This document shows positions 1-64,000 of a stretch of DNA of 64,000 nt, piece after piece. The translations under genes were made by a program, and so were the position numbers. Position 1 is the stretch's first letter. The number at the start of each line of letters is the position of its first letter. The stretch comes from an uncultured Acidobacteriota bacterium (GTDB lineage Bacteria > Acidobacteriota > Thermoanaerobaculia > Gp7-AA8). The notes below the pieces were generated by a model, which saw nothing but the letters and a program-made list of their open reading frames with translations, had not been told where the DNA came from and ran no database searches. The stretch spans positions 1,402,179 through 1,466,178 of the forward strand of contig CAVUKB010000005.1 in the NCBI GenBank assembly GCA_963741955.1, read 5' to 3'.

Positions 1-1
1 C

Positions 2-2281
2 CGTCCGATCAGCGACTTCACCTCCAATCAGTACGGCGGCCGCTTCGGCGGACCGATCCTCCGCGACAAGCTCTTCTTCTTCGTCACCGGCGAGCACAAC
101 GACCGCAGCGAGCCGACCGGCTGGTCCGCCGAGCCGGGCAACATCACCATCAACCCGGCCATCGCTGCGGAAGCCGCCGCGGCCAAGCAGATTGCCATCG
201 ATAAGTACGGATACGATCCGGGCTCGCTCGGCGACACTCCTGCGAAGCGCGACAGCAACAACTACTTCGGCCGTTTCGACTGGAACATCGGGAACTCCAG
301 CCAGCTGACTCTCCGGCACAACTACGTCGAGGGTACCCGCGACGCGACGTCCGGCGGCTACACCTTCTTCTACTTCCCGACCTCGTACTACGCGTTCAAC
401 GACAAGACGAATTCGACCGTCGCGCAGCTCAACAGCGTCTTCGGCCCGAACTCGTACAACGAGGCCCGCCTCGGTTATCAGACCATCCGCGACAAACGCG
501 CGGTCCCGATCGAGTTTCCTTCGGTCGAGATCGGCGGCGCGCCTCGCCGCGGCGAGGTGACCCTCGGCACCGAGCGTTTCTCCGGCGCCAACTCTCTCGA
601 CCAGGACATCCTCGAAGTCACTGACGACTTCACTCTGGTCCACGGCAATCACACCATCACCGTGGGAACGCACAACGAGTTCTTCTCGTTCAAGAACCTC
701 TTCATGTCCGATGCGTTCGGCTATTACTTCTTCCCGACGCTGGAAGATTTCGCGGCAGGAACGCCGACCCAGTACAGCCTCACCTACGCTCCCGGCAGCG
801 ATCCTCGCCGCGCCACGACGTTCGACGTGTCGCAGTACGGTCTCTACGCGAGCGACCAGTGGCGCGTCTCTCCGAACGTGAACCTCGTGTTCGGTCTCCG
901 GGGCGACATGCCCAGCTTCCCCGACACTCCGTCGTTCAACCCGATCGTCTCGGAAGCCATCGGCTACAGCACCGCGCAGACTCCGGCCGAAGATGTGGTG
1001 TGGTCGCCACGGCTCGGATTCAACTGGGATCCGAGCGGCGCCGGCAAGCAGCAACTCCGAGGCGGCATCGGCATCTTCGCCGGCCGTACGCCCTACGTCT
1101 GGGTCTCCAACGCATACGGCGACACCGGCGTGGAGCAGATCGCGGTGAGCTGTGTGGCGCCGAACTGCACCCCGCAGTTCGTCACCGATCCGAACGCCCA
1201 GCCGACAAACTTCCCCTCCGGTGGCGGCGCGATCTCGGTCGATCTGATCGATCCGAACTTCCAGTTTCCGCGCGTGATGCGCAGCACCCTCGGCTACGAC
1301 CGTGAGCTTCCGTGGGGAATCCGCGGCACGGCCGAAGTGGTCTACAGCAAGAACCTCGAGGACGTCTACTACGAGAACGTGAACAAAGTGCAGACCGGCA
1401 CGAGCCCGCTCGACGGCCGGCCGACGTACTCGAACATCAGCAGCCAGGTTCGCGACGCGATTCTTCTCACCAACACCAGCAAGGGCTACCAGACCATGGA
1501 GTCGTTGCAGTTGAACAAGCGTTTCGGCCACGGCTTCACGCTGGCCACGTCGTACGCGCACCAGAACGCGAAGTCGGCCTTCGACGGAACGTCCAGCCGC
1601 GCGATCTCCAACTGGCAGTACCACCACACCCAGGGCGACATCTTCGATCCGAAGGTCTCGCGCTCGGCGTTCGAGACGACGCACCGGTTCAACCTTTCCG
1701 CGTCGTACAACGTCCGGACCGGTCCTTTCGACCACACCATCGCCCTCTACTACAACGCGCAGTCCGGGCGACCGTACTCGCTCCTGTTCGGCACGGACGT
1801 CAACAAGGATGGATACTCGACCAACGACCTGCTGTACGTTCCCGGTTCGGCGGACGAGATCATCCTTCAGAACGCCAGCCGGCAGCCGATCGACTACTCG
1901 GTCCTCGCGGACTTCCTCAAGAGCGCAGGGATCGACCCGACCGCCGGACGGATTCTCAACCGGTACGAGTCGACCGAGCCGTGGGTCCGTCAGCTCGACT
2001 TTCACTACGAGCTCGGCCTTCCGGCCTTCACCGGTGTGCGTACCAGCATTACCGCTGACGTCCTGAACCTGCTCAACATGTTCGACAAGAATTCGGGCGT
2101 GGTCCGCTACGTCTCGAACCAGAACTATCTGCCGGTCTACTACCAGGGCATCGACTCTGCGACCGGTAAGCCGATCTATCGCGAACGGTTCAACGGCGCG
2201 CTCGATCCGGGTGCCCAGTTCAGCACCGCGGACGTTCGCTCCCGCTGGCAGGCACGCCTCGGGCTGCGCGTCACCTTCTGA
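2..2281 (+). CDS. Oar-like TonB-dependent outer-membrane receptor, 5'-truncated by the window edge
   Basis: The frame is open from position 2 (RPISDFTSNQYGGRFGGPILRDKLFFF, typical of Oar-type receptors). It contains WSPRLGFNWD and ends in a beta-strand with terminal Phe (RLGLRVTF). Confidence 0.9.
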   Translation, partial: RPISDFTSNQYGGRFGGPILRDKLFFFVTGEHNDRSEPTGWSAEPGNITINPAIAAEAAAAKQIAIDKYGYDPGSLGDTPAKRDSNNYFGRFDWNIGNSSQLTLRHNYVEGTRDATSGGYTFFYFPTSYYAFNDKTNSTVAQLNSVFGPNSYNEARLGYQTIRDKRAVPIEFPSVEIGGAPRRGEVTLGTERFSGANSLDQDILEVTDDFTLVHGNHTITVGTHNEFFSFKNLFMSDAFGYYFFPTLEDFAAGTPTQYSLTYAPGSDPRRATTFDVSQYGLYASDQWRVSPNVNLVFGLRGDMPSFPDTPSFNPIVSEAIGYSTAQTPAEDVVWSPRLGFNWDPSGAGKQQLRGGIGIFAGRTPYVWVSNAYGDTGVEQIAVSCVAPNCTPQFVTDPNAQPTNFPSGGGAISVDLIDPNFQFPRVMRSTLGYDRELPWGIRGTAEVVYSKNLEDVYYENVNKVQTGTSPLDGRPTYSNISSQVRDAILLTNTSKGYQTMESLQLNKRFGHGFTLATSYAHQNAKSAFDGTSSRAISNWQYHHTQGDIFDPKVSRSAFETTHRFNLSASYNVRTGPFDHTIALYYNAQSGRPYSLLFGTDVNKDGYSTNDLLYVPGSADEIILQNASRQPIDYSVLADFLKSAGIDPTAGRILNRYESTEPWVRQLDFHYELGLPAFTGVRTSITADVLNLLNMFDKNSGVVRYVSNQNYLPVYYQGIDSATGKPIYRERFNGALDPGAQFSTADVRSRWQARLGLRVTF

Positions 2282-2300
2282 TCGACGCGACTGCAGTCGG

Positions 2301-2330
2301 AAAGGGAGGGGCTCCGGCCCCTCCCTTTTT
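2301..2330 (+). terminator. Intrinsic terminator
   Basis: Hairpin AAAGGGAGGGGC-TCCG-GCCCCTCCCTTT with a T-run, just after the receptor stop. Confidence 0.85.
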
Positions 2331-2389
2331 GTTTCCCTCCGATCCCGATATCATCGCCCGCGCGGCGCCGCCGCTCCTCGAGGCAAATC

Positions 2390-4084
2390 ATGAAGAAAGC
2401 TCTCTTTTCTCTTCTCTTTCTCGCAACCGTCGCGCTCCCGCTGCCTCTCGCAGCCGCCGATCGGCCCGATCTCGTCGTGGTCATCTCCATCGATCAGTTT
2501 CGTTACGAGTACGTTCAACGCTTCGCGCCGTACTTCGGAAAGGATGGGTTCAACCGTTTTCTGATCCATGGCGCGACGTTCGAGAACGCTCGCTATCCGT
2601 ACGCCATCACCTACACCGGCCCGGGACACGCTGCGATCGGCACGGGCCGCGATCCGGCGCACAGCGGCATCGTCTCCAACGACTGGTGGGACCGCCGCGA
2701 GGAACACAACGAATACTGCGTCGAAGACGACCGCACCGTACCGACCGCTCCCGGAGTCGAGCCGGTGTCCCCCCTCAATCTCGCGAGTGACTCCCTCGGC
2801 GATCGACTCGAGGAGCACGATCGCGGCGCGAAGGTCATCGGGATCTCGATCAAGGACCGCGCCGCGATTCTGATGGCGGGGCGCAAAGCCACCGCTGCCT
2901 ACTGGTTCGATCCGAAGCTCCCGGGGTTCGTCTCCACGAACTACTACAAGTGGGATCCCGGCGTCCTCGCATTCAACGAGAAGGTGCCGGAGTTCGTCGC
3001 ATCGCATTCCGTCTGGGACCTCTCCGGCCTCCTCACCACCGAACAACTCGACAAACTGACCTTCGATCCTCCGAACCTCCGCCAGTACAAGAGCGACAGA
3101 GCCGGACTCGGACGAAGCTTTCCCCATCCGATCGGGAGCGCCAACGCTCTCCTCTACACCCCGTTCGGAAACGATCTTCTTTTCGCCTTCGCGCGGCACG
3201 TGATCGACGCCGAACGCCTCGGCACGCACGACGACGAGCCGGACATCCTCTGGATCGGCCTCTCACCCCAGGACTATCTGGGGCATGCCTTCGGTCCCGA
3301 CTCGATGGAAGTGGCCGACTCCGTAATGCGGATCGATGCATCGCTCGCGACGTTCCTCGACTGGCTCGACACGCGATTCCCGGGACGCGTCACGGTCGCT
3401 CTCACCGCAGACCACGGCGTGCAATCGATACCGGAAGTCGCGAAGGCCCGGGGGAAGGATGCCGGCCGCGTTTCGCTCCGCAACCCGGGGAAGAATGCAA
3501 AGACCTTTCGGGATCTCCCGCCGCTGCGCCACGACCTCGAAAGGCGGATCGCCGGTACGCTCCGGATCAAGGTCACCGACTCCACTCCTCTCTCTCAGGC
3601 CATCGTCCTCCGATTCGAGGAGCCTTCCATCTACATCAACTGGAAGCGCGTCGCGTCACTGCACTTCGACCCGGAGTACATCAGGAAGGTCGTCCGCAAT
3701 GCGGTCCTCGAGATCAACGGCGTGTCCCACGCGTACACGGCGACGGAGCTGATGCTTCCCACACCGACGGACGATCCCATCCTCACTGCCGTTCGCCGCT
3801 CTTTCCGCGCCGACCGCTCGGGCGACGTTCTGATCACCCTGAAGGAGGGAACCATCTGGAGCTATGACCCTCCGACCGGAACCACACACGGGCAGCCGGT
3901 CGAAGCCGACCAGCACGTGCCTCTCATGTTCTGGGGTTTCGGAATCCGGGAGGGGGTGTACGACGACGCGGTCTCGCCGCTCGATCTCGCATCCACGCTC
4001 GGATCGATCCTGGGGGTGGAAGCGGGAACTCCGGGGGCGAAGCCGCTCCCCTGCGTGGAGAAGACGACCGGCGCCGTAAAGTGA
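2390..4084 (+). CDS. Secreted alkaline phosphatase, PafA-like
   Basis: Signal peptide; VVISIDQFR, TYTGPGHA (Thr nucleophile), DYLGHAFGP, LTADHG, GTTHG motifs. Confidence 0.9.
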   Translation: MKKALFSLLFLATVALPLPLAAADRPDLVVVISIDQFRYEYVQRFAPYFGKDGFNRFLIHGATFENARYPYAITYTGPGHAAIGTGRDPAHSGIVSNDWWDRREEHNEYCVEDDRTVPTAPGVEPVSPLNLASDSLGDRLEEHDRGAKVIGISIKDRAAILMAGRKATAAYWFDPKLPGFVSTNYYKWDPGVLAFNEKVPEFVASHSVWDLSGLLTTEQLDKLTFDPPNLRQYKSDRAGLGRSFPHPIGSANALLYTPFGNDLLFAFARHVIDAERLGTHDDEPDILWIGLSPQDYLGHAFGPDSMEVADSVMRIDASLATFLDWLDTRFPGRVTVALTADHGVQSIPEVAKARGKDAGRVSLRNPGKNAKTFRDLPPLRHDLERRIAGTLRIKVTDSTPLSQAIVLRFEEPSIYINWKRVASLHFDPEYIRKVVRNAVLEINGVSHAYTATELMLPTPTDDPILTAVRRSFRADRSGDVLITLKEGTIWSYDPPTGTTHGQPVEADQHVPLMFWGFGIREGVYDDAVSPLDLASTLGSILGVEAGTPGAKPLPCVEKTTGAVK

Positions 4085-4180
4085 GGTGACGCGCGCGAGG
4101 GGTTCGGCTCCGCATCCGGAATTCGCGGTGTGAATTCTCTTCGCCAGCGACAGAGCATCCGTCGAAGGCCACCTCTTCAT

Positions 4181-5545
4181 CTACTCCACGACGGCGGCGA
4201 CCAGATCGTACGGAAACGTCTCGCTGATCTCGACGTTCACGATCGCAGGAAACTCTCCGACCAGTTCGATCCCGTCATTGATCAGAAGCCTTCCGTCGAT
4301 CTCCGGAGCCTGGCTCACCAGGCGTCCCTCGAGGAGATGTTCCGTCTCTTCGCAGACCCCCGTCACGATCGCTTCGAAGCGCCGGCCCACCTTCGCCGAG
4401 TTCTTTCGCTCCGAGATTCCCTGCTGAAGTGCCATCAGTGCATTCATCCGCGCTTCGGCGACCGCGGCGGCCGGAATGTCCGCCATACGTGCAGCCGGCG
4501 TCGACTCCTCCTGCGAATACGGGAAGACACCGAAGTGATCGAACTCCGCCCACTGCACGAATTGAGCGAGCTCCTCGAATGCGTCGTCATTCTCACCGGG
4601 GTGTCCGGCGATGAAAGTCGTGCGCAGCGTGAGATCGGGAACGAGATCGCGCATCCGGCTGATCATCGCCCGGTACTCCGCCGGCGAACCGGGGCGCCTC
4701 ATCGTCTTCAGCACTTCGGCCGAGACGTGCTGCAGAGGGATGTCGCAGTACGAAAGGAATCGCTTCTCGCGTCCCATCAGTTCGAACAGGGACCAGTCGA
4801 GACTTCCCGGGTAGGCGTAGAGAAAGCGGATCCACGGGAATGAAGTCTCTGCGAGGAGACGCTCGACGAGTCGCGTGAGACCGTTCGCCACGCCGAGGTC
4901 CTGTCCGTAACGCGTGGTGTCCTGAGCGACCAGGCAGAGCTCCTTCACTCCCTGGCTTTCCAGCTGCTTCGCTTCCCCGACCAGCGAGTCGATGGTCCGG
5001 CTCCGGAACTTTCCCCTCATCTGCGGAATCGCGCAGAAGGTGCAGGGATTCGAGCAACCTTCGGAGACCTTGAGGTATGCGTGCGAGCGCCCCGCAGTCA
5101 GCACGCGCGGCAGATCTTCGTAGAGTCGAACCGACATCTTCCGGCGCACCGGAGCGGAGTCGGTCGGCAGCGGAAGCCCGGTGACGGCAGGGGTGATCTG
5201 TTCGAGCGCGTCGAGGCCGACGAACGCGTCGATCTCGGGAATCGCTTCCTGGAGCTCGGTCCGGTACCGCTGCACCATGCACCCGCTCACGACCAGACGC
5301 TGCAGACCTCCGTTCTTCCTCTGCGCCATCTCGAGGATCGTGTCGATCGATTCCTTCTTCGCGGAATCGATGAATCCGCAGGTATTCACGATCACCACGT
5401 CGGCGTCTTCGAGATCATGTGTCAGCTCGACTTCCGATTCGCCGCTCAGCTGGCCGAGCATGATCTCTGCGTCGACGAGGTTCTTGGGGCAGCCTAGGGA
5501 GATCATCCCCACGCGCTTGACGTTCTTCTTCTGCCGCTGGCTCAT
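4181..5545 (-). CDS. rimO: Ribosomal protein S12 methylthiotransferase
   Basis: SLGCPKNLVD, NTCGFI, CSNPCTFC radical-SAM motif, QAPEIDG. Start moved to ATG 5545, which follows GAGG. Confidence 0.95.
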   Translation of the reverse strand: MSQRQKKNVKRVGMISLGCPKNLVDAEIMLGQLSGESEVELTHDLEDADVVIVNTCGFIDSAKKESIDTILEMAQRKNGGLQRLVVSGCMVQRYRTELQEAIPEIDAFVGLDALEQITPAVTGLPLPTDSAPVRRKMSVRLYEDLPRVLTAGRSHAYLKVSEGCSNPCTFCAIPQMRGKFRSRTIDSLVGEAKQLESQGVKELCLVAQDTTRYGQDLGVANGLTRLVERLLAETSFPWIRFLYAYPGSLDWSLFELMGREKRFLSYCDIPLQHVSAEVLKTMRRPGSPAEYRAMISRMRDLVPDLTLRTTFIAGHPGENDDAFEELAQFVQWAEFDHFGVFPYSQEESTPAARMADIPAAAVAEARMNALMALQQGISERKNSAKVGRRFEAIVTGVCEETEHLLEGRLVSQAPEIDGRLLINDGIELVGEFPAIVNVEISETFPYDLVAAVVE

Positions 5546-5741
5546 GTCCTCGCCCCTCAACACGACAGGCACGCCGCGGTATTCTCCGGCCGCATGATGC
5601 CGCCACGCAGACCCGATGCTGGTCCGGCCCGGGAACCGAAGGCGCGGGTTCACCCCGTGCGCTGCAGCGCAATCTCCGGCGGTGGTCCGGTTGCCGGCCC
5701 CGCGTTCAGCAGGGAGACCCGGGGGGCATTGAAACGAAGAA

Positions 5742-6728
5742 TTACGCGACGCCGTCCGTCCCCACCAGTCGAAGCGCGTCGATGCGCCAGAGCGCCGCAG
5801 CGGCGCCCTTCTCGGTGACCACTCGATGCAGCTCTTCGTCCATCAGATCCGTTTCCAGGAGCGGATCCGTCTCTTCGTCCATCGGATCCGCAAGACGTGA
5901 CCCCATCGCGGTCACCACACGCTCGACGAGGCGGTCGTGCAGTTCCGGGACCGACGCGCTACCTCGTTCACCGGCAGTCGGGAGGGCGTCACCACGGACC
6001 ACGTAGATGATCCGAGCCCGAGCCTCCAGCCATACCAGTGCGGCGGCGAGCGTCGCGACGTCCCAGTTCCGCTGCCGCTCCCAGACTGCGGCCAGAGAGG
6101 ATGAACTGCCGCCGTTCGGCTCGAGCACATTGGCCTGAATCTCCCAGATCAGCGCGAGCGCACCGGTGGGATCGAGTGTCCCCGCCGTGGCTCCCACCGA
6201 TCCGGGGAGCGTCTGCTGCTTCCCGGCGGCCAGAGCGATCTCGATCGCGTCGCTCTCGGAATCGACCACTACGTCGAACGTGATCGTTTCGGGGCGCCCT
6301 TCGAGATGCGCGTTCCGCCCCATGATGATCAGCCCGGCGGGGACCGGTTCCCCTTGATCCAATGCGCAGCGCGTCACCCGCTCGACTTCAGAGGGATATT
6401 CGCCGGCGCCGCTCTCCAGGGGACCGAGCGGCGTGACGAACCCCGCCATCCGCCCGCCGAAGATCCTCGGACGCCAGAAGCTCTCCGTCGGTTCCATCGC
6501 CCGCCATCTCGGCAGCGACTTCTGCACGTACTTTTCGATCACCGACTGCCGAAGACCGGAAAGGTCCTCCGGCCGGATCTCGTGGGGAGGAATCGATTCT
6601 GCGAGCTCCGCGAATTCCTCGAGGAGGGGAGCGCCGAGCCCGACGTAGAGCTCGTACAACGCACTCTTCGTCTCCGGCGCGATGCGGTAGGCTTCGAGAA
6701 GCGCAGCTACCTGGGGCGGAAAAGTCAT
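5742..6728 (-). CDS. Hypothetical protein (328 aa)
   Basis: Long ORF with genome-like codon usage and globular composition; no family recognised. Confidence 0.7.
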   Translation of the reverse strand: MTFPPQVAALLEAYRIAPETKSALYELYVGLGAPLLEEFAELAESIPPHEIRPEDLSGLRQSVIEKYVQKSLPRWRAMEPTESFWRPRIFGGRMAGFVTPLGPLESGAGEYPSEVERVTRCALDQGEPVPAGLIIMGRNAHLEGRPETITFDVVVDSESDAIEIALAAGKQQTLPGSVGATAGTLDPTGALALIWEIQANVLEPNGGSSSSLAAVWERQRNWDVATLAAALVWLEARARIIYVVRGDALPTAGERGSASVPELHDRLVERVVTAMGSRLADPMDEETDPLLETDLMDEELHRVVTEKGAAAALWRIDALRLVGTDGVA

Positions 6729-6791
6729 TCAGTGTTGGCCAACAACGGCGCTTCCCATCGCACTCCCCCGCCGCCACAGACGGGGAAAACG

Positions 6792-7832
6792 TCACGATTG
6801 CACGGCGAGAACCGCTTCGTCGACTGTCCCGGACGGATGGAATCGCGTCGCCTCTGCGAGCTCGTGCGCGCGGGTGAGGAGGCGCAGAACGTCGTCGATC
6901 GATGCGGTGTCCGCCAGTCCCTGCCTGAGGTCCTTCCCGTGCGGAATCCCTTTGGAGAACCAGCCGAGCATTGTTCTCGCTTTGTGGAGCTTCCACTTGA
7001 GCGGTTGAGGTGCCGCATCGATCTTCCGGAGATACCGCTCCATCGCCTCGATCCGCCGGTCGATCTCATCCGGAACCGCCTCGCCGTTCACGAACGCCTG
7101 GATGTCGCTGAAGATGAAAGGATTGTGGAGTGCGGCGCGCCCGATCATCACCCCATCGCACCCGGTCTCCTTCACCATTCTCACCGCATCCGCGGGAGTC
7201 TTCACGTCACCATTCCCGAAGAGCGGAATCCGGATCTCCTTCTTGACCTGTGCGATGTACGCCCAGTCGCTCGCACCCGTATACGCCTCGCTGCGGGTGC
7301 GCCCGTGAATGGCGATGGATGCGACGCCGATCTCTTCGAACCGCTTCAGCAGCGGAAGGACGTCATCGCTCTCCCATCCCTTCCGCACCTTCACCGTCAC
7401 CGGAATCTTCACCCGCCGCCGGATCTTTTCCACCACGCTGGCGGCCCGATCGAAGTCCTTGAGAAGCGCGGACCCTGCCCCGCTGTTCACGATCTTCTTC
7501 ACCGGGCAACCCATGTTCACGTCGACGATGTCGACCCCCTCCGCCTCGACGATCGCGGCCGCATCGTCCATCCGATCGGGATCTCCGCCATAGATCTGGA
7601 TCGCCACCGGACGTTCCGCGTCGTTGAACGTCAGCATCTGGCGACTTCGCTTGTTCTTGCGGGTCAGACCTTCAGCGGAGACGAATTCGGAAACGACGAG
7701 GCCCACCCCTCCCAACTCCTTGATCAGCGACCTATAGTACGTATCGGTCACCTCGGCCATCGGGGCGAGTGCGAGAGGCGGATCGATCATGACTTCACCG
7801 ATCCGGAAGGGCGAGAAAAAAGGCTTCTCCAT
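6792..7832 (-). CDS. dusB: tRNA-dihydrouridine synthase
   Basis: LAPMAEVTD, NMGCPVKK, IHGRTR, GNGDV, MIGRAA. Start set at ATG 7832. Confidence 0.9.
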   Translation of the reverse strand: MEKPFFSPFRIGEVMIDPPLALAPMAEVTDTYYRSLIKELGGVGLVVSEFVSAEGLTRKNKRSRQMLTFNDAERPVAIQIYGGDPDRMDDAAAIVEAEGVDIVDVNMGCPVKKIVNSGAGSALLKDFDRAASVVEKIRRRVKIPVTVKVRKGWESDDVLPLLKRFEEIGVASIAIHGRTRSEAYTGASDWAYIAQVKKEIRIPLFGNGDVKTPADAVRMVKETGCDGVMIGRAALHNPFIFSDIQAFVNGEAVPDEIDRRIEAMERYLRKIDAAPQPLKWKLHKARTMLGWFSKGIPHGKDLRQGLADTASIDDVLRLLTRAHELAEATRFHPSGTVDEAVLAVQS

Positions 7833-7932
7833 AGGTTCTTTTCTCAACGTTGGAGCCTCATTCGATGTTCCTGGCAGAACCGTTCGCCCCTCCATCGCGT
7901 CCCATTTCATAGAAAAACCCGGAGCCGCGGTC

Positions 7933-7948
7933 TGGCACTCCGAATGCA
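7933..7948 (+). promoter_or_regulatory. Putative sigma54 (-24/-12) promoter of the Do protease gene
   Basis: TGGCACTCCGAATGCA has exact GG-N10-GC spacing, about 45 nt upstream of ATG 7992. Confidence 0.6.
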
Positions 7949-7991
7949 CGCCCGACCACGGAAGGGTAACCTTCAGGAGGTACAAGTACAC

Positions 7992-9485
7992 ATGTCGCAG
8001 TCAGTAAAGCGTACCATCTCGATTCTCGCGATCATCGTCGCTTCGGTCGCCGCCGGCGTGATCCTCACCGCAGATTTCGGCTGGATGAAGAAATCCGCCG
8101 CCCAGCAGGTGACGACCACCCCCGACGGGAGCGTCGCCATGATGACCGTTCCGTCATTTGCCGACCTCGCGGATCGAGTGATGCCGGCCGTCGTCTCGAT
8201 CACCTCGAAGGAGATCGTGCATGGGCAGAGCGGTCAGGGGATCAACCCCTTCGATTTCTTCTTCCCCGACCATCCCCGGATCCCGAACAATCAGGACAAT
8301 GAGCGTGAGCAGATCAGCGGCGGCTCCGGATTCATCATCTCTCCTGACGGGTACATCCTCACCAACAACCACGTGATCGAAGGCGCCTCATCCATCGAAG
8401 TCCGGATCGGGAAAGAAGACACCACCGTCCCGGCGAAGATCATCGGTCGCGATCCGGCCACCGACATCGCACTGATCAAGGTCGACGTCGGCCATCCGCT
8501 TCCGACCGTGAAACTCGGTGACTCCAATACCACCCGAGTCGGAGACTGGGCCATCGCCATCGGCAACCCCCTGGAGATGGAGAACACCCTCACCGTCGGC
8601 GTGATCTCCGCGAAGGGACGCTCGCTCGGTATCAGCGAGGCGACCGCCTCCTTCGAGAACTTCCTCCAGACCGACGCGGCGATCAACTTCGGTAATTCCG
8701 GAGGGCCACTGCTGAACATCAAGGGCGAGGTCATCGGCATCAACACCGCGATCCGCGCCATGGCTCAGAACATCGGCTTCGCCATCCCGATCGACATCGC
8801 CAAGAAGGTCTACCCGCAGCTGAAGGCATCGGGCAAGGTCACCCGCGGATACCTCGGGATCAACATCACCGAGATCGACGAGAAGTACCAGAAGGCATTC
8901 AACCTTCCGAACATGAACGGCGTCCTGGTCCAGAACGTCGAAGCATCCGGTCCCGCAGCGAAGGCGGGCATCCAGCCCGGAGACGTCATCATCCAGGTCG
9001 ATACCCGGCAGATTAAGAGCAGCCGCGACCTGATCGACTACGTTTCGGATCTCGGGCCGGGCAAGCGGATCTCCATCACCCTGATCCGCAATGGCAAGAC
9101 CGAGCACGTCACTGCGACCACCGGCGAGCGGCCTCCAGTCGGACAGGAGACGAATCAGGAGGGCGGCGAGGAGAATCCTGCCCGGAACCGGATCGGTCTC
9201 ACCGTCCAGCAGATCACTCCGGGACTGCGGCAGATGTACGGTCTCCCGTCGAGCGCGAACGGAGTGATCATCACCGACGTGAAGTCCGTGTCACCTGCGG
9301 CAGAAGCGGGTCTTTCTCAGGGTGACGTCATCACCTCCGCCGCCGGAGAGACGATCAATACGCCGCAGGAGCTGAAACGGATCGTGGACCGGATGAAGAG
9401 TGGAGAGTATCTGAGACTCTACGTCAGCCGATTCGGACGGAACGGTCAATCGCAGTCGTTCTTCGTTCCCGTCCAGATTCCGTAA
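7992..9485 (+). CDS. degP: Do/HtrA family serine protease with two PDZ domains
   Basis: AGGAGG RBS, N-terminal hydrophobic segment, LTNNHV, DIAL, TDAAINFGNSGGPL, two PDZ repeats. Confidence 0.9.
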   Translation: MSQSVKRTISILAIIVASVAAGVILTADFGWMKKSAAQQVTTTPDGSVAMMTVPSFADLADRVMPAVVSITSKEIVHGQSGQGINPFDFFFPDHPRIPNNQDNEREQISGGSGFIISPDGYILTNNHVIEGASSIEVRIGKEDTTVPAKIIGRDPATDIALIKVDVGHPLPTVKLGDSNTTRVGDWAIAIGNPLEMENTLTVGVISAKGRSLGISEATASFENFLQTDAAINFGNSGGPLLNIKGEVIGINTAIRAMAQNIGFAIPIDIAKKVYPQLKASGKVTRGYLGINITEIDEKYQKAFNLPNMNGVLVQNVEASGPAAKAGIQPGDVIIQVDTRQIKSSRDLIDYVSDLGPGKRISITLIRNGKTEHVTATTGERPPVGQETNQEGGEENPARNRIGLTVQQITPGLRQMYGLPSSANGVIITDVKSVSPAAEAGLSQGDVITSAAGETINTPQELKRIVDRMKSGEYLRLYVSRFGRNGQSQSFFVPVQIP

Positions 9486-9510
9486 TACCCCCCGGGACCC
9501 CCCCTGTCCC

Positions 9511-9546
9511 GTGCCCTCCGCGTCTTTCGACGCGGGGGGCATTTTC
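9511..9546 (+). terminator. Intrinsic terminator
   Basis: GTGCCCTCCGCGTC-TTTC-GACGCGGGGGGCAT followed by TTT. Confidence 0.75.
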
Positions 9547-9584
9547 GTTTTGCGCGACAGCAGCCGGCCGATAGAATCCCCCCG

Positions 9585-10670
9585 ATGAACCTCGATCACC
9601 AGATGATGGCCAGAGCGTTGGATCTCGCGGCCGAGGGACGCCATTCCACCAGTCCCAACCCGATGGTGGGATGCGTGGTGGTGAAGGAAGGGAAGATCAT
9701 CGGGACGGGATGGCACGAACGGGCGGGGAAACCGCACGCCGAAGTCCTCGCAATCGAAGCGGCCGGCGAGGCGTCCCGAGGCGCGACCGCATACGTCAAC
9801 CTCGAGCCGTGCTGCCACACCGGACGGACCGGACCCTGCACCGACGTTCTCATCCGCGCCGGTGTCAGCCGGGTGGTGGTCGCCATCTCGGATCCCAATC
9901 CGAAAGTGGACGGGATGGGAATCCAGGCGCTTCGAACGGAAGGGATTCACGTCGACGTCGGCGTGCTGGCCGACGAAGCCGAGTCGTTGAACGAGAAGTT
10001 TCTCTTCGCCGCGAGGACGGGACTTCCATTCGTTCTTCTCAAGGCGGGGATGACCACAGATGGGAAGCTTGCGACGGAAGGAGGGAGGAAACAGTGGATC
10101 ACCTCACCCCCCTCGCTCGAACGAAGCCTCCTTCTCCGCGAAGAATACGACGCGATTCTCGTCGGGAGCGGAACGGTGATTGCCGATGATCCGCGGCTGA
10201 CGCGGCGTCTGGGCCTGAACCATGCGGTGACGCCGTGGCGGCGCGTGGTGGTGGACTCGTCCGGCGAGATTCCCGCAGACTCTCACGTTTTCGACCGCGA
10301 TGCCGAGACGATCGTCTACGTACCGAATGCGAGCTGGTACGCTGGAACCGCGAAGAACGTCGCCATCGTCGAAGTGGCCGGCCAGAACGGGCGGCTCGAT
10401 CTCCGGGAGGTACTCGCGGATCTCCATCGGCGCGGCGTCGGCTCCGTGATCGCGGAAGGAGGAGCGAAGCTCCACACCAGCCTGATCGAGCAGGAGCTGT
10501 GGAGGAAAGTGACCCTCTTCGTCGCGCCGATGTTTCTCGGTGGAGCGCATTCACCGTCGATCTTCGATCGGGAGGTCGCCGATCTCGACCAGGCGTACCG
10601 ATTCCGATTCGACTCGGTGGAGCGGATCGGCGACGATCTCCAGGTGACCGGCTACAACGATCGCGCGTGA
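9585..10670 (+). CDS. ribD: Riboflavin biosynthesis deaminase/reductase
   Basis: PNPMVGCV, HAE, LEPCCH..PC, GSGTVIADDPRLT, EGG. Confidence 0.95.
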   Translation: MNLDHQMMARALDLAAEGRHSTSPNPMVGCVVVKEGKIIGTGWHERAGKPHAEVLAIEAAGEASRGATAYVNLEPCCHTGRTGPCTDVLIRAGVSRVVVAISDPNPKVDGMGIQALRTEGIHVDVGVLADEAESLNEKFLFAARTGLPFVLLKAGMTTDGKLATEGGRKQWITSPPSLERSLLLREEYDAILVGSGTVIADDPRLTRRLGLNHAVTPWRRVVVDSSGEIPADSHVFDRDAETIVYVPNASWYAGTAKNVAIVEVAGQNGRLDLREVLADLHRRGVGSVIAEGGAKLHTSLIEQELWRKVTLFVAPMFLGGAHSPSIFDREVADLDQAYRFRFDSVERIGDDLQVTGYNDRA

Positions 10671-10715
10671 GCGGCTCTCCACCCGCACGTGATCACCAGA
10701 GGAAAGGGTGAACCG

Positions 10716-11327
10716 ATGTTTACTGGACTGATTCACGAAACCGGCACCGTGGTGGCGTTCGAGAAAAGTGCCGCCGGTGCCCGACTCGAATTGCAGTGGT
10801 CCCCCCGCGACGAACCGGTGGTGCACGGCGAGAGCGTCGCGGTGAACGGCGTCTGTCTGACGTTCCTCCCGGAACCGGACGGTCGCGTCTCGGCCGACCT
10901 CTCGCCGGAGACGCTCGCACTGACAGCACTGGAAGATCTCGTCCCGGGCGAGGCCGTGAATCTCGAGCGTGCTCTTCGCCTCGCGGACCGGCTGGGAGGC
11001 CACATCGTCCAGGGACACGTCGACGCGGTCGGGGAGCTGATCAGCACGGAAACCCAGGGTGAGTTCGCCGTCTACCGCTGGACGTATCCCGCGCAGTTCG
11101 CACCGCTGGTCGTCTCGAAAGGATCGATCGCGGTGGACGGAATCTCTCTCACCATCGTGGATCCCGACGAACGAAGCTTCGCGGTGGCACTGATCCCCGA
11201 GACGCTGGAGAAAACGAACCTCGGGCGATCGAGACCCGGCCGGCGGTTCAACCTCGAGTTCGACGTCACCGCCAAGCTCGTACAGCGGATGCTCGAGCCT
11301 TATCTGGAACGGATCGCCTCGCGGTGA
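10716..11327 (+). CDS. ribE: Riboflavin synthase (alpha chain)
   Basis: Diagnostic N-terminal MFTG; SVAVNGVCLT, VNLERAL, GGHIVQGHVD. Confidence 0.95.
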   Translation: MFTGLIHETGTVVAFEKSAAGARLELQWSPRDEPVVHGESVAVNGVCLTFLPEPDGRVSADLSPETLALTALEDLVPGEAVNLERALRLADRLGGHIVQGHVDAVGELISTETQGEFAVYRWTYPAQFAPLVVSKGSIAVDGISLTIVDPDERSFAVALIPETLEKTNLGRSRPGRRFNLEFDVTAKLVQRMLEPYLERIASR

Positions 11328-12373
11328 TCACCTACGTCCGGCAGGCTGCGATCCAGGTGCGGCAGTTCGAGGCTCCGCAGGCTCCGTTCTGGACCGGCGC
11401 AGCCGTGAGCCCGTATTCGAAGAAGCGCTCGACGCCTCTCTCGCTCGATCTCATCGCCCTCACCGCGCTCTCCGTCGATCGCGCGGAAGTCGCCGTCGCC
11501 ACTCCGGCAGGAGAGCTCCTCGCGCGGGATAACCGCCTGAGCGGAGCTCTTCCGGTTCTCGTCGACGCCACCGGAAGAGCGGAGCTCACCTTCCGCCGGG
11601 GCCGAGAGGCACTCGAAGCCCTCCTCGACAACGGCGTCGCCGCCGTCCATCTCACCTCGGCCGATGGGGTCATACCTGTAGTTGCACATGCTTCTTCAGA
11701 CATGACCCTATGCATAAGCACATGGCCGCTGCTGGAAGATGATCTGCAGGTGTTGTTTCAGGAGGCCGGGGAACGTTCGCTGCGCTGGGGAATCCTCGTC
11801 CCGGTGATCTATCCGTTGACCACCGATCTTCCCCTGATCGAGCGGCTGGTCGAGGCGGCGGCGCGGCGCGGCGCTTCATTCGTCGCCGCGGCGGCGATCG
11901 AGATGGATCCGGCGGCCCGCCACGCGGTCGCACTCCTCGGGGACGGAGAGATGGACGAGGACGTCCTGCGGACACTGTACGAATCCGACCTCGACACCCT
12001 CGAGGTCGCGACGGAGCGGCACGTCGCGGCACGTGCGGCGGAGCTCGGCCTCGCGGACCACGTCGTCCCTCCGCGCGCGGCGGAGCCTTCGAACTGGAAC
12101 GGGGCGTCGCTTCTCGCCCGGACCGCGTACCGGATGATCCGGATGGACCGCGACGTGGAGCTCGGGTGGGAGATCGCGAGGGCCGCCCGGACCATTGCCC
12201 GGCTCGGAAAACCGCTCACGGTGATCGCCGGAAGTGCGAGCCTCTCCATCGTGGACGACATCGAGGAGCCGGCGGCCGAGATCCTCGAGGAGTGGCTCGA
12301 CCGCGGTACGGCGGGATTCGTCGAGCGCGTCGATCGCGAGTGGCGTCTTCGACGCGACTACCTCGCAGAGTGA
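11324..12373 (+). CDS. Hypothetical protein: degenerate SplB-like radical-SAM barrel plus C-terminal PolX-type HhH-like domain
   Basis: GTGA overlap with ribE. GILVPVIYPLTTD..IERLVEAAARRGASFV resembles the SplB/Rv2578c-family barrel. ARAARTIARLGKPL...AAEILEEWLDRG resembles the PolX N-terminal domain. No CxxxCxxC. Confidence 0.6.
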   Translation: MITYVRQAAIQVRQFEAPQAPFWTGAAVSPYSKKRSTPLSLDLIALTALSVDRAEVAVATPAGELLARDNRLSGALPVLVDATGRAELTFRRGREALEALLDNGVAAVHLTSADGVIPVVAHASSDMTLCISTWPLLEDDLQVLFQEAGERSLRWGILVPVIYPLTTDLPLIERLVEAAARRGASFVAAAAIEMDPAARHAVALLGDGEMDEDVLRTLYESDLDTLEVATERHVAARAAELGLADHVVPPRAAEPSNWNGASLLARTAYRMIRMDRDVELGWEIARAARTIARLGKPLTVIAGSASLSIVDDIEEPAAEILEEWLDRGTAGFVERVDREWRLRRDYLAE

Positions 12374-12503
12374 CGCCGGCGAAGCTCCGACCCGGCTTTT
12401 TCCCACCGTCGCGCATTTACGGCAAAGACTCCAGGTGCGGGCGCCAGCCCGGCTCTCGACCCGCTCCGAATTTCTGATTCTGCGAAGATGTTCCTCCGAG
12501 AGC

Positions 12504-13151
12504 ATGCGAAAACGCACTCTGATCACCGTCGCGGGAGTTCTGGTCGCGTCGGCGCTCCTCATGTACGGAGGGCTGCGCCTGGCGAAACGAATGGCGTCCG
12601 CTCCCGCCCGGATCGCGCGGCAGGCGGTCGAGAAGCGGGAAAATGTCGTCGATCTCGCTTCGGTGGTCCAGCAGATCCGAGGTTTGGATCGGCTCGAGAC
12701 GATTTCCCTTCGGGTGATCCACGTCTCTCACGCCGAACAGTCGTATGGCCTGATTCCCAATGCTCTCACCGGAGACGAGATCACGTTCTTCGCAGTCGGC
12801 GACGTGATTGGTGGCGTCGATCTGTCACGTCTGACTCCTGGCGATTTGAGGCTCGACTCCGACGGTGCGGTGAGGGTCACACTCCCCCCTGCCGAGATTC
12901 TGGTCACCCGGCTCGACAACCGCCAGTCGCGGGTCCTCGACCGGAAAACCGGAGTCATGCGGAAAGCGGACTCCGGATTGGAGGGACGGATCCGGGAAGC
13001 GGCGGAGCGGTCGATCCGCGAGGACGCCATCGCGAAGGGGATTCTCCCGGGCGCCGAGAAGAATGCGCAGAAGGCGATCGCAGATCTCCTGCACAGCGTG
13101 GGATTCTCGAAGGTACGGTTCACCGAGTCGTCCCCTCGCCGCGATCTCTGA
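12504..13151 (+). CDS. DUF4230-like membrane-anchored protein
   Basis: N-terminal TM helix; LETI, GDVIGGVDLS, VTLPPAEIL, GILPGAEKNA..IADLL..VGF pattern. Confidence 0.75.
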   Translation: MRKRTLITVAGVLVASALLMYGGLRLAKRMASAPARIARQAVEKRENVVDLASVVQQIRGLDRLETISLRVIHVSHAEQSYGLIPNALTGDEITFFAVGDVIGGVDLSRLTPGDLRLDSDGAVRVTLPPAEILVTRLDNRQSRVLDRKTGVMRKADSGLEGRIREAAERSIREDAIAKGILPGAEKNAQKAIADLLHSVGFSKVRFTESSPRRDL

Positions 13152-13160
13152 GCGGACCGC

Positions 13161-14549
13161 TCAGCTCTCGTCGATGGTGGTGAGCTCGCGCGTGCCGATC
13201 TTCATGCTCTCGCCGATCGCAGCGTCCACCGGAGCGAGATCGGGGAGGTCCCTCGTGCTGGAGACGTGACCCTGAAGCTCCTTCGCTTTCGGCAGGAGAC
13301 GGCTGTCGATCGAACGGATCGCTTCGTTGTACTTCTGCACCGCGCTCTCGAGACTCCGGCCCACCGATTCGATGTCCCGGAATACCTTCACGAACCGTTC
13401 GTAGAGATCGTTCCCGATCTCCAGCGCCTTCTTCGCGCTCTCTTCGGTCTGCTCGGCCTTCCACGCCGCCGATACCACCCGCAACAGCGGAACCAGAACG
13501 GTGGGCGTCGCGATGAAGACTTTCTTTTCTGCGCCGTACTCGAACAGAGACGGATCGACGATCAGAGCCGAGTAGAGGAACTGCTCGCCTCCGAGAAACA
13601 GAACCGTGAAGTCGAGCGACTCGCCGATGTTCTCGTGATACAGCCGATTGCTCAGCTGGTCGATGTGACGCCTCAGGTTCTTCGCGTGCTGCTCGAGCTG
13701 CTCCTTCTGACGCCCCTCGTCGGCTTCGGCCATGGCGCCGAGGTATGCCGTCATCGGAGCTTTCGAATCGACGGCGATGCGCCGGTCGCCGGGGAGTCTC
13801 ACGATCAGATCCGGGCGGATCCGTCCGCTCTCCTTCGTGTCGAACGTCGACTGCTTGTCGAAATCGCAGTACTCGGACATCCCCGCGAGCTCCACGCATC
13901 GCTGAAGCGCCTGCTCGCCCCACGTCCCGCTCACCTTCGGGTTCCCGAGTGCGTTCGCGACTTTCGAGGTCTCCTTCCGGGTCGCTTCGGTCGCTTCGAA
14001 GAGCTGCTTGATCTGCTGGGCGAGCGTCGCGTATCCCTGGGTGCGTTGTACCTCGCTCTCCTTCAGCTCCGTCTGATAACTCTTGAGCATTTCGCGCACC
14101 GGGAGAAGGAGCGCGTCGATCTCCCCCTTCTTCGCGTCGAGCGTGCTGACGATCTCGCCCTTGTTGCGCTCCAGATGCGGGTTGACCAGCTTCTCGATCT
14201 GCGCGACCGCCCCTTCCAGAGCTTCGCGCGAGAGCTTCGCGTACACCCCTTCGAGCTGCTGCTGCGCCTGGGTGACGAAGCCACGCAACTCCTCGATCCG
14301 CCGCGCCGCTTCCGTCTCCCGGGTCTCGGCCACCGTCCGTGACTGCTGTTCGCTGTCGAGCTTCTCGCGCAACGTACGAAGCTCCTCATCCGCGCGGGCG
14401 CGCTCCTGAACGGCCAGGTCCCGCTGCGCGGCCGAACGTTGCTGCTCGGCTCCGACGGACTGGAGACGTTTCGACGCCCGGAGCGAAGCGATGAGCCAGC
14501 CGATGATCAGGCCGGCGACGAGAGCGGAGAGAGTGGCGAGGATGAGCAT
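13161..14549 (-). CDS. rmuC: DNA recombination protein RmuC
   Basis: N-terminal TM helix and coiled coil; GTWGE..L, RPDLIVRLPG, VDSKAP, ATPT. Confidence 0.9.
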   Translation of the reverse strand: MLILATLSALVAGLIIGWLIASLRASKRLQSVGAEQQRSAAQRDLAVQERARADEELRTLREKLDSEQQSRTVAETRETEAARRIEELRGFVTQAQQQLEGVYAKLSREALEGAVAQIEKLVNPHLERNKGEIVSTLDAKKGEIDALLLPVREMLKSYQTELKESEVQRTQGYATLAQQIKQLFEATEATRKETSKVANALGNPKVSGTWGEQALQRCVELAGMSEYCDFDKQSTFDTKESGRIRPDLIVRLPGDRRIAVDSKAPMTAYLGAMAEADEGRQKEQLEQHAKNLRRHIDQLSNRLYHENIGESLDFTVLFLGGEQFLYSALIVDPSLFEYGAEKKVFIATPTVLVPLLRVVSAAWKAEQTEESAKKALEIGNDLYERFVKVFRDIESVGRSLESAVQKYNEAIRSIDSRLLPKAKELQGHVSSTRDLPDLAPVDAAIGESMKIGTRELTTIDES

Positions 14550-14612
14550 GGACCTTCCCGGATCAGTGATCGATTCCGATCATGCGGGAATCGGAAGGAG
14601 AGGTCAACTCGG

Positions 14613-14735
14613 GACTGCGAGGCTCGAGGCTCGCAGAAGCCGAGACTCGAGACTGGAGGCTCGAGGCTCGCAGAAGCCGAGGCTGGGATCTCGAGGCTGA
14701 AGGCTCGCAGAAGCCGAGGCTGGAGTCTCGAGGGG
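14613..14735. repeat. Tandem repeat with 37-bp period built on GAGGCTC-like heptamers
   Basis: AGGCTCGCAGAAGCCGAG occurs at 14627, 14664 and 14701. Inverse GAGCC(T/C)C heptamers lie at ~14918-14947. Confidence 0.8.
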
Positions 14736-14946
14736 AACCGCAGGAGAGAGAGCCGCGATCACTTCGTAAATGTTCGCGCAACTGACGATTTTTGAGAATT
14801 AAATTCTGTAGCTACTGATCTACACGAATAATATACGTCAAAGTTGGAAAATTTGCGAATTATACTGGGACCGGAGGCGTGCCGGGTCGTCATCTCCGAG
14901 CCACGGTCTCTGCTTCCCGAGCCCCCGAGCCTCTAACCTCGAGCCT

Positions 14947-16158
14947 CTAACTTCCCCCCCGCAGATCCTGCAACACCGCGACCACCCGCTCGATCTCGCT
15001 CACCTCGTTGTAGAAGTGCGGAGAGAATCGGAGCATCCCTTCGCGCGGTGCGCAGACGATCTTCTCGCGCTCGAGGAGAGTGTGGAACGCGAGGAGGACC
15101 GCTCCGCTCCCGCTCAGCTCCGGAGTACCTCCGCCGAGGAGCCGACGCAGACGGGAGCGATCGGTGTCGGGAGGGGAGATCGCGACGATTCCCGACCGCA
15201 CCGGCCGCGGAGTGCAGACTTCGAATCCGGAATCCTCGAGGCGGTCAGCGAGCTCGCTCGCGACCGAGAGAAGCTCCATCTCGACGCGTTCGATTCCGAT
15301 CTCGTGAATCAGCGAGAGCGACGCTTCCAGCGCCATGACTCCGGTCGTGTTCAGGGCCCCGGCCTCGAAGCGCCGCCCGTCCGGCAGCAGATCCGTGGGG
15401 CAGCCGATGAACTTCCCTTTCCGCGCGAGGTTCATCCACCCCGACTCGAGTACCTCGAGTCGAGCCCGGGCCTGTTCCGCGCAATAGAAGACCGCGGCTC
15501 CCTCGGGTGCGAGCATCCACTTGTGACCGTCGGCCGCTAGAAACGAGATCCGGCACTCCCGGACGTCGATCTTCACCGCTCCGAGCGCCTGGATCGCGTC
15601 GACGCAGAGGAGGACTCCTCTCTTTTCGCAGATCTCCCCGATCGCCTTCAGATCGGGACGGAAGCCGTTGTGGAACGCGACCGCGCTCAACGCGACGATC
15701 CGGGTCCGCTCGTCGATCGCCTGCGCCACGTCGTCCGGCGAGAAAGTCCCGTTGACGGTCCGGATCTCACGGCACTCCACCCCTCGGGTCTCCAGCCGCT
15801 TCCACGGCGCGGCGTTCGAAGGGAACTCCATGTCGGTGGTGACGACGTTCTCGCCGTCGTTCCAGCGGTATCCGTTCGCCACGAACGAGAGTCCTTCGGA
15901 CGTGTTCTTGAGGATCGAGATCTCGCCCGAGTCGCAGCCGAGCAGAGATGCGACGCTACGGCGGAGCCGTACGTAGGCTTCGTCCCAGTCGCGCCAGTGC
16001 AGCGCGCCCCATTCACGGCAATCGCGCGCCTGCCGCTCGATCGCGTCGAACGTGCGCTGTGGCAGCGGTCCGACCGCGGCGTGATTGAAGTAGACGAGGT
16101 TGGAGGTGACGGGAAACTCGCGCGTTCTGAGGGCGTTCTTCTCTGCGGGTGACAGCAT
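14947..16158 (-). CDS. Class V PLP-dependent aminotransferase (cysteine desulfurase/lyase-like)
   Basis: YFNHAAVGP, NTSEGL, EFPSN, VDAIQ, GHKWMLAPEG, RFSPHFYN. Confidence 0.9.
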   Translation of the reverse strand: MLSPAEKNALRTREFPVTSNLVYFNHAAVGPLPQRTFDAIERQARDCREWGALHWRDWDEAYVRLRRSVASLLGCDSGEISILKNTSEGLSFVANGYRWNDGENVVTTDMEFPSNAAPWKRLETRGVECREIRTVNGTFSPDDVAQAIDERTRIVALSAVAFHNGFRPDLKAIGEICEKRGVLLCVDAIQALGAVKIDVRECRISFLAADGHKWMLAPEGAAVFYCAEQARARLEVLESGWMNLARKGKFIGCPTDLLPDGRRFEAGALNTTGVMALEASLSLIHEIGIERVEMELLSVASELADRLEDSGFEVCTPRPVRSGIVAISPPDTDRSRLRRLLGGGTPELSGSGAVLLAFHTLLEREKIVCAPREGMLRFSPHFYNEVSEIERVVAVLQDLRGGS

Positions 16159-16201
16159 CGGGTCCTCCGAGAGTCTCGTGTCGAACGCGTGCGCGTTCGG
16201 A

Positions 16202-17374
16202 TCAGTAGCGTCGCAATTGCGCGAGATAGCCTTCGAAGTTGCGGTTCATCTCGGTGAGGGAATCGCCTCCGAACTTTTCTCGCATCGCATCGGCGAGGGT
16301 GAGAGCGAGCATCGCTTCACACACCACGCCACAGGCCGGAACGGCGGTGACGTCGCTCCGTTCCCACTGCGAGCGATGGACATGGTGGGTTTCGACGTCC
16401 ACCGACGGAAGTCCGCGGCGGGTGGTCGAGATCGGCTTCATCCAGGCACGAACCACGACGTCGCCGCCGTTCGTCACCCCTCCCTCCAGGCCTCCGGCGC
16501 GATTCGTCGCACGGTGATACCGCTGCTCTTCGTCGAACTCGATCGCGTCGTGAACCTCGGTGCCGGGAACCCTCGCCGCGGCGACTCCGTCGCCGATCGC
16601 GACCGCCTTCACCGCGTGCACCGAGAGGATGGCCTGTCCGATTCTTCCGTCGAGCTTCTCACTCCATTGAACGTAGCTTCCGAGTCCGACCGGCACTCCA
16701 TGTGCGGCGAGGTAGATCACCCCGCCGAGCGTGTCGCCGTTATGACGCGCCTGATCGACCTCCTTCACCATTTCTTCTTCCGTGGAGGCCGGGAGCGCTC
16801 GAAGCGGCGACTCGTCGTTCATGGAGAGAAGATCCTGCCAGGCCGGCGAGTATTCGGGATCTCCTGCGCTTCCCATCGCGATGACCGCAGAGCGGATCTC
16901 GATGTCGAAATAGCGGAGAAGCTGTTTCGCGAGCGCCCCTGCCGCGACGCGCGCGGCGGTCTCTCTCGCCGATGCACGTTCGAGAATGTCCCGCAGATCC
17001 TTCCGATCGTACTTCAGACCGCCGGGAAGATCGGCGTGCCCCGGACGCGGCGCGTGAAGGCGTCGCTTCGAGGTTTCGTGCTCGTCCTTCTTCCACGGGT
17101 CCATCACTCCGGACCAGTTCTCGAAGTCGTGATTTCGGATGGTGATCGAGATTGGTGAACCGAGCGTCTGACCGGCACGAACCCCGGCGGTGACCTCCGC
17201 GGCGTCGGATTCGATCTTCATCCTCCCGCCCCGGCCGTGGCCGTGCTGCCTCCGCCGCAGCTCGCGGTCGATCGCGTCGCGGTCGAGAGTCAGTCCCGCC
17301 GGCATGCCGCTGACCGTCACGGTCAGCCCCGGTCCGTGCGATTCACCCGCGGTGATGAACTCGAACCCGCTCAT
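16202..17374 (-). CDS. aroC: Chorismate synthase
   Basis: TAGESHG, PRPGHAD, RASARETA, NRAGGLEGG, MKPIST, RSD. Confidence 0.95.
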   Translation of the reverse strand: MSGFEFITAGESHGPGLTVTVSGMPAGLTLDRDAIDRELRRRQHGHGRGGRMKIESDAAEVTAGVRAGQTLGSPISITIRNHDFENWSGVMDPWKKDEHETSKRRLHAPRPGHADLPGGLKYDRKDLRDILERASARETAARVAAGALAKQLLRYFDIEIRSAVIAMGSAGDPEYSPAWQDLLSMNDESPLRALPASTEEEMVKEVDQARHNGDTLGGVIYLAAHGVPVGLGSYVQWSEKLDGRIGQAILSVHAVKAVAIGDGVAAARVPGTEVHDAIEFDEEQRYHRATNRAGGLEGGVTNGGDVVVRAWMKPISTTRRGLPSVDVETHHVHRSQWERSDVTAVPACGVVCEAMLALTLADAMREKFGGDSLTEMNRNFEGYLAQLRRY

Positions 17375-18180
17375 GCATGTTCCACCGCGGCCACCTTCGG
17401 CATCCGTTTCGCGCGCGCGAGCATCGCCCCTCCGACGATGACCAGAACCACACTGATCAGCTGCGCCAGAGTGAACGGCCCGAAGAAGCGATCGTCCTTC
17501 GCCCGCACGATCTCGACCAGAAATCGCTCCGTTCCGATGAGCACGAGATACGTCGCGAAGACCATTCCCTTTCCGTGCGCCCGGCGCGAGAGCCACATCA
17601 GGATGCCGAACATCACGAGCCCCGCCGCGACTTCGTAAAGCTGCGTCGGATGCACCCGAAGGAGCGTGTCGCCCGGAAGAGTGGGATCCACCTTCACTCC
17701 GAACGAGCGGAGACCGTCTGCCGTGGTGGGAGGAAGTCCCTTCGGGAATGCGATGCCCACCCAGCTGTCGGTCGGACGCCCGTAGTCGTCACCGACCAGG
17801 AAACATCCGATCCGGCCGATCGCGTAGCCGATGGCGAGAGCGGGCGCGGTCGCGTCGGCTGCGGTGAGGTAGCTCACCTTCTTTCGCAGAACCACCCACG
17901 AAGCGGCGAGGAATCCGCCGGCCAGACCTCCGTACCAGACGAGACCGGCACGGGTGAAGAGGAGGCTCATGTCGTGGTAGAGGATCGCGTAATAGATCTT
18001 CGCGCCGAGGATCCCTCCGATCACGGCGGCGATGAGGACGGAAGAGGCGAGCTCGTCGTCCAGCCCATAACGGCGATACTGCTTCGCCATGAGAATCCCC
18101 GCGATCAGAAACGCGAGGAACATCATCAGCCCGAAGGTCGAGAGCTCGAAATTACCGATGCGAAATAGAGTTGGCCACAT
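17371..18180 (-). CDS. lgt: Prolipoprotein diacylglyceryl transferase
   Basis: Multiple TM helices; WYGG, IGRIGCFLVGDDYG, HPTQLYE, RFLVE. Confidence 0.9.
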   Translation of the reverse strand: MWPTLFRIGNFELSTFGLMMFLAFLIAGILMAKQYRRYGLDDELASSVLIAAVIGGILGAKIYYAILYHDMSLLFTRAGLVWYGGLAGGFLAASWVVLRKKVSYLTAADATAPALAIGYAIGRIGCFLVGDDYGRPTDSWVGIAFPKGLPPTTADGLRSFGVKVDPTLPGDTLLRVHPTQLYEVAAGLVMFGILMWLSRRAHGKGMVFATYLVLIGTERFLVEIVRAKDDRFFGPFTLAQLISVVLVIVGGAMLARAKRMPKVAAVEHA

Positions 18181-18224
18181 AGTCGAAAGCAACAACCATC
18201 CCGGAGGGTCGATTCACTCCCGCA

Positions 18225-19352
18225 TCAGTCGAACGCCTGCTCCAGTTCCGCTTTCTGCTCGGAGATGAACCGGAAAATTTCCACTTTCGCGGCTGCGTCG
18301 AGGTGCTGCGAGACTTCGAAAAGCTGGATCGACAGGAGTGTGTTCAGCCCCTCGTCGAGCACCGTCTTGCGTTGCTCGAACGGAAGCTCGGAGATGTTCG
18401 CGATGAGCATGTTCTCATCGAACCGGCCGAACTGATCGAAGAAGACCCCGACCCACAGCTCGTTCGAATCGGAGTTTTCGAGCGCGTTGGTGAAGATGTC
18501 CCGCGCCTGTTCTTCTCCCACCGCGTTCACGAGCGAGCGGAACAGCCGCTCGAACATGTCGTTGTACGTCGAGACCACCTTCAGCAGCTCCGGAGAGTCT
18601 TCGACGTCGAGAAAGACGGGACGGGACGATCTCGCCTGCGGAACCGGTTCGATCAGGCGCGCCGAGAGGAGCTGGAAAAGGATGCGGGTCGACTCGAACT
18701 CCGTCAGATCCGAGACGCGGATCAGACTCCGGATGTCCTTCGTCCCGTCGATCTGTTCGAACAGCCGGATTTCGTGAGCGCTCATCTCCAGATTCGCGAG
18801 CTCTTCCGCGGTGGCCGGAAGCCTGGAGAAGACGATGTCGAGGCTGGGGATCTTCTCCCGGATCCGCGCGGATTCGTCCATCCGCCGGATCCCCTCCATG
18901 ATGATGCTCGAGGTCGAGGTGGAGAGCGTGATCCGCTCCTGCAGTTCTTCCTTTCCCTCGTACAGGACGAAGCTCCCCTGCTTCCACGCAAAGAGCGAAT
19001 AGATGATCTCCAGAACCTGATTCTTCACGCCCCACCAGAGGTCCTTGGGAGAGATCGCTCCCATCTGGACCAGCAGCTTTCCGTGGCGCGTATCCGCGGT
19101 CAGTCTCTGGTGCGATTCCTCGTACTGCTGACGGGTGATCTTTCCGTTGCGGAGTAGAAACTGTCCCAGCGAATGCTCGGGCGAATTGGACGTCGCGAAA
19201 ACGATGTCGCCCGCGTTCCAGTAGATGCAGCGCTCGAGGGTGAGCTGCCGTACCAGCATCGTCCCGTTGTGGCGGATCATGGAGACGAACGAGAGAACGT
19301 CGGGGAGCTGGATGCTTCCCACGTCGCCTTCCAGGATGACCTTCCCTCTCAC
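18225..19352 (-). CDS. DUF4388 (PatA-N-like) domain protein
   Basis: LEGDVGSIQLPDVL, GDIVFATSN..SLGQFL, LFAWKQGSF, IIMEGIRRMDE. GTG start at 19352 follows GGAGGGG. Confidence 0.8.
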   Translation of the reverse strand: MRGKVILEGDVGSIQLPDVLSFVSMIRHNGTMLVRQLTLERCIYWNAGDIVFATSNSPEHSLGQFLLRNGKITRQQYEESHQRLTADTRHGKLLVQMGAISPKDLWWGVKNQVLEIIYSLFAWKQGSFVLYEGKEELQERITLSTSTSSIIMEGIRRMDESARIREKIPSLDIVFSRLPATAEELANLEMSAHEIRLFEQIDGTKDIRSLIRVSDLTEFESTRILFQLLSARLIEPVPQARSSRPVFLDVEDSPELLKVVSTYNDMFERLFRSLVNAVGEEQARDIFTNALENSDSNELWVGVFFDQFGRFDENMLIANISELPFEQRKTVLDEGLNTLLSIQLFEVSQHLDAAAKVEIFRFISEQKAELEQAFD

Positions 19353-19461
19353 CACCCCTCCATCCACGACGTGACCGGACCCTGGATGCCTCTTCCCCGC
19401 CGCGGGCGTGCAATCGTGCCGGGGACGATCGGGAGCTCGATGCACGACGTCGAGATCATCA

Positions 19462-20643
19462 TCAGTTCTGCGATTCCCGCAGCCGCGCCGCCGCACGCCC
19501 CGGCCCCGCAGCAAGTTCTCCTCGGTTTTTCGAAACGGCCTCCGACAGAAGCTCGACGAGCCGGTCGATCTCCGCGATCGTCGTGAAACGGCTGAGAGAG
19601 ACCCGGATGGTACTCCGCGCATCATCACCCGAAACCCCCATGGCAAGCAATACATGACTCGGTTCGAGTCGACCCGATGAACATGCGGATCCGGTCGAGA
19701 CGGCGACACCCGCGAGATCGAGTGCGATCACGATCGCCTCACCATCACAGCCCCGAAGCTCCACACTGCTCGTGTTCCCCACCCGTGGGACCGTGGCGCC
19801 ATGGATCGACACGTCGGGAACGCGTTCGGCCAGCCTCTGCTCGAATCGGTCGCGCAGCTCCGCCACCCGTTTCACCGGCGCAAGGTCGGCCGCCAGAACC
19901 GCAGCGGCTCCGAACCCGGCGGCCAGCGGAACACTCTCGGTGCCGGCCCGTCGCCGCCGCTCCTGCGCTCCGCCGGAGAGAAGAGGCTTGAGGACGCAAC
20001 CGCTGCGGACGAAAAGAGCACCGATCCCTTTCGGCCCGTGAATCTTGTGCGCAGTCACGGTCAGAGTCGTTGCGCCGATCGCTTCGACGTCGAGGGGGAA
20101 TCTTCCCGCGCCCTGCACCGCATCACAGTGGAAGTGAATCCCCCGGCTGCGGCAGATCTCACCGACCACGGCGACCGGCTGCAGCACCCCCGTTTCATTG
20201 TTCGCCAGCATCAGTGCAACCAGCCCCGTGTCGTCGCGCAGAGCCTCCGCGATCGCTTCCGCGGGAACGACTCCGCGGGAATCGCAATCGACCACGGTCA
20301 GAGGATGCCCGTTCCGCTCGAGTCTGCGGCATGCTTCCAGCACGGACGGGTGCTCGATGGAACTTGTAACAACATGGCAACGCCCGGACCGTGTCATTGC
20401 CGCACCGAAGATGGCAGCATTGTTGGACTCGGTGCCACCGCTCGTGAAGACCACCTCCCGAGGAGTCGCGTGGAGCAGCGCGGAAACTTCCTCCCGGGCC
20501 TTCTCGATCACCCGGCGGGCCGACTGACCATCCTGGTGGATGCTGGAGGCATTACCGAAGGTCACTCGAAAATGGTGATTCAGCACATCCAGAACCTCAG
20601 GATGGATCGCAGTCGTTGCGTTGTTGTCGAGATAGATCCGCAT
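19462..20643 (-). CDS. iscS: Cysteine desulfurase (IscS/NifS group I)
   Basis: YLDNNATT, FTSGGTESNN, ANNETG, AHKIHGPKG, STGSACSS. Confidence 0.9.
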   Translation of the reverse strand: MRIYLDNNATTAIHPEVLDVLNHHFRVTFGNASSIHQDGQSARRVIEKAREEVSALLHATPREVVFTSGGTESNNAAIFGAAMTRSGRCHVVTSSIEHPSVLEACRRLERNGHPLTVVDCDSRGVVPAEAIAEALRDDTGLVALMLANNETGVLQPVAVVGEICRSRGIHFHCDAVQGAGRFPLDVEAIGATTLTVTAHKIHGPKGIGALFVRSGCVLKPLLSGGAQERRRRAGTESVPLAAGFGAAAVLAADLAPVKRVAELRDRFEQRLAERVPDVSIHGATVPRVGNTSSVELRGCDGEAIVIALDLAGVAVSTGSACSSGRLEPSHVLLAMGVSGDDARSTIRVSLSRFTTIAEIDRLVELLSEAVSKNRGELAAGPGRAAARLRESQN

Positions 20644-20685
20644 GGTTCACGGCTCCTTCAGGGCCAGAGCGCGAGGTGTCCATCG

Positions 20686-23600
20686 ATGATTCGCAGGTTC
20701 GCCATCATTCTTCTCACCGCACTCGCGGCGTTCAACGTCGACGCGAGAACGAACGTTCCAGCCTCCGCTCAGGAGGCGCCACCGAGTCAGGGAACGGTCA
20801 AACTCTCGAAACCTGCCCAGCCCGTGCTCCCGACGCTCTCCCGCGCCGAACGGAAACGCTTTCGCGAGAAGCTCGACCCGAAATACCGGACCTTCCTCGA
20901 CACCGTCGATCCGATCATCGTCCCTCAGGAGCTCGATCTCTTCCTCTCTCTCCATACCGACGCGCACCGCGACGCGTTCATCGATTCGTTCTGGAGCCGC
21001 CGCGATCCGCAGGGAGCGCATCCCGGGACCTACCGTGAAGACTACCTCGCACGACGCGACGAGGCCAAAGCGAAATTCGAGCGGCTCGACTCGGATCGCG
21101 CACGAGTCTACCTTCTCCAGGGACGTCCGGCCGAACAACACGACATCGACTGCCCCCGCTATCTGCAACCGATCCAGCTGTGGCGGTATCAGTCCCTCCC
21201 CGGTGCCGGCCGCACGTCGTGGCTCGTCTTCTACCAGCCGCGGAGCGGCGTCGAGTACCGCCTCTGGAGCTCGATTCCCCAGCGGGGAAACGACGCCCTC
21301 AATGAGCTTCTTTCACAGGAAGCGATCGTCGACGGTGAGACCGTGGCGAGCATCTTCACACCCCAGTCGGCACAGCCATTCGGCGGGATCGGCGGCAGCG
21401 TCGCGGGCTCGTCCGCTCCGCGGAAACTCGACACCTGCTCCGGCGCCGATCTCCTGCTGAGCGTCGCGCTGAACCAGACTTCGATGCCTTCAGGGCTCGC
21501 CGCCGCGGCGATGCGGCAGCCGAAGGTCGAGGAGGAAGCGCTCCGGCAGTTCGCGTCCACACTGGTCGGACCCGCTGCCGAGGATGGCCATGAAACCGCA
21601 AAGGAGACCACGAAGAAGGCCGCGGCCCTGAAGGCGGACCCCACTCAGAACCCTGGCGTTCGCAAGCTGTCGCGGCGTGAGCGCAAAGACCGGATCGCGG
21701 CTCTCGGCGAGAAGTACCGGCAGTTCCTTCTCGACGTCGAGCCGATCATGCAACCGGTGGAGCTGAACACCTTCCTTCTTCTCGAATCGGATGCGCAGCG
21801 GGATCTCTACATCGACGACTTCTGGCGACGACGCGACGTCTACACCCACTCGGCGGACAGCGACTACCGCCGCGATTACTACGAACGCCTCGAAGAGGCG
21901 AAGTCGATGTTCAAGTACATCTCCTCCGATCGATCGAAGATGTATCTCATCCACGGGCGACCGGACGACGTCCTCCGCTCCGACTGCCGCGAGTACCTCC
22001 AGCCCATCGAGATCTGGCACTACGGCTTCATCCCGGGTCAGGGTCACGACATCGTGCTCCTCTTCTACCAGCCCCGGATGGGAAACGAGTACCGGCTCTG
22101 GATCCCGATGGGCGACATGCAGGACGAGCTCGGAGATCTCCTCTCCAGCGAGATCGCCGGCTCGATGGGGGTTCAACGCGGCGTGCAGTTCGTCTTCTAC
22201 GACAGCGCGGGCGGCGGCGGCTCTCAGGTCAGCAAGATCTACTTCAGCTGCAAATACGGCCAACAGATTCTCGATGCGATCTTCAAGAGCCAGCAGAACC
22301 GCCTGGAGATGGGGAAGCTCTGGGACGCTCCGAAGGTCAATGAAGAGGATGTGAACCGGATCCTCAAGGCGACCGTTCTGTCGGACCCGAACGCTCCGAA
22401 GTTCCCGGCAGAGCTTTCCGCCACCTATCCCGGCAAACGAGGTGCTCGGACCGCGACCCAGCTGACCGCGCTCGTCGACCGTGACGAGCTCCTCACCAAG
22501 GACATCAACGGTGCGAAGTTCTACGACATCGACGTGACCGGCGAGATCATCCGCGACGGCCGGATGTACGAGAACTTCCGCTACCGCTTCGACTACCCCG
22601 CCGAGACCGCCTCACAGAAGATACCGGTCGTCGTCGACCGCTTCATCCGCCCCGGAAATTACAAGGCCAGATTGAAGATCGTCGACGCGAATTCCGGCGC
22701 GGAAGCGATCGTGGAGAAGGATCTCGAAGTCCCTTACATCCAGGACTCTCCTCAAAAGGAAGCAGCCGCGCAGGAGGGAAGCGACACCGTCAACCGTCTT
22801 CAGAAGGAGTTCTGGACCGGAGAGTCGCGCCTCCGCATCGTTCCTCTGCCCGACGAGCTGGTGACCGGTCTTCAGAAAATCGACACGATCGTCTCCGGCG
22901 ACAAGATCACCAGCGTCGATTTCTATGTCGACGGCAGGAAGATCATGTCCAAGCGCACTCCCCCCTTCTCACTGGAGCTCAATCTGGGCGATGTCCCCAG
23001 GATTCGGACCGTGCGTGCGGTGGGACTGAACGACAAGGGCACCCCTCTCGCCGCCGACCAGCTCACGATCAACGAAGGTCGTGACCCGTTCCGGGTGAAG
23101 ATCGTTTCGCCGCAGGTCGCGGTCAAGGCCGCCGGCGCCCTCAAAGTCGAGCTCGAATGCAAGATCCCCCAGGGAAAGAAACTCAAATCACTCGAGCTCT
23201 ATCTCAACGAGACGAAGGTCGGGACCTTGTACTCGCCCCCCTTCATCACCAGCGTGAACGTGCCGCCGGATCTCGGCGTAGGGTACCTCCGCGCAGTCGC
23301 CACGCTGCAGGACTCGAGCTACAACCCGGTCGAAGACGTCGTCTTCATCAATACCCCGGAGTTCATGCAGCAGATCGACGTTCACCTGGTCGAGCTCCCG
23401 ACCTCCGTCCTGGAAGGGAACGAGCCGGTCTTGAATCTGAAGGAATCGGATTTCAAGGTTTTCGATGGCGGAAAACAGACCAAGATCGCCCGCTTCGACT
23501 ACGTCAAGGATCTCCCTCTCTCGATCGGTCTCGCGGTCGACAGCTCCGGCTCCATGCTTCCGCGGATGGACGAAGCGCAGAAAGCCGGCGCCGAGTTCTT

Positions 23601-24159
23601 CCAGCGCGTGCTGCGACCGGGCGACAAGGCCTTCGTGGTCGGGTTCGACACCCAGCCGATGCTGGTTCAGAAGTGGTCCTCGCACCTCTCCGCTCTCAAT
23701 GCAGGACTCGCCTCGCTCCGTGCGGAAGAGGCGACCGCTCTCTACGACGCCATCGTCTATTCGCTCTACAACTTTCAGGGAATCCGAGGTCAGAAGGCGC
23801 TGGTGGTGATCACCGACGGGAAGGACACCGCGTCGAAGTTCACGTTCGAACAGGCGCTCGAGTACGCGCGACGTCTCGGCGTTCCGATCTACACCATCGG
23901 AATCGGCCTCAACTCCTCCGAGATCGACGTACGCTACAAGCTGACCAGGTTCGCGAGCGAAACGGGGGGGAACGCGTACTACATCGAGCGCGCCTCCGAC
24001 CTCCGCAAGATCTACAGCGACATCGAGAACCAGCTCCGCTCGCAGTACGTCCTCGGCATCTATCCCCCTCCGGACGTCAAGCCCGGCTCAGAGTGGAGAG
24101 AGGTGCGGGTGGAAGTCTCGAAAGGAAAAGCGAAAACGGTCCGAGGATATTACCCGTAA
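20686..24159 (+). CDS. Secreted protein with two GWxTD domains, Ig-like repeats and a C-terminal VWA domain
   Basis: Signal peptide; two copies of FID.FW.RRD...Y..R...A...F...SDR...Y...G.P; VWA MIDAS DSSGSM, TALYDA, ITDGKD, LRSQYVLG. Confidence 0.85.
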   Translation: MIRRFAIILLTALAAFNVDARTNVPASAQEAPPSQGTVKLSKPAQPVLPTLSRAERKRFREKLDPKYRTFLDTVDPIIVPQELDLFLSLHTDAHRDAFIDSFWSRRDPQGAHPGTYREDYLARRDEAKAKFERLDSDRARVYLLQGRPAEQHDIDCPRYLQPIQLWRYQSLPGAGRTSWLVFYQPRSGVEYRLWSSIPQRGNDALNELLSQEAIVDGETVASIFTPQSAQPFGGIGGSVAGSSAPRKLDTCSGADLLLSVALNQTSMPSGLAAAAMRQPKVEEEALRQFASTLVGPAAEDGHETAKETTKKAAALKADPTQNPGVRKLSRRERKDRIAALGEKYRQFLLDVEPIMQPVELNTFLLLESDAQRDLYIDDFWRRRDVYTHSADSDYRRDYYERLEEAKSMFKYISSDRSKMYLIHGRPDDVLRSDCREYLQPIEIWHYGFIPGQGHDIVLLFYQPRMGNEYRLWIPMGDMQDELGDLLSSEIAGSMGVQRGVQFVFYDSAGGGGSQVSKIYFSCKYGQQILDAIFKSQQNRLEMGKLWDAPKVNEEDVNRILKATVLSDPNAPKFPAELSATYPGKRGARTATQLTALVDRDELLTKDINGAKFYDIDVTGEIIRDGRMYENFRYRFDYPAETASQKIPVVVDRFIRPGNYKARLKIVDANSGAEAIVEKDLEVPYIQDSPQKEAAAQEGSDTVNRLQKEFWTGESRLRIVPLPDELVTGLQKIDTIVSGDKITSVDFYVDGRKIMSKRTPPFSLELNLGDVPRIRTVRAVGLNDKGTPLAADQLTINEGRDPFRVKIVSPQVAVKAAGALKVELECKIPQGKKLKSLELYLNETKVGTLYSPPFITSVNVPPDLGVGYLRAVATLQDSSYNPVEDVVFINTPEFMQQIDVHLVELPTSVLEGNEPVLNLKESDFKVFDGGKQTKIARFDYVKDLPLSIGLAVDSSGSMLPRMDEAQKAGAEFFQRVLRPGDKAFVVGFDTQPMLVQKWSSHLSALNAGLASLRAEEATALYDAIVYSLYNFQGIRGQKALVVITDGKDTASKFTFEQALEYARRLGVPIYTIGIGLNSSEIDVRYKLTRFASETGGNAYYIERASDLRKIYSDIENQLRSQYVLGIYPPPDVKPGSEWREVRVEVSKGKAKTVRGYYP

Positions 24160-24163
24160 AGGC

Positions 24164-24333
24164 ATCTGATATCTATTATCTGTTATCTGTTATCTGTTAT
24201 CTGTTATCTGTTATCTGATGGCTGATATCTATCTGATGCCTGATATCTGATGAATATTGCATGACGTTATCTGTTATCTATTTATCTGTCCCTTCGATAT
24301 CAGATATTAGATAACAGATATTAGATATTAGAT
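24164..24333. repeat. AT-rich heptamer tandem repeat (TATCTGT) with inverted copies
   Basis: Five perfect TATCTGT units at 24177-24211, degenerate units, and inverse (C/T)AGATA units at ~24296-24333, between convergent genes. Confidence 0.9.
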
Positions 24334-25266
24334 GTCTTTCTCTTCTTTGCGCTCGCGTGCGATTCGCTCGCGCTCGGCGGCCTTCTCTTCGCGGCGCTGG
24401 TTCGCATCGGCCTTGATCCGCTCCGCGATTTTCTTTCCCGTCGGCGTGACCGCGAGTCCCCCCTCGGCGGTCTCCCGCAGCCCTCGCGGCAGCGCCCGGC
24501 CGATCCGCACCATCGCCTGCACCACCTCGTCCATCGGAATCACCGACTCGACCCCGGCCAGCGCGAGCTGCGCCGCCGTCAGGCCGTGGATGGCGTAGAA
24601 CGAGTTCCGCTTCACGCACGGAACTTCGACCAGCCCTCCCACCGGGTCGCACACCAGCCCGAGGACGTTCTTGAGGCCGAGCGTCGCGGCGTGAATGCAT
24701 TGGGATGTGCTTCCCCCAACCATATACGCGGCGCCCGCTGCGCCCATCGATGCAGCCACGCCCACTTCGTTCTGGCAGCCTCCCGCCGCGCCGGAGATGT
24801 TCGCCTTGATCGAGACCAGCGACCCGATGCCTCCGGCCACCACCATGGCTCGGACTGTCTTGACCGGATCGATCTCTCTTTCTTCTTCGAGTGCGAGAAG
24901 CATCCCCGGGACCACACCTCCCGCGCCGGCGGTCGGGGCAGCGACGATCACGCCCATCCGCGAGTTCTCACCCATGACCGCCAGGGCGTAGACCATCGCC
25001 TTGACCGTCAGCGGGTCGAGGAACGTCCGTCCCTCGTTGTACGCCGCGGCGAGGAGCTTCGCCTCTCCTCCCACCAGCTTCCCCATCGAGATGCCGCCAT
25101 CCTGTCCGCGGCGCACGCACTCGAGCATCACTTCCCGGCGGCGCGAGAGCGCGTCGAGAATCTCCTCCGGAGAGTGACCGCTCTCCTCCGAGTCGCTCTC
25201 CAGAAACACATCGGCCAGATCGCGATCGCGACCGACCTCCTCGAGCTCCGCAAAAGTTCGAATCAT
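24328..25266 (-). CDS. sdaAA: L-serine dehydratase, Fe-S dependent, alpha subunit
   Basis: IVAAPTAGAGG, SGAAGGCQNEVG, GLVCDPVGGLVEVPCVKRN, RETAEGGLA. Confidence 0.95.
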   Translation of the reverse strand: MIRTFAELEEVGRDRDLADVFLESDSEESGHSPEEILDALSRRREVMLECVRRGQDGGISMGKLVGGEAKLLAAAYNEGRTFLDPLTVKAMVYALAVMGENSRMGVIVAAPTAGAGGVVPGMLLALEEEREIDPVKTVRAMVVAGGIGSLVSIKANISGAAGGCQNEVGVAASMGAAGAAYMVGGSTSQCIHAATLGLKNVLGLVCDPVGGLVEVPCVKRNSFYAIHGLTAAQLALAGVESVIPMDEVVQAMVRIGRALPRGLRETAEGGLAVTPTGKKIAERIKADANQRREEKAAERERIARERKEEKDI

Positions 25267-25321
25267 CGAGACCTCGTCATCTTCAGCTTCGGTTCCGGAT
25301 CAGCACACCGCGCGGCATTGG

Positions 25322-26005
25322 TCAGGGAATGCGGTCCAGGTAGCGGACGTCCGCGACGTCCGGGAGATCGCAGATCCGCTCCACGGCTCCGTGCGAAAGA
25401 GGCGAATCGACGTCGATCTCCATGAACGCCTCTTTTCCCCGCTGGTTCCGCGAACAGTAGAGCGATGCGATATTGATTCCTTCATCGGCGATAATTTCCG
25501 TCGCCTCGTGAATCATTCCGGGGCGGTCCCGGTAGAACATCAGCAGAGTCGGCGAATCCGCCTTGAATCGGGCCGCGAATCCGTTGATGCTGAACACTTC
25601 GATCGCTCCACCGCCGATCGATGAACCGATGATCTCGACTTCCCGCGTCGGACCCTCCAGAACGATCCGTACGGTGTTCGGGTGTACGTCGCCGAGGTCC
25701 TCTTCCTGGAAATCGACGACGGTCCCCTTCTGCTCCGCGATGCGAATCGCCTCGGGGATTCGCGGATCGTCCACCGACAGACCCGTCGCTCCCCCCACCA
25801 GTGCGAAGTCCGAGCCGTGACCCCGATACGTCTTCGCCAGAGGGGGATGGAGGAAGATGCGGATCGTCTTCGGCTCTTCGTGAAGAATCTCGAAGGCCAC
25901 CCGGCCGAGTCTCGCGGTCCCCGCCGTGTGCGAGCTCGACGGACCGACCATCACCGGCCCCATGATGTCGAGGATCGGGATTTTGCGCTCCTGCTGCCTT
26001 GCCAT
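25322..26005 (-). CDS. sdaAB: L-serine dehydratase beta subunit with ACT domain
   Basis: DIMGPVMVGPSSSHTAG, TYRGHGSD, HPNT, GSSIGGG, DRPGMI. Confidence 0.95.
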   Translation of the reverse strand: MARQQERKIPILDIMGPVMVGPSSSHTAGTARLGRVAFEILHEEPKTIRIFLHPPLAKTYRGHGSDFALVGGATGLSVDDPRIPEAIRIAEQKGTVVDFQEEDLGDVHPNTVRIVLEGPTREVEIIGSSIGGGAIEVFSINGFAARFKADSPTLLMFYRDRPGMIHEATEIIADEGINIASLYCSRNQRGKEAFMEIDVDSPLSHGAVERICDLPDVADVRYLDRIP

Positions 26006-26140
26006 AGGTGCGGATGATTCTACGACGGGAGCGCGTCGGGCCGCGAGCTCTTCGGGCGGGAGACCTTCGCCCCCCGTGATGCGTCTCACTCCATGACGCC
26101 GCCCACTACGAACGCGATCGGAGGTGTTCCGCGTCTTCTT

Positions 26141-26323
26141 TAGCCCGCATTTCTCACATCGCCTCGACGCGAGGAGGCGGAGAGCGGCTTGGATACAAGG
26201 CGCGCGCAACTTCGGCGACGAAGGCATAGTGGTGACTATGTTGAGGAGCCGAAGCTGTGCGCAACGTAGTAGACAGCCCGCTATCCGGCTCCGCAGCAGA
26301 GACGATCTGAGAAATACGGGCTA
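26141..26323. mobile_element. MITE-like element A (~183 bp) with ~25-bp terminal inverted repeats
   Basis: Left end TAGCCCGCATTTCTCACATCGCCTC; reverse complement of right end TAGCCCGTATTTCTCAGATCGTCTC. Internal palindrome CTTCGGC..CATAGT-GGTG-ACTATG..GCCGAAG. Confidence 0.7.
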
Positions 26324-26485
26324 GGAGTCTGCGCGATAGAAACGTCCGTAGCGAGAAAGCGGAGCAACGAGGCCAAATTCGTTCGGATTTGAGGTGCGTA
26401 GCGGTGGCTACTCGCCGAAAATCCGGGCGGATTTGGACCGTTGACCCGCTTTCGCAGTAGGACAGTTTCCACCGCGCAGACTCCT
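26323..26485. mobile_element. MITE-like element B (~163 bp), nearly fully palindromic
   Basis: Ends AGGAGTCTGCGCG / CGCGCAGACTCCT, with nested arms GAAAGCGG/CCGCTTTC, CCAAATTCG/CGGATTTGG and TAGC/GCTA. Confidence 0.7.
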
Positions 26486-26515
26486 GGGATCGGTTAGACT
26501 TCGCGTCGGAATCTC

Positions 26516-26899
26516 ATGAGCTCGAAACGAACCATTCTCGTCGTCGATGATGATCAGCCGATTCTCCTCCTGATGGAGAACCTGCTGCGCGAGTTCGGCT
26601 TCAGCGCCCGAACTGCATCCTGCGGGGAAGATGCAATCGAGGCGGCCCGGCAGGAGATCCCGGCCGCGATTCTCCTCGACATGAACATGCCGGGGATGTG
26701 CGGCGAAGACGTGATCGCCGAATTCCGGAAGGATCCGTCGCTCGCCGGCGTCCCGGTGATCATCCTGAGCGGAGAGAAGATGTCGGAGAGCGAAGTGAAG
26801 GCATTCGACGCGTATGCCGCCGTGCAGAAGCCGTTCGAGCTGTCGGAGCTGATCCGGATCATCCGGGAGAGCGTCGATGCCTCCGAAGTTTCCAGCTGA
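26516..26899 (+). CDS. Single-domain response regulator (CheY-like)
   Basis: ILVVDDD, LLDMNMPG, ILSG, QKPF. Confidence 0.9.
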   Translation: MSSKRTILVVDDDQPILLLMENLLREFGFSARTASCGEDAIEAARQEIPAAILLDMNMPGMCGEDVIAEFRKDPSLAGVPVIILSGEKMSESEVKAFDAYAAVQKPFELSELIRIIRESVDASEVSS

Positions 26900-27154
26900 C
26901 GCCGCTCCCGCCGAACCTCTGCCCCAAGAACGCTTTTTGCTATAAGATCCAGCACCGTCCTGCCTCTCCGGCAGACGTTCCCATCGGCACGGTCGCGGAG
27001 CTCCCGCCGGCCCGGATGACCCGCGGGAGATCGTGAGGAGGCGGAGCAGACGGGCTCGTCGCCGCAGAAGAATTCCGCAACGATCCGGGGAGGGAATGAC
27101 CACTCCTTCAACCGCTCGGGATGCGAAAGAAACGAATGATCACGGAGGTCTCTG

Positions 27155-28594
27155 ATGATTCACGAAACACTCGAAAGTCTACGCAAGGCGCTCGCAGATG
27201 CGGGCGTGATCGGTCACGAAGCAGGAGCGGGGAAGACGGAGCTCGCGAAAGTGCGCGACACACTGATCGATGATCTGATCCGGACCGGCGTCTTCTCCTC
27301 CGACGAAAAGACCCGCGATGCCGCTCGCGACGCGATTCACGTCCTTGCTCGCCAGTGCGGCGCGATCCCCTGCTCGATCCAGGGCCTCTACGAAGCGATC
27401 GGCCGCGGTGAGCTGAAGCCGACCTTCACCGTTCCCGCGCACAACATCCGCACCATGACGTACGACATCTGCCGCCGCCTCTTCCGGGCGGCCATCCGCA
27501 ACGACGTCGGCCCCTTCATCTTCGAGATCGCCCGCTCCGAGATCGGCTACACCGAGCAGCGTCCTGCCGAATATGCCGCATGCGTCCTCGCGGCAGCGGT
27601 GAAGGAAGGCTACCAGGGCCCCGTCTTCATCCAGGGCGACCATTTCCAGGCGAGCGTGAAGCGCTGGACGGGCGGCGAAAAGGAGAAGGAACAGAAGGCG
27701 ATCGAGGCGCTGATCGACGAAGCTCTCGCCGCCGAGTTCTACAACATCGACATCGACACCTCGACCCTGGTCGACCTCAGCCAGCCGACCATACCCGAAC
27801 AGCAGCGCCCGAACTTCGAAGGAACCGCTCATTTCACCCGCTACATCCGTGAGCGCGAGCCGAAAGGGATCGAGGTCTCCATCGGCGGCGAGATCGGCGA
27901 AGTCGGAAAATCCAACACCAGCCCCGAAGAGTTCCGGGCCTACATCGACGGATTCCGAAAACTCGTTCCGGCCGGAACGAAGGGGGTGAGTAAAGTCTCC
28001 ATCCAGACCGGCACGTCTCACGGCGGAGTGGTCATGCCCGACGGCTCGATCGCGAAGGTCAGCATCGACTTCGGCACTCTGCGCACCATCTCCGACGTCG
28101 CCCGCTCCGAGTACGGAATCGGCGGCGCGGTGCAGCACGGCGCGTCGACCCTCTCCGAGGATGTTTTCGACGAGTTCCCGAAAGCGGACACCCTCGAGAT
28201 TCATCTCGCGACTGCCTTCCAGAACATGGTCTATGACCACCCGAGCTTCCCATCCGAGCTTCACGACGAGATCGCCGACTGGTGCCGCGCGAACCTCGCC
28301 AGCGAACGGAAGGAAAAGGACACCGAGGAGCAGTTCGTCTACAAGAGCCGCAAGAAAGCCCTCGGACCGTTCAAGCGCCGCATCTGGGATCTTCCTTCCG
28401 ACCGCAAAGAGGCGATCCTCGACGACATCGAAAAGAAGTTCGCGTTCCTCATGGACAAGCTCGGCGTCTACGGGACGAAGGAGATCATCCAGAATTTCGT
28501 CTCGACCGAAGCGTCGGCCTCCCGCCCCGAGTTCTCCTCCCGCGCCGCCCTGCAGCCGCTCTCGGCTCTGGTCGTCGAGGGAGAAGGAGAGTAG
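27155..28594 (+). CDS. fba: Class II fructose-bisphosphate aldolase (long form)
   Basis: QGDHFQ, IDIDTS, GEIGEVG, GTSHGG, VQHGAS; GGAGG RBS. Confidence 0.85.
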   Translation: MIHETLESLRKALADAGVIGHEAGAGKTELAKVRDTLIDDLIRTGVFSSDEKTRDAARDAIHVLARQCGAIPCSIQGLYEAIGRGELKPTFTVPAHNIRTMTYDICRRLFRAAIRNDVGPFIFEIARSEIGYTEQRPAEYAACVLAAAVKEGYQGPVFIQGDHFQASVKRWTGGEKEKEQKAIEALIDEALAAEFYNIDIDTSTLVDLSQPTIPEQQRPNFEGTAHFTRYIREREPKGIEVSIGGEIGEVGKSNTSPEEFRAYIDGFRKLVPAGTKGVSKVSIQTGTSHGGVVMPDGSIAKVSIDFGTLRTISDVARSEYGIGGAVQHGASTLSEDVFDEFPKADTLEIHLATAFQNMVYDHPSFPSELHDEIADWCRANLASERKEKDTEEQFVYKSRKKALGPFKRRIWDLPSDRKEAILDDIEKKFAFLMDKLGVYGTKEIIQNFVSTEASASRPEFSSRAALQPLSALVVEGEGE

Positions 28595-28644
28595 AGGCAT
28601 CGAGGATCGACGAACTGCAATCGAGGATCTGAAGAAGAAGGAGT

Positions 28645-28748
28645 GTCGGACAAGTCGGACTGGTCGGACCTGTCCGACTTGTCCGACGAATCTCCCCCCG
28701 AGCCCCGAGCCTCGAGCCTCCAGTCTCGATTCTCGATTCTCGATTCTT
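28645..28748. repeat. Inverted 9-mer repeats followed by a heptamer tract
   Basis: GTCGGACAAGTCGGAC...GTCCGACTTGTCCGAC hairpin, then GAGCC(C/T)C and GATTCTC units. Confidence 0.75.
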
Positions 28749-28784
28749 GACGGCACCGATCCCGCTTTATACTCTCTCCGCCCG

Positions 28785-30203
28785 ATGTCGGAACTGAAGC
28801 TTTTCAACACCCTGACCCGCAAGACGGAGACCTTCCAGCCACTGGTGCCTGGCTCGGTGCGCATGTACTGCTGCGGACCGACCGTCTACAGCTATGCGCA
28901 CATCGGAAATCTCCGGACCTTCCTCTGGGGCGATCTTCTCCGTCGCTATCTCGAGTGGAAGGGCTTCAAGGTCACCATGGTGATGAACCTCACCGACATC
29001 GACGACCGGATCATTCAGATCGCGAACGAGAAAGGCGTGGACATCAACACCCACACCGCTCCCTTCATCGAAGCGTTCTACGGCGATCTCGACACGCTGC
29101 GGATCCGACGCGCCGACATCTACCCCCGCGCGACGCAGCACATCGACGACATGGTGCAGCTCGTCGAGCGCCTCGGCGCGAACGGTCACACCTACGTCGT
29201 CGAAGGATCGACGTACTACCGCATCGCCACGTTCCCCGACTACGGCAAGCTCTCCCAGATCCCCGTCGCCACCGAGAGCACTGTCGGCCAGAGCCGCATC
29301 GATACCGACCGTTACGAGAAAGAAGACGCCCGCGACTTCGTCCTCTGGAAGGCGAAGAAGGAAGGCGAGCCTTCCTGGAACGCACCGATCGGTGAAGGAC
29401 GTCCCGGCTGGCACCTCGAGTGCTCCGCGATGTCGATGCGCTACCTCGGCGAGACGTTCGACATCCACACCGGAGGCGTCGACCTCGTCTTTCCTCACCA
29501 CGAGAACGAGGTGGCCCAATCCGAGGGAGCCACGGACCTCCCCTTCGTCAAATACTGGATCCACGGCGAGCATCTCATCGTCGAAGACCAGAAGATGTCC
29601 AAGTCCCTCGGGAACGTCTACACCCTCTCCGAACTGATCGAGCGTGGATTCACTCCGCTCCAGATCCGCTACGCACTTCTCTCCGTCCCCCACCGCACCA
29701 AGCTCAATTTCGCGGAGAGGACTCTCGAGGACGCGAGACACGCCGTCGAGCGCGTGCAGCTCTTCATGCTTCGGCTCAACGACGTCTCCTCCTCCAAGCA
29801 GACCGCGGTGGAAGGAGTCACCGACCGCGGCAAGGAGATGATTCACCGGTTCCTCACTGGATTCGAAGAAGCGATGGATGACGATCTGAACACGGCCGCG
29901 GCACTCGGCTCACTCTTCACATTGATCCGCGACACGAACATCGCCATCGACGAAGGAACCGTCAGCGCCGCCGACTGCGAGGCGATCGCCGCAGCAGTGC
30001 GGCGGGCCGACCAGGTGTTCGACATCCTCCCGGCCCAGGAGCGCGAGACGGACGAGGAGATCGACCGAATGATCGAAGCACGGAACGAGGCTCGCCGGCA
30101 GCGCAAATTCGACGAGGCCGACCGTCTGCGTGACGAGCTGACCTCGCGCGGAATCATCCTCGAGGACACTCCGGGGGGCACCCGCTGGCGGAGAAAGATG
30201 TAA
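28785..30203 (+). CDS. cysS: Cysteine--tRNA ligase
   Basis: CGPTVY..AHIGN (HIGH), DFVLWK, GRPGWHLECSAM, FPHHENE, KMSKS. Confidence 0.97.
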   Translation: MSELKLFNTLTRKTETFQPLVPGSVRMYCCGPTVYSYAHIGNLRTFLWGDLLRRYLEWKGFKVTMVMNLTDIDDRIIQIANEKGVDINTHTAPFIEAFYGDLDTLRIRRADIYPRATQHIDDMVQLVERLGANGHTYVVEGSTYYRIATFPDYGKLSQIPVATESTVGQSRIDTDRYEKEDARDFVLWKAKKEGEPSWNAPIGEGRPGWHLECSAMSMRYLGETFDIHTGGVDLVFPHHENEVAQSEGATDLPFVKYWIHGEHLIVEDQKMSKSLGNVYTLSELIERGFTPLQIRYALLSVPHRTKLNFAERTLEDARHAVERVQLFMLRLNDVSSSKQTAVEGVTDRGKEMIHRFLTGFEEAMDDDLNTAAALGSLFTLIRDTNIAIDEGTVSAADCEAIAAAVRRADQVFDILPAQERETDEEIDRMIEARNEARRQRKFDEADRLRDELTSRGIILEDTPGGTRWRRKM

Positions 30204-30288
30204 TCGACGTGCCGACGCGGCGAATCGCCCGGATCAGCCCGACCAGACGGCGCGGGACAACCGGGGAGGAAACGGCCGCGAATCTCCA

Positions 30289-30879
30289 ATGATTGCTTAC
30301 CTCGAAGGTCCGATCCGAACGCTCGACACCAACCGCGTGGTGCTGATGGCCGGAGGCGTCGGCTATCTCGTGCACATCCCCCTCTCGACGTACTACAAGC
30401 TGGAAGGGAAGAGCACCGCGGCACTCGAGATTCACACCCACGTGCGCGAAGACGCTTTGTCGCTGTTCGGCTTCGCGACCACGGAAGAGCGGGAGACGTT
30501 CGAGAAACTGATCTCGATCTCCGGCATCGGGCCGCGGCTCGCGCAGGTGATCCTCTCCGGAATCGAGGTCGGCGATCTGACGGACGCGGTGATGCGGAGC
30601 GATTCCAGGCGCCTCGCCTCCATCCCCGGCGTCGGAAAGAAAACCTCCGAACGGATCTGCCTCGAGCTCCGCGACAAGCTCGTGGCCGGAGAAAAGAAAG
30701 GTGCGGCCCTCCCATCCCCTCGCGGAGGAGTCGCCACCGACGTCGTCTCCGCGCTGGTGAACCTCGGGTACAAGGAGAACGTGGCGGAGAACGCGGTTCG
30801 CACCTCGCACGAGGAGACCGCAGAGGAGCCGGAGTTCTCGACCCTCCTGAAGAGCGCACTGAAGAAACTCACGCGGTAG
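30289..30879 (+). CDS. ruvA: Holliday junction branch migration protein RuvA
   Basis: MIAYLEG, GGVGY, HVRED..LFGF, ISGIGPRLA, IPGVGKKT, ALVNLGY. Confidence 0.95.
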   Translation: MIAYLEGPIRTLDTNRVVLMAGGVGYLVHIPLSTYYKLEGKSTAALEIHTHVREDALSLFGFATTEERETFEKLISISGIGPRLAQVILSGIEVGDLTDAVMRSDSRRLASIPGVGKKTSERICLELRDKLVAGEKKGAALPSPRGGVATDVVSALVNLGYKENVAENAVRTSHEETAEEPEFSTLLKSALKKLTR

Positions 30880-30903
30880 GAAGGGCGGTCGAGCCCCCCA
30901 CAA

Positions 30904-32160
30904 TGACGCGTCCTCCTGGGGTGCGGATCCTCTGATCCGCCTCGAACATCGTGTTGCTCACGACGAAGACCAAGGCTGTGGCTGAACGCGAAGCGTCGAC
31001 GGCCCTCGCCCCGACCGTCTCTTACCGACGAGGCTCCGCTTCTGCCACAGCGATCGTCTCGATCCGCTCTGAACGCGATCCCCGCCGCGGATCGGAGGAT
31101 CCGCACCCCTCGAGACCCACGGCCCCCGCCGCGGATCAGAGGATCCGCACCCCTCGAGACCCACGGCCCCCGCCGCGGATCAGAGGATCCGCACCCCCTC
31201 GAGACCCACGGCCGTCTTCTTCGTCGGTGACGCGTCCTCCTGGGGTGCGGATCCTCTGATCCGCCTCGAACATCGTGTTGCTCACGACGAAGACCAAGGC
31301 TGTGGCTGAACGCGAAGCGTCGACGGCTGCGGCACGACTGTCTCTTACCGACGAGGCTCCGCTTCTGCCACAGCGATCGTCTCGATCCGCTCTGAACGCG
31401 ATCCCCGCCGCGGATCGGAGGATCCGCACCCCTCGAGACCCGCGGCCGTCTTCTTCGTCGGTGACGCGTCCTCCTGGGGTGCGGATCCTCTGATCCGCCT
31501 CGAGTATCGTGTTGCTCACGACGAAGACCAAGGCTGTGGCTGAACGCGAAGCGTCGACGGCTGCGGCACGACTGTCTCTTACCGACGAGGCTCCGCTTCT
31601 GCCACAGCGGTCGTCTCGATCCGCTTCGAACGCGATCCCCGCCGCGGATCAGAGGATCCGCACCCCTCGAGACCCACGATCCCCGCCGCGGATCAGAGGA
31701 TCCGCACCCCTCGAGACCCACGATCCCCGCCGCGGATCAGAGGATCCGCACCCCTCGAGACCCACGATCCCCGCCGCGGATCGGAGGATCCGCACCCCTC
31801 GAGACCCACGGCCGTCTTCTTCGTCGGTGACGCGTCCTCCTGGGGTGCGGATCCTCTGATCCGCCTCGAGTATCGTGTTGCTCACGACGAAGACCAAGGC
31901 TGTGGCTGAACGCGAAGCGTCGACGGCCCTCGCTCCGACCGTCTCTTCCCGACGAGACTCCGCTTCTGCCACAGCGATCGTCTCGATCCGCTCTGAACGC
32001 GATCCCCGCCGCGGATCGGAGGATCCGCACCCCTCGAGACCCACGATCCCCGCCGCGGATCGGAGGATCCGCACCCCTCGAGACCCACGGCCCCCGCCGC
32101 GGATCGGAGGATCCGCACCCCTCGAGACCCACGGCCGTCTTCTTCGTCGGTGACTCGTCC
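30904..32160. repeat. Nested REP/BIME-like array: four long units, each with 1-4 tandem ~44-bp palindromic subunits
   Basis: Units start with TGACGCGTCC at 30904, 31228, 31462 and 31828 (lengths ~324/234/366/323). Subunit CCCCGCCGCGGATC(G/A)GAGGATCCGCACCCCTCGAGACCCACG; one inverted copy near each unit start. Confidence 0.9.
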
Positions 32161-32163
32161 TCG

Positions 32164-32643
32164 ATGATGTTTGACGACGAGGAGAGACCCAAATCAGGAA
32201 TGCCATCCGGACACCCGACGATTGAATCTCCCATGGACTCCTCTTCCGCACCGGCGGCCCGCGCGCGTGTCAGCGACCGGATCGTGCTCGGGATCTCGGC
32301 CTTCGGCGTCGCTCTCTCCGTGGTTCTCGGGCAGCTCACGCGCGCAGGAGGACACCCGCTGCCGAAGCAGTCGTTCTGCTGGAGTCAGATCCTGCTCCAC
32401 CGCGCGTGTGCGGGATGCGGACTCACCCGGAGCTTCGTCGCTCTCGGCGCGGGCGATCTCGCCGGGGCGATCCGCTTCAACTGGGCGGGGCCGCTTCTCT
32501 TCGGCTGCCTTCTGCTTCTGATGGGCTCGAGGCTGTTCCGCATCGCGCGACCCGCGCGCGAGCTCCGAAGGTTCGATCTCGCGCTCGGGGCTGCGGTTGC
32601 GTTGATCCTCGTCGTCCGCGGAATCGCGTTCTACTTCGCCTGA
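32164..32643 (+). CDS. DUF2752-like membrane protein (start uncertain)
   Basis: C....(H)RACAGCGLTRSF..L..GD...A..FN motif flanked by TM helices. Confidence 0.75.
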   Translation: MMFDDEERPKSGMPSGHPTIESPMDSSSAPAARARVSDRIVLGISAFGVALSVVLGQLTRAGGHPLPKQSFCWSQILLHRACAGCGLTRSFVALGAGDLAGAIRFNWAGPLLFGCLLLLMGSRLFRIARPARELRRFDLALGAAVALILVVRGIAFYFA

Positions 32644-32647
32644 GCGT

Positions 32648-33520
32648 TCACCGCTCGGAGTCTGTGCGGGAGCCGCGACGTGCGAGGAAATCGGCGACCG
32701 AGCCGCTCCAGCCGAACATCTTCAGGTCACGGCGAAGCACGGGCGGTACACCGACACGGAAATCGAAGACGTAGAACGCATTCCCGAGTACCCAGCTGAG
32801 CGCCACTTCCTGCGCCACGGCGGGGAGGGCACCGATCGGAGGCTGATACGCGAAGAGCTCGGAGATCTTCCTCAGATCGCGCCCATGCTCGTGCGCGAGA
32901 AGCCACGGCGCGACTCCTTCGTCGCAGACCACGACCTTCGCTCCCTCCTTGGCGACCCGCGCCATCTCCCGAAGTGCGCGCGGCACGTCACCGAAGCGGT
33001 TGATCGTCCCGATGTGCAGCACCGCGTCGAAGCTCCGGTCGGCGAAGGGGAGGTGGAGCGCGTTCGCGGTGACCAGATCGATCGAACAGTCGATCTGCGC
33101 TCCCTTCAGGCTCGCCTGCTCGATCATCGACTCGGAGAGGTCCAACCCGACGATCTCGCCGTTCGGACCGATGCCGCGCGCGAGGTCCGGGAAGTTCGAC
33201 CCGGTGCCGCACGCGATCTCGAGGACCCGGTCGCCGGGCTCGAGCTCGAGCTTGTGGACCAGAGCATCCCGCGTCGCCCGTTCGTCCCCGCCGAGGAGAT
33301 CCGAGAGCCAGCGGATCAACTCGTCGTAGCTCACCGCGTCCTCATCGTCGGCGGGTGCGGCCTCGGGAGGATGGACCAGTCGAGGAATTCCGTTGCGCAT
33401 CGCGTAGGAGACTTCGCAGCCGGTGCACTTCAGCGACGCGTCTTCGCTCTCCGCGGCGACCGAAGTGAGCGGAGCGGCACACGCCGGGCACCGGAGGATC
33501 TCGAAAGTCGTCGCCTTCAT
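32648..33520 (-). CDS. Class I SAM-dependent methyltransferase with N-terminal Trm112-like zinc ribbon
   Basis: LRCPAC...LKCTGC...Y...NGIP; VLEIACGTG, GLDLS..M, LPFADRSFDAV, LREMARV. Confidence 0.85.
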   Translation of the reverse strand: MKATTFEILRCPACAAPLTSVAAESEDASLKCTGCEVSYAMRNGIPRLVHPPEAAPADDEDAVSYDELIRWLSDLLGGDERATRDALVHKLELEPGDRVLEIACGTGSNFPDLARGIGPNGEIVGLDLSESMIEQASLKGAQIDCSIDLVTANALHLPFADRSFDAVLHIGTINRFGDVPRALREMARVAKEGAKVVVCDEGVAPWLLAHEHGRDLRKISELFAYQPPIGALPAVAQEVALSWVLGNAFYVFDFRVGVPPVLRRDLKMFGWSGSVADFLARRGSRTDSER

Positions 33521-33543
33521 GGCCGAAAGAGTAGCAGAGTATC

Positions 33544-33632
33544 GTGGATCGCGGATCGTGGATCTGAAAGACATCGCGGATCGATCCTCGATGCTTCTCA
33601 GATCCTCGATCCTCGATCCTAGATCCTCGATG
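33544..33632. repeat. Heptamer tract (GATCGTG/GATCCTC)
   Basis: Repeated GATC(G/C)(T/C)(G/C) units between the SDR and methyltransferase genes. Confidence 0.7.
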
Positions 33633-33636
33633 CTTT

Positions 33637-34356
33637 TCAGGGTATCAGTCCTCCGTCGACGGAGAGGACAGCGCCGTTGATGAACGACGCGTCATCCGAA
33701 GCGAGAAAGAGGTACGCGCTCGCGACTTCCTCCGGCTCGCCGATCCGGCCGAGGGGCGTGCGCGCGATCGCGGCCTGCTCGGTCTCGGCATCGTTGCGCT
33801 CGTTCATGCGGGTGCGGATGTATCCGGGGCGCACCGCGTTGACCGCGATACCGAACGGACCGAGCTCACGCGCCCAGACCCGGGTGAGGCCGACGATCGC
33901 CTCCTTCGTCGCGGCATATGCGGTCTGCCCGGGAAATCCGTACGCCGAGATCACCGAAGCGACGTTCACGATGCGGCCGCTGCGCTTCTCCTTCATGGCC
34001 GGGATGACCGCCTGAGTGCAGTGGAGCGTGCTCTCGAGATTCGCCTCGAGAACGACTTTCCAGTCGTGCGGAGAAAGATCGGCAGCGGCGATGAACCCCG
34101 GAGTGATCGCCGCGTTGTTGATCAGGACGTCGATTCTTCCGAAACGCTCGCGCACTTCGGCGGTGGCCTCGAAGACCCGTTCCCTCCGACGGAGGTCGAT
34201 CCTGCGGCGGAGTGCGCCATCGTTCTCTTCGTCGGACGCAGCGACGTCCCACACTGCCACCCGCGCACCCTCGCGCAGAAGGCGATCCACCGCAGCCGCG
34301 CCGATCCCGCGCGCCCCTCCGGTGACGATGACCACCTTCCCGTCGAATCGACTCAC
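33637..34356 (-). CDS. Short-chain dehydrogenase/reductase (FabG-like)
   Basis: TGGARGIG, NNAA, S...YAATK catalytic motif, PGYIRT, PLGRIG. Confidence 0.9.
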   Translation of the reverse strand: MSRFDGKVVIVTGGARGIGAAAVDRLLREGARVAVWDVAASDEENDGALRRRIDLRRRERVFEATAEVRERFGRIDVLINNAAITPGFIAAADLSPHDWKVVLEANLESTLHCTQAVIPAMKEKRSGRIVNVASVISAYGFPGQTAYAATKEAIVGLTRVWARELGPFGIAVNAVRPGYIRTRMNERNDAETEQAAIARTPLGRIGEPEEVASAYLFLASDDASFINGAVLSVDGGLIP

Positions 34357-34408
34357 TCCACCTCCCGCCGGCCGCCGTGGTTCGCTCGCGTCCCGGCCGC
34401 CGCGGCCG

Positions 34409-34819
34409 TCACCGGCCGGACTTCACCTGGTTGACAGTTTCCACGAATCGGCGTGCGTCATCGGGATCGAACATCGCGAGCGCCGGCTTGCCGTCGATGA
34501 AGACGCCGGAGAACGGAGCCTCTCCGCCCCCCTTCCGCTGGATCGCGATCCGATCGTCGCGATACTCGATCTCGGCGATCTCGTCGATCGGCACTTCCAT
34601 CTTTCTCGACACTCCGCCGGTCACAGCTTCGCCCACGCTCTTCTGCACCATGGAGGAGATCATTCTCGAAAGATCATTCGGCGGACCGCTCGTCTCGTGC
34701 TGTTTCAGATTCTTCCGAATGTCTTCGATCACCCGATCGGAAAGCTTCATCGAGACTTTCCCGTCGGCGACTCCGAGCGTCACGCTGCCGTCCTTCGACG
34801 TCATCTCAAAATTCGACAC
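34409..34819 (-). CDS. Hypothetical protein (136 aa)
   Basis: GGAGG RBS upstream of a GTG start; plausible codon usage; co-oriented with the SDR. Confidence 0.7.
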   Translation of the reverse strand: MSNFEMTSKDGSVTLGVADGKVSMKLSDRVIEDIRKNLKQHETSGPPNDLSRMISSMVQKSVGEAVTGGVSRKMEVPIDEIAEIEYRDDRIAIQRKGGGEAPFSGVFIDGKPALAMFDPDDARRFVETVNQVKSGR

Positions 34820-34947
34820 GGATCACCTCCCGAAACGTTTTTCACGGATCGAGCATAAGTTAAACGAGACTTCGCGATTCGTCGACCCTAAGTTTACGAA
34901 GTGGTGAGCCGGCAGGTTCGAGGCTCTGTTACAATCGGCTTTCCCGA

Positions 34948-36126
34948 ATGAAAACTGAGGCACCAGAAGCGATGCAGACCGGAGATTCACTGGTCCGAAC
35001 GAGCTGGAAATCCGCTCCCTCACCGTCCATGTCGGATCGCGAGTACTTCATGAGCGAGACCGCACGGCGGGTGCGGCAGCTGGCCGTTTCGGAGTGGAGC
35101 GACTCCCGTCCGGTGGAGATGGTGGGAAAATCCCCCCTCTACATGGACCTCCAGAAGAAGGTCCTGAAGATCGCTCCGTTCCAGGAACCGGTGCTGATCA
35201 CCGGCGAGAGCGGGGTCGGGAAGGAATCTCTCGCGCAGGCCATCTACCTTCTCGGCGGACGCAGAGGAAAGCCGATGATCTCGGTGAATTGTCCTCAGTA
35301 CCGCGAAGGGAATCTCACCGTCAGCGAGCTCTTCGGTCACAAGAAGGGGAGCTTCACCGGCGCAACTGCGGACCGGCAGGGGTGCTTCGAGATCGCGAAC
35401 GGCGGAGTGATCTTCCTCGACGAGATCGGCGATCTGCACATGAGCGCACAGGTGATGCTGCTCCGCGCGCTGGCCAACGGCGAGTTCCAGCCCCTCGGGT
35501 CGGACACCACCCGCAAAGTCAACGTCCGGGTGATCGCCGCAACCAACCGGCAACTGGACAAACTAATGGTGGGCGAAGAATTCCGCCACGATCTATTCTT
35601 CCGTCTGCAGTACTTCCTGCTGAAGGTGCCGAGCCTGCGCGAGCGGGGCGACGACTGGCGACTCCTCCTCGACTTCTATCTGGAGAAGCTCTACCGCAAA
35701 TACGGAGTGCGCAAGTACTTCACCGGTGAGTCACTGAAGACACTGGAGAAGTACGAGTGGCCGGGCAACATCCGGGAATTGATCAGCCTCACCACCACCG
35801 GCTACGCGATGTCCGACGGCGATCAGATCCGCCCCGAGGATTTCGTGACGGTGATGAACGGCGCGACTCAGCCCCGATCGGCCGACCTGGTGGAGACTCT
35901 CTACCGGAAGATGGTCGACGAGAGACTGAGCTTCTGGGATGCCGTGCACACGCCGTTTCTCGATCGCGATCTGAACCGCGCAGAAGTGCGCGAGCTGATC
36001 CGCCGCGGCCTCACCCGGGCGCACGGGAGCTACCGGCAGTTACTGACGCTGTTCGGGCTTCCGGAAGAGGAATATCAGCGGTTCATGGATTTTCTGCGCC
36101 ACCACCGGTTGAAGCCGGACGCCTGA
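34948..36126 (+). CDS. Sigma54-dependent enhancer-binding protein without an N-terminal sensor domain (start may be 35029 or 35050)
   Basis: Walker A GESGVGKE, ELFGHKKGSFTGA, Walker B FLDEIGD, RVIAATN, FRHDLFFRL, WPGNIREL, helical C-terminal domain. Confidence 0.9.
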   Translation: MKTEAPEAMQTGDSLVRTSWKSAPSPSMSDREYFMSETARRVRQLAVSEWSDSRPVEMVGKSPLYMDLQKKVLKIAPFQEPVLITGESGVGKESLAQAIYLLGGRRGKPMISVNCPQYREGNLTVSELFGHKKGSFTGATADRQGCFEIANGGVIFLDEIGDLHMSAQVMLLRALANGEFQPLGSDTTRKVNVRVIAATNRQLDKLMVGEEFRHDLFFRLQYFLLKVPSLRERGDDWRLLLDFYLEKLYRKYGVRKYFTGESLKTLEKYEWPGNIRELISLTTTGYAMSDGDQIRPEDFVTVMNGATQPRSADLVETLYRKMVDERLSFWDAVHTPFLDRDLNRAEVRELIRRGLTRAHGSYRQLLTLFGLPEEEYQRFMDFLRHHRLKPDA

Positions 36127-36859
36127 CCACGTCGTCCAGGTACGGCAACCGGTTGAATCCCCACGTGAATCCGATCATCGCTTCCACCTGACCGAATCCG
36201 TTCGGGTAGCGATAGACGCGCGTGCACTCGCCAGTGCAGTCACGATTGGTGATCCGCTCGGTGTGGCGCACGCCGCTGTCGGTCGCGACCCAGTGAGCGC
36301 GGGTCTCGAACCGGAGTGCGGTGGTCGGTGTCATCCAGAGGTCGAACCCGATTCCTCCGCTGACGGATGGCGCATTCGTGGAAGGGAGCGGTGAGCTCGG
36401 CGAAACGTGCGTGATGCCGACCGCGGCGGTGGCGAAAGGCTGCAACAGCCCTTGCGCGCGCGCGGTCGGGGTCGACGTGCCGCGGAAGTTCCACAGAACT
36501 CCCGCGTCCCAGTGCGTGACGTTGACGTTGACCACGTTGATGTCACCGGCGGGGAACGGTCCGGACGGCTCTTCGCCGAACAGACGATTGCGGTCGACGA
36601 ACTGCGAGGACTGATTCAGTACGCCCAGCTCGATCTGGTACGCCGGATGCGAAAGGAGACGCCGTCCGACCCGCAGACCGAAGACGTTACTGCGCGAGAT
36701 GTCGACGCCGATGTAACGCGATCCCGAGAGCTGGGAATCGCGAACCCGCATTCCCCCTCCGGCCATGTAACCGAGCGACGGAGTGATGGTGAACAACGAC
36801 TCCTGCGCAAACACGAGTGATGGGACCGACAGACAGAGTGCCAGTAGAATCTTCTTCAT
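36083..36859 (-). CDS. Secreted outer-membrane beta-barrel-like protein
   Basis: Signal peptide MKKILLALCLSVPSLVFAQ; alternating amphipathic strands (QPFATAAVG, ALRFETR, IGFTWGF). Confidence 0.7.
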   Translation of the reverse strand: MKKILLALCLSVPSLVFAQESLFTITPSLGYMAGGGMRVRDSQLSGSRYIGVDISRSNVFGLRVGRRLLSHPAYQIELGVLNQSSQFVDRNRLFGEEPSGPFPAGDINVVNVNVTHWDAGVLWNFRGTSTPTARAQGLLQPFATAAVGITHVSPSSPLPSTNAPSVSGGIGFDLWMTPTTALRFETRAHWVATDSGVRHTERITNRDCTGECTRVYRYPNGFGQVEAMIGFTWGFNRLPYLDDVVRRPASTGGGAENP

Positions 36860-37032
36860 TTTCCCCGCCTCGATTTTTTCAGGACCGCGCGGCAGTATAG
36901 CACCGGCACCGGGTCCGGGTATTCGCCCTTGGTCTGCTTTTCAGTGCTTCGCGATCACGAAATGTTTCGCGCCGGACCACGCAACCCACCCGTTCGAGAT
37001 CCGCGATCGATCCGCTATACTCGCCGCCATCC

Positions 37033-38520
37033 ATGACTCCCATCCGCGCCGTGGTTTTCGATCTGTACGGAACGCTCCTCCGGGTCCGCTCACGTGGACT
37101 CCACCGCGAAATGCCCCGGATCCTCGGCACCTCCGTCTCGGCCTGGCTCGAGCTCGTCCGCGACGAACTGCTGACCCGACCCTTTGCCACCTCGTCCGAA
37201 TTCGCCCGTTTCATCTGCGACCGTCTCGCGTCGAACGAATCAGAAGAGCCGGAATCGCGATGCGTCGCAGCGATCGATCGGGAGCTGGCCTCCGTGGAAG
37301 CCTTCGAGGGAGCGATCTCCCTCCTCTCTTTTCTCAAGCGGCGCGGCTACCGGCTCGGTGTGATCTCGAATCTTTCCAGCAGCTACAAGGAGCCGCTCGC
37401 CCGCTGCGGGATGGATGCCCTCTTCGATGCGACCTGCTTCTCCTGCGACGAGGGCGTAGCCAAGCCCGATCCCGTGATCTACCAGCGGATGTGCGAGCGG
37501 CTCGAAGTCACGCCCGGAGAGGTCCTCTTCGTGGGCGACTCGCACGCAAACGACGTCGAGGCTCCGGCGGCACTCGGGATGAAGACGCTTCCGATCGGTA
37601 CCGGACCGGGATCTCTCCGCACCGTGTCGGATCTCGGGTGGTACGTGTTCGGCGAAGATGGGAGCGTACGCCCCCTCCTCACACCGGACGCACGTTTCCG
37701 TTTCGGAGCGGCCGAGCTCCCGCTCGGCGACATCAGGCCGGTGGAAGACGACGAACAGGGCCGCTACAACGTCGTGTACCGCCTCCGGTCACTGGAGCCG
37801 AACGAGACCGACCAGCAGGTCTACTGCAAGCGCTACTTCCTCCCCGAGTCGACATGGGTGGAGGCATTCGCCCACCGGATGTACCGCGCCGCGGGATTTC
37901 CCGGATGCGATGCCGTCGTCTTCGGAGAGGCCGAACCGCTCCTCGCCGTTTCCGAAGCGCCGGGAAAGAAGTACGACGGCGAGCTCGATCCGGAGATCGC
38001 GTGGGAAGTGGGCCGTCACTTCACGTTCGCGTACTTCTTCTCCAATGCGGACATCCGTCCCCGGAATGCCTTTCTCTCGCGGGACGGTTCCCGCCCTCGG
38101 ATCACCATGATCGACCTGGAGCACTGCTTCTTCAATCTCGCCATCGATACGAGCGGAATCGCCGACCCGTTCGATCCGAAAGGCATCGATGCTCTTTCCG
38201 ATCTCCCGGAGAGGATGGGGAAAAAGGTTCTCACCGAGCGCGCGATGCGGCGGGCGCGCCGCAGCTTCGTGATGGAAGAGAACGTCTCGACCGAGATCCT
38301 CCACGCCTACCGGCGTGGTTTTCTGGACTGCTTCGCGGAGATGAAGGAACGAAAAGACGAGATCGTCGGAATTCTCCGCGAGCGGATTTACCGGAAGCCG
38401 TATCTGGTCATCGGAACTCACGGATACCGGAGGGCGATGGCGGGCGTCGATCTGGACGACATCGAGCAGAGGCTGGAGCACGACGGTGTCACCGTGCTCA
38501 ACTCTTTCTGTCCGGAGTAA
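37033..38520 (+). CDS. HAD-superfamily hydrolase fused to a HipA/PI3K-like atypical kinase domain
   Basis: HAD motifs FDLYGTL, ISN, KPDP, VGDS..ND. C-terminal half has GRYNVV, YCKRY, VEAFA, NADIRPRNAFL, MIDLEHCF. Confidence 0.75.
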   Translation: MTPIRAVVFDLYGTLLRVRSRGLHREMPRILGTSVSAWLELVRDELLTRPFATSSEFARFICDRLASNESEEPESRCVAAIDRELASVEAFEGAISLLSFLKRRGYRLGVISNLSSSYKEPLARCGMDALFDATCFSCDEGVAKPDPVIYQRMCERLEVTPGEVLFVGDSHANDVEAPAALGMKTLPIGTGPGSLRTVSDLGWYVFGEDGSVRPLLTPDARFRFGAAELPLGDIRPVEDDEQGRYNVVYRLRSLEPNETDQQVYCKRYFLPESTWVEAFAHRMYRAAGFPGCDAVVFGEAEPLLAVSEAPGKKYDGELDPEIAWEVGRHFTFAYFFSNADIRPRNAFLSRDGSRPRITMIDLEHCFFNLAIDTSGIADPFDPKGIDALSDLPERMGKKVLTERAMRRARRSFVMEENVSTEILHAYRRGFLDCFAEMKERKDEIVGILRERIYRKPYLVIGTHGYRRAMAGVDLDDIEQRLEHDGVTVLNSFCPE

Positions 38521-38558
38521 GTGGAGTCACGGAGCGATCAAGCCCAATCGCTCCAATC

Positions 38559-38598
38559 CTCTCGCCTCTCGCCTCTCGCCTCTCGTCCCTCGCCTGTC
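38559..38598. repeat. Heptamer tract CTCTCGC
   Basis: CTCTCGC-CTCTCGC-CTCTCGC-CTCTCGT-CCCTCGC between convergent stops. Confidence 0.75.
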
Positions 38599-39318
38599 TC
38601 ACCAGTACAGCGCCCAGCCGTCGCTTGTTCTGACCCCGTGCCCCTGGACGGTGATACGCGCTTCGCCTTCGAGATTCTTCATCGGCAGCATCTGGTGGAG
38701 GCGGTGTCCGGAATGGATGAAGATCCGACCCTCCGCATACGCTTCGTGCACCGGCTTCCGATTCTCGTCCAACTTTCGCTTTCGCTCCTCTTCGCCGAGC
38801 GGTCTCAGCTCGTTCCAGTCGAGATTCCAGACCGCGAGTCCGGCGCCACTCTTCGGCAGCCTCACCGGGATGGTGAATGAGAGCGGATCGACGAAGTCGG
38901 GATCGGGGAGGCCACTCCAGTCGATCAGTTCGTACTGGAGGTCGTAGTGCGCGCTCGCCTTCTGCTTTTCGAACGACTCGTGCGCGTAGAAGATGTGGAA
39001 CCCGGGAAGTCCGAGCGGAGCGTAGCAGCGCGCGGGTCGCCCGAGAAGGAGGGAGAGCCGCTGCTCGAGCCGCTCGTACATCCAGCCGAAGTGCTCCCGG
39101 AGGATGGGATTGAGCGCAGCGGCCTTCTCACGGTAGGAGTGGAAGCGCCCTTCCGTCGCATCGAGGTAGCTCGCAGCGCCGAGGGTGAAGAAAGGGAGAC
39201 CGCTCCACCGGCGCTCCCATGAGGACTCGAGCGATTGGAGAGTCTCGAGAATGCTCGAGCATTCCGCGTCGTCGAAGAGCTCGACCGAAAGAAGAGTGCC
39301 GGAGTCGGACGTGGTCAT
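38599..39318 (-). CDS. Putative 2OG-Fe(II) oxygenase
   Basis: HYD (HxD), SFTIPV..P..GAGL, distal LHQ and RIT.QGH strand pattern of a double-stranded beta-helix. Confidence 0.6.
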   Translation of the reverse strand: MTTSDSGTLLSVELFDDAECSSILETLQSLESSWERRWSGLPFFTLGAASYLDATEGRFHSYREKAAALNPILREHFGWMYERLEQRLSLLLGRPARCYAPLGLPGFHIFYAHESFEKQKASAHYDLQYELIDWSGLPDPDFVDPLSFTIPVRLPKSGAGLAVWNLDWNELRPLGEEERKRKLDENRKPVHEAYAEGRIFIHSGHRLHQMLPMKNLEGEARITVQGHGVRTSDGWALYW

Positions 39319-39647
39319 GAACGAACGATTATCCGACAAAACCGCGCCGCACGCAGCCGCGGCGTCGCGAGCGCGTCGTTCGACCGATGGAGCCCCTCGT
39401 CCATCGGCGATGCATATGCATCACTCACGGGGGCATTCCTCTCCGATCTCTTTCCGTGAATGCCCGGATCATCGAGCAGCAATTACCGTTTCTGTCCGGA
39501 TCGCGGCAAATCGCCGCCGCTCGTGCGAGGTGAAAGTCGAGCGAGCGCTCGGGATATGGAGCCGAAGCTCCATTTCCATCCAGGGGTCAGGTCTCCTGTT
39601 TGGACTCAACTCATTCCTCCACAACGACTTGCGCGATTCAGGCGACA

Positions 39648-39663
39648 TGGCACGCGGCCTGCT
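39648..39663 (+). promoter_or_regulatory. Putative sigma54 (-24/-12) promoter of the precursor/lanM operon
   Basis: TGGCACGCGGCCTGCT: TGGCACG plus GG-N10-GC, about 75 nt upstream of the first precursor ATG. Confidence 0.7.
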
Positions 39664-39738
39664 CTAGGGAGAGTCGGTTCGAACCACCCGACAATCGATT
39701 GGTCCCTTTGAGAATTCATCGAAAGAGGAGTCGTGACT

Positions 39739-40104
39739 ATGAGTGAAGTCAGCAAGCAGGAGATCATCGGCCTCATCTACCAGTTCGCGGAGAACAACAC
39801 CGACTACCGTCGCGCGTTGCTCGCCGACCCCAAGAAGGTGCTCGAGAAGCAGATGCAGCAGAACCTTCCGGAATCGCTGAAGGTCAAAGTGGTTCAGGAG
39901 AGCGCGGATACGGTGTATCTGGTCGCTCCCTACGTCCCGCAGCAGGGCGACGAGCTCTCCGACGAGGACCTCGAGAAGGTCGCCGGCGGCAAGGGCAAAG
40001 GCGGCGGCGGCGGCACGACCCGCAACGAGAGCAACAACATGTACATCTGCAACGACACCAAAGGCATCGGAACCCGCGTCGAAGTCACCACCAACGTCGG
40101 GTAG
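39739..40104 (+). CDS. NHLP-leader RiPP precursor A1
   Basis: GAGGAG RBS; leader YRRALLADPKKVLE..VKVVQES..TVYLVAP..ELSDEDLEKVAGG; core KGKGGGGGTTRNESNNMYICNDTKGIGTRVEVTTNVG. Confidence 0.95.
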   Translation: MSEVSKQEIIGLIYQFAENNTDYRRALLADPKKVLEKQMQQNLPESLKVKVVQESADTVYLVAPYVPQQGDELSDEDLEKVAGGKGKGGGGGTTRNESNNMYICNDTKGIGTRVEVTTNVG

Positions 40105-40113
40105 TCCGTTTTC

Positions 40114-40174
40114 GTGCTCCCGGAGGCTTTCCGGGAGCGCTTTTGAATGGGGCGTGGCCACCCGCGCCCCATTC
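40114..40174 (+). terminator. Double hairpin after precursor A1
   Basis: GTGCTCCCGGA..TCCGGGAGCGC then TTTT, followed by GAATGGGGCGTGG-CCAC-CCGCGCCCCATTC. Confidence 0.6.
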
Positions 40175-40218
40175 GAGAGCGCGATCCGTCGCTCTGAACC
40201 AGCTGAAAAGGAGAAGTC

Positions 40219-40584
40219 ATGAGTGAAGTGAGTAAGCAGGAGATCATCGGTCTCGTCTATCAGTTCGCGGAGAACAACACCGACTACCGTCGCGCGTTGC
40301 TCGCCGACCCCAAGAAGGTGCTCGAGCAGCAGATGCAGCAGAGCCTTCCCGCGTCACTCCATGTCAAGGTGGTTCAGGAGAGCGCGGACACGGTGTATCT
40401 GGTCGCTCCCTACGTCCCGCAGCAGGGCGACGAGCTCTCCGACGAGGACCTCGAGAAGGTCGCCGGCGGCAAGGGCAAGGGCGGCGGCGGCGGCACGACC
40501 CGCAACGAGAGCAACAACATGTACATCTGCAACGACACCAAGGGCATCGGAACCCGCGTCGAAGTCACCACCAACGTCGGGTAA
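40219..40584 (+). CDS. NHLP-leader RiPP precursor A2 (core identical to A1)
   Basis: AGGAG RBS; near-identical leader and identical 37-aa core. Confidence 0.95.
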   Translation: MSEVSKQEIIGLVYQFAENNTDYRRALLADPKKVLEQQMQQSLPASLHVKVVQESADTVYLVAPYVPQQGDELSDEDLEKVAGGKGKGGGGGTTRNESNNMYICNDTKGIGTRVEVTTNVG

Positions 40585-40706
40585 TCATTTCGTCGTACTC
40601 CCGGGCCGCTCCGGCCCGGGAGTGCTGTCGAGTGGGACGCCGCCGCCCGCGCCTCACTCGAGAGCAACATCGATGCTCTGAAATCAAATGAGGAGGTAAC
40701 CACCCC

Positions 40707-41072
40707 ATGAGTGAAGTCACCAAGCAGGAAATCATCGGTCTGGTCTATCAGTTCGCGGAGAACAACGCCGACTACCGTCGCGCATTGCTCACCGATCCCA
40801 AGAAGGTGCTCGAGCAGCAGATGCAGCAGAACCTTCCCGCGTCGCTGAAGGTCAAGGTGGTTCAGGAGAGCGCGGACACCGTCTATCTGGTCGCCCCCTA
40901 CGTCCCGCAGCAGGGCGACGAGCTCTCGGATGAGGATCTCGAGAAGGTCGCCGGCGGCAAGGGCAAAGGCGGCGATGGCGGCACGACCCGCAACGAGAAG
41001 AACAACATGTACATCTGCAACGACGCCAAGGGCATCGGAACCCGCGTCGAAGTCACCACCAACGTCGGCTGA
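40707..41072 (+). CDS. NHLP-leader RiPP precursor A3 (variant core)
   Basis: GAGGAGG RBS; core KGKGGDGGTTRNEKNNMYICNDAKGIGTRVEVTTNVG. Confidence 0.95.
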   Translation: MSEVTKQEIIGLVYQFAENNADYRRALLTDPKKVLEQQMQQNLPASLKVKVVQESADTVYLVAPYVPQQGDELSDEDLEKVAGGKGKGGDGGTTRNEKNNMYICNDAKGIGTRVEVTTNVG

Positions 41073-41241
41073 TCATTCCGGTTCGCTCCCGGGTCGAAAT
41101 GGCCCGGGAGTGCTTCCGCGTGGATCGCTTCATCCAGCAGCGATCCACCCGGAAGCAGAAATCACCGTCGTCAGCCGGTCCGGTTCACTTCGAACGCATC
41201 AAACGAGACCGTGGTGGACGATCACCTCGCGCGTTATGCCC

Positions 41242-44200
41242 ATGTCCGATCTCGATCTGATTCGAATCGCAGCCCGCGCACGAACTCTCGACGAAGCGCT
41301 ACGGCCGGTCGAATCTCCCATCCCCCTCCCCTCAGGAAATGAAGTGTCGCTCTGGATGCGCGCGTACTCCCCCGACTCCGAGGAAGCGTTCCACCGGCGC
41401 CTCGCCTGGGACGGCCTCGATGCCGCCGCCGTCTGCTGTTCCCTCGCCGCGCCGCTCGCGGAGGATGCGATGCCCGGCTGGCTCAGCTCCCTCACGCGGG
41501 TCTGCCGGATCGCCGCATCGCTCGATCCGGCCGCAATCGACCGGCACGTCGATGCCCTCGGCGCCGGCGATCTCCCCTTCGCGCACCTCTGGATCCCGTT
41601 CGTCCTCTTCTCCCGCGAGGCTCTCGATTCGTCTCTCGTAGCAGAGGAGAATCGACGCATCACCACGGCGGCGCGGCTCCAGCTCGATCGCGAGATCCTG
41701 CGCCGCATCGCCGATGCCGGTGCGCTCGTCGCGCTCGACTGCTTCGATCGCTTTCGCTCCGCGCATGCAGCTGATGCCTACCGCACTTTCGTCGCCCGCA
41801 CACTCGCGGACGGCTACCGCGATCTCTTCACCGACTACAGCGCCCTCGGGCGGCGGCTGATCGGACTGGTGGACGGCTGGACCGCATCGGTCGCCGAGAT
41901 GCTCGCTCGCCTCACTGCCGACGAAGAACCGCTCGAGAAGACGTTCGCGATCGCGGCGGGCGAGATCGCGTCGATCGAGAGCTCACTTTCCGATCGTCAC
42001 GACGGGGGGCGCACCGTCACCCGCCTCACGTTCGCTTCCGGAGGGGAGCTGATCTACAAACCGCGCGACGTCGGCATCGTCACCGCCTGGAACGACCTCC
42101 TTCGATGGCTCGCGTCGCACGGGCTCTCGGATGCACCGGCACCGCTCACGGTCGTCGAGCGGGAGGGGTACGGCTGGGTCGAGCACGTCCCGCAGACGCC
42201 GGCGAAAGACCATAGCGCCGCAGAGCGCTATTTTGCACGCGCCGGATCCCTCGTCTTCCTCGCCTGGCTCCTGGAGGGGCGGGACCTCCACATGGAGAAC
42301 GTCATCGCCGGTCCCGCCGGACCGGTCCTGGTCGACGTGGAGGCACTCTTTCATCCCGCCTCGGCGCTCGATGCGCTCACCTCCTCCACGGCGGTCGCAG
42401 TCGCCGGCAACCGCATCCGCTCGAGCGTGTTGAACAGCGGGCTCCTTTCCTTCCCTCAGGCGGATCCCGAAGGCCGGATCTACGACGTCGGGGGACTGCG
42501 CGGACGTGGAGGCTACGTCCTTTCGCACGAGAGTCTCGTCTGGCGCGAGGTCAATCGCGACTCCATGAGAATCGAGCGGGAAGAAACCGTGGCTCCTCCG
42601 GCGAAGAACGTCCTTTACCTTCACGGGGAGGCTCTCTCTCCCGACGAATTCGCCGGAGCCCTCACCGGCGGGTTCGCATCGACGTGGCGGCTGTTCCTCG
42701 AACATCGGGACGAGATCCTCGCATCCGGCGGACCGCTGGCGCGTTTCGCGGGAAAGAAGGTGCGGGTGGTCTTCCGCCCGAGCAACCAGTACGCGATCGC
42801 TCTGCGCCAGATGACTGCGCCGTCGCAGCAGCGACGCGGAATCATCAGCGGCTTTCTGATCGATTCACTCAACCGGATTTTTGCGGGCGAGACGGAAAGA
42901 CCTCTCCTGTGGCCTCTCGTCGCGGAAGAGCGCCGTGCTCTCGAGAGGCTCGACATCCCGCTCTTTCTCGTTCCGACGGATTCGGACGAGATCGAGATCG
43001 CGGACGGTGAGCGCCTCTCGGGATGGTCCCTGCGGAACGGGTTCGAGATCGTACGCGAGCGGATCGCGTCGCTCGACGAGAGCGGACTCGCGATGCAACT
43101 CTCGCTTCTCCGCGCATCGCTTCTCCCGCATCGCGATCCGGTCGAGCAGGAGCCGGCAGAAAGCGGCCCTTCCTTCGAGATCGGTTCGCCCATCGCCGCC
43201 CGGGAAGACTTTCTGCGCGAAGCCGCGGCGATCGGAGACGAGATTCTCTCTCACGCAATCCACGGTGACGATGGTTCGGTCACCTGGATCGCGCCGGAGT
43301 TTCTCCGGCTCGAGGAGCGTCCCGACTTCGGCGCGACGTACTACCTCTACGGCGGCGTCACCGGCATTTCGATCTTCCTCGCCGCCCTCGCTCGCGTCAC
43401 TCGCACGGATCGTTTCGGGGCTGCGGCCCTCGCCGCTCTCCGCCCTCTCCGTTCGCTCGTCGGGAGCTCCGATGCCGAGCGGCTCCTCCGGCAGGAAGGC
43501 ATCGGAGGATGCAACGGCATCGGTTCACTCGTCTACGCAGTGAACCTCACGGGCGAGCTTCTGGACGACCCGGAGACCACTGCGCTGGCCGTCGATCTCG
43601 CCCGCTTCATCGACGAACCGCGCATCGCGTCCGATGAGCGATTCGACGTCGAAGGGGGAGCCGCCGGAGCGATCCTCGCACTTCTCGCACTCCACCGCTC
43701 CACGGGAGAGCCGTGGCTTCTGGAGCGGGCGCGGCTCTGCGCACGGCATCTGCTCGACCGTTCCCTGGTCGAGGGCGGCCTGCGCCGATGGCCCGGTCCC
43801 GACGGCTTCTCGCTGGCCGGGCTCGCGCACGGCTCCGCCGGCTACACCCTCGCTCTCGCCCGACTCGGCGCGGCGATCGGAGACACGGCCTTGATCGAAG
43901 CGGCTACCGAGTCGCTGCGATGGGAAGATTCGGTGTTCGATCCCTCCAGCGGCAACTGGCCGGTATTCCGGCGAGCCGGAAAACCCCCAGTCTTCATGAT
44001 TGCCTGGTGCCACGGCGCGGCCGGCATCGGTCTCTCCCGGCTCTCCCTCCGCGGTCTGATCAAGGATGACGCAGTCGAGAGAGGGATCGAGCGGTCGACG
44101 TCGACCGTCCTCGCCGATTCCCTCTTCGTCGTCGATCACCTCTGCTGCGGAAATCTCGGCCGGGACGAACTCCTCGTCGAATCGGGAGGCGAGGCTCTCG

Positions 44201-44421
44201 AAGAAGCACGCCGCCGCGCGACGGTCGCTCTCGACCGCCGCCGCAACAGCGGAGCGTGGGCCCTCCAGCCGGATGCCGAAGAGAACCGGATCTTCCAACC
44301 CGGCTTTTTCCGCGGACTCGCCGGCATCGGCTATTCGATGTTGCGTCTCGCCAACCCCGAATCACTTCCGTCGGTTTTGTCATTTGGAAATGCAGCATTC
44401 CTTTCCAGGAGAAGATCATGA
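41242..44421 (+). CDS. lanM: Class II lanthipeptide synthetase LanM, CCG-type (start 41236 or 41242)
   Basis: Dehydratase motifs SDRHDGG, YKPR, YGWVE, DLHMEN, VDVEALF, R.VFRPS..Y, LDIP. Cyclase motifs LYGG.TG, GLAHG, WCHG, LCCG. Confidence 0.95.
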   Translation: MSDLDLIRIAARARTLDEALRPVESPIPLPSGNEVSLWMRAYSPDSEEAFHRRLAWDGLDAAAVCCSLAAPLAEDAMPGWLSSLTRVCRIAASLDPAAIDRHVDALGAGDLPFAHLWIPFVLFSREALDSSLVAEENRRITTAARLQLDREILRRIADAGALVALDCFDRFRSAHAADAYRTFVARTLADGYRDLFTDYSALGRRLIGLVDGWTASVAEMLARLTADEEPLEKTFAIAAGEIASIESSLSDRHDGGRTVTRLTFASGGELIYKPRDVGIVTAWNDLLRWLASHGLSDAPAPLTVVEREGYGWVEHVPQTPAKDHSAAERYFARAGSLVFLAWLLEGRDLHMENVIAGPAGPVLVDVEALFHPASALDALTSSTAVAVAGNRIRSSVLNSGLLSFPQADPEGRIYDVGGLRGRGGYVLSHESLVWREVNRDSMRIEREETVAPPAKNVLYLHGEALSPDEFAGALTGGFASTWRLFLEHRDEILASGGPLARFAGKKVRVVFRPSNQYAIALRQMTAPSQQRRGIISGFLIDSLNRIFAGETERPLLWPLVAEERRALERLDIPLFLVPTDSDEIEIADGERLSGWSLRNGFEIVRERIASLDESGLAMQLSLLRASLLPHRDPVEQEPAESGPSFEIGSPIAAREDFLREAAAIGDEILSHAIHGDDGSVTWIAPEFLRLEERPDFGATYYLYGGVTGISIFLAALARVTRTDRFGAAALAALRPLRSLVGSSDAERLLRQEGIGGCNGIGSLVYAVNLTGELLDDPETTALAVDLARFIDEPRIASDERFDVEGGAAGAILALLALHRSTGEPWLLERARLCARHLLDRSLVEGGLRRWPGPDGFSLAGLAHGSAGYTLALARLGAAIGDTALIEAATESLRWEDSVFDPSSGNWPVFRRAGKPPVFMIAWCHGAAGIGLSRLSLRGLIKDDAVERGIERSTSTVLADSLFVVDHLCCGNLGRDELLVESGGEALEEARRRATVALDRRRNSGAWALQPDAEENRIFQPGFFRGLAGIGYSMLRLANPESLPSVLSFGNAAFLSRRRS

Positions 44422-45386
44422 CCGTCCAGAGTCCATCCACCGTCCAGATCCGGCCGGTCGGCGCCGGCGAGGCTGCCGTTTTTTCGGCCATGACTTTCCC
44501 GGCCTACCGGCACATGCTCTCGCTGGAGCGCACCGTCCGCCTTCCCCAGGAGCACGACAGCCTTCCGGTCGACCCGATCGCCGTGGCGGCGATCATCGAC
44601 GGAACACCGGCAGGGCTCGCGGTCGGAGAGCTGCCGGTCCTGGAGGATCATCTACCGGAGGTTCTCTCTCTCTTCGTCGCCCCGCAGTTTCGCGGTCACG
44701 GAATCGCGACGCAGCTGCTCGCGCGGATGGAAGAGGAGGTTCGGTCTCGCGGGTTCGAGCGCCTCCTCGGGATCTACATGACCGGTAAGTCGGGGGTCGA
44801 CGCGTTCGAGCACATCGCGGCGAAACGCGGATGGTCGGAGCCGCACGTGCGGATGGTCTCCTGCCGCTTCAGTGCGGAATCTCTCGCCTCCGCGCCGTGG
44901 CTCGGGAAGTACCACCTCCCGTCCGACTACGAGATCTTCCCCTGGAGCGAGCTCCGGGAGGAAGAGCGAGAGACCCTCCGGCGCTCGCACGCCGAGAATC
45001 CGTGGATCGCGCCGGATCTCCTCCCGTGGGAGTACGAGAAATTCGGCTTCGAGCCGAAGACCAGTCTCGGCATCCGCTACAAGGGAGTGGTGGTCGGATG
45101 GATCCTCAACCACCAGCTCGCGGACGATACGGTCCGCTACACCTGCAGCTACATCCGAAAAGATCTCGGCCGGCTCGGACGGATCGTCCCGGCGTACTCC
45201 GAATCATTCCGCCGCTTCATCGAAGCGGGCTTTCGGAACGCAACTTTCACCACTCCTCTCCACCACAAGGGGATGGCGGCATTCGCGAAAAGATGGTTCG
45301 CTCCCTGGTCGACCTTTTTCGGAGAAACCCGAGGCATCGAAAAATCTCTCGGTTCGGATCAATCGAACGATCGGTCCGGACTCTGA
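44418..45386 (+). CDS. GNAT-family acyltransferase, selidamide-type candidate
   Basis: ATGA overlap with lanM; acyl-CoA loop FVAPQFRGHGIATQL plus a second GNAT-like half (VVGW..H...RYT..YIRKDL.RLG). Confidence 0.85.
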   Translation: MTVQSPSTVQIRPVGAGEAAVFSAMTFPAYRHMLSLERTVRLPQEHDSLPVDPIAVAAIIDGTPAGLAVGELPVLEDHLPEVLSLFVAPQFRGHGIATQLLARMEEEVRSRGFERLLGIYMTGKSGVDAFEHIAAKRGWSEPHVRMVSCRFSAESLASAPWLGKYHLPSDYEIFPWSELREEERETLRRSHAENPWIAPDLLPWEYEKFGFEPKTSLGIRYKGVVVGWILNHQLADDTVRYTCSYIRKDLGRLGRIVPAYSESFRRFIEAGFRNATFTTPLHHKGMAAFAKRWFAPWSTFFGETRGIEKSLGSDQSNDRSGL

Positions 45387-45501
45387 TAAGATTCGCGAAC
45401 ATCGTCCAATCGAATTCGCTCCAGTTTCGAGTACATCGCTCCGCCCGTGGGTGCACGTCCGCGTGACGAGAGTGCCAGCACAGGAAACGGTAGAGGTGGG
45501 T

Positions 45502-47469
45502 ATGAGGCGTAACGGTCGTCAGATCCTCGGCAGCATCATCACTACTCTCGCACTTCTGATCCTCGTCCCCGCGGTCACTGCCCAGACTCCCCCCGGCGAA
45601 CAGCCGCCCGTCTACGCACCGGCTGCGATCTCCGCACCGTCGATCTCGATCATGGATGCGGTCCGTCTGACCCTGCTGAACGACCCGAGCGTCAAGCTCG
45701 CCGAACAGTCGACGCTTCAGCAGAGGGGATACGCTCAGGAGCAGACCGGAACGTTCGACACGGACATCCTCGGGTCGATCGACTTCAACTACGAGCAGAC
45801 GGAGCTCGGCAAGGACGCGATCAAAGCCGAGACGGACCGCCGCAAGCAGCAGCGGGAAGTCGCGAATCAGACCCACGATCGCGCGGAGCAGGTTCAGGCG
45901 GAGCTCGATGCCGTCCGGAACGCGAATCCGAACGATTTCAATCTCGGGCTCGACGATCCCGACGCCCAGGCGTTCCAGACCCAGGTGGAGCTGTTCAATG
46001 CTCTCCTTCGCGCGGCGGGAGAAGCGGAACGCCAGAAGCTCCTCGAGCTTCGCGATCAGATGATCCAGACTCACATCACCGAGCTTCAGAATACCCTCGA
46101 CGTCCTCCACAAGGAGGAAGCCGACGCCCTCGAGCGACTCCGGAAATTCGGGACCATTCCGCGCATCCAGGAGAACTATTTCGGGACGCTCAGCCTGACT
46201 CTCGTCCAGCCTCTCCGGACCGGCATGGTCGTCTCCCCCTTCTTCACGTTCAGCGGAAACGGGACGTATTACAAGGGGAAGAAGCAGAGTCAGGACTGGG
46301 GCGGGCTCGGTCTGGAGGACCTCTACAAATCGCAGCTCGGCTTCACGGTCACCCTCCCGCTCGGACGCGGCAGCGGCGTGGAGTCGGTCGCCGCCGCGGA
46401 ACGGGCGGCCTGGATCGACTACGACGCGAGCAATCGCTTCGAGCGGCACATCGCCGCCTCCAGCGTCTACTCGGCGACTCTCGCCTACTGGAATCTCGTC
46501 GCGGCGCAGGAACAGCTGGAAGTCGCGAGGGAATCCGAGAAGCTTCAGAACCAGCTGGTCGGCCTCACTCAGGACCTGATCGAAGGGGACGAGATTCCGC
46601 GAGCGGAGCTCTCCCGCGCCCAGGCCGAGGAATCGAACAGTCTCGCCATCGTCAGCAGCAGCCAGCAGAGTCTCTACCAGGCCCGCGTCCAGCTGGCCCA
46701 GAGCATGGGGCTGCGGGTGGAAGACGAGACGAACGCTCCGCTCGCATCGTCGCCGTTCCCCACGCCTCCTCCGATGGACGTGGTACTCCGGCTCGATGCC
46801 TCGCGCCTCGGCGACATGGCGGTCGCACGGCGCGAGGATCTGCGCGCGACCGAGATGGCCCTCGATTCCGGAAAGCTTCTCCTCAATGCCGCGAGGCTCG
46901 ACCTCCGTCCGAAGTTCGACCTCACCGGAAAGCTCTACTACTCCGGGGTGAGAGAGACTGGAAGCTTCGGCCGCGGATTCGCCGGAACGGTGAGCCAGTG
47001 GACCGGCCCGAGCACGTCACTGGCGGCATCGTTCGAGCGACCGATCGGGAACAATCTCTGGAAGGGCCGCTACGCCCAGCAGCAGGCGCTCTACAACCAG
47101 AAGGACATCTCCTCGACCAATCTCCGCCGCTTGATCAAGGCTGACGTCGTCGCGACGGTGGCCTCGCTGAAAGAAGCCGCCACGCAGCTCGACCAGTCGG
47201 AGCGCGCGGTTGGTTACTACCATCAGTCGGTCGATTCGGAGCTCGAAAAGCTTCGTCTCGGGACTTCCACCCTGGTCAATGTCGTCTTCACCGAGCAGCA
47301 GCTCATCAGCGCGATGGTCGGCCTGGTCGACGCGCGTTACACCTACGCTTCGCTCCTTACGCGGCTCCGGTACGACACCGGAACCATCGTCGACACGACC
47401 GGAGACGTGAACCGGGTCTTCGAAGAAAACTTCTATCAGCTCCCGCCTCTGGCGGGAGGATCCAGGTGA
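45502..47469 (+). CDS. TolC-family outer-membrane factor 1 with large helical insertion
   Basis: Signal peptide; AVRLTL.NDP, FTVTLPL.RG, AYWNL.AA, RREDL, LRPKFDL, EKLRLG.ST, L...TG repeats. Confidence 0.85.
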   Translation: MRRNGRQILGSIITTLALLILVPAVTAQTPPGEQPPVYAPAAISAPSISIMDAVRLTLLNDPSVKLAEQSTLQQRGYAQEQTGTFDTDILGSIDFNYEQTELGKDAIKAETDRRKQQREVANQTHDRAEQVQAELDAVRNANPNDFNLGLDDPDAQAFQTQVELFNALLRAAGEAERQKLLELRDQMIQTHITELQNTLDVLHKEEADALERLRKFGTIPRIQENYFGTLSLTLVQPLRTGMVVSPFFTFSGNGTYYKGKKQSQDWGGLGLEDLYKSQLGFTVTLPLGRGSGVESVAAAERAAWIDYDASNRFERHIAASSVYSATLAYWNLVAAQEQLEVARESEKLQNQLVGLTQDLIEGDEIPRAELSRAQAEESNSLAIVSSSQQSLYQARVQLAQSMGLRVEDETNAPLASSPFPTPPPMDVVLRLDASRLGDMAVARREDLRATEMALDSGKLLLNAARLDLRPKFDLTGKLYYSGVRETGSFGRGFAGTVSQWTGPSTSLAASFERPIGNNLWKGRYAQQQALYNQKDISSTNLRRLIKADVVATVASLKEAATQLDQSERAVGYYHQSVDSELEKLRLGTSTLVNVVFTEQQLISAMVGLVDARYTYASLLTRLRYDTGTIVDTTGDVNRVFEENFYQLPPLAGGSR

Positions 47470-47491
47470 GGGCGGGGCGACGGGTGAGCCG

Positions 47492-49498
47492 ATGAGCCGC
47501 ACTCTGACTGCAGTCCTGACCCTCGCGCTGGCCGTGCTCCCGCTGTATGCGGAGACGGACCAGACTCCTCCTCCCGTACCCCCCGATCCTGTCTTTGCGT
47601 CGTCACCGCAGCTCGGGTTGAACGACGCCATCCTTCTCACTCTGCGCAAGGACCCGGGACTCCAGACCGCCGAGGAGAACAAGAAGTACGAGCGGGGAGT
47701 GCTGCAGGAAACCAGTGGGATCTTCGATCACGCGCTCCTCCTCGACGGCGATGCGGAATACCTCCGCGGCGAGCTGATCCCGCGAACATTCAATCAGCAG
47801 CTCGGCAGACGCGAGCTCTACAACTCGCTCGCCACGATCTTTCAACGCGTCGCCGACGATCTCCAGGCGAATCTCGACGAGAAGCCGAACGAGACGGCGA
47901 CCATCCCCTGCAAGGAGGGAGTCCTCACCGAGGGTACGCAGCTGGTGATCACCGACCCGAGTAACGGGCAGCAGATCATCGTGCAGTGCACCCCGCCGAC
48001 CGCGGACCAGACGGTCTATATCGACGAAGCGCTCGACACACTGATCGGCGCACAGAACAATCCCGGCCTCGAAGCAGAGCTCGAACGGCTGAAGAAGATG
48101 GGCGTGGAGATCTCGCGGCAGAAGATCGAGGAGATCATCGCGCTGCTCGATCAGTCGGCGTCGAGTTTCCGCGAACAGCTCCGCAGACTCGGCACCGCGC
48201 CGAACATCGAGGAGCAGATCTCTTTCCTCGCCGCGATCGGATATCGCGTCCCGATGCGCAACGGCGTGACCGTCACTCCCCGTTTCGCGGTCCAGAGCAT
48301 CGAGAAGAACTTCGTCGGCAAACCGAAGGATCCGAACTACGGTGGAGGGGGACCGACGAAGTATCAGGCCGCGGCAGGGTTCGAGCTCACCGCCCCTCTC
48401 GCCCGGGGCTACGGCATGGCGGTCGCCGACGTCTACGAACAGGCGGCGAAGATCAACTACAAGGCGAGTGTCAACGACTGGAGGCAGACTGCTTCCGCTT
48501 CGACGCTGAACTCGGTCCTCGCGTACTGGAATCTCCTCGCCGCCGAGCAGAATCTGCAGATCGCCAGCTCCACTGCGGACCGTTACCGGAACGTGCTCGA
48601 TCTCGGGCAGGCGCTCGTCGACGCATACGAATTCCCGCGGGCAGACATGAATCAGGTCCGGGCGCGGGTCGCAGGCGCAGAGTCTTCTCTCGCCGGCGCA
48701 CGTAAGGCCGTCAGCGACGCGCGGGTCGCGCTCGCCCGCACTACCGGCATGGAGATCGATACGATCGACCAGGCGCCGGTGGCGACCGGCGATTTCCCTC
48801 CCGTCCCCGATCCTGCGCTGTTTCAGAGCGTTCCGGTCCGGAGTCTGATCGACATGGCGATCGGAAATCGCGGAGACGTTCAGGCCGCCATCGACCGGAA
48901 GGAAGCAGCTGCGCTCCTTCGGGAGGCCGCGAGGAAAAACCTCAAACCGCAGACCGACCTGACGCTCTTCGTCGGCTATACCGGGAACGACGCGAACTAC
49001 GACGCGTGGCGCGGTCTCCGCCATGCGCTCTTCGGAAACTGGATCGGTCCGACCGCATATCTGACGCTCAACTTCGAGACGCCCTTCCAGAACAACGTCT
49101 GGCGCGGCCGTCTGGTTCAGGCGGTCGCGACTGAAAACCAGAGCGATGTGATCGCCACCGATACCAGGCGCGTGGTCTCCGCACGCGTGGTCGAGCTCTG
49201 GGGTGCACTGGCGAGAGCAGCCGAATCAGTGCGCACGAATCAGAGCACCGTGGAGTACTATCAGAGAACAGTAGACGGACAAATCGAGAAGCTGAAAGTC
49301 GGTGAAGGAACACTCATCGACGCCATCTTCACCGAGCAGCAGCTCACCACGGCGAAGCAGTCGCTGGTCGCTGCGAAGCTCGGCTACGCCTCTCTTCTCA
49401 TGCAGCTGCGGTACGAGACCGGGACACTCGTGACCACCGGCTCGCAGGGACAACTGATGATCGTGCCCGGAGGCATCGAGCAGCCTCCGGTGCCCTGA
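47492..49498 (+). CDS. TolC-family outer-membrane factor 2, paralog of factor 1
   Basis: Signal peptide; AILLTL..DP, ELTAPLARG, AYWNLLAA, NRGDV, LKPQTDL, EKLKVGEGT, LRYETG. Confidence 0.85.
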   Translation: MSRTLTAVLTLALAVLPLYAETDQTPPPVPPDPVFASSPQLGLNDAILLTLRKDPGLQTAEENKKYERGVLQETSGIFDHALLLDGDAEYLRGELIPRTFNQQLGRRELYNSLATIFQRVADDLQANLDEKPNETATIPCKEGVLTEGTQLVITDPSNGQQIIVQCTPPTADQTVYIDEALDTLIGAQNNPGLEAELERLKKMGVEISRQKIEEIIALLDQSASSFREQLRRLGTAPNIEEQISFLAAIGYRVPMRNGVTVTPRFAVQSIEKNFVGKPKDPNYGGGGPTKYQAAAGFELTAPLARGYGMAVADVYEQAAKINYKASVNDWRQTASASTLNSVLAYWNLLAAEQNLQIASSTADRYRNVLDLGQALVDAYEFPRADMNQVRARVAGAESSLAGARKAVSDARVALARTTGMEIDTIDQAPVATGDFPPVPDPALFQSVPVRSLIDMAIGNRGDVQAAIDRKEAAALLREAARKNLKPQTDLTLFVGYTGNDANYDAWRGLRHALFGNWIGPTAYLTLNFETPFQNNVWRGRLVQAVATENQSDVIATDTRRVVSARVVELWGALARAAESVRTNQSTVEYYQRTVDGQIEKLKVGEGTLIDAIFTEQQLTTAKQSLVAAKLGYASLLMQLRYETGTLVTTGSQGQLMIVPGGIEQPPVP

Positions 49499-49560
49499 AG
49501 AAGAAACAGAACCACGGATCGGAAACAGGCGTTCCGCTCCGCGACAAAGGAGTCAGTGCC

Positions 49561-50661
49561 ATGGCGAAGGCCGACAAGATCTTTCGAAAAGCAGCACTGG
49601 AAAAACTCTCCTCCCCCGAGCGTCTCGACGTGCTGATGGAGGTGACCTCTCCCGCCGGATGGCTTGCGCTCTCGGCACTCGGCGTGGTCATCGCCCTGGT
49701 CATCGTCTGGAGTTTCTACGGAACGATCGGGACCAAGGTCGGGGGTCAGGGAATTCTTCTCCGTGGCGGCTCGGTGCTTCAGGTCACCTCCGACACTCAG
49801 GGACGGATCACCAAGCTCTACGTCGCTCCGGGCGAGAACGTCGAGGCCGGAATGGTCGTCGCGGATATCGCTCAGGACGACTACAAGCTGAAGATCGACA
49901 ACCAGAAGGCGCTTCTGGCCGATCTGGTCCGCCAGAACGACACGCTCTCGACGACCGGTCTGGAAAGTTCGCTCGAGGAGAAGATCAAGGCCCAGACCAC
50001 ACTCGTCTCGCGAGGGCTGCTGACCAAGAGCGACCTGATGGCGACCATGGAGCAGCTGGCCAGCCTCCGGCGTCAGGCCGCGAGCCGCGCCACTCAGATC
50101 GATCAGCTCCGACGGCAGATCGGCGAGATGGAGATGCAGATGGTCAACGCCTCGCGCATCACCTCTCCTTATTCCGGTCGCGTCCTGGAAGTGGGCACCG
50201 GCGTCGGCGAGTTGATCGCTCCCGGCATGCGAGTCTTCACACTCGAGCCGCCGCGGGCGCCGATCGACGTCGTTCTCTACGTCCCGGCGGCGGAGGGGAA
50301 AAAGATCAAGCCCGGAATGGAAGCGCGCATCTCACCTTCGACGGTCAAGGCCGAAGAGTTCGGCTTCATGATCGGAAGGGTGACCGGCGTCTCCGATTTT
50401 CCGGTCACCCCGGACGGGCTGCAGAAGGTGCTCCGCAATGATTCTCTCGTCCAGCAGCTGGCCGGGCAGGGAGCTCCGATCGAGGTGAAAGTCAGGCTCA
50501 CTCCGGATAAGAACACTCCGAGCGGATTCAAGTGGTCGTCGTCACTCGGGCCGCCGGTGAAGGTGGCCACCGGAACCCTCTGTGTGGGCACGGTCGTCGT
50601 GGCCGAAAAGAAACCCATCTCTTACATCCTGCCGATCTTCAAGTCGGCAGCGGGAATGTGA
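49561..50661 (+). CDS. NHLP bacteriocin system secretion protein (HlyD-like adaptor)
   Basis: IFRKAALEKLSSPERLD, TM helix, coiled coil, PSTVKAEEFG, SGFKWSSS.GPP. Confidence 0.92.
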   Translation: MAKADKIFRKAALEKLSSPERLDVLMEVTSPAGWLALSALGVVIALVIVWSFYGTIGTKVGGQGILLRGGSVLQVTSDTQGRITKLYVAPGENVEAGMVVADIAQDDYKLKIDNQKALLADLVRQNDTLSTTGLESSLEEKIKAQTTLVSRGLLTKSDLMATMEQLASLRRQAASRATQIDQLRRQIGEMEMQMVNASRITSPYSGRVLEVGTGVGELIAPGMRVFTLEPPRAPIDVVLYVPAAEGKKIKPGMEARISPSTVKAEEFGFMIGRVTGVSDFPVTPDGLQKVLRNDSLVQQLAGQGAPIEVKVRLTPDKNTPSGFKWSSSLGPPVKVATGTLCVGTVVVAEKKPISYILPIFKSAAGM

Positions 50662-50676
50662 CCGGGAAGGTGAACC

Positions 50677-52869
50677 GTGGCTGAAGAAGAGAAAAAGGAG
50701 CTCAAAGCGAAGCGCCCGAAGCATCGCCGGGTCAAGACTCCGACGGTGATCCAGATGGAAGCGGTCGAATGCGGAGCTGCGGCGCTCTCCATCGTGCTGG
50801 GGTACTTCGGACGGAACGTTCCACTCGAAGAGCTTCGCATCGAGGCCGGCGTCTCACGCGACGGCTCCAAAGCGAGCAATGTGCTCAAGGCCGCCCGTAA
50901 GTACGGGCTGAACGCAAAAGGAGTGAAGTACGACGTCGAGAATCTGTTCGACGTGAAGTATCCGGCGATTCTTTTCTGGAACTTCAACCACTTTCTGGTG
51001 CTGGAGGGATTCAAGGGGGGGAAGGCCTGCCTGAACGATCCGGCCATGGGTCCGCGTATGGTGACCATGGAGGAGCTCGACGAGTCCTTCTCCGGCGTCG
51101 CTCTCACCTTCGAAGCGGGAGAGAATTTTCAGAAGGGGGGACAGAAGGAGAGCATGAGTGCGGCGCTCTACAAGCGCCTCAAGGGCAACGAGCGCGCGCT
51201 CCTGTACATCGTCCTCTGCGGTCTTTTTCTGGTCGTCCCCGGACTGGTGGTTCCGACCTTCGCCAGGGTCTTCGTCGACGAGTACCTCGTCGGGGCGCGC
51301 GAATACATCATCCGGCCGTTGCTGCTGGCCATGGGCCTGACTGCGGTGGTGATGATCGCCCTCACCTATCTCCAGGAGTACTTCCTCCTGAGGATGGAGA
51401 CGAAGCTCTCGCTCACCACGTCGACGGAGTTCTTCAACCACATCCTCAGGTTGCCGGTGTCGTACTTCTCGCAGCGGTTCGCGGGAGAGATCGGCTCGCG
51501 CGTTCTGATCAACGACAAGGTCGCGGCGCTGATCTCCGGCCGCCTCGCCACTACTCTTCTGAACACGGTGCTGATCGTCTTCTACGCGATCCTGATGTTC
51601 CTCTACGACGTGAAGCTCACCCTGGTGGTGATCTTCCTGTCGACCGCGAACATCCTCGCGGTGAAGCTCGCCGCGAAGAGACGCACCGACGCCAGCCGCA
51701 AACTGATGCAGGACCAGGGAAAGCTGATCGGAACCTCGATGGGCGGCCTGCAGATGATCGAGACCCTGAAAGCCACCGGATCCGAGCCGGAGTTCTTCGC
51801 ACGCTGGTCCGGCTATCAGGCCAAGGCGATGAGCGCGGAACAGGAGCTGGCCAAGCTGACCGAATACATGGGATCCGTTCCGGTGCTGGTGAACACCATG
51901 ATCACCGGCGCAATCCTGATGATGGGCGGGTTGAAAGTCATTCATGGCGAGATGACAGTCGGTATGCTCGTCGCGTATCAGACTCTCGCCGCGTTCTTCG
52001 TCCGCCCCTTGAACACCCTGGTCCGGTTCGGCGCCGATCTGCAGGAGCTGCAGGCCGACATGAACCGCCTCGACGACGTCCTCAGCTACCCGCAGGACAA
52101 CATGTACGCCCGTGAGGTGGAAGACGAGAGCCAGAGAAAGATGCTCAAGCTCTCCGGCGAGATCGAGCTCCGGAACGTGACGTTCGGATACAACCCTCTC
52201 GAGAAACCGCTGATCGAGAACTTCAACCTGAAGATCAAGCCGGGGCAGCGCGTCGCGTTCGTCGGCGGATCCGGAAGCGGGAAGTCGACCATCTCGAAAC
52301 TGATCGCCGGACTGTACGAGCCGTGGTCCGGCGACATCCTGTTCGACGGCATTCCGCGGACTCAGCTCGCGCCGAAGCTCATCGCGAACTCCCTCGGCGC
52401 GGTCGATCAGGACATCTTCCTCTTCAGCGGATCGATCCGCGACAACATCTCCATGTGGGATTCGACCATCCCCGACGTGAACGTCACCACCGCTGCCAAG
52501 GACGCCGCGATCGCCGAAGTCATCGAGACCCGTGACGGCGCATACCAGTCGCTGATCGACGAAGGCGGCAACAACTTCAGCGGCGGACAGCGGCAGCGCA
52601 TGGAGATCGCGCGAGCCCTGGTCGGCAACCCGACCATCCTCATCCTCGACGAGGCGACCAGCGCGCTCGATCCGAACACCGAAGTCTCCATCGACGATCA
52701 CCTCCGCCGGAGAGGCTGTACCTGCATCATCGTCGCGCACCGGCTCAGCACCATCCGCGACGCGGACGAGCTCGTGGTGCTCCATCGCGGAAAGATGGTC
52801 CAGCGCGGAACGCACGACGAGCTCAAACAGGATGAACAGGGACCTTACGCACGTCTGATCAAGGAGTGA
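50677..52869 (+). CDS. NHLP export ABC transporter with C39 peptidase, permease and ATPase domains
   Basis: KTPTVIQMEAVECGAA (catalytic Cys), WNFNHFLV, NDPA; GGSGSGKST, SGGQRQR, DEATSALD. Confidence 0.95.
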   Translation: MAEEEKKELKAKRPKHRRVKTPTVIQMEAVECGAAALSIVLGYFGRNVPLEELRIEAGVSRDGSKASNVLKAARKYGLNAKGVKYDVENLFDVKYPAILFWNFNHFLVLEGFKGGKACLNDPAMGPRMVTMEELDESFSGVALTFEAGENFQKGGQKESMSAALYKRLKGNERALLYIVLCGLFLVVPGLVVPTFARVFVDEYLVGAREYIIRPLLLAMGLTAVVMIALTYLQEYFLLRMETKLSLTTSTEFFNHILRLPVSYFSQRFAGEIGSRVLINDKVAALISGRLATTLLNTVLIVFYAILMFLYDVKLTLVVIFLSTANILAVKLAAKRRTDASRKLMQDQGKLIGTSMGGLQMIETLKATGSEPEFFARWSGYQAKAMSAEQELAKLTEYMGSVPVLVNTMITGAILMMGGLKVIHGEMTVGMLVAYQTLAAFFVRPLNTLVRFGADLQELQADMNRLDDVLSYPQDNMYAREVEDESQRKMLKLSGEIELRNVTFGYNPLEKPLIENFNLKIKPGQRVAFVGGSGSGKSTISKLIAGLYEPWSGDILFDGIPRTQLAPKLIANSLGAVDQDIFLFSGSIRDNISMWDSTIPDVNVTTAAKDAAIAEVIETRDGAYQSLIDEGGNNFSGGQRQRMEIARALVGNPTILILDEATSALDPNTEVSIDDHLRRRGCTCIIVAHRLSTIRDADELVVLHRGKMVQRGTHDELKQDEQGPYARLIKE

Positions 52870-52873
52870 TGCC

Positions 52874-55840
52874 ATGTCCAGCGCCGCGAGCATCGGCACC
52901 GAAATCAAACCGCTCGTTCTTCGTCTGATGGACGAAGGAGAGCTCGTCCTCCCCAGCGGGAAGGAGCCGTTCCTCCTCGACGACAAGGAGCACGCCTGGT
53001 TCGTCGAGGACGGAAAAGTCGAAGTCTTCACCGTCAGCGTCCATGACGGGGAGCCCACCGGCGCACGCTCCCACTTCGTCAGCGTCGATGCCGGCGAGAT
53101 GATGTTCGGAATGGACCTCGCCCGCTACGGGATGGGGTCCGGCTTTCTCGCCGTCGGTCGCATCGGCACGCGTCTGCGGAAGATCAGCCTGGTTCGTCTC
53201 CAGCAGCTCGCGAAGAGCGACGAATACGTCCCCGAGCTCTCGGCTCTTCTCGATCTGTGGGTGATCAATCTCTCCCGAAGCCTCACCCGAGACATCATTC
53301 CCGGCCCGCTGGTCGACGTGAATCTCAGCGAAGGACAGCGGGTCTCTCTCGAGAACACCCAGAAGGGGCGTTCGAACAAGGGGGCGGTCTGGCTGAAGGT
53401 CACCGAAGGCGACCTTCTCTTCATCGGGATGGAAGCGCTGATCTTCAGCGGAGCCAACGTCCTGTTTCCACTGACCGTCGACACCTGGGTCGAGGCATCG
53501 AATGCATCCGAGACCTCCACCAGCATCGAAGCCCTCCCTCTCGAGAACGTGGTCGCCGACCCCTCCGTCTGGTGGGGCCTCGATCTGTTCCACGAAGCGC
53601 TCTGCCAGTGCGAGTTCATCAACAAGAAGCTCGCCACCGTCGATGAGTTCAACCGCCTCAAGTCGAAAGCCGAGTACTCCGACGAGGCCCGGCGTGCCGC
53701 GTACGCGGATCTCGCTTCCGTCCTCTCCAGAAAGAAAGAGGAAGAGAAGGAGGTCGCCGGCGCCGACGTCCAGGACGCGATCTTCCAAGCGATCCGGAAA
53801 GTCGGCGATCACCTGGGCATCAACATCAAGCGCCATCCCGCCCCGCGCGAGAAGGCGAACCTCGAGGAACGGGTGGCGGAGATCGCGAAGGCGTCACGCT
53901 TCCGCTCCCGCCCCGTCGCGCTCCGCGACGACTGGTACAACCGCGACATGGGTCCGCTCTTCTGCTTCTGGCAGGAGTCGAAGAACCCGGTCGCTCTGAT
54001 TCCGAACGGACCTCGTTCCTACACGTTGTTCGACACGACCGAAGGGACGAAGATGGCGGTGAACGACGCCGTCGCGGCGAAGCTCAGCCCGTTCGGGCTC
54101 ACGTTCTACCGCCCCTATCCGGACGGGCCGATGAACGTCTGGGATCTGATCAAGTTCGGCGCCTACGGAGTGAAGAGCGACCTCTGGATGCTCCTGGCGA
54201 TGGGCGTCACGCTCGGCATGCTGGGCATGCTCGCACCGTATGCGACCGGCCAGATCTTCGACAGCGCCATTCCCCAGGCCGACCGGACCCTGCTCACCCA
54301 GTTCGTTCTCGCACTCTTCGTCGCCGCCCTCGCTCAGTCCGCGTTCAAGATCGTGCAGAGTATCTCCGTGATCCGGCTCCAGGGAAAGATGGACTACTCC
54401 ATCCAGGCCGCGCTGTGGGACCGGCTCCTCAACCTCCCTGCGACGTTCTTCCGGAAATACGAATCCGGCGACCTCGCCGACCGCGCTGCGGGCGTCAACA
54501 CCATCCGCGATCTTCTCGCCGGCGCTGGCGTCGCGGCGATCCTCGGCGCCGTCTCGTCGGTCTTCTACATCTTCCTGATGTTCAAATACAGCGTCCAGAT
54601 GGCGCTGCTCGCCATGGGCCTGACCTTCGTCTTCGTCAGCGCGACCACCACCATGAACTACATGCAGCTCCGCTATCAGCGGGACGCCATGAAGCTCAAC
54701 GGGAAGATCACCGGCATGGTGCTCCAGCTCATCAGCGGTGTCGCCAAGCTCCGGGTCAGCGGTGCCGAGAACCACGCGTTCCGCGTCTGGGCTCGTGATT
54801 TCGCGTCTCAGCGGAAAATCAACTTCTCGATGTCGAGCATCCAGAACTGGGGCTCTGTCTTCAACTCTTCGTTCCCCATCCTTTCCAACATGGCCATCTT
54901 CTTCACCCTGGTCGCTCTCCAGTCCAGCAAGAAGGTGAGCATGACGACCGGTGATTTCATCGCGTTCACCGCGGCGTACGGGCTGTTCCTCGCCGCGATG
55001 CAGGCGCTCGCCGGCGCCTCGATGCATCTGCTCGGCATCGTGCCGGTCTACGAGCGCTTCAGGCCGATCCTGACCGAAGTACCCGAGACGGACGAGAGCA
55101 AGGCCTATCCCGGAAAACTCTCCGGCGAGATCGAGCTCTCGCACATCCACTTCAAGTACGCCGAGGATTCGCCGTGGATCCTCAAAGACGTGTCGCTGAA
55201 GATCAATCCGGGTGAGTTCGTCGCATTCGTCGGCGGCTCGGGATCCGGCAAGTCGACCATGATGCGGCTGATGCTCGGATTCGAGACCCCGCAGAAAGGT
55301 ACCGTCTACTACGACGGTCAGGACCTCAACACCCTCGACCTCCGTGAGGTGCGGCAGCAGCTCGGAGTGGTCCTGCAGACCAGTCGCGTTCTGCCGACCG
55401 ACATCTTCCGCAACATCATCGGCACGAGCTCACTCACCATCGAAGATGCGTGGGCTGCTGCGGAAGCCGCAGGCCTTGCCGACGACATCAAAGAGATGCC
55501 GATGGGAATGCACACTTACGTGGCGGAGGGAGGCGGCGGGTTCTCGGGTGGACAGAAGCAGCGGCTGCTCATCGCACGATCGATCGTCCATCGTCCGAGA
55601 ATTCTCTTCCTCGACGAGGCGACCAGCGCGCTCGACAACCGCACTCAGGCCATCGTGACCCAGAGCATGAACAAACTTCAGGCCACGCGCATCGTCATCG
55701 CGCACAGGCTCAGCACCATCGTCGACGCCGATCGGATCTGCGTACTCGACCAGGGAGTGCTGAAGGAAACCGGAAGCTACGACGAGCTGATGCGACTCGA
55801 CGGACTCTTCGCCCAGCTCGCAAAACGCCAGATTGCCTGA
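52874..55840 (+). CDS. NHLP export ABC transporter permease/ATPase partner with cNMP-like N-terminus
   Basis: W.V..G.VEVF..GAR...GE..FG N-terminal region; degenerate peptidase-like RSRPVALRDDW..D.GPL; TMD; GGSGSGKST, SGGQKQR. Confidence 0.92.
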   Translation: MSSAASIGTEIKPLVLRLMDEGELVLPSGKEPFLLDDKEHAWFVEDGKVEVFTVSVHDGEPTGARSHFVSVDAGEMMFGMDLARYGMGSGFLAVGRIGTRLRKISLVRLQQLAKSDEYVPELSALLDLWVINLSRSLTRDIIPGPLVDVNLSEGQRVSLENTQKGRSNKGAVWLKVTEGDLLFIGMEALIFSGANVLFPLTVDTWVEASNASETSTSIEALPLENVVADPSVWWGLDLFHEALCQCEFINKKLATVDEFNRLKSKAEYSDEARRAAYADLASVLSRKKEEEKEVAGADVQDAIFQAIRKVGDHLGINIKRHPAPREKANLEERVAEIAKASRFRSRPVALRDDWYNRDMGPLFCFWQESKNPVALIPNGPRSYTLFDTTEGTKMAVNDAVAAKLSPFGLTFYRPYPDGPMNVWDLIKFGAYGVKSDLWMLLAMGVTLGMLGMLAPYATGQIFDSAIPQADRTLLTQFVLALFVAALAQSAFKIVQSISVIRLQGKMDYSIQAALWDRLLNLPATFFRKYESGDLADRAAGVNTIRDLLAGAGVAAILGAVSSVFYIFLMFKYSVQMALLAMGLTFVFVSATTTMNYMQLRYQRDAMKLNGKITGMVLQLISGVAKLRVSGAENHAFRVWARDFASQRKINFSMSSIQNWGSVFNSSFPILSNMAIFFTLVALQSSKKVSMTTGDFIAFTAAYGLFLAAMQALAGASMHLLGIVPVYERFRPILTEVPETDESKAYPGKLSGEIELSHIHFKYAEDSPWILKDVSLKINPGEFVAFVGGSGSGKSTMMRLMLGFETPQKGTVYYDGQDLNTLDLREVRQQLGVVLQTSRVLPTDIFRNIIGTSSLTIEDAWAAAEAAGLADDIKEMPMGMHTYVAEGGGGFSGGQKQRLLIARSIVHRPRILFLDEATSALDNRTQAIVTQSMNKLQATRIVIAHRLSTIVDADRICVLDQGVLKETGSYDELMRLDGLFAQLAKRQIA

Positions 55841-55878
55841 GCGCGTAAACGCTCGCGATCGCCCGCAGGAGATCCGCA

Positions 55879-57471
55879 ATGACCGACCAGGAGATTTCGA
55901 GTCGCCGGGCGGCGATCCTCGAACGGCACGGCGCCGCCGGCTCCGTGCTGGAGGAGCTGCTCGCGTACAACGCGAACGTCTTTCAGCCTTCCCAGTTCAA
56001 CTCTCTTCCGCAACTGCCGGTCGCGGACGAGATGCACGTCGAGAGCTGGCTCGGATACTCGCAGGATGCCGAGAAACTCGGGACGATCCCCGCGTTGAGC
56101 AAACGCCTGGTGCAGCTCCTCTTCCCCATTCAGGAGGGAATCAGCCAGACCGACGATTACCGTGCCGCGACCCGGCGCGGCGTTTTCCCTCTTCCCGGAG
56201 AAGCGCCCCGGCTCTCGCTGAAGGATCCGGACGGCGTGCAGCTGGTGATTCATCCCACCATGGCCGGAAGAGTTCCGATGCTGATCGCGCGGGAACGGGA
56301 CGACTTCGAGAGCCTGGTCCGCGTCTTCTCCGAACGGAACGAGCCCGCCGCAGTCCCCCCTTCGATGGGTGCGTGCATCGTCACGGGGCTGAACAACTGG
56401 GACCGGATCCACACCTACCGGCGAAGCTGGGTGCGCGCGAATCCCACCGCTGAAGAATCCGACTGGTCGAAGGAGTTCCAGAAACTGGTTCCATTGAAGC
56501 ACCTCTACCAGGACCGTTTCATCATTCTCAGCTCCGGACCCTACAGCGGAGTCTCCGCCGGAATGGCCGGAATCCCGGAGACGGAGTGGCTGGAGATGTC
56601 GATGCGGATCCGCCGCGAGCACGAAGCGACACACTACTTCACGTGGCGCCTCCTCGGCTCGATGCGCAACAACCTCATCGACGAGATCATCGCCGACTAC
56701 GCCGGGCTGGTCAGCGTCTTCGGTCGTTTCCGCGCCGACCTCGCGCTCCTCTTCTTCGGCCTGGAGAATTATCCCGATTACCGCACCGGGGGCCGGCTCG
56801 AGAACTACCGCGGCAACCCTCCCCTCTCGCAGGATGCCTTGCGGCTGGTGATGGGGCTGACCGTAGAAGCGATCCGCAACCTCGAGAAGTTCAACCTCTC
56901 GCTGCCGGAAGAGGAGCGCCGCGATCCGATGCACCTGGCGCAGACCGTGGTCGCGCTCGCCGCCATGACTCTCGAGGAGCTCACCGCCGACGACATCGCA
57001 GAGAATCTCCACGCCATGCTCGGACGCCAGAACGAGTCACGGCTCCGCCGTGAGAGCGTCCACGAAGAGTCGATCCAGGTCGAGAACAGCAGTGACGGCC
57101 TCGCGGAGCTGATGGAGCGGTTCGAGACGTTCGCTCTCGATCACGAGATCCCGGTGAAGGTCCTCTCCTCCCTGAACCTCGCTCTCGACGAGCTGGTGTC
57201 GAACATCATCAAGTACGGCTACGACGACGAGGAGCGGCACACCATCACCCTCGAGGTGCGCCTCACCGGTGGACGGCTCGATCTCGAGATCGTCGACGAC
57301 GGACACGAGTTCAATGTCCTCGAACAGGAGGACCCCGACGTCTCGCTCGGAATCGAAGAGCGTAAGATTGGAGGGCTCGGGATCTTCATCGTCAAGCAGT
57401 TGATGGACGAGATGCATTACGAGCGACGCAACGATCAGAACCATCTGTTCATGAGCAAGAATCTGGACTGA
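55879..57471 (+). CDS. Fusion of an uncharacterised HExxH domain (DUF7005-like) and an RsbW-type anti-sigma kinase
   Basis: N-terminal ~390 aa with DRFIILSSGPYS, RREHEATHYF, DEIIADY. C-terminal LALDELVSNIIKYGY, IVDDG..F, GGLGIFIVKQLMD. Confidence 0.85.
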   Translation: MTDQEISSRRAAILERHGAAGSVLEELLAYNANVFQPSQFNSLPQLPVADEMHVESWLGYSQDAEKLGTIPALSKRLVQLLFPIQEGISQTDDYRAATRRGVFPLPGEAPRLSLKDPDGVQLVIHPTMAGRVPMLIARERDDFESLVRVFSERNEPAAVPPSMGACIVTGLNNWDRIHTYRRSWVRANPTAEESDWSKEFQKLVPLKHLYQDRFIILSSGPYSGVSAGMAGIPETEWLEMSMRIRREHEATHYFTWRLLGSMRNNLIDEIIADYAGLVSVFGRFRADLALLFFGLENYPDYRTGGRLENYRGNPPLSQDALRLVMGLTVEAIRNLEKFNLSLPEEERRDPMHLAQTVVALAAMTLEELTADDIAENLHAMLGRQNESRLRRESVHEESIQVENSSDGLAELMERFETFALDHEIPVKVLSSLNLALDELVSNIIKYGYDDEERHTITLEVRLTGGRLDLEIVDDGHEFNVLEQEDPDVSLGIEERKIGGLGIFIVKQLMDEMHYERRNDQNHLFMSKNLD

Positions 57472-57603
57472 TCTCGAATTCCGGATCTGGAGGACGAAAC
57501 TCGGCTTCGCGTTGCACCGTCGGATCAGAGAGTGCACCACATGACCGTCAGCCTTCAGATTCGAAATTCGAATTTCGAGACTCGAGATCTCAGATAAACG
57601 ACC

Positions 57604-59313
57604 ATGCCCGAACTTCACGTCAAGAGCGGCCTTTCCACCGGGAAGAAGATTCCTCTCGCGCAGGCGATCGTCCTCGGTCGTGGGACCATGGCCGACATCT
57701 CGCTCGACGATCCCGGAATCTCCCGTCGTCACGCCAGCATCGCGCCCACTCCCGAAGGATGGGTGCTCACCGATCTTCGAAGCGCGAACGGTACTCTGCT
57801 GAACGGCAAAGCCGTCCACGACGGTGTCCTCCTCCAGGATGGTGACGTCTTCTCTCTCGCCTCCACTCAGGTGCTTTTCGCCGACCCGCAGAAGAAACAG
57901 CTGGCGGTCCATTTCAGCGAAGGCGAGCAGGCCGCCGTGGTCCAGTCCGTCTCCGCGGGAGGCGCCGCGGAGATGCTCTTCTCGGCCAAAGACGCGTCGG
58001 AAGCCTCCCTGAAGGCGATGTCCCAGCGGCTGCAGGTGATCTACGACGTCGGCTCCGCGCTGGGGCAGATGCTGCGGGAGGAAGCGCTATTCGACATGAT
58101 CCTGGAGAAGCTCCTCTCGGTCTTTCCGCAGGTCGAGCGCGGATTCATCCTCCTGCTCGACGAATCGGACGAACAGCTCCTTCCGAAAGCGGCGAGGACG
58201 AGAGAAGGTGATCGTCCCGAGATCGCCGTCAGCCGCACCCTGGTCTGGGACGTGATCGACAACAAACGCGGAATTCTCAGCGTCGACGCGATGAGCGACG
58301 AGCGCTTCGCCGGTTCCGAGACGGTGCACAAGCTCGAGATCCGATCCGTCCTCTGCGCGCCGATCATGGCCAACGAGAAAGTCCTCGGCGTGATCCACCT
58401 CGATGGATCGAATCCGCGCAAGCCGTTCGCGAAAGACGACATGGCTCTGCTGGTCGGCATCGCCGGCCAGGCGGGACTCGCGATTGCGAACGCCCGCTTC
58501 CACAGCCAGCTGGTCAGCCAGGAACTGATGCAGCAGGATCTCGCTCTGGCCCGGAAGATCCAGGCCCGCTTTCTCCCCACCGACCCTCCGCAGATGCCGG
58601 GATGGGAGTTCTGGGACGAATACGAAGCGGCACTCGAAGTCGGAGGCGACTACTACGACTTCGTCGATCTCCCCGACGGCCGCATGGCCGTCGCCGTCGG
58701 CGACGTTTCCGGGAAGGGAGTCTCCGGCGCGCTCTACATGGCCAAGCTCTCCAGCGACGTCCGCTACATGGCTGCGAGCCACACCGAGCCGTCGGAGATC
58801 ATCCGGAAGGTCAACGCGAACATCGCCCGCGACATCGAAGAAGGGATGTTCGTCACGCTCCTCTTCCTCGTGCTCGATCCACGAACCGGCGATCTGGAGG
58901 TCGTCAACGCCGGGCACGGCGCGCCCCTCCTCCGCAGCGCGAAAGGCGAGCTCTCCACGCTCGAGGTTCCCCGGAACATGCCGCTCGGCGTGATGGAAGA
59001 GACCAGGTTCGACAATGCGAAGTTCCGCCTGAATGGCGGCGACGTCGTGATCGCCTACACCGATGGGGTGACCGAGGCGATGAACGAGAAGAAGGAAGAA
59101 TTCGGGATGGATCGGTTCTACCAGGTCATCATCAGCGCGCCCGGCTCGCCCGGAGCGGTCGGCGAGGCGGTGCTCACCGCAGTGCGCAATTTCGCAGGAG
59201 ACGCGCCGCAGAGCGACGATCTGACCATGATCGCGTTCGGACCGCTGCAGGACGGCGAAAGTGTTCCGCTCGATCGCCGCCGTACGGCGCACGACGCTCC
59301 CTCTGCAATGTGA
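57604..59313 (+). CDS. FHA-GAF-PP2C (SpoIIE/RsbU-type) phosphatase
   Basis: FHA GR..SRRH..S.NGT; GAF IRSVLCAPI..LGVI; PP2C VGGDYYD, GDVSGKG, YTDGVTEA, DDLT. Confidence 0.92.
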   Translation: MPELHVKSGLSTGKKIPLAQAIVLGRGTMADISLDDPGISRRHASIAPTPEGWVLTDLRSANGTLLNGKAVHDGVLLQDGDVFSLASTQVLFADPQKKQLAVHFSEGEQAAVVQSVSAGGAAEMLFSAKDASEASLKAMSQRLQVIYDVGSALGQMLREEALFDMILEKLLSVFPQVERGFILLLDESDEQLLPKAARTREGDRPEIAVSRTLVWDVIDNKRGILSVDAMSDERFAGSETVHKLEIRSVLCAPIMANEKVLGVIHLDGSNPRKPFAKDDMALLVGIAGQAGLAIANARFHSQLVSQELMQQDLALARKIQARFLPTDPPQMPGWEFWDEYEAALEVGGDYYDFVDLPDGRMAVAVGDVSGKGVSGALYMAKLSSDVRYMAASHTEPSEIIRKVNANIARDIEEGMFVTLLFLVLDPRTGDLEVVNAGHGAPLLRSAKGELSTLEVPRNMPLGVMEETRFDNAKFRLNGGDVVIAYTDGVTEAMNEKKEEFGMDRFYQVIISAPGSPGAVGEAVLTAVRNFAGDAPQSDDLTMIAFGPLQDGESVPLDRRRTAHDAPSAM

Positions 59314-59482
59314 AACGAATGGGCTCGATCCGACAATCAGAAATGGTGAAACTGACTCAAAGTTCAATTGAATTGTTCCGGTCGTTCCGATAACCTCGAC
59401 CGGAAAGAACAGCTGTCCGTCCGTCTCATGATTGAACCCCGGATTTCCGGGACGCAGCTCCCTCGACAGGAAGGGTACGAAC

Positions 59483-60223
59483 ATGGTGCAGGCCATTTCT
59501 CGCGACACCAAGAGTTCTTCCGAGAGCGCCTCGCCGAAAGCGGCGAGCTATTTCGTTCAGTTCAATCCCGGTGACTTCGTCTTCAAGAGCGGGGACACCG
59601 GAGAAGAAATGTTCATCATCGAGGAAGGTCAGGTGGAGATCGTGGCAGGAACGACGGTCGTCACCACTCTCGAGCGGGGCGATTTCTTCGGCGAGATGGC
59701 CATTCTCGAAGACATGCCGAGAAGCTCGTCCGCGCGTGCGAAGGCGGCCTGCAAGCTTCTCCGGATCGACCGGAATCTCTTCGACCAGATGATCCGCCAG
59801 AATCCGGAGATCGCCATCCGGATGCTTCGCAGTCTCTCCCACCGGCTCCGTCAGGCCTCTGCCAGCGCGCCGGTCGCGCACGCTGCCGCGCCGCAGGGAC
59901 CGGCTCCCGGAAGGATCGTCACCGACGCGGGTGCCAGCTTCGACCTCTCGTCCACCGAGGCGACGACGGTGGGCCGTTTCGATCCGTCGACCGGCATCCG
60001 GCCGGTGATCGACCTCGGCGAGGCCGACACCGATCGGAGCATCAGCCGCCGCCATGCGAAGATCACCCGAAGCGACGGGAAGTTCCTGATCGTGGAAGAA
60101 GTCGGCACCAGCAACGGCACGTTCGTCAATGGCACCCGTCTCCAGCCGGGCGTTCCCGTCGAGATCCACAACGGAGACGAAGTCACGTTCGGCCGGCTGA
60201 AGACGAAATTCCAGCTCGCATAA
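59483..60223 (+). CDS. Cyclic-nucleotide-binding domain plus FHA domain protein
   Basis: MFIIEEG.V, FFGEMAILEDMPRSSSARA (phosphate-binding cassette); FHA VGR..SISRRHA..TSNGTFVNG. Confidence 0.9.
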   Translation: MVQAISRDTKSSSESASPKAASYFVQFNPGDFVFKSGDTGEEMFIIEEGQVEIVAGTTVVTTLERGDFFGEMAILEDMPRSSSARAKAACKLLRIDRNLFDQMIRQNPEIAIRMLRSLSHRLRQASASAPVAHAAAPQGPAPGRIVTDAGASFDLSSTEATTVGRFDPSTGIRPVIDLGEADTDRSISRRHAKITRSDGKFLIVEEVGTSNGTFVNGTRLQPGVPVEIHNGDEVTFGRLKTKFQLA

Positions 60224-60234
60224 CCGGGGAGCCC

Positions 60235-60924
60235 ATGCAGATCCAAGAGAACAGACAGGGTGAAGTGGTCATCCTGGGGCCGGTCGGACATCTCGACACG
60301 CGCACCCAGCACGAATTCGAAGAGAAGGTCCTCACCTACGTGAATGGAGGCGACAAATTCTTCGTCGTCGACATGGCCGGCATCGATTACATCGCCAGCG
60401 CCGGATTGCGGGTCCTCCTGATGCTGGCGAAGAAGCTGACCGGGAGTGAAGGACAGCTCGTCCTCTGCGCGATGAACGATCACGTGAAGCAGGTGTTCGA
60501 CATCGCGGGATTCACCGGAGTCTTCAGGATCGTACCGACGCTCCCGGACGCATTGCAGGGCTTCACCATCGTCGACACCAACGTGGAAAAAGTCGCCCGG
60601 CTCGCCTCGCGTCTGATGGACGTCACCAAGGATGGAGCCGCGGTCGAGCCGGCGAGTGCGGACGACGCGGCATTCCTCGCCTCGAGGGCGGCCGATCTGC
60701 TCGGCGTGAGCGCCGCGAGAATCGAAGAGGTGAAGACGGTTCTGCCGGCCCCCGCCGTCGTCATTCCGCCCGCGCCGAGCGCGCCGGCGGTGCCGCTCAC
60801 CACCACGGCAGGGGGAGTCCAGCGCCCCGTCTCGACCATGCCGGGAACGACGCCGGTCCCTTCGAGCGAAGGCGGATTCCGCGGCATCTGGCAGAAGGTC
60901 CTCGCCCTCTTCGGCCGGGCGTGA
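60235..60924 (+). CDS. STAS anti-anti-sigma factor with ~115-aa C-terminal extension
   Basis: GHLD, VVDMAGIDYIASAGLRVL (phospho-Ser site), VFDIAGF; then a helical segment, a Pro/Ala linker and an amphipathic tail. Confidence 0.9.
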   Translation: MQIQENRQGEVVILGPVGHLDTRTQHEFEEKVLTYVNGGDKFFVVDMAGIDYIASAGLRVLLMLAKKLTGSEGQLVLCAMNDHVKQVFDIAGFTGVFRIVPTLPDALQGFTIVDTNVEKVARLASRLMDVTKDGAAVEPASADDAAFLASRAADLLGVSAARIEEVKTVLPAPAVVIPPAPSAPAVPLTTTAGGVQRPVSTMPGTTPVPSSEGGFRGIWQKVLALFGRA

Positions 60925-61594
60925 GCCGCGGCGGAGCCGCCTCCCCTCGAATCCCCCAAGCGGTGACGGTCACCGCAACGGTACAGTGCCCGATCGTTCG
61001 CAGACCTACAACCCCGAAGACGGGCGGCTGGACGAAACGCGGCACGACCGGGCGATTCATCGAGTCGCAAGAGCGACGATAAAGGACGGGGGATGCTCCC
61101 GGGTGCTGCAAGGTCCGCGTGCCGCGGCTCAGGTAATCGGCCAGCGGAATGCACATCGCGATGAACAGAACGAGGAAGACAGCACAACCAAGCAGCACGG
61201 ACATGGACGTCCGACCCGCGAGCACACCACCTTAGCGCAGGCGTACGGCCCCCCACCCGCCAGCACAGAATCCTCCCACTGCCGAACGCGCCTATTCCGC
61301 GCCGCAGGCGGCAAACAAGAGGTCCGGGCGGGATCGCGACCGATCCGATGAATGTCCCGGTCCCTGCCGAGAATCACGCGAGAATGCGGGACTTGCCATC
61401 GTGTACCTCGTCGCGTTGAACCCCGGTTCACGCGAATACGAGCACGACGATCCCGTTCGCAGCGAGCGCCCGGATCAACGACCACGTGTGAATTGTCGAC
61501 GAAGATGCAGGACTAACACTCACTCACCGCGAAGTAGCAAGAGTTGACACCTCAGGTGAAGGTGTTCCGCGGGGAGAGAGGGCCCCGGTAACCG

Positions 61595-62595
61595 TTGCCG
61601 GCTGATGATTCCTCCGCCCCGCGATTGGATGACCAGTACACGTGGTGCGGAACGGGAAGTGGAATCCGGATCTACATCGTAGATACCGGAGTCCTCACGC
61701 ATCAGGCCGAATTCAGCGGCCGATACGACGACCCTGCCGCTGCCGCGCTCGCCGCCTACCTCGCAGGCAAGAACCTCGGATTGGGCGACCAGTGCTGGGA
61801 AATCGGACACTTCGATGCCGCCGCGGCACACGGGACGGCGATCGCCTCGATCGCCGCTGGTGATCATTTCGGAGTGGCGAAGGGAGCCACCATTGTCGAC
61901 GCTCGCGCCGAGAACTGTCTGGGTGCCTTTAATGACAGCAACACTACGGCGCGTATGACCGCGGTCCTCGATTGGATCGCTCGCCTGGACGGCAATCGTG
62001 TGCCTGGCCACTCAGTCGTGAACATTAGCTCAGCGACACCCTATGTGTATGGAAATCCAGATCAGACGGCTCTCGCACAGGAAATCAGCTCTGTGGTGAA
62101 CGTGTACAACATACCAGTGGTAGTGGCCGCTGGCAACTTCGCCGACAACACCTATTGGTACAGCCCGATTAATGCCGCGGGCGTGATAGGCGTCGGAGGT
62201 TTGCATCAGGATACGGACACGCGCTGGTGTGTTACCAACAATGGAATGCGTACACTCAACGATGGGAGACGATCGGATCTAACTACGGTCCGAACGTGGT
62301 AGTGTACGCACCTGCGCAATACGTTGAGGCCGCATCGACTGACGTGCAGTGGTCTCGGTACCGAAGCGAGTTGCCGCTTTGCGACAGCTACGCGGATACG
62401 TGCACGAGCGGCACCTCGTTTGCGGCCCCTCACGTTACGGGAATCATCGCACGCTATCTGGAGCGCCATCCCGGAGCGACCAGGAATCAATTGATCACGA
62501 TGTTGCAGACAATGAATGCAACCTACAGTGGTGCGACGGTCACGGAACCCGGCGGTGTGACTGAGCCTGTGGCCGTATTCAATGAGTGTCCGTGA
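61595..62595 (+). pseudogene. Subtilisin-like S8 protease, N-terminally truncated and frameshifted at ~62227-62232
   Basis: Frame 1 has IYIVDTG (Asp), HGTAIAS (His) and VAAGN. Frame 2 has SNYG..V.VYAP and SGTSFAAPHVTG (Ser). No signal peptide or propeptide found. Confidence 0.75.
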
Positions 62596-62603
62596 GGTCA
62601 CAA

Positions 62604-63437
62604 ATGAAGGTAATCGTCCATCTATTCATCCTCGCCCTCTCAGCGGCAAGCGCCCTGGCGCAGTACGACGCACCGCATCGCGTACTGGTTCCGGTCTTCA
62701 TCGACCGATACCTTGAAGGTGGATACGGATCGAAATGGGTGACTGACTTGACCGGGTACAATGCGGGGGACATGCCCGCGTATGTGGGAGGGCCTGGTTG
62801 CGTATTGCCGGAGGGATGCGGTGAGCAGCGACCGCCGCATGCTGCGTTCTTCCTACAATCACTCGGTACGGGAACCGACTCGAATGCCGGAATGTTCCTT
62901 TACGTCTACGACGACTCGAAGGTGACATTCTCTCTGCGGATCCAGGACCTCTCGCGCCAAGCGCTGACCTGGGGCACAGCCCTGCCGGTCGTACGCTACC
63001 CTCAGTCCTCGACGGGAGAAATCAACCTGCTCGATCTTCCGATCGACGAACGATTCAGGGTGGCCATCAGGGTCTACGACATGGACTATTCCACGGGACA
63101 GAGGGTCCGGCTCAGAATCTTCGACGAGGGTTCGCAGTTCTTCGAAGGCTCGACCGTTCCGTTGGTCGACACCGAGTTCACGCTCCCACCTGGTCCTGCA
63201 GACGAGAAGTTGGTGCCCATTCATCCGAGCGCGTCGTTCATCGCAGACATAAGGACGGCGTTCCCCGTACTCCAGAGTCTTCAGCCGATCGAAACTCCGT
63301 TGGGGACCCACCTGCCCCGGGTACGGGTCCAGCTGGATCCCATCGACGGAGGTTTTCACTACTGGGCATTTGCGAGTGTGACGAACAATGAAGCGCAGCA
63401 CGTCACGGTGATCACGCCCGGAATCGTCCCGCCGTGA
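62604..63437 (+). CDS. Secreted hypothetical beta-rich protein
   Basis: GAGG RBS; signal peptide MKVIVHLFILALSAASALAQ; G.YGS.W.T, RIQDLSR...WGT.LPVVR, WAFASVTNN..Q.VT motifs. Confidence 0.75.
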   Translation: MKVIVHLFILALSAASALAQYDAPHRVLVPVFIDRYLEGGYGSKWVTDLTGYNAGDMPAYVGGPGCVLPEGCGEQRPPHAAFFLQSLGTGTDSNAGMFLYVYDDSKVTFSLRIQDLSRQALTWGTALPVVRYPQSSTGEINLLDLPIDERFRVAIRVYDMDYSTGQRVRLRIFDEGSQFFEGSTVPLVDTEFTLPPGPADEKLVPIHPSASFIADIRTAFPVLQSLQPIETPLGTHLPRVRVQLDPIDGGFHYWAFASVTNNEAQHVTVITPGIVPP

Positions 63438-63605
63438 GAATTGCCGGAGTCCGAGTCTCCTTTCCTTCGCGGAAAGGAGACTCGCCCCTGTCGAGAATGA
63501 ATCGGACTCGACGTCACGGGATAACTCTCCGGAGTTTGCACCACCCGCATGTCCGCGCCGATCGGCGTAGAACCGGCCCTCCTTCGGTCCGTGTCGTGCG
63601 GGGGC

Positions 63606-63790
63606 CCGGACGTACGAGGTGTTCCCGAGGTTCTTTCGCACGGTCGGCATCCACCATTGGCCACCGTGTGCCGCGGGAATCGCGTCGGCGTTGAGCGCAA
63701 CCGCGACATCCTCGATCGTTTTTCCGGCGGCGTACCTCTCGAAGCTCCGTCGCACGACCGCGGCCTCGGCCGGACCAGCAGGCACGAGGG
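63606..63790 (-). pseudogene. Remnant of the recombinase domain of a large serine recombinase
   Basis: EAAVVRRSFERYAAGKTIEDVAVALNADAIPAAHGGQWWMPTVRKNLGNTSY matches the recombinase-domain pattern; no catalytic N-terminal domain. Confidence 0.65.
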
Positions 63791-63858
63791 TCGTTCGCAG
63801 ATTCCGAAGCACCTCTCGCAACCGGGGAATCTCCCCGCGCCTCCTCCCGTTGAGAGCC

Positions 63859-63888
63859 TTGACACTGCGGAGCCCGAGCAGTTAAGCT
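63859..63888 (+). promoter_or_regulatory. Putative sigma70 promoter of tRNA-Glu
   Basis: TTGACA-18 nt-TAAGCT followed by a GC-rich discriminator-like stretch. Confidence 0.55.
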
Positions 63889-63926
63889 CCGCTTCCCTCG
63901 CGCGGGCTCTCCGCGCAGCCCTTTCC

Positions 63927-64000
63927 GGCGCATTCGTCTAGGGGTCCAGGACGCCGCCCTCTCACGGCGGTAACACGGGTTCGAATCCCGTATGCGCTAC
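63927..64000 (+). tRNA. tRNA-Glu (anticodon CTC); 3' CCA cut by the window edge
   Basis: Acceptor GGCGCAT/ATGCGCT, anticodon arm CCGCC-CTCTCAC-GGCGG, T arm ACGGG-TTCGAAT-CCCGT. Confidence 0.95.

Follow-up and report, generated by a model that had tools for sequence, protein, structure and literature searches.

Three precursor genes (A1–A3) head an intact cluster of genes for a LanM, a GNAT, two TolC proteins, an HlyD adaptor, a C39 peptidase-ABC transporter and a further ABC transporter in the window, the whole 64,000-nucleotide stretch of DNA analysed here from an uncultured Acidobacteriota bacterium of the class Thermoanaerobaculia. By gene content the cluster is of the selidamide type, with the acylation itself being predicted. 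The complete reading, in which A1–A3 encode selidamide-type lipo-lanthipeptides with a Cys20–Thr28 ring and an acyl group on Lys1 that are exported and most likely serve as a bulk surface-active product, has about an even chance of being right. Its parts stand differently: the chemistry, comprising the C20–T28 ring, acylation of Lys1, C39 cleavage and export, is quite probable from the sequences compared, and the bulk surface-active role falls a little short of an even chance. The chemistry is already known from the selidamides; what looks new is the family together with its regulon.

The three precursors are 121-aa open reading frames on the same strand, spaced 480 and 488 nt apart (Table 1). 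All of them exceeded the curated cut-off of the NHLP leader model TIGR03793 (66–68 bits versus 50.9) and also matched PF02979, as expected for NHLP (proteusin-type) precursors with a nitrile-hydratase-like leader and a Gly-Gly end. The open reading frames and TIGR03793 thus confirmed the triplicate precursors with 37-aa cores after VAGG described in a first-pass annotation of this DNA, and its account of identical A1 and A2 cores, a divergent A3 core (G6D, S14K and T23A) and a single Cys, C20, proved correct as well. The A1 and A2 cores differ by two synonymous codon changes, and the A3 core differs from them by three non-synonymous and two synonymous changes. The leaders differ at 9–15 synonymous and 5–6 non-synonymous codons, and the genes are therefore real paralogs and no assembly artefact. 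Besides C20, the A1/A2 core contains seven Ser/Thr residues at positions 9, 10, 14, 23, 28, 33 and 34. The rest of this genome, which is 99% complete, yielded no further NHLP precursor, LanM or matching GNAT. Each precursor is followed by strong RNA hairpins, which would favour precursor over enzyme mRNA; a genome-wide repeat was rejected as their origin, the pattern occurring nine times in the genome with three of these at this locus.

Table 1. Positions of the precursors, tailoring and export genes, regulatory genes and RNA features in the window.
Feature	Position	Strand	Basis or remark
Sigma-54 activator (bEBP)	34948..36126	+	PF00158
Probable outer-membrane beta-barrel protein with signal peptide	36083..36859	-	read from sequence; in 9/21 family clusters
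HAD phosphatase fused to kinase-like (HipA/APH-type) domain	37033..38520	+	in 9/21 family clusters
Predicted Fe(II)/2-oxoglutarate (2OG) oxygenase, divergent from precursors	38599..39339	-	conserved H131-D133-H215, R228
Sigma-54 (-24/-12) promoter-like site upstream of A1	39648..39662	+	at most 1 mismatch to consensus
Precursor A1: 84-aa NHLP leader ending VAGG and 37-aa core (39991-40101)	39739..40104	+	ORF list, leader model
Pair of strong RNA hairpins downstream of A1, one resembling a terminator (site 40114-40140)	40105..40218	+	fold z -6.6
Precursor A2, core identical to A1 core	40219..40584	+	TIGR03793, codon comparison
RNA hairpins after A2	40585..40706	+	fold z -5.3
Precursor A3, core with G6D, S14K, T23A relative to A1/A2	40707..41072	+	TIGR03793, codon comparison
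RNA hairpins after A3, ahead of lanM	41073..41170	+	fold z -8.0
LanM class II lanthionine synthetase, intact, CCG zinc motif	41242..44421 (probable start 41236 or 41242)	+	TIGR03897
GNAT acyltransferase, selidamide NpuN homolog; start overlaps lanM stop (ATGA)	44418..45386	+	
TolC-family outer membrane protein 1	45502..47469	+	PF02321
TolC-family outer membrane protein 2	47492..49498	+	PF02321
NHLP-system HlyD adaptor	49561..50661	+	TIGR03794 over cut-off
C39 peptidase-ABC transporter; Cys, His, Asp motifs present	50677..52869	+	TIGR03796 over cut-off, PF03412
Second NHLP ABC transporter	52874..55840	+	TIGR03797 over cut-off
DUF7005 domain (HExxH motif) fused to anti-sigma-type kinase (HATPase_c_2)	55879..57471	+	recurs in family clusters
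FHA-GAF-SpoIIE (PP2C) phosphatase	57604..59313	+	domains; recurs in family clusters
cNMP-binding and FHA protein	59486..60223	+	domains; recurs in family clusters
STAS (anti-anti-sigma) protein	60235..60924	+	domains; recurs in family clusters

Related precursors were collected from 91 proteins, 74 genome loci, 78 metagenome loci (from the best 80 of 256 confirmed stretches) and 20 loci of the class, giving 202 distinct cores. Of these, 27 were dropped for lacking a Cys or having several, for being truncated or too long, or for a Cys positioned outside the range of 11–28 residues from the end. This left 175 aligned cores, which are related sequences, so that the counts below are not independent events. 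The locus scans were seeded by leader-end patterns, which limited but did not abolish selection on the core. Single-Cys relatives occurred in Acidobacteriota, Gammaproteobacteria and Verrucomicrobiota, and a core-only profile searched against 1.84 billion representatives returned five matches, all of them NHLP precursors or fragments. The core type is accordingly a large conserved family and not peculiar to this genome; "unusual", the word first applied to it, was an overstatement, since single-ring selidamides have already been published.

A search of 72,556 plasmid records with the GNAT gave 11 matches, the best of which, WP_012412981.1 from Nostoc punctiforme, adjoins WP_012412979.1 and WP_012412980.1 on its plasmid record; these proteins have been named NpuN, NpuM and NpuA, respectively (PMC13060382). 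The GNAT shares 40% identity with NpuN over 294 aa (pairwise E 2e-76), NpuN His265 aligning with His283, and by this comparison it is homologous to a characterised selidamide acyltransferase. The NpuA core likewise begins with KGK (PMC7268733), and NpuN is described as acylating Lys1 only, with Lys3 being no substitute (PMC13060382). Side-chain fatty acylation is the class-defining trait of selidamides, and each of the three characterised enzymes acts on the Lys or Orn nearest the N-terminus (PMC13647313). All three window cores carry Lys1, the kind of N-terminal acceptor used by selidamides, and no arginase was found among the cluster genes, so Lys would be the acceptor itself. Of the two acylation sites first suggested, Lys1 and Lys3, NpuN homology and the KGK precedent retain the former and not the latter, and the lipid likely sits on Lys1.

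The wider family agrees with this assignment. Lys came first in 145 of the 175 cores and lay within the first five residues in 168, and LanM was adjacent in 32 of the 56 family loci that extend 5 kb or more downstream, with the GNAT also present in 31 of the 32. In four genomes of one bacterial family (f5), the cores start hydrophobic and lack any Lys ahead of the Cys, and tolC comes immediately after lanM; no GNAT was found in these four genomes (89–94% complete) or in any of the 43 genomes of f5. This co-loss concerns one lineage and therefore counts as one event. One further genome (G093), whose cores have Lys5, had no GNAT at the locus and one elsewhere. In an unrooted tree of 49 rows with NpuN as the sole reference and no outgroup, 46 family GNATs formed a branch of their own. 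This separation, together with the use of acetyl-CoA by NpuN in vitro (PMC13060382), lends something to a chemistry other than that predicted, in which the GNAT acts on Lys3 or the freed N-terminus or transfers a short acyl group, a different Thr closes the ring, or dehydrobutyrines outweigh the ring. Such a chemistry is highly improbable, as the acyl group resides at the first Lys or Orn in all three characterised selidamide pathways (PMC13647313).

The ring bears on the same alternative. The LanM matched TIGR03897 with 721 bits (cut-off 304) and contained PF13575 and PF05147 at full length, which is the gene content of a class II lanthipeptide system. It is 31% identical to NpuM over 1108 columns, and its alignment with LicM2 showed that the dehydratase and cyclase motifs are kept. 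Its CCG zinc motif is the same as all 46 such motifs found among the homolog matches; CCG-type LanM enzymes are associated with the ProcM clade. The seven Ser/Thr residues of the A1/A2 core and the RPS that stands in place of the RPT motif of LicM2 could accommodate a different ring, although RPS also occurs in 17 of 42 homolog matches. The T28 column, however, is Ser/Thr in 174 of the 175 cores (163 Thr, 11 Ser and 1 Pro), compared with 7 for T9, 12 for T10, 28 for S14, 62 for T23, 48 for T33 and 72 for T34, and in each of the three family cores that possess a single Ser/Thr, this residue is the T28 equivalent. Two additional Ser/Thr-rich family columns, 17 and 19, are Met and Ile in the window cores. 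Because only the T28 column is a near-invariant Ser/Thr, the ring is likely Cys20–Thr28; 86 cores imply a ring of 9 residues and 50 cores one of 10. The initial proposal of at most one thioether, with neither S14 nor T23 as partner, is supported by this alignment, and the five Thr that had been called invariant are so among the three paralogs but not in the family, where T28 alone is conserved.

Around the ring, non-polar residues (Ala counted) occupied Cys-2 in 172, Thr+2 in 133 and Thr+4 in 173 of the 175 cores, compared with 23 at Cys-1, 12 at Cys-3, 6 at Thr+3 and 1 at Thr+5. The equivalents in the window cores, Y18, V30 and V32, have the same parity as C20 and T28, and this alternation would fit a stapled amphipathic hairpin or arch with one non-polar face. 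The amphipathy is weaker here than in most relatives because positions 17 and 19 are also non-polar. The two-strand hairpin proposed from the window alone thus gains a family-wide amphipathic pattern but nothing from structure prediction, as AlphaFold2, run on the precursor with an alignment of 45 rows, gave a confident leader and a core with pLDDT below 50, which speaks neither for nor against a hairpin. The core-only profile yielded chance-level antibody matches only against PDB sequences, a search with little power for a 31-position profile. A resemblance to curli repeats was absent from the core-profile searches and was dropped, as was the idea of a C-terminal PDZ-ligand or BamA beta-signal mimic, 54 of the 175 cores ending in Gly. 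The stretch before the Cys ranges from 5 to 24 residues across the family, and this variable length suggests that it acts as a spacer.

The net side-chain charge after acylation would be zero or negative in 150 of the 175 cores. Mostly neutral or acidic cores argue against an antimicrobial or anti-predator lipopeptide of the same chemistry that acts on membranes like nostolysamide C, a function that is quite unlikely here. It would agree with the antibacterial and antifungal activity of nostolysamide C, the product of homologous enzymes (PMC13060382), with the annotation of the NHLP exporter models as bacteriocin exporters, and with the patchy distribution of the family, which was matched at E 1e-25 or better in 6 of 401 genomes of the phylum and had matches in 3 of the 72 genomes from the family to which the host belongs. 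Against it, the core is kept across phyla and among paralogs and is not diversified, and no obvious immunity gene was seen among the recognised cluster genes.

Upstream of A1, a promoter-like site was scored against the sigma-54 -24/-12 consensus. It is the only site in the window with at most one mismatch, which alone is not significant, 0.78 being expected by chance; what gives it weight is that most family precursors have this site too, about equally far upstream. Among 151 single-Cys precursors with enough upstream DNA, such a site was present with at most one mismatch in 69 and with at most two in 102, whereas 3000 windows drawn at random from these loci contained one in 2.6% and 6.7% of cases, respectively. 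Most sites lie 75–135 nt upstream, and many of the misses are second or third tandem copies. The genome also contains rpoN with a model score over the cut-off, and site, activator and rpoN together point to a sigma-54 regulon at sequence level, the promoter being predicted. The activator itself has a short N-terminal extension only, and no receiver domain was found in it.

The regulatory genes, which like the promoter went unmentioned in the first-pass annotation, are also conserved. Among the 21 clusters with 5 kb or more of sequence to either side, which include close relatives, 18 had an ortholog of the sigma-54 activator (at least 50% identity) and 17 had one or more genes of the STAS, PP2C, anti-sigma kinase, DUF7005 or cNMP kind; the HAD-kinase and the outer-membrane protein occurred in 9 each, and the 2OG oxygenase in 5. 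Several neighbours that did not recur in family clusters were left out, namely an SDR, a methyltransferase, a 136-aa ORF, a subtilase and a 283-aa ORF. The conserved dedicated regulatory module suits a signal as well as a bulk product. It is possible, if rather doubtful, that the same chemistry yields a cell-to-cell signal, in which case sensing of the lipidated ring peptide would act, by way of the partner-switching module and the sigma-54 activator, on the peptide's own promoter, and signal types specific to each lineage would arise from the variable linker and loop. The frequencies of the activator and the module genes fit such a circuit, as do cores that are near-fixed within a genome and different between lineages. 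The outer-membrane protein, which is uncharacterised and matched nothing in Pfam, NCBIfam or PDB, could be a receptor, and morphogenetic lanthipeptides can show species-specific action (PMC13380574). No membrane sensor was recognised, however, among the conserved module genes of the window, whose domains look cytoplasmic, the query set consisting of window proteins only, so that a sensor confined to relatives could be missed; and up to 11 precursor copies per genome would better suit a bulk product.

The copies themselves were compared in relatives. Five genomes chosen for dispersed copies had 11, 8, 8, 5 and 3 precursor matches, with some of those in genome G303 being contig-end fragments, and one GNAT each. 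By a crude counting method, core pN was 0–0.022 against a pS of 0.13–0.55 in six of seven genomes, and in the seventh the core DNA was identical among copies. Judged from these codons, the paralog cores are nearly identical and under purifying selection, with pN of about 0–0.02 and the identity of A1 and A2 standing opposite to the hypervariable paralog cores of prochlorosin-like systems. The orphan copies have unrelated neighbour genes and mostly their own sigma-54-like site; no shared partner gene was found beside them among 53 heterogeneous neighbouring ORFs at 29 loci, the exception being one GDP-mannose dehydratase pair in two related genomes. In the class, 48 of 301 genomes matched, some weak matches being other NHLP types, and 26 of the 48 had a single match, so amplification is not required. 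Selection for high dosage, as read from the triplication, is hence favoured by the near-identical copies, as many as 11 per genome, in relatives and disfavoured by these single-match genomes. The divergence of the A3 core from A1/A2 at three positions is at odds with pure dosage. Thermoanaerobaculum aquaticum carries one family member, listed as a class II precursor (PMC7268733).

A bulk surface-active role is favoured because the copies amplify without diversifying, the cores are mostly neutral or acidic, the amphipathic face is conserved and no sensor was recognised in the module. SapB-type lanthipeptides are biosurfactants that coat surfaces in quantity. SapB and AmfS resemble the predicted product as secreted morphogenetic lanthipeptides in which hydrophobic residues matter (PMC13380574), a functional analogy only, and differ in their class III enzymes and Streptomyces hosts and in lacking both an NHLP leader and a side-chain lipid.

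Closer relatives in chemistry are the nostolysamides of the npu cluster of Nostoc punctiforme (PMC8784127, PMC13060382), which share a LanM, a homologous GNAT, an exporter matching TIGR03794, TIGR03796 and TIGR03797, a leader ending in Gly-Gly and a core beginning with KGK. They differ in their Nif11 leader, in contrast to the NHLP leader here, and in forming four rings in 25 aa, compared with one Cys in 37 aa. The present cluster additionally has three precursor copies, two TolC genes, the 2OG oxygenase and the sigma-54/partner-switching module, in place of which the npu stretch examined has a response regulator. For nostolysamide, PMC13060382 reports that the acyl chain did not alter activity and states that its role is unclear. 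Kamptornamide (ksp) and phaeornamide (pha), compared by published description, likewise combine an NHLP leader, one methyllanthionine ring and near-N-terminal acylation by a GNAT, with the ring being Thr11–Cys19 (9 residues) in the former and Cys4–Thr7, with Cys before Thr, in the latter; unlike here, their acylated residue is an ornithine made by arginase (PMC8784127). Prochlorosins and the expanded NHLP-Nif11 families also pair one synthetase with several, sometimes dispersed precursors, but the cores of these systems are described as hypervariable (PMC2887384), in contrast to the near-constant paralog cores and cross-phylum scaffold of this family. The Thermoanaerobaculia RiPP clusters aci, tha and the, as described in PMC13083261, are different systems.

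The pha cluster also encodes an Fe(II)/2OG hydroxylase (PMC8784127). In the window, the predicted oxygenase has H131-D133-H215 and R228, conserved in at least 90% of 17 homologs, and gave only weak matches to WelO5; in gammaproteobacterial relatives, its gene sits between lanM and the GNAT gene. An AlphaFold2 model made without an alignment was unusable (mean pLDDT 37).

The predicted pathway would begin at the sigma-54 promoter, from which the activator encoded in the cluster would drive transcription of the three precursors, with the hairpins after each copy holding precursor mRNA above enzyme mRNA. LanM would dehydrate Thr28 and join Cys20 to it, closing a methyllanthionine ring of 9 residues; dehydration may extend to other Ser/Thr, but a second ring is impossible. 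The GNAT would place a long acyl chain, of a length that cannot be predicted, on the Lys1 side chain, and the 2OG oxygenase may add a hydroxyl group, with predicted cleavage after Gly-Gly and export through the C39-ABC transporter, HlyD and TolC. In the product, the ring would staple two short strands with Tyr18, Val30 and Val32 on one face, so that the peptide would probably consist of an amphipathic hairpin joined through a flexible polar linker to a lipid tail. In the least certain step, the product would coat the cell or an interface in quantity, like the SapB-type lanthipeptides.

A more ambitious extension of the bulk role, which is unlikely as a whole, is that the lipid-anchored, thioether-stapled beta-hairpin peptide would be the structural building block of an undescribed cross-phylum system, produced in large amounts from as many as 11 sigma-54-driven genes and exported through the two TolC proteins to form a surface coat or fibre, with cytoplasmic kinase/phosphatase partner switching coupling production to cell state or export. 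If true, it would make a RiPP a cell-surface polymer in Gram-negative bacteria, controlled much like flagellin or pilin.

With respect to novelty, no paper found in the full-text literature describes the core family, the sigma-54 promoter of its precursors or the module, with most subscription journals lying outside this search. The text of PMC8784127, for which PMC11621775 is a correction, mentions Acidobacteria GNATs, and its Table S7 of predicted selidamide precursors may include family members. Apparently undescribed are the conserved core, the sigma-54 promoter, the co-conserved activator and module, and the up to 11 near-identical dispersed copies. The variant is counted as new because its cross-phylum scaffold is fixed, its amplification non-diversifying and its regulon dedicated.

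The family supplies dozens of new acyltransferases and offers exact predictions, namely a C20–T28 ring, a lipid on K1, one promoter and one activator. Since Thermoanaerobaculum aquaticum, which is presumably in culture, has a member, the function of such a peptide in the cell becomes testable. A fixed scaffold, non-diversifying amplification and a sigma-54 circuit of its own suggest that these peptides perform a physiological job rather than chemical warfare.

Regulatory-type genes flank the three NHLP precursors (A1–A3), and the fusion of a HAD phosphatase with a kinase fold is encoded immediately 5′ of the precursors in many acidobacterial clusters. For the sigma-54 activator, the Pfam search found neither a receiver nor a GAF domain; its N-terminus comprises only a short conserved stretch in which a Ser..WG motif is frequent, and this stretch may constitute the regulatory input of the protein. 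The second ABC transporter carries approximately 300 additional N-terminal residues ahead of its TIGR03797 match, a region that gave no match in the Pfam search and that resembles, as judged by eye, a cyclic-nucleotide-binding-like fold.

Features in and around the precursor cluster (window coordinates)
Feature	Position	Remark
Long imperfect-repeat array	30900-32150	Between ruvA-like gene (30289-30879) and DUF2752 gene
Trm112-like/methyltransferase fusion	32651-33574	Near cluster
SDR	33637-34356	Near cluster
Sigma-54 activator	34948-36126	
HAD phosphatase fused to HipA/APH-like kinase fold	37033-38520	
Second ABC transporter	52874-55840 (additional N-terminal region within 52874-53800)	
DUF7005 domain and anti-sigma-type kinase	55879-57471	One fused protein
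Subtilase-like ORF	61595-62302 and 62227-62595	Apparently broken over two frames; within 61595-63437
Signal-peptide ORF	within 61595-63437	No known family

Across the family clusters, which are the loci of related single-Cys, selidamide-type precursors in other genomes, the Trm112-like/methyltransferase fusion and the SDR did not recur as conserved members, and no conservation of the subtilase-like and signal-peptide ORFs with the cluster was found. The repeat array, in which the ORF list shows repetitive ORFs in all frames, is possibly a non-coding repeat element.

At one related locus (L197; G245:C18:139000-158999), both precursors are normal as far as the Cys and continue thereafter as unrelated long frames, with a gap separating them from lanM; insertions in both copies, or else an assembly fault, are possible explanations. 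A separate NHLP family with Lys-first, Thr/Val/Ala-rich cores was also observed (L063, L067, L074, P0086 and P0088-P0090), and its member L067 likewise contains a homolog of the predicted 2OG oxygenase.

DUF7005 repeatedly adjoins NHLP exporters, including that of the cyanobacterial cluster L062. The domain contains an HExxH motif, and M1 peptidases displayed only a weak structural resemblance to it in the Atlas search (TM ≤0.34). The DUF7005-kinase fusion could tie regulation to peptide processing.

Follow-up and report, generated by a model that had tools for sequence, protein, structure and literature searches.

A tandem GNAT coupled to lanM in an acidobacterial gene cluster is a candidate lysine acyltransferase of the selidamide family

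The gene that follows lanM in this acidobacterial cluster very probably encodes a peptide N-epsilon-acyltransferase that belongs to the selidamide (NpuN/KspN/PhaN) family, acts in the cytoplasm and depends on the leader, judging from its sequence. An earlier note had proposed the product, here called P0001, as a selidamide-type fatty-acyl transferase acting on Lys, and this candidacy appears well supported by homology to NpuN, by the cluster context and by precursor cores that begin with Lys. The same note had also presented direct lipidation of Lys as new. This has to be given up, as NpuN, whose cluster has no arginase, is reported to transfer a C16 acyl group from acyl-CoA directly onto Lys1 of a class II lanthipeptide (PMC8784127; PMC13060382), and KspN and PhaN are reported to accept Lys when it is installed (PMC13647313). 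Because direct Lys acylation by this family is already in print, the category of enzyme is unchanged and P0001 is a new candidate member of it. Our literature search found no paper on lanthipeptide GNATs of Acidobacteriota.

Only three enzymes have been characterised that attach fatty acyl groups to side chains of ribosomal peptides, a young and still small field of chemistry that is of interest for gene-encoded designer lipopeptides. The toolbox of such enzymes would grow if an acidobacterial example were confirmed, one that goes with an NHLP leader, a one-ring core and three substrates that are nearly identical; its preferred chain length could also be a different one. The elements of the cluster are given below with their positions in the window, i.e. 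the whole stretch of 64,000 nucleotides that was analysed, and with their strand.

34948..36126, + strand: sigma-54 enhancer-binding activator, cluster-syntenic
37033..38520, + strand: HAD hydrolase fused to a kinase-like C-terminal domain, cluster-syntenic
38599..39339, - strand: Fe(II)/2-oxoglutarate oxygenase-fold protein of 246 aa (239 aa in the collection), with invariant H-x-D, distal His and R-x-T
39648..39663, + strand: sigma-54 promoter-like site (GG-N10-GC type), 91 nt upstream of the precursor 1 ATG
39739..40104, + strand: NHLP-leader precursor 1; leader ending in Gly-Gly, 37-residue core with a Lys-Gly-Lys start and a single Cys
40219..40584, + strand: NHLP-leader precursor 2 (TIGR03793, 66 bits against a cut-off of 50.9); core equal to that of precursor 1
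40707..41072, + strand: NHLP-leader precursor 3; core differing from that of precursor 2 at three positions
41236..44421, + strand: class II lanthipeptide synthetase LanM (TIGR03897, 721 bits against a cut-off of 304; DUF4135 and LANC_like)
44418..45386, + strand: P0001, tandem-GNAT acyltransferase homologous to NpuN, 322 aa
45502..47469, + strand: TolC-like outer-membrane protein 1
47492..49498, + strand: TolC-like outer-membrane protein 2
49561..50661, + strand: HlyD-type secretion protein of the NHLP bacteriocin system (TIGR03794, 341 bits)
50677..52869, + strand: NHLP export ABC transporter with an N-terminal C39 peptidase (TIGR03796, 1082 bits; Peptidase_C39)
52874..55840, + strand: NHLP export ABC transporter, second subunit (TIGR03797, 929 bits)

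With a LanM that carries dehydratase and LanC-like domains, and with adjoining precursors that bear Cys and Ser/Thr, the window holds a class II lanthipeptide cluster. The overlap of P0001 with lanM, pointed out before, was recovered: the lanM stop codon TGA (44419-44421) and the P0001 start codon ATG (44418-44420) share an ATGA junction, and AGGAG (44407-44411) lies 6 nt upstream of this ATG. An alternative, longer in-frame ORF opens at GTG 44256; the ATG start matches the N-termini of 22 aligned homologues, and an identical 322-aa product was found in the protein collection. LanM starts at Met 41236 or 41242, and its longest ORF (40930-44421) runs into precursor 3. In 40 of 45 related loci LanM is situated directly upstream of the GNAT, surrounded by NHLP precursors and exporter, in the order precursor-LanM-GNAT-exporter. 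Where both genes are present (38 loci), the stop of LanM and the start of the GNAT overlap by 4 nt (12 loci) or by 1 nt (3 loci), or the two genes are fused in frame (5 loci). Because these overlaps and fusions recur, the ATGA junction in the window is not a product of chance. Natural LanM-GNAT fusions number 7 among the best 150 family representatives, and a further example of a fusion is the single ORF 1552-5949 of locus L007. The fusions in relatives suggest cyclisation and lipidation in one complex, and this bears on the roles of the two GNAT domains.

The kinship of P0001 was detected by searching with tblastn against 72,556 plasmids, which returned 13 records only. The best match was pNPUN01 of Nostoc punctiforme PCC 73102, where the matching protein, WP_012412981.1, is encoded near the LanM WP_012412979.1 and a Nif11 precursor; these are the accessions given for NpuN and NpuM (PMC13060382). 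BLASTP aligned P0001 and NpuN collinearly over residues 19-311, with 118 of 294 positions identical (40%, E 2e-76), an identity that leaves the chain length and the acceptor site of P0001 unfixed. In an alignment of 120 family sequences NpuN retains all 13 invariant columns and 42 of the 50 that are at least 90% conserved. The idea that the enzyme comes from a poorly sampled lineage is not borne out as to the family, which comprises 825 cluster representatives at E <= 1e-30 in a profile search and 45 loci in named genomes.

A tree of 56 rows was built with NpuN as the sole characterised member, including 9 of the 120 database homologues and P0114 and leaving out the fused protein L049, the window's own duplicates, GNAT translations shorter than 250 aa (L037, L041, L048) and the cut L045. 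The branch leading to two RiPP-linked GNATs from Shinella (SH-aLRT 88, with very long outgroup branches) does not separate NpuN from P0001, and NpuN itself sits on a long branch (1.59) within an unresolved base. Acidobacterial homologues are placed within the selidamide clade, in the same subclade as KspN, by Hubrich et al. (PMC8784127).

Pfam and NCBIfam recognise P0001 solely by generic GNAT/acetyltransferase motifs, as one would expect if it were an ordinary housekeeping or inactive GNAT that adjoins lanM by accident. We regard this as highly improbable, in view of the full-length homology to NpuN and of the LanM adjacency in the related loci, together with the fusions. The distribution of the gene speaks in the same direction: it occurs in 3 of 301 genomes of the phylum, the window's own included, and in none of the 5 searched genomes of the same family, and is therefore an accessory gene. 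Finally, ordinary GNATs of known structure match the N-terminal motif of P0001 only, at E >= 3e-6, so that the clustering with ordinary acetyltransferases that would have spoken against a lipidation enzyme was not seen.

The AF2 model of P0001 (pLDDT 94.9) has tandem GNATs as its best structural matches, in agreement with the two GNAT folds suspected previously in its 322 residues. The domains are as follows.

Residues ~9-152: N-terminal GNAT domain, P-loop R92-A97
Residues ~171-310: C-terminal GNAT-like domain, loop degenerate; contains the invariant R240/T242/C243 strand and H283

The CoA-binding P-loop is thus confined to the N-terminal half. The QFRGHG loop described earlier is indeed present, at residues 90-95, but the register conserved in the family is placed two residues further on in the same loop: R92 and G95 are each retained in 119 of 120 homologues, whereas Q90 and G93 are not among the columns conserved to at least 90%. 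When solved structures were searched by sequence, no close relative of P0001 emerged, and the matches were weak and confined to the N-terminal motif (best Naa60, E 3.4e-6). The solved tandem GNATs 2wpw/2wpx (clavulanate pathway), 5kf1 (glucosamine N-acetyltransferase), MshD 1ozp and VipF 6wqb share 12-15% identity with P0001 and carry out acetyl transfer, on small-molecule or other substrates. Several solved tandem GNATs are described with the active CoA site in the C-terminal domain, whereas in P0001 the canonical P-loop is N-terminal. Weir et al. describe NpuN likewise as a tandem GNAT with a P-loop in its N-terminal half only.

Regarding the substrates, all three cores of the window start with Lys, as had been noted; they open with Lys-Gly-Lys after Gly-Gly, and each contains one Cys and several Ser/Thr. 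Further Lys residues are found at positions 3 and 24 in all three cores and at position 14 in precursor 3. In 47 cores from 33 loci, Lys was present within positions 1-4 in every case (at position 1 in 26), and Arg was found in these positions in none. The core of NpuA opens with Lys-Gly-Lys as well. The reported lack of an arginase gene could be extended to the whole genome: no match to the peptide-arginase family PF12640 was found in the window genome (99.1% complete), while the same search succeeded in 7 of the 301 genomes of the phylum. A classical arginase was considered too and rejected for such a role, the sole gene with the arginase fold (PF00491) being located on contig C4 and the window on C5.

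The additional Lys residues leave room for an acyl group on another nucleophile, such as Lys3 or a later Lys, a residue hydroxylated by the oxygenase, or the alpha-amine after leader removal as in goadvionin. In published work KspN acylates non-native positions in low yield, and the pha pathway acylates a hydroxylated ornithine. Nevertheless, this appears quite improbable to us. NpuN is reported to modify Lys1 and to be unable to use Lys3 or Lys24 (PMC13060382), and KspN and PhaN to modify the most N-terminal acceptor (PMC13647313). Moreover, Lys in positions 1-4 is the sole feature that the 47 cores have in common, and the alpha-amine is presumably not free in the cytoplasm because the C39 transporter probably does not take off the leader before export.

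The comparison with the npu cluster shows how far the analogy extends. Both enzymes are full-length tandem GNATs with an N-terminal P-loop only and without an arginase in the cluster, and both clusters combine LanM, an NHLP-type HlyD/ABC exporter and a core with Lys-Gly-Lys after a Gly-Gly junction. In contrast, NpuA has four Cys and four rings, while the window has three precursors with one Cys and at most one ring each. Because the leader of NpuA is of the Nif11 type and that of the window is NHLP, leader recognition cannot be transferred from NpuA. The npu genes follow the order LanM-precursor-GNAT, with the GNAT uncoupled from LanM, as opposed to the ATGA overlap in the window. Beyond npu, the window has two TolC-like genes, the Fe(II)/2OG oxygenase, the HAD-kinase-like gene and the sigma-54 activator, in another host lineage.

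In the case of KspN (kamptornamide, C12:0) and PhaN (phaeornamide, 3-OH-C10:0), likened here by description, the NHLP-type precursors, the LanM partner and the N-terminal core acceptor are shared with the window. Their native acceptor is ornithine or hydroxyornithine made via the PF12640 arginase, in contrast to the window genome without PF12640. Both are reported to need the cognate leader, with the chain length set by each enzyme (PMC13647313). The GNATs of goadvionin, microvionin/lipolanthine and lipoavitide, again compared by description, belong like P0001 to the GNAT superfamily in lanthipeptide pathways, but they lipidate the peptide N-terminus; according to Hubrich et al. (PMC8784127), N-terminal-lipidating class III GNATs fall outside the selidamide clade. 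The donor for goadvionin is an ACP-bound polyketide chain from dedicated cluster genes, whereas no FAS, PKS, ACP or acyl-CoA ligase genes were found in the flanks searched in the window (26-35 kb, 55.8-64 kb). This absence fits with an acyl donor from primary metabolism.

The length of the chain is fixed by nothing in the sequence of P0001, and the generic acetyltransferase motifs mentioned above are the only ones detected by Pfam and NCBIfam. Furthermore, NpuN, which uses acyl-CoA donors with C16 as the best, is reported to take acetyl-CoA as well in vitro. P0001 could accordingly be an enzyme that puts no more than an acetyl or other short acyl group on the Lys side chain, for example for self-protection or charge removal, and whose product is no lipopeptide. 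We give this a small chance, slightly larger than that of another nucleophile. All three characterised relatives are reported to transfer C10-C16 selectively in E. coli, and a self-resistance role for NpuN was judged unlikely by Weir et al.

Returning to fatty acylation as the preferred function, we infer the activity of P0001, its acceptor site, donor and chain length, the order of steps and the roles of the two domains as follows. The three NHLP precursors would be produced, probably from a sigma-54 promoter. LanM would dehydrate Ser/Thr and then close one (methyl)lanthionine ring with the single Cys, and P0001 would be made in translational coupling with it. The N-terminal GNAT domain of P0001 may use its P-loop to bind acyl-CoA from primary metabolism, while the degenerate C-terminal GNAT-like domain may hold the peptide. 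A medium- or long-chain acyl group would then be attached, at the side-chain amine, to the Lys that comes first after Gly-Gly (Lys1; Lys3 less likely). The C39-peptidase ABC transporter, the probable cleavage enzyme of the Gly-Gly leader, would cut after Gly-Gly at export, and the lipolanthipeptide would leave through HlyD and TolC.

On a more tentative level, the window may represent a distinct, uncharacterised subfamily of selidamide-type lipolanthipeptides, mostly from Acidobacteriota and Xanthomonadales-type bins. Here LanM and acyltransferase would form one physical unit, and in the branch of the window a WelO5-fold Fe(II)/2OG hydroxylase would add a modification. This reading is a possible one, to which we would not commit. 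The cores concerned are 22-37 residues long. They carry a Lys in positions 1-4 and one invariant Cys, which is followed 7-10 residues later by a conserved Thr/Ser; therefore, the Cys of the ring would often have to precede the residue to which it is joined. If the subfamily reading is true, it would provide a new lipopeptide scaffold and possibly a new chain-length specificity.

The remaining genes of the cluster recur to varying degrees. Of the 45 related loci, 9 have a homologue of the oxygenase, which is likely an extra tailoring enzyme, between LanM and GNAT, 17 have a HAD-kinase-like homologue ahead of the precursors, and 25 have a homologue of the sigma-54 activator with 53-65% identity. 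Upstream of this activator the search of the flanks for lipid-supply genes showed only an SDR and a methyltransferase.

The sigma-54-like site at 39648..39663 has one mismatch to the consensus. Across the window, 10 sigma-54-like matches were observed versus 13 expected, i.e. no enrichment. Despite this count the site was retained, because the motif recurs at the same distance in relatives: 14 of 29 related loci have it 70-105 nt ahead of a precursor gene, over a background of 0.006 per 250 nt.

The earlier note had taken P0001, the 322-residue GNAT-type protein whose gene adjoins lanM (window 44418..45386, + strand), for a candidate Lys fatty-acyl transferase and for a new kind of enzyme. The first proposal is very probably right: judged from its sequence, P0001 is a new member of the selidamide acyltransferase family, with a predicted activity. 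The second does not hold, because direct Lys lipidation by this family is already established by published results on NpuN, KspN and PhaN. NpuN, the Lys acyltransferase of the nostolysamide pathway of Nostoc punctiforme, acylates Lys1 in a cluster without an arginase, and the selidamide clade takes in acidobacterial homologues (Hubrich et al. 2022, PMC8784127). According to Weir et al. 2026 (PMC13060382), acylation by NpuN is abolished in Lys1Ala and retained in Lys3Ala, and the purified enzyme accepts acetyl-, lauroyl-, myristoyl-, palmitoyl- and oleoyl-CoA, palmitoyl-CoA being the best donor. There, NpuN is described as having two GNAT domains in tandem, of which only the N-terminal one shows a clear P-loop, and its catalytic domain and the purpose of the lipid are left as open questions. 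KspN and PhaN, whose native acceptors are ornithine or hydroxyornithine, also accept Lys (Bosch et al. 2026, PMC13647313). In the same paper, both act only on cores joined to their own leader, chain length is set by the enzyme-leader pair, and the target of KspN is the most N-terminal acceptor.

NpuN is also the best match among plasmids. Of 72,556 plasmids searched in translation, only 13 records matched, the top one being pNPUN01 from Nostoc punctiforme PCC 73102. The matching protein, WP_012412981.1, is accompanied by the LanM WP_012412979.1 and a Nif11 precursor, together with the same NHLP exporter genes as here; the two accessions are those of NpuN and its LanM, NpuM, in the nostolysamide paper (PMC13060382). 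P0001 and NpuN share 40% identity over 294 aligned positions (E 2e-76), and all 13 columns that are invariant in the 120-sequence family alignment are retained in NpuN, as are 42 of its 50 columns with at least 90% conservation. His265 of NpuN, close to the substrate Lys in the model of Weir et al. (PMC13060382), aligns to His283 of P0001. For Asp "182" of these authors, the nearest Asp in the RefSeq translation is Asp183 (residue 182 is Glu), which aligns to Asp200 of P0001. Like the window cores, the core of the Nostoc precursor NpuA has Lys-Gly-Lys straight after Gly-Gly. The remoter plasmid matches examined (Shinella, Mesorhizobium) adjoin Nif11/NHLP precursors and radical-SAM RiPP enzymes.

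Regarding the gene itself, the described ATGA overlap and the length of 322 residues were confirmed. The lanM frame (ORF 40930-44421) ends with TGA at 44419-44421, the ATG of P0001 lies at 44418, and AGGAG is found 6 nt 5' of it. A longer in-frame ORF is possible from GTG at 44256; the N-termini of 22 homologues line up with the ATG, and the exact 322-aa product is present in the protein collection. Pfam detects one GNAT stretch (residues 52-118). The two GNAT folds proposed earlier were recovered in an AlphaFold2 model (pLDDT 94.9, pTM 0.87; input alignment of 120 homologues), which predicts two alpha/beta domains at about 9-152 and 171-310. The solved structures that match this model best are tandem GNATs (lowest Foldseek E 1e-13), namely the clavulanate-pathway protein 2wpw/2wpx, the glucosamine N-acetyltransferase 5kf1, MAB_4324, MshD and VipF. 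The QFRGHG string is indeed present in the first domain, at residues 90-95, and belongs to the same loop as the family-conserved register R92-x-x-G95-x-A97, which lies two residues further on; R92 and G95 each occur in 119 of 120 homologues. S84, V87, R92 and G95 are still present in homologues as remote as those of Shinella and Mesorhizobium. The C-terminal GNAT-like domain accounts for most of the family's invariant residues, including an R-x-T-C strand also present in NpuN. Ordinary GNATs of known structure match P0001 at the N-terminal motif only, with E 3e-6 or worse.

The gene context includes the following elements:

39739-40104, NHLP-leader precursor 1, upstream of the P0001 gene
40219-40584, NHLP-leader precursor 2, upstream of the P0001 gene
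40707-41072, NHLP-leader precursor 3, upstream of the P0001 gene
45502-47469 and 47492-49498, + strand, two tandem TolC-like outer-membrane genes, between the P0001 gene and the HlyD/ABC exporter genes

The genome has no NHLP-leader precursor genes other than these three. As anticipated, all three cores begin with Lys: each leader ends in Gly-Gly, followed by a core of 37 residues that starts with Lys-Gly-Lys and contains one Cys. With 721 bits to TIGR03897, the LanM is clearly a synthetase of class II. 3' of the P0001 gene, the TolC-like genes, two here and none in the Nostoc cluster, are accompanied by an NHLP-type HlyD protein and a C39-peptidase ABC transporter with its partner. PF12640 is the peptide-arginase family of ornithine-type selidamide pathways (PMC8784127). 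The reported lack of an arginase gene extends to the whole 99.1%-complete genome, where PF12640 has no match; the same search does pick up this family in 7 genomes out of 301 from the phylum and is therefore able to detect a peptide arginase. The sole classical arginase-fold gene of the genome lies on a different contig. No genes for a fatty-acid synthase, polyketide synthase, carrier protein or acyl-CoA ligase were seen in the examined flanks. Directly 3' of the exporter genes (55879-60924, + strand) there is a partner-switching-type gene set, with a DUF7005 protein with HATPase, an FHA-GAF-SpoIIE phosphatase, a cNMP-binding FHA protein and a STAS protein.

Altogether, the NpuN homology, fold, motifs, gene context, missing peptide arginase and Lys-first cores provide a basis for a proposed mechanism. 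P0001 would bind acyl-CoA from primary metabolism via the N-terminal P-loop, while the C-terminal GNAT-like domain would hold the peptide. A medium or long acyl chain would be placed on Lys1 with the leader still attached, and export with Gly-Gly cleavage would follow. The length of the chain cannot be read from the sequence.

The family is large. The protein collection contains 135 homologues of similar length, and when a profile was run against 1.84 billion cluster representatives, 2604 matched at E <= 1e-3, of which 1609 reached E <= 1e-10 and 825 reached E <= 1e-30. We collected 45 related loci in named genomes, 32 of them in Acidobacteriota-type bins and the remainder mostly in Rhodanobacteraceae, Lysobacter, Aquimonas and Burkholderiales bins. 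In 40 of the 45, the gene directly 5' of the GNAT is LanM, and TolC-HlyD-ABC genes follow 3' wherever the contig is long enough. Of 47 cores from 33 loci (the window and 32 relatives), 26 open with Lys, and in the others the first Lys comes at position 2 (11 cores), 3 (3 cores) or 4 (7 cores); Arg occurs in positions 1-4 of none, and 46 have exactly one Cys.

Within the phylum the distribution of the GNAT gene is patchy, with 3 of 301 sampled genomes positive (this one included) and none of five from the same family. A quick maximum-likelihood tree was built from 56 rows, with two long-branched Shinella proteins as outgroup. In it, P0001 clusters with a pair of metagenomic proteins (SH-aLRT 98) beside the Xanthomonadales-type clade; NpuN falls at the unresolved base together with a Pantanalinema sequence. 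The closest named relatives of this cluster type, with the oxygenase gene described below, are in gammaproteobacterial bins: L033 and L034 (Aquimonas, with cores very similar to those of the window), L012, L013, L017 and L018 (Rhodanobacteraceae) and L019 (Lysobacter). Together with the 3 in 301 genomes, this comparison suggests that the cluster moved between phyla.

The coupling of LanM and GNAT was surveyed in the 38 loci having both. In 12 of them, stop and start share 4 nt, and in 3 they share 1 nt; the gap is 2-36 nt in 6 and 705-1138 nt in 7, where an oxygenase homologue or, in Nostoc, the precursor lies between. An oxygenase homologue occupies this place in 9 of the 45 loci. The GNAT start is ambiguous in 4 loci and none was found in 1. 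In the other 5, the LanM frame runs continuously through the GNAT, and four of these fusions were confirmed, three as uninterrupted ORFs (1418, 1465 and 1512 residues, not in the order listed) and the fourth as an ORF open at its 5' end:

L007, 1552-5949, LanM-GNAT fusion ORF
L031, 4440-8978, LanM-GNAT fusion ORF
L005, 4689-8945, LanM-GNAT fusion ORF
L008, 1-3726, LanM-GNAT fusion ORF, 5' open

Among the best 150 profile matches, seven proteins of 1374-1445 residues (P0255, P0256, P0257, P0260, P0261, P0264 and P0279) likewise combine DUF4135, LanC-like and GNAT regions. Natural fusions of 1374-1512 aa, with DUF4135, LanC-like and tandem GNAT parts, occur across several independent bins and represent, as one protein, the pair that is ATGA-coupled in the window. 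In the main texts of PMC13060382 and PMC8784127 we found no mention of such fusions ('fused' and 'fusion', respectively, occur 0 times).

Further elements are linked to the cluster:

34948-36126, + strand, sigma-54 activator gene, syntenic in 25 of 45 loci
37033-38520, + strand, HAD hydrolase fused to a kinase-like domain of about 300 residues, with a homologue lying close upstream of the precursor genes in 17 of the 45 loci
38599-39339, - strand, Fe(II)/2OG oxygenase-fold protein of 246 aa (model match, invariant H-x-D...H)
39648-39663, + strand, sigma-54 promoter-like site, 91 nt 5' of the first precursor gene

The oxygenase-fold protein belongs to a family of 301 homologues without a name, with invariant H-x-D, distal His and R-x-T. 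Its model (pLDDT 94.9) matches Fe(II)/2OG oxygenases, WelO5 being the nearest. Halogenases of the WelO5 fold are not known to have the Asp ligand; since the Asp of H-x-D is kept here, the protein looks like a hydroxylase and probably serves as an additional one acting on the peptide. Of 29 related loci, 14 carry the sigma-54-like motif between -70 and -105 (background 0.006 per 250 nt), and the motif is accompanied by the syntenic activator and the HAD-kinase-like fusion gene. The lanthipeptide operon may, from these motifs, be under sigma-54 control. For the domain of about 300 residues in the fusion protein, the Atlas model is similar to HipA, Kdo, APH and RIO-type kinases.

As for ring direction, 7 of the 47 cores have no Ser/Thr N-terminal of the invariant Cys, and every core has one C-terminal of it; in 38 of 42 distinct cores, a Thr/Ser follows the Cys at a distance of 7-10 residues. 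Given the missing upstream partners and the recurrent downstream ones, the single ring predicted from these cores must be closed with Cys on the N-terminal side in many members. The window LanM carries a Cys-Cys-Gly motif, which we take to be the mark of a three-Cys zinc site. Such a site is discussed for ProcM-type enzymes, which can cyclise in both directions (Weir et al., PMC13060382).

Finally, tandem GNAT homologues were also found joined to other domains: DUF4915 (P0266, P0284), P450 (P0335, P0350), FemAB (P0285), a methyltransferase (P0278) and, in Gloeothece, a TIGR03032 protein (L049). These fusions to other enzyme domains hint that the acyltransferase module is used beyond lanthipeptide pathways.
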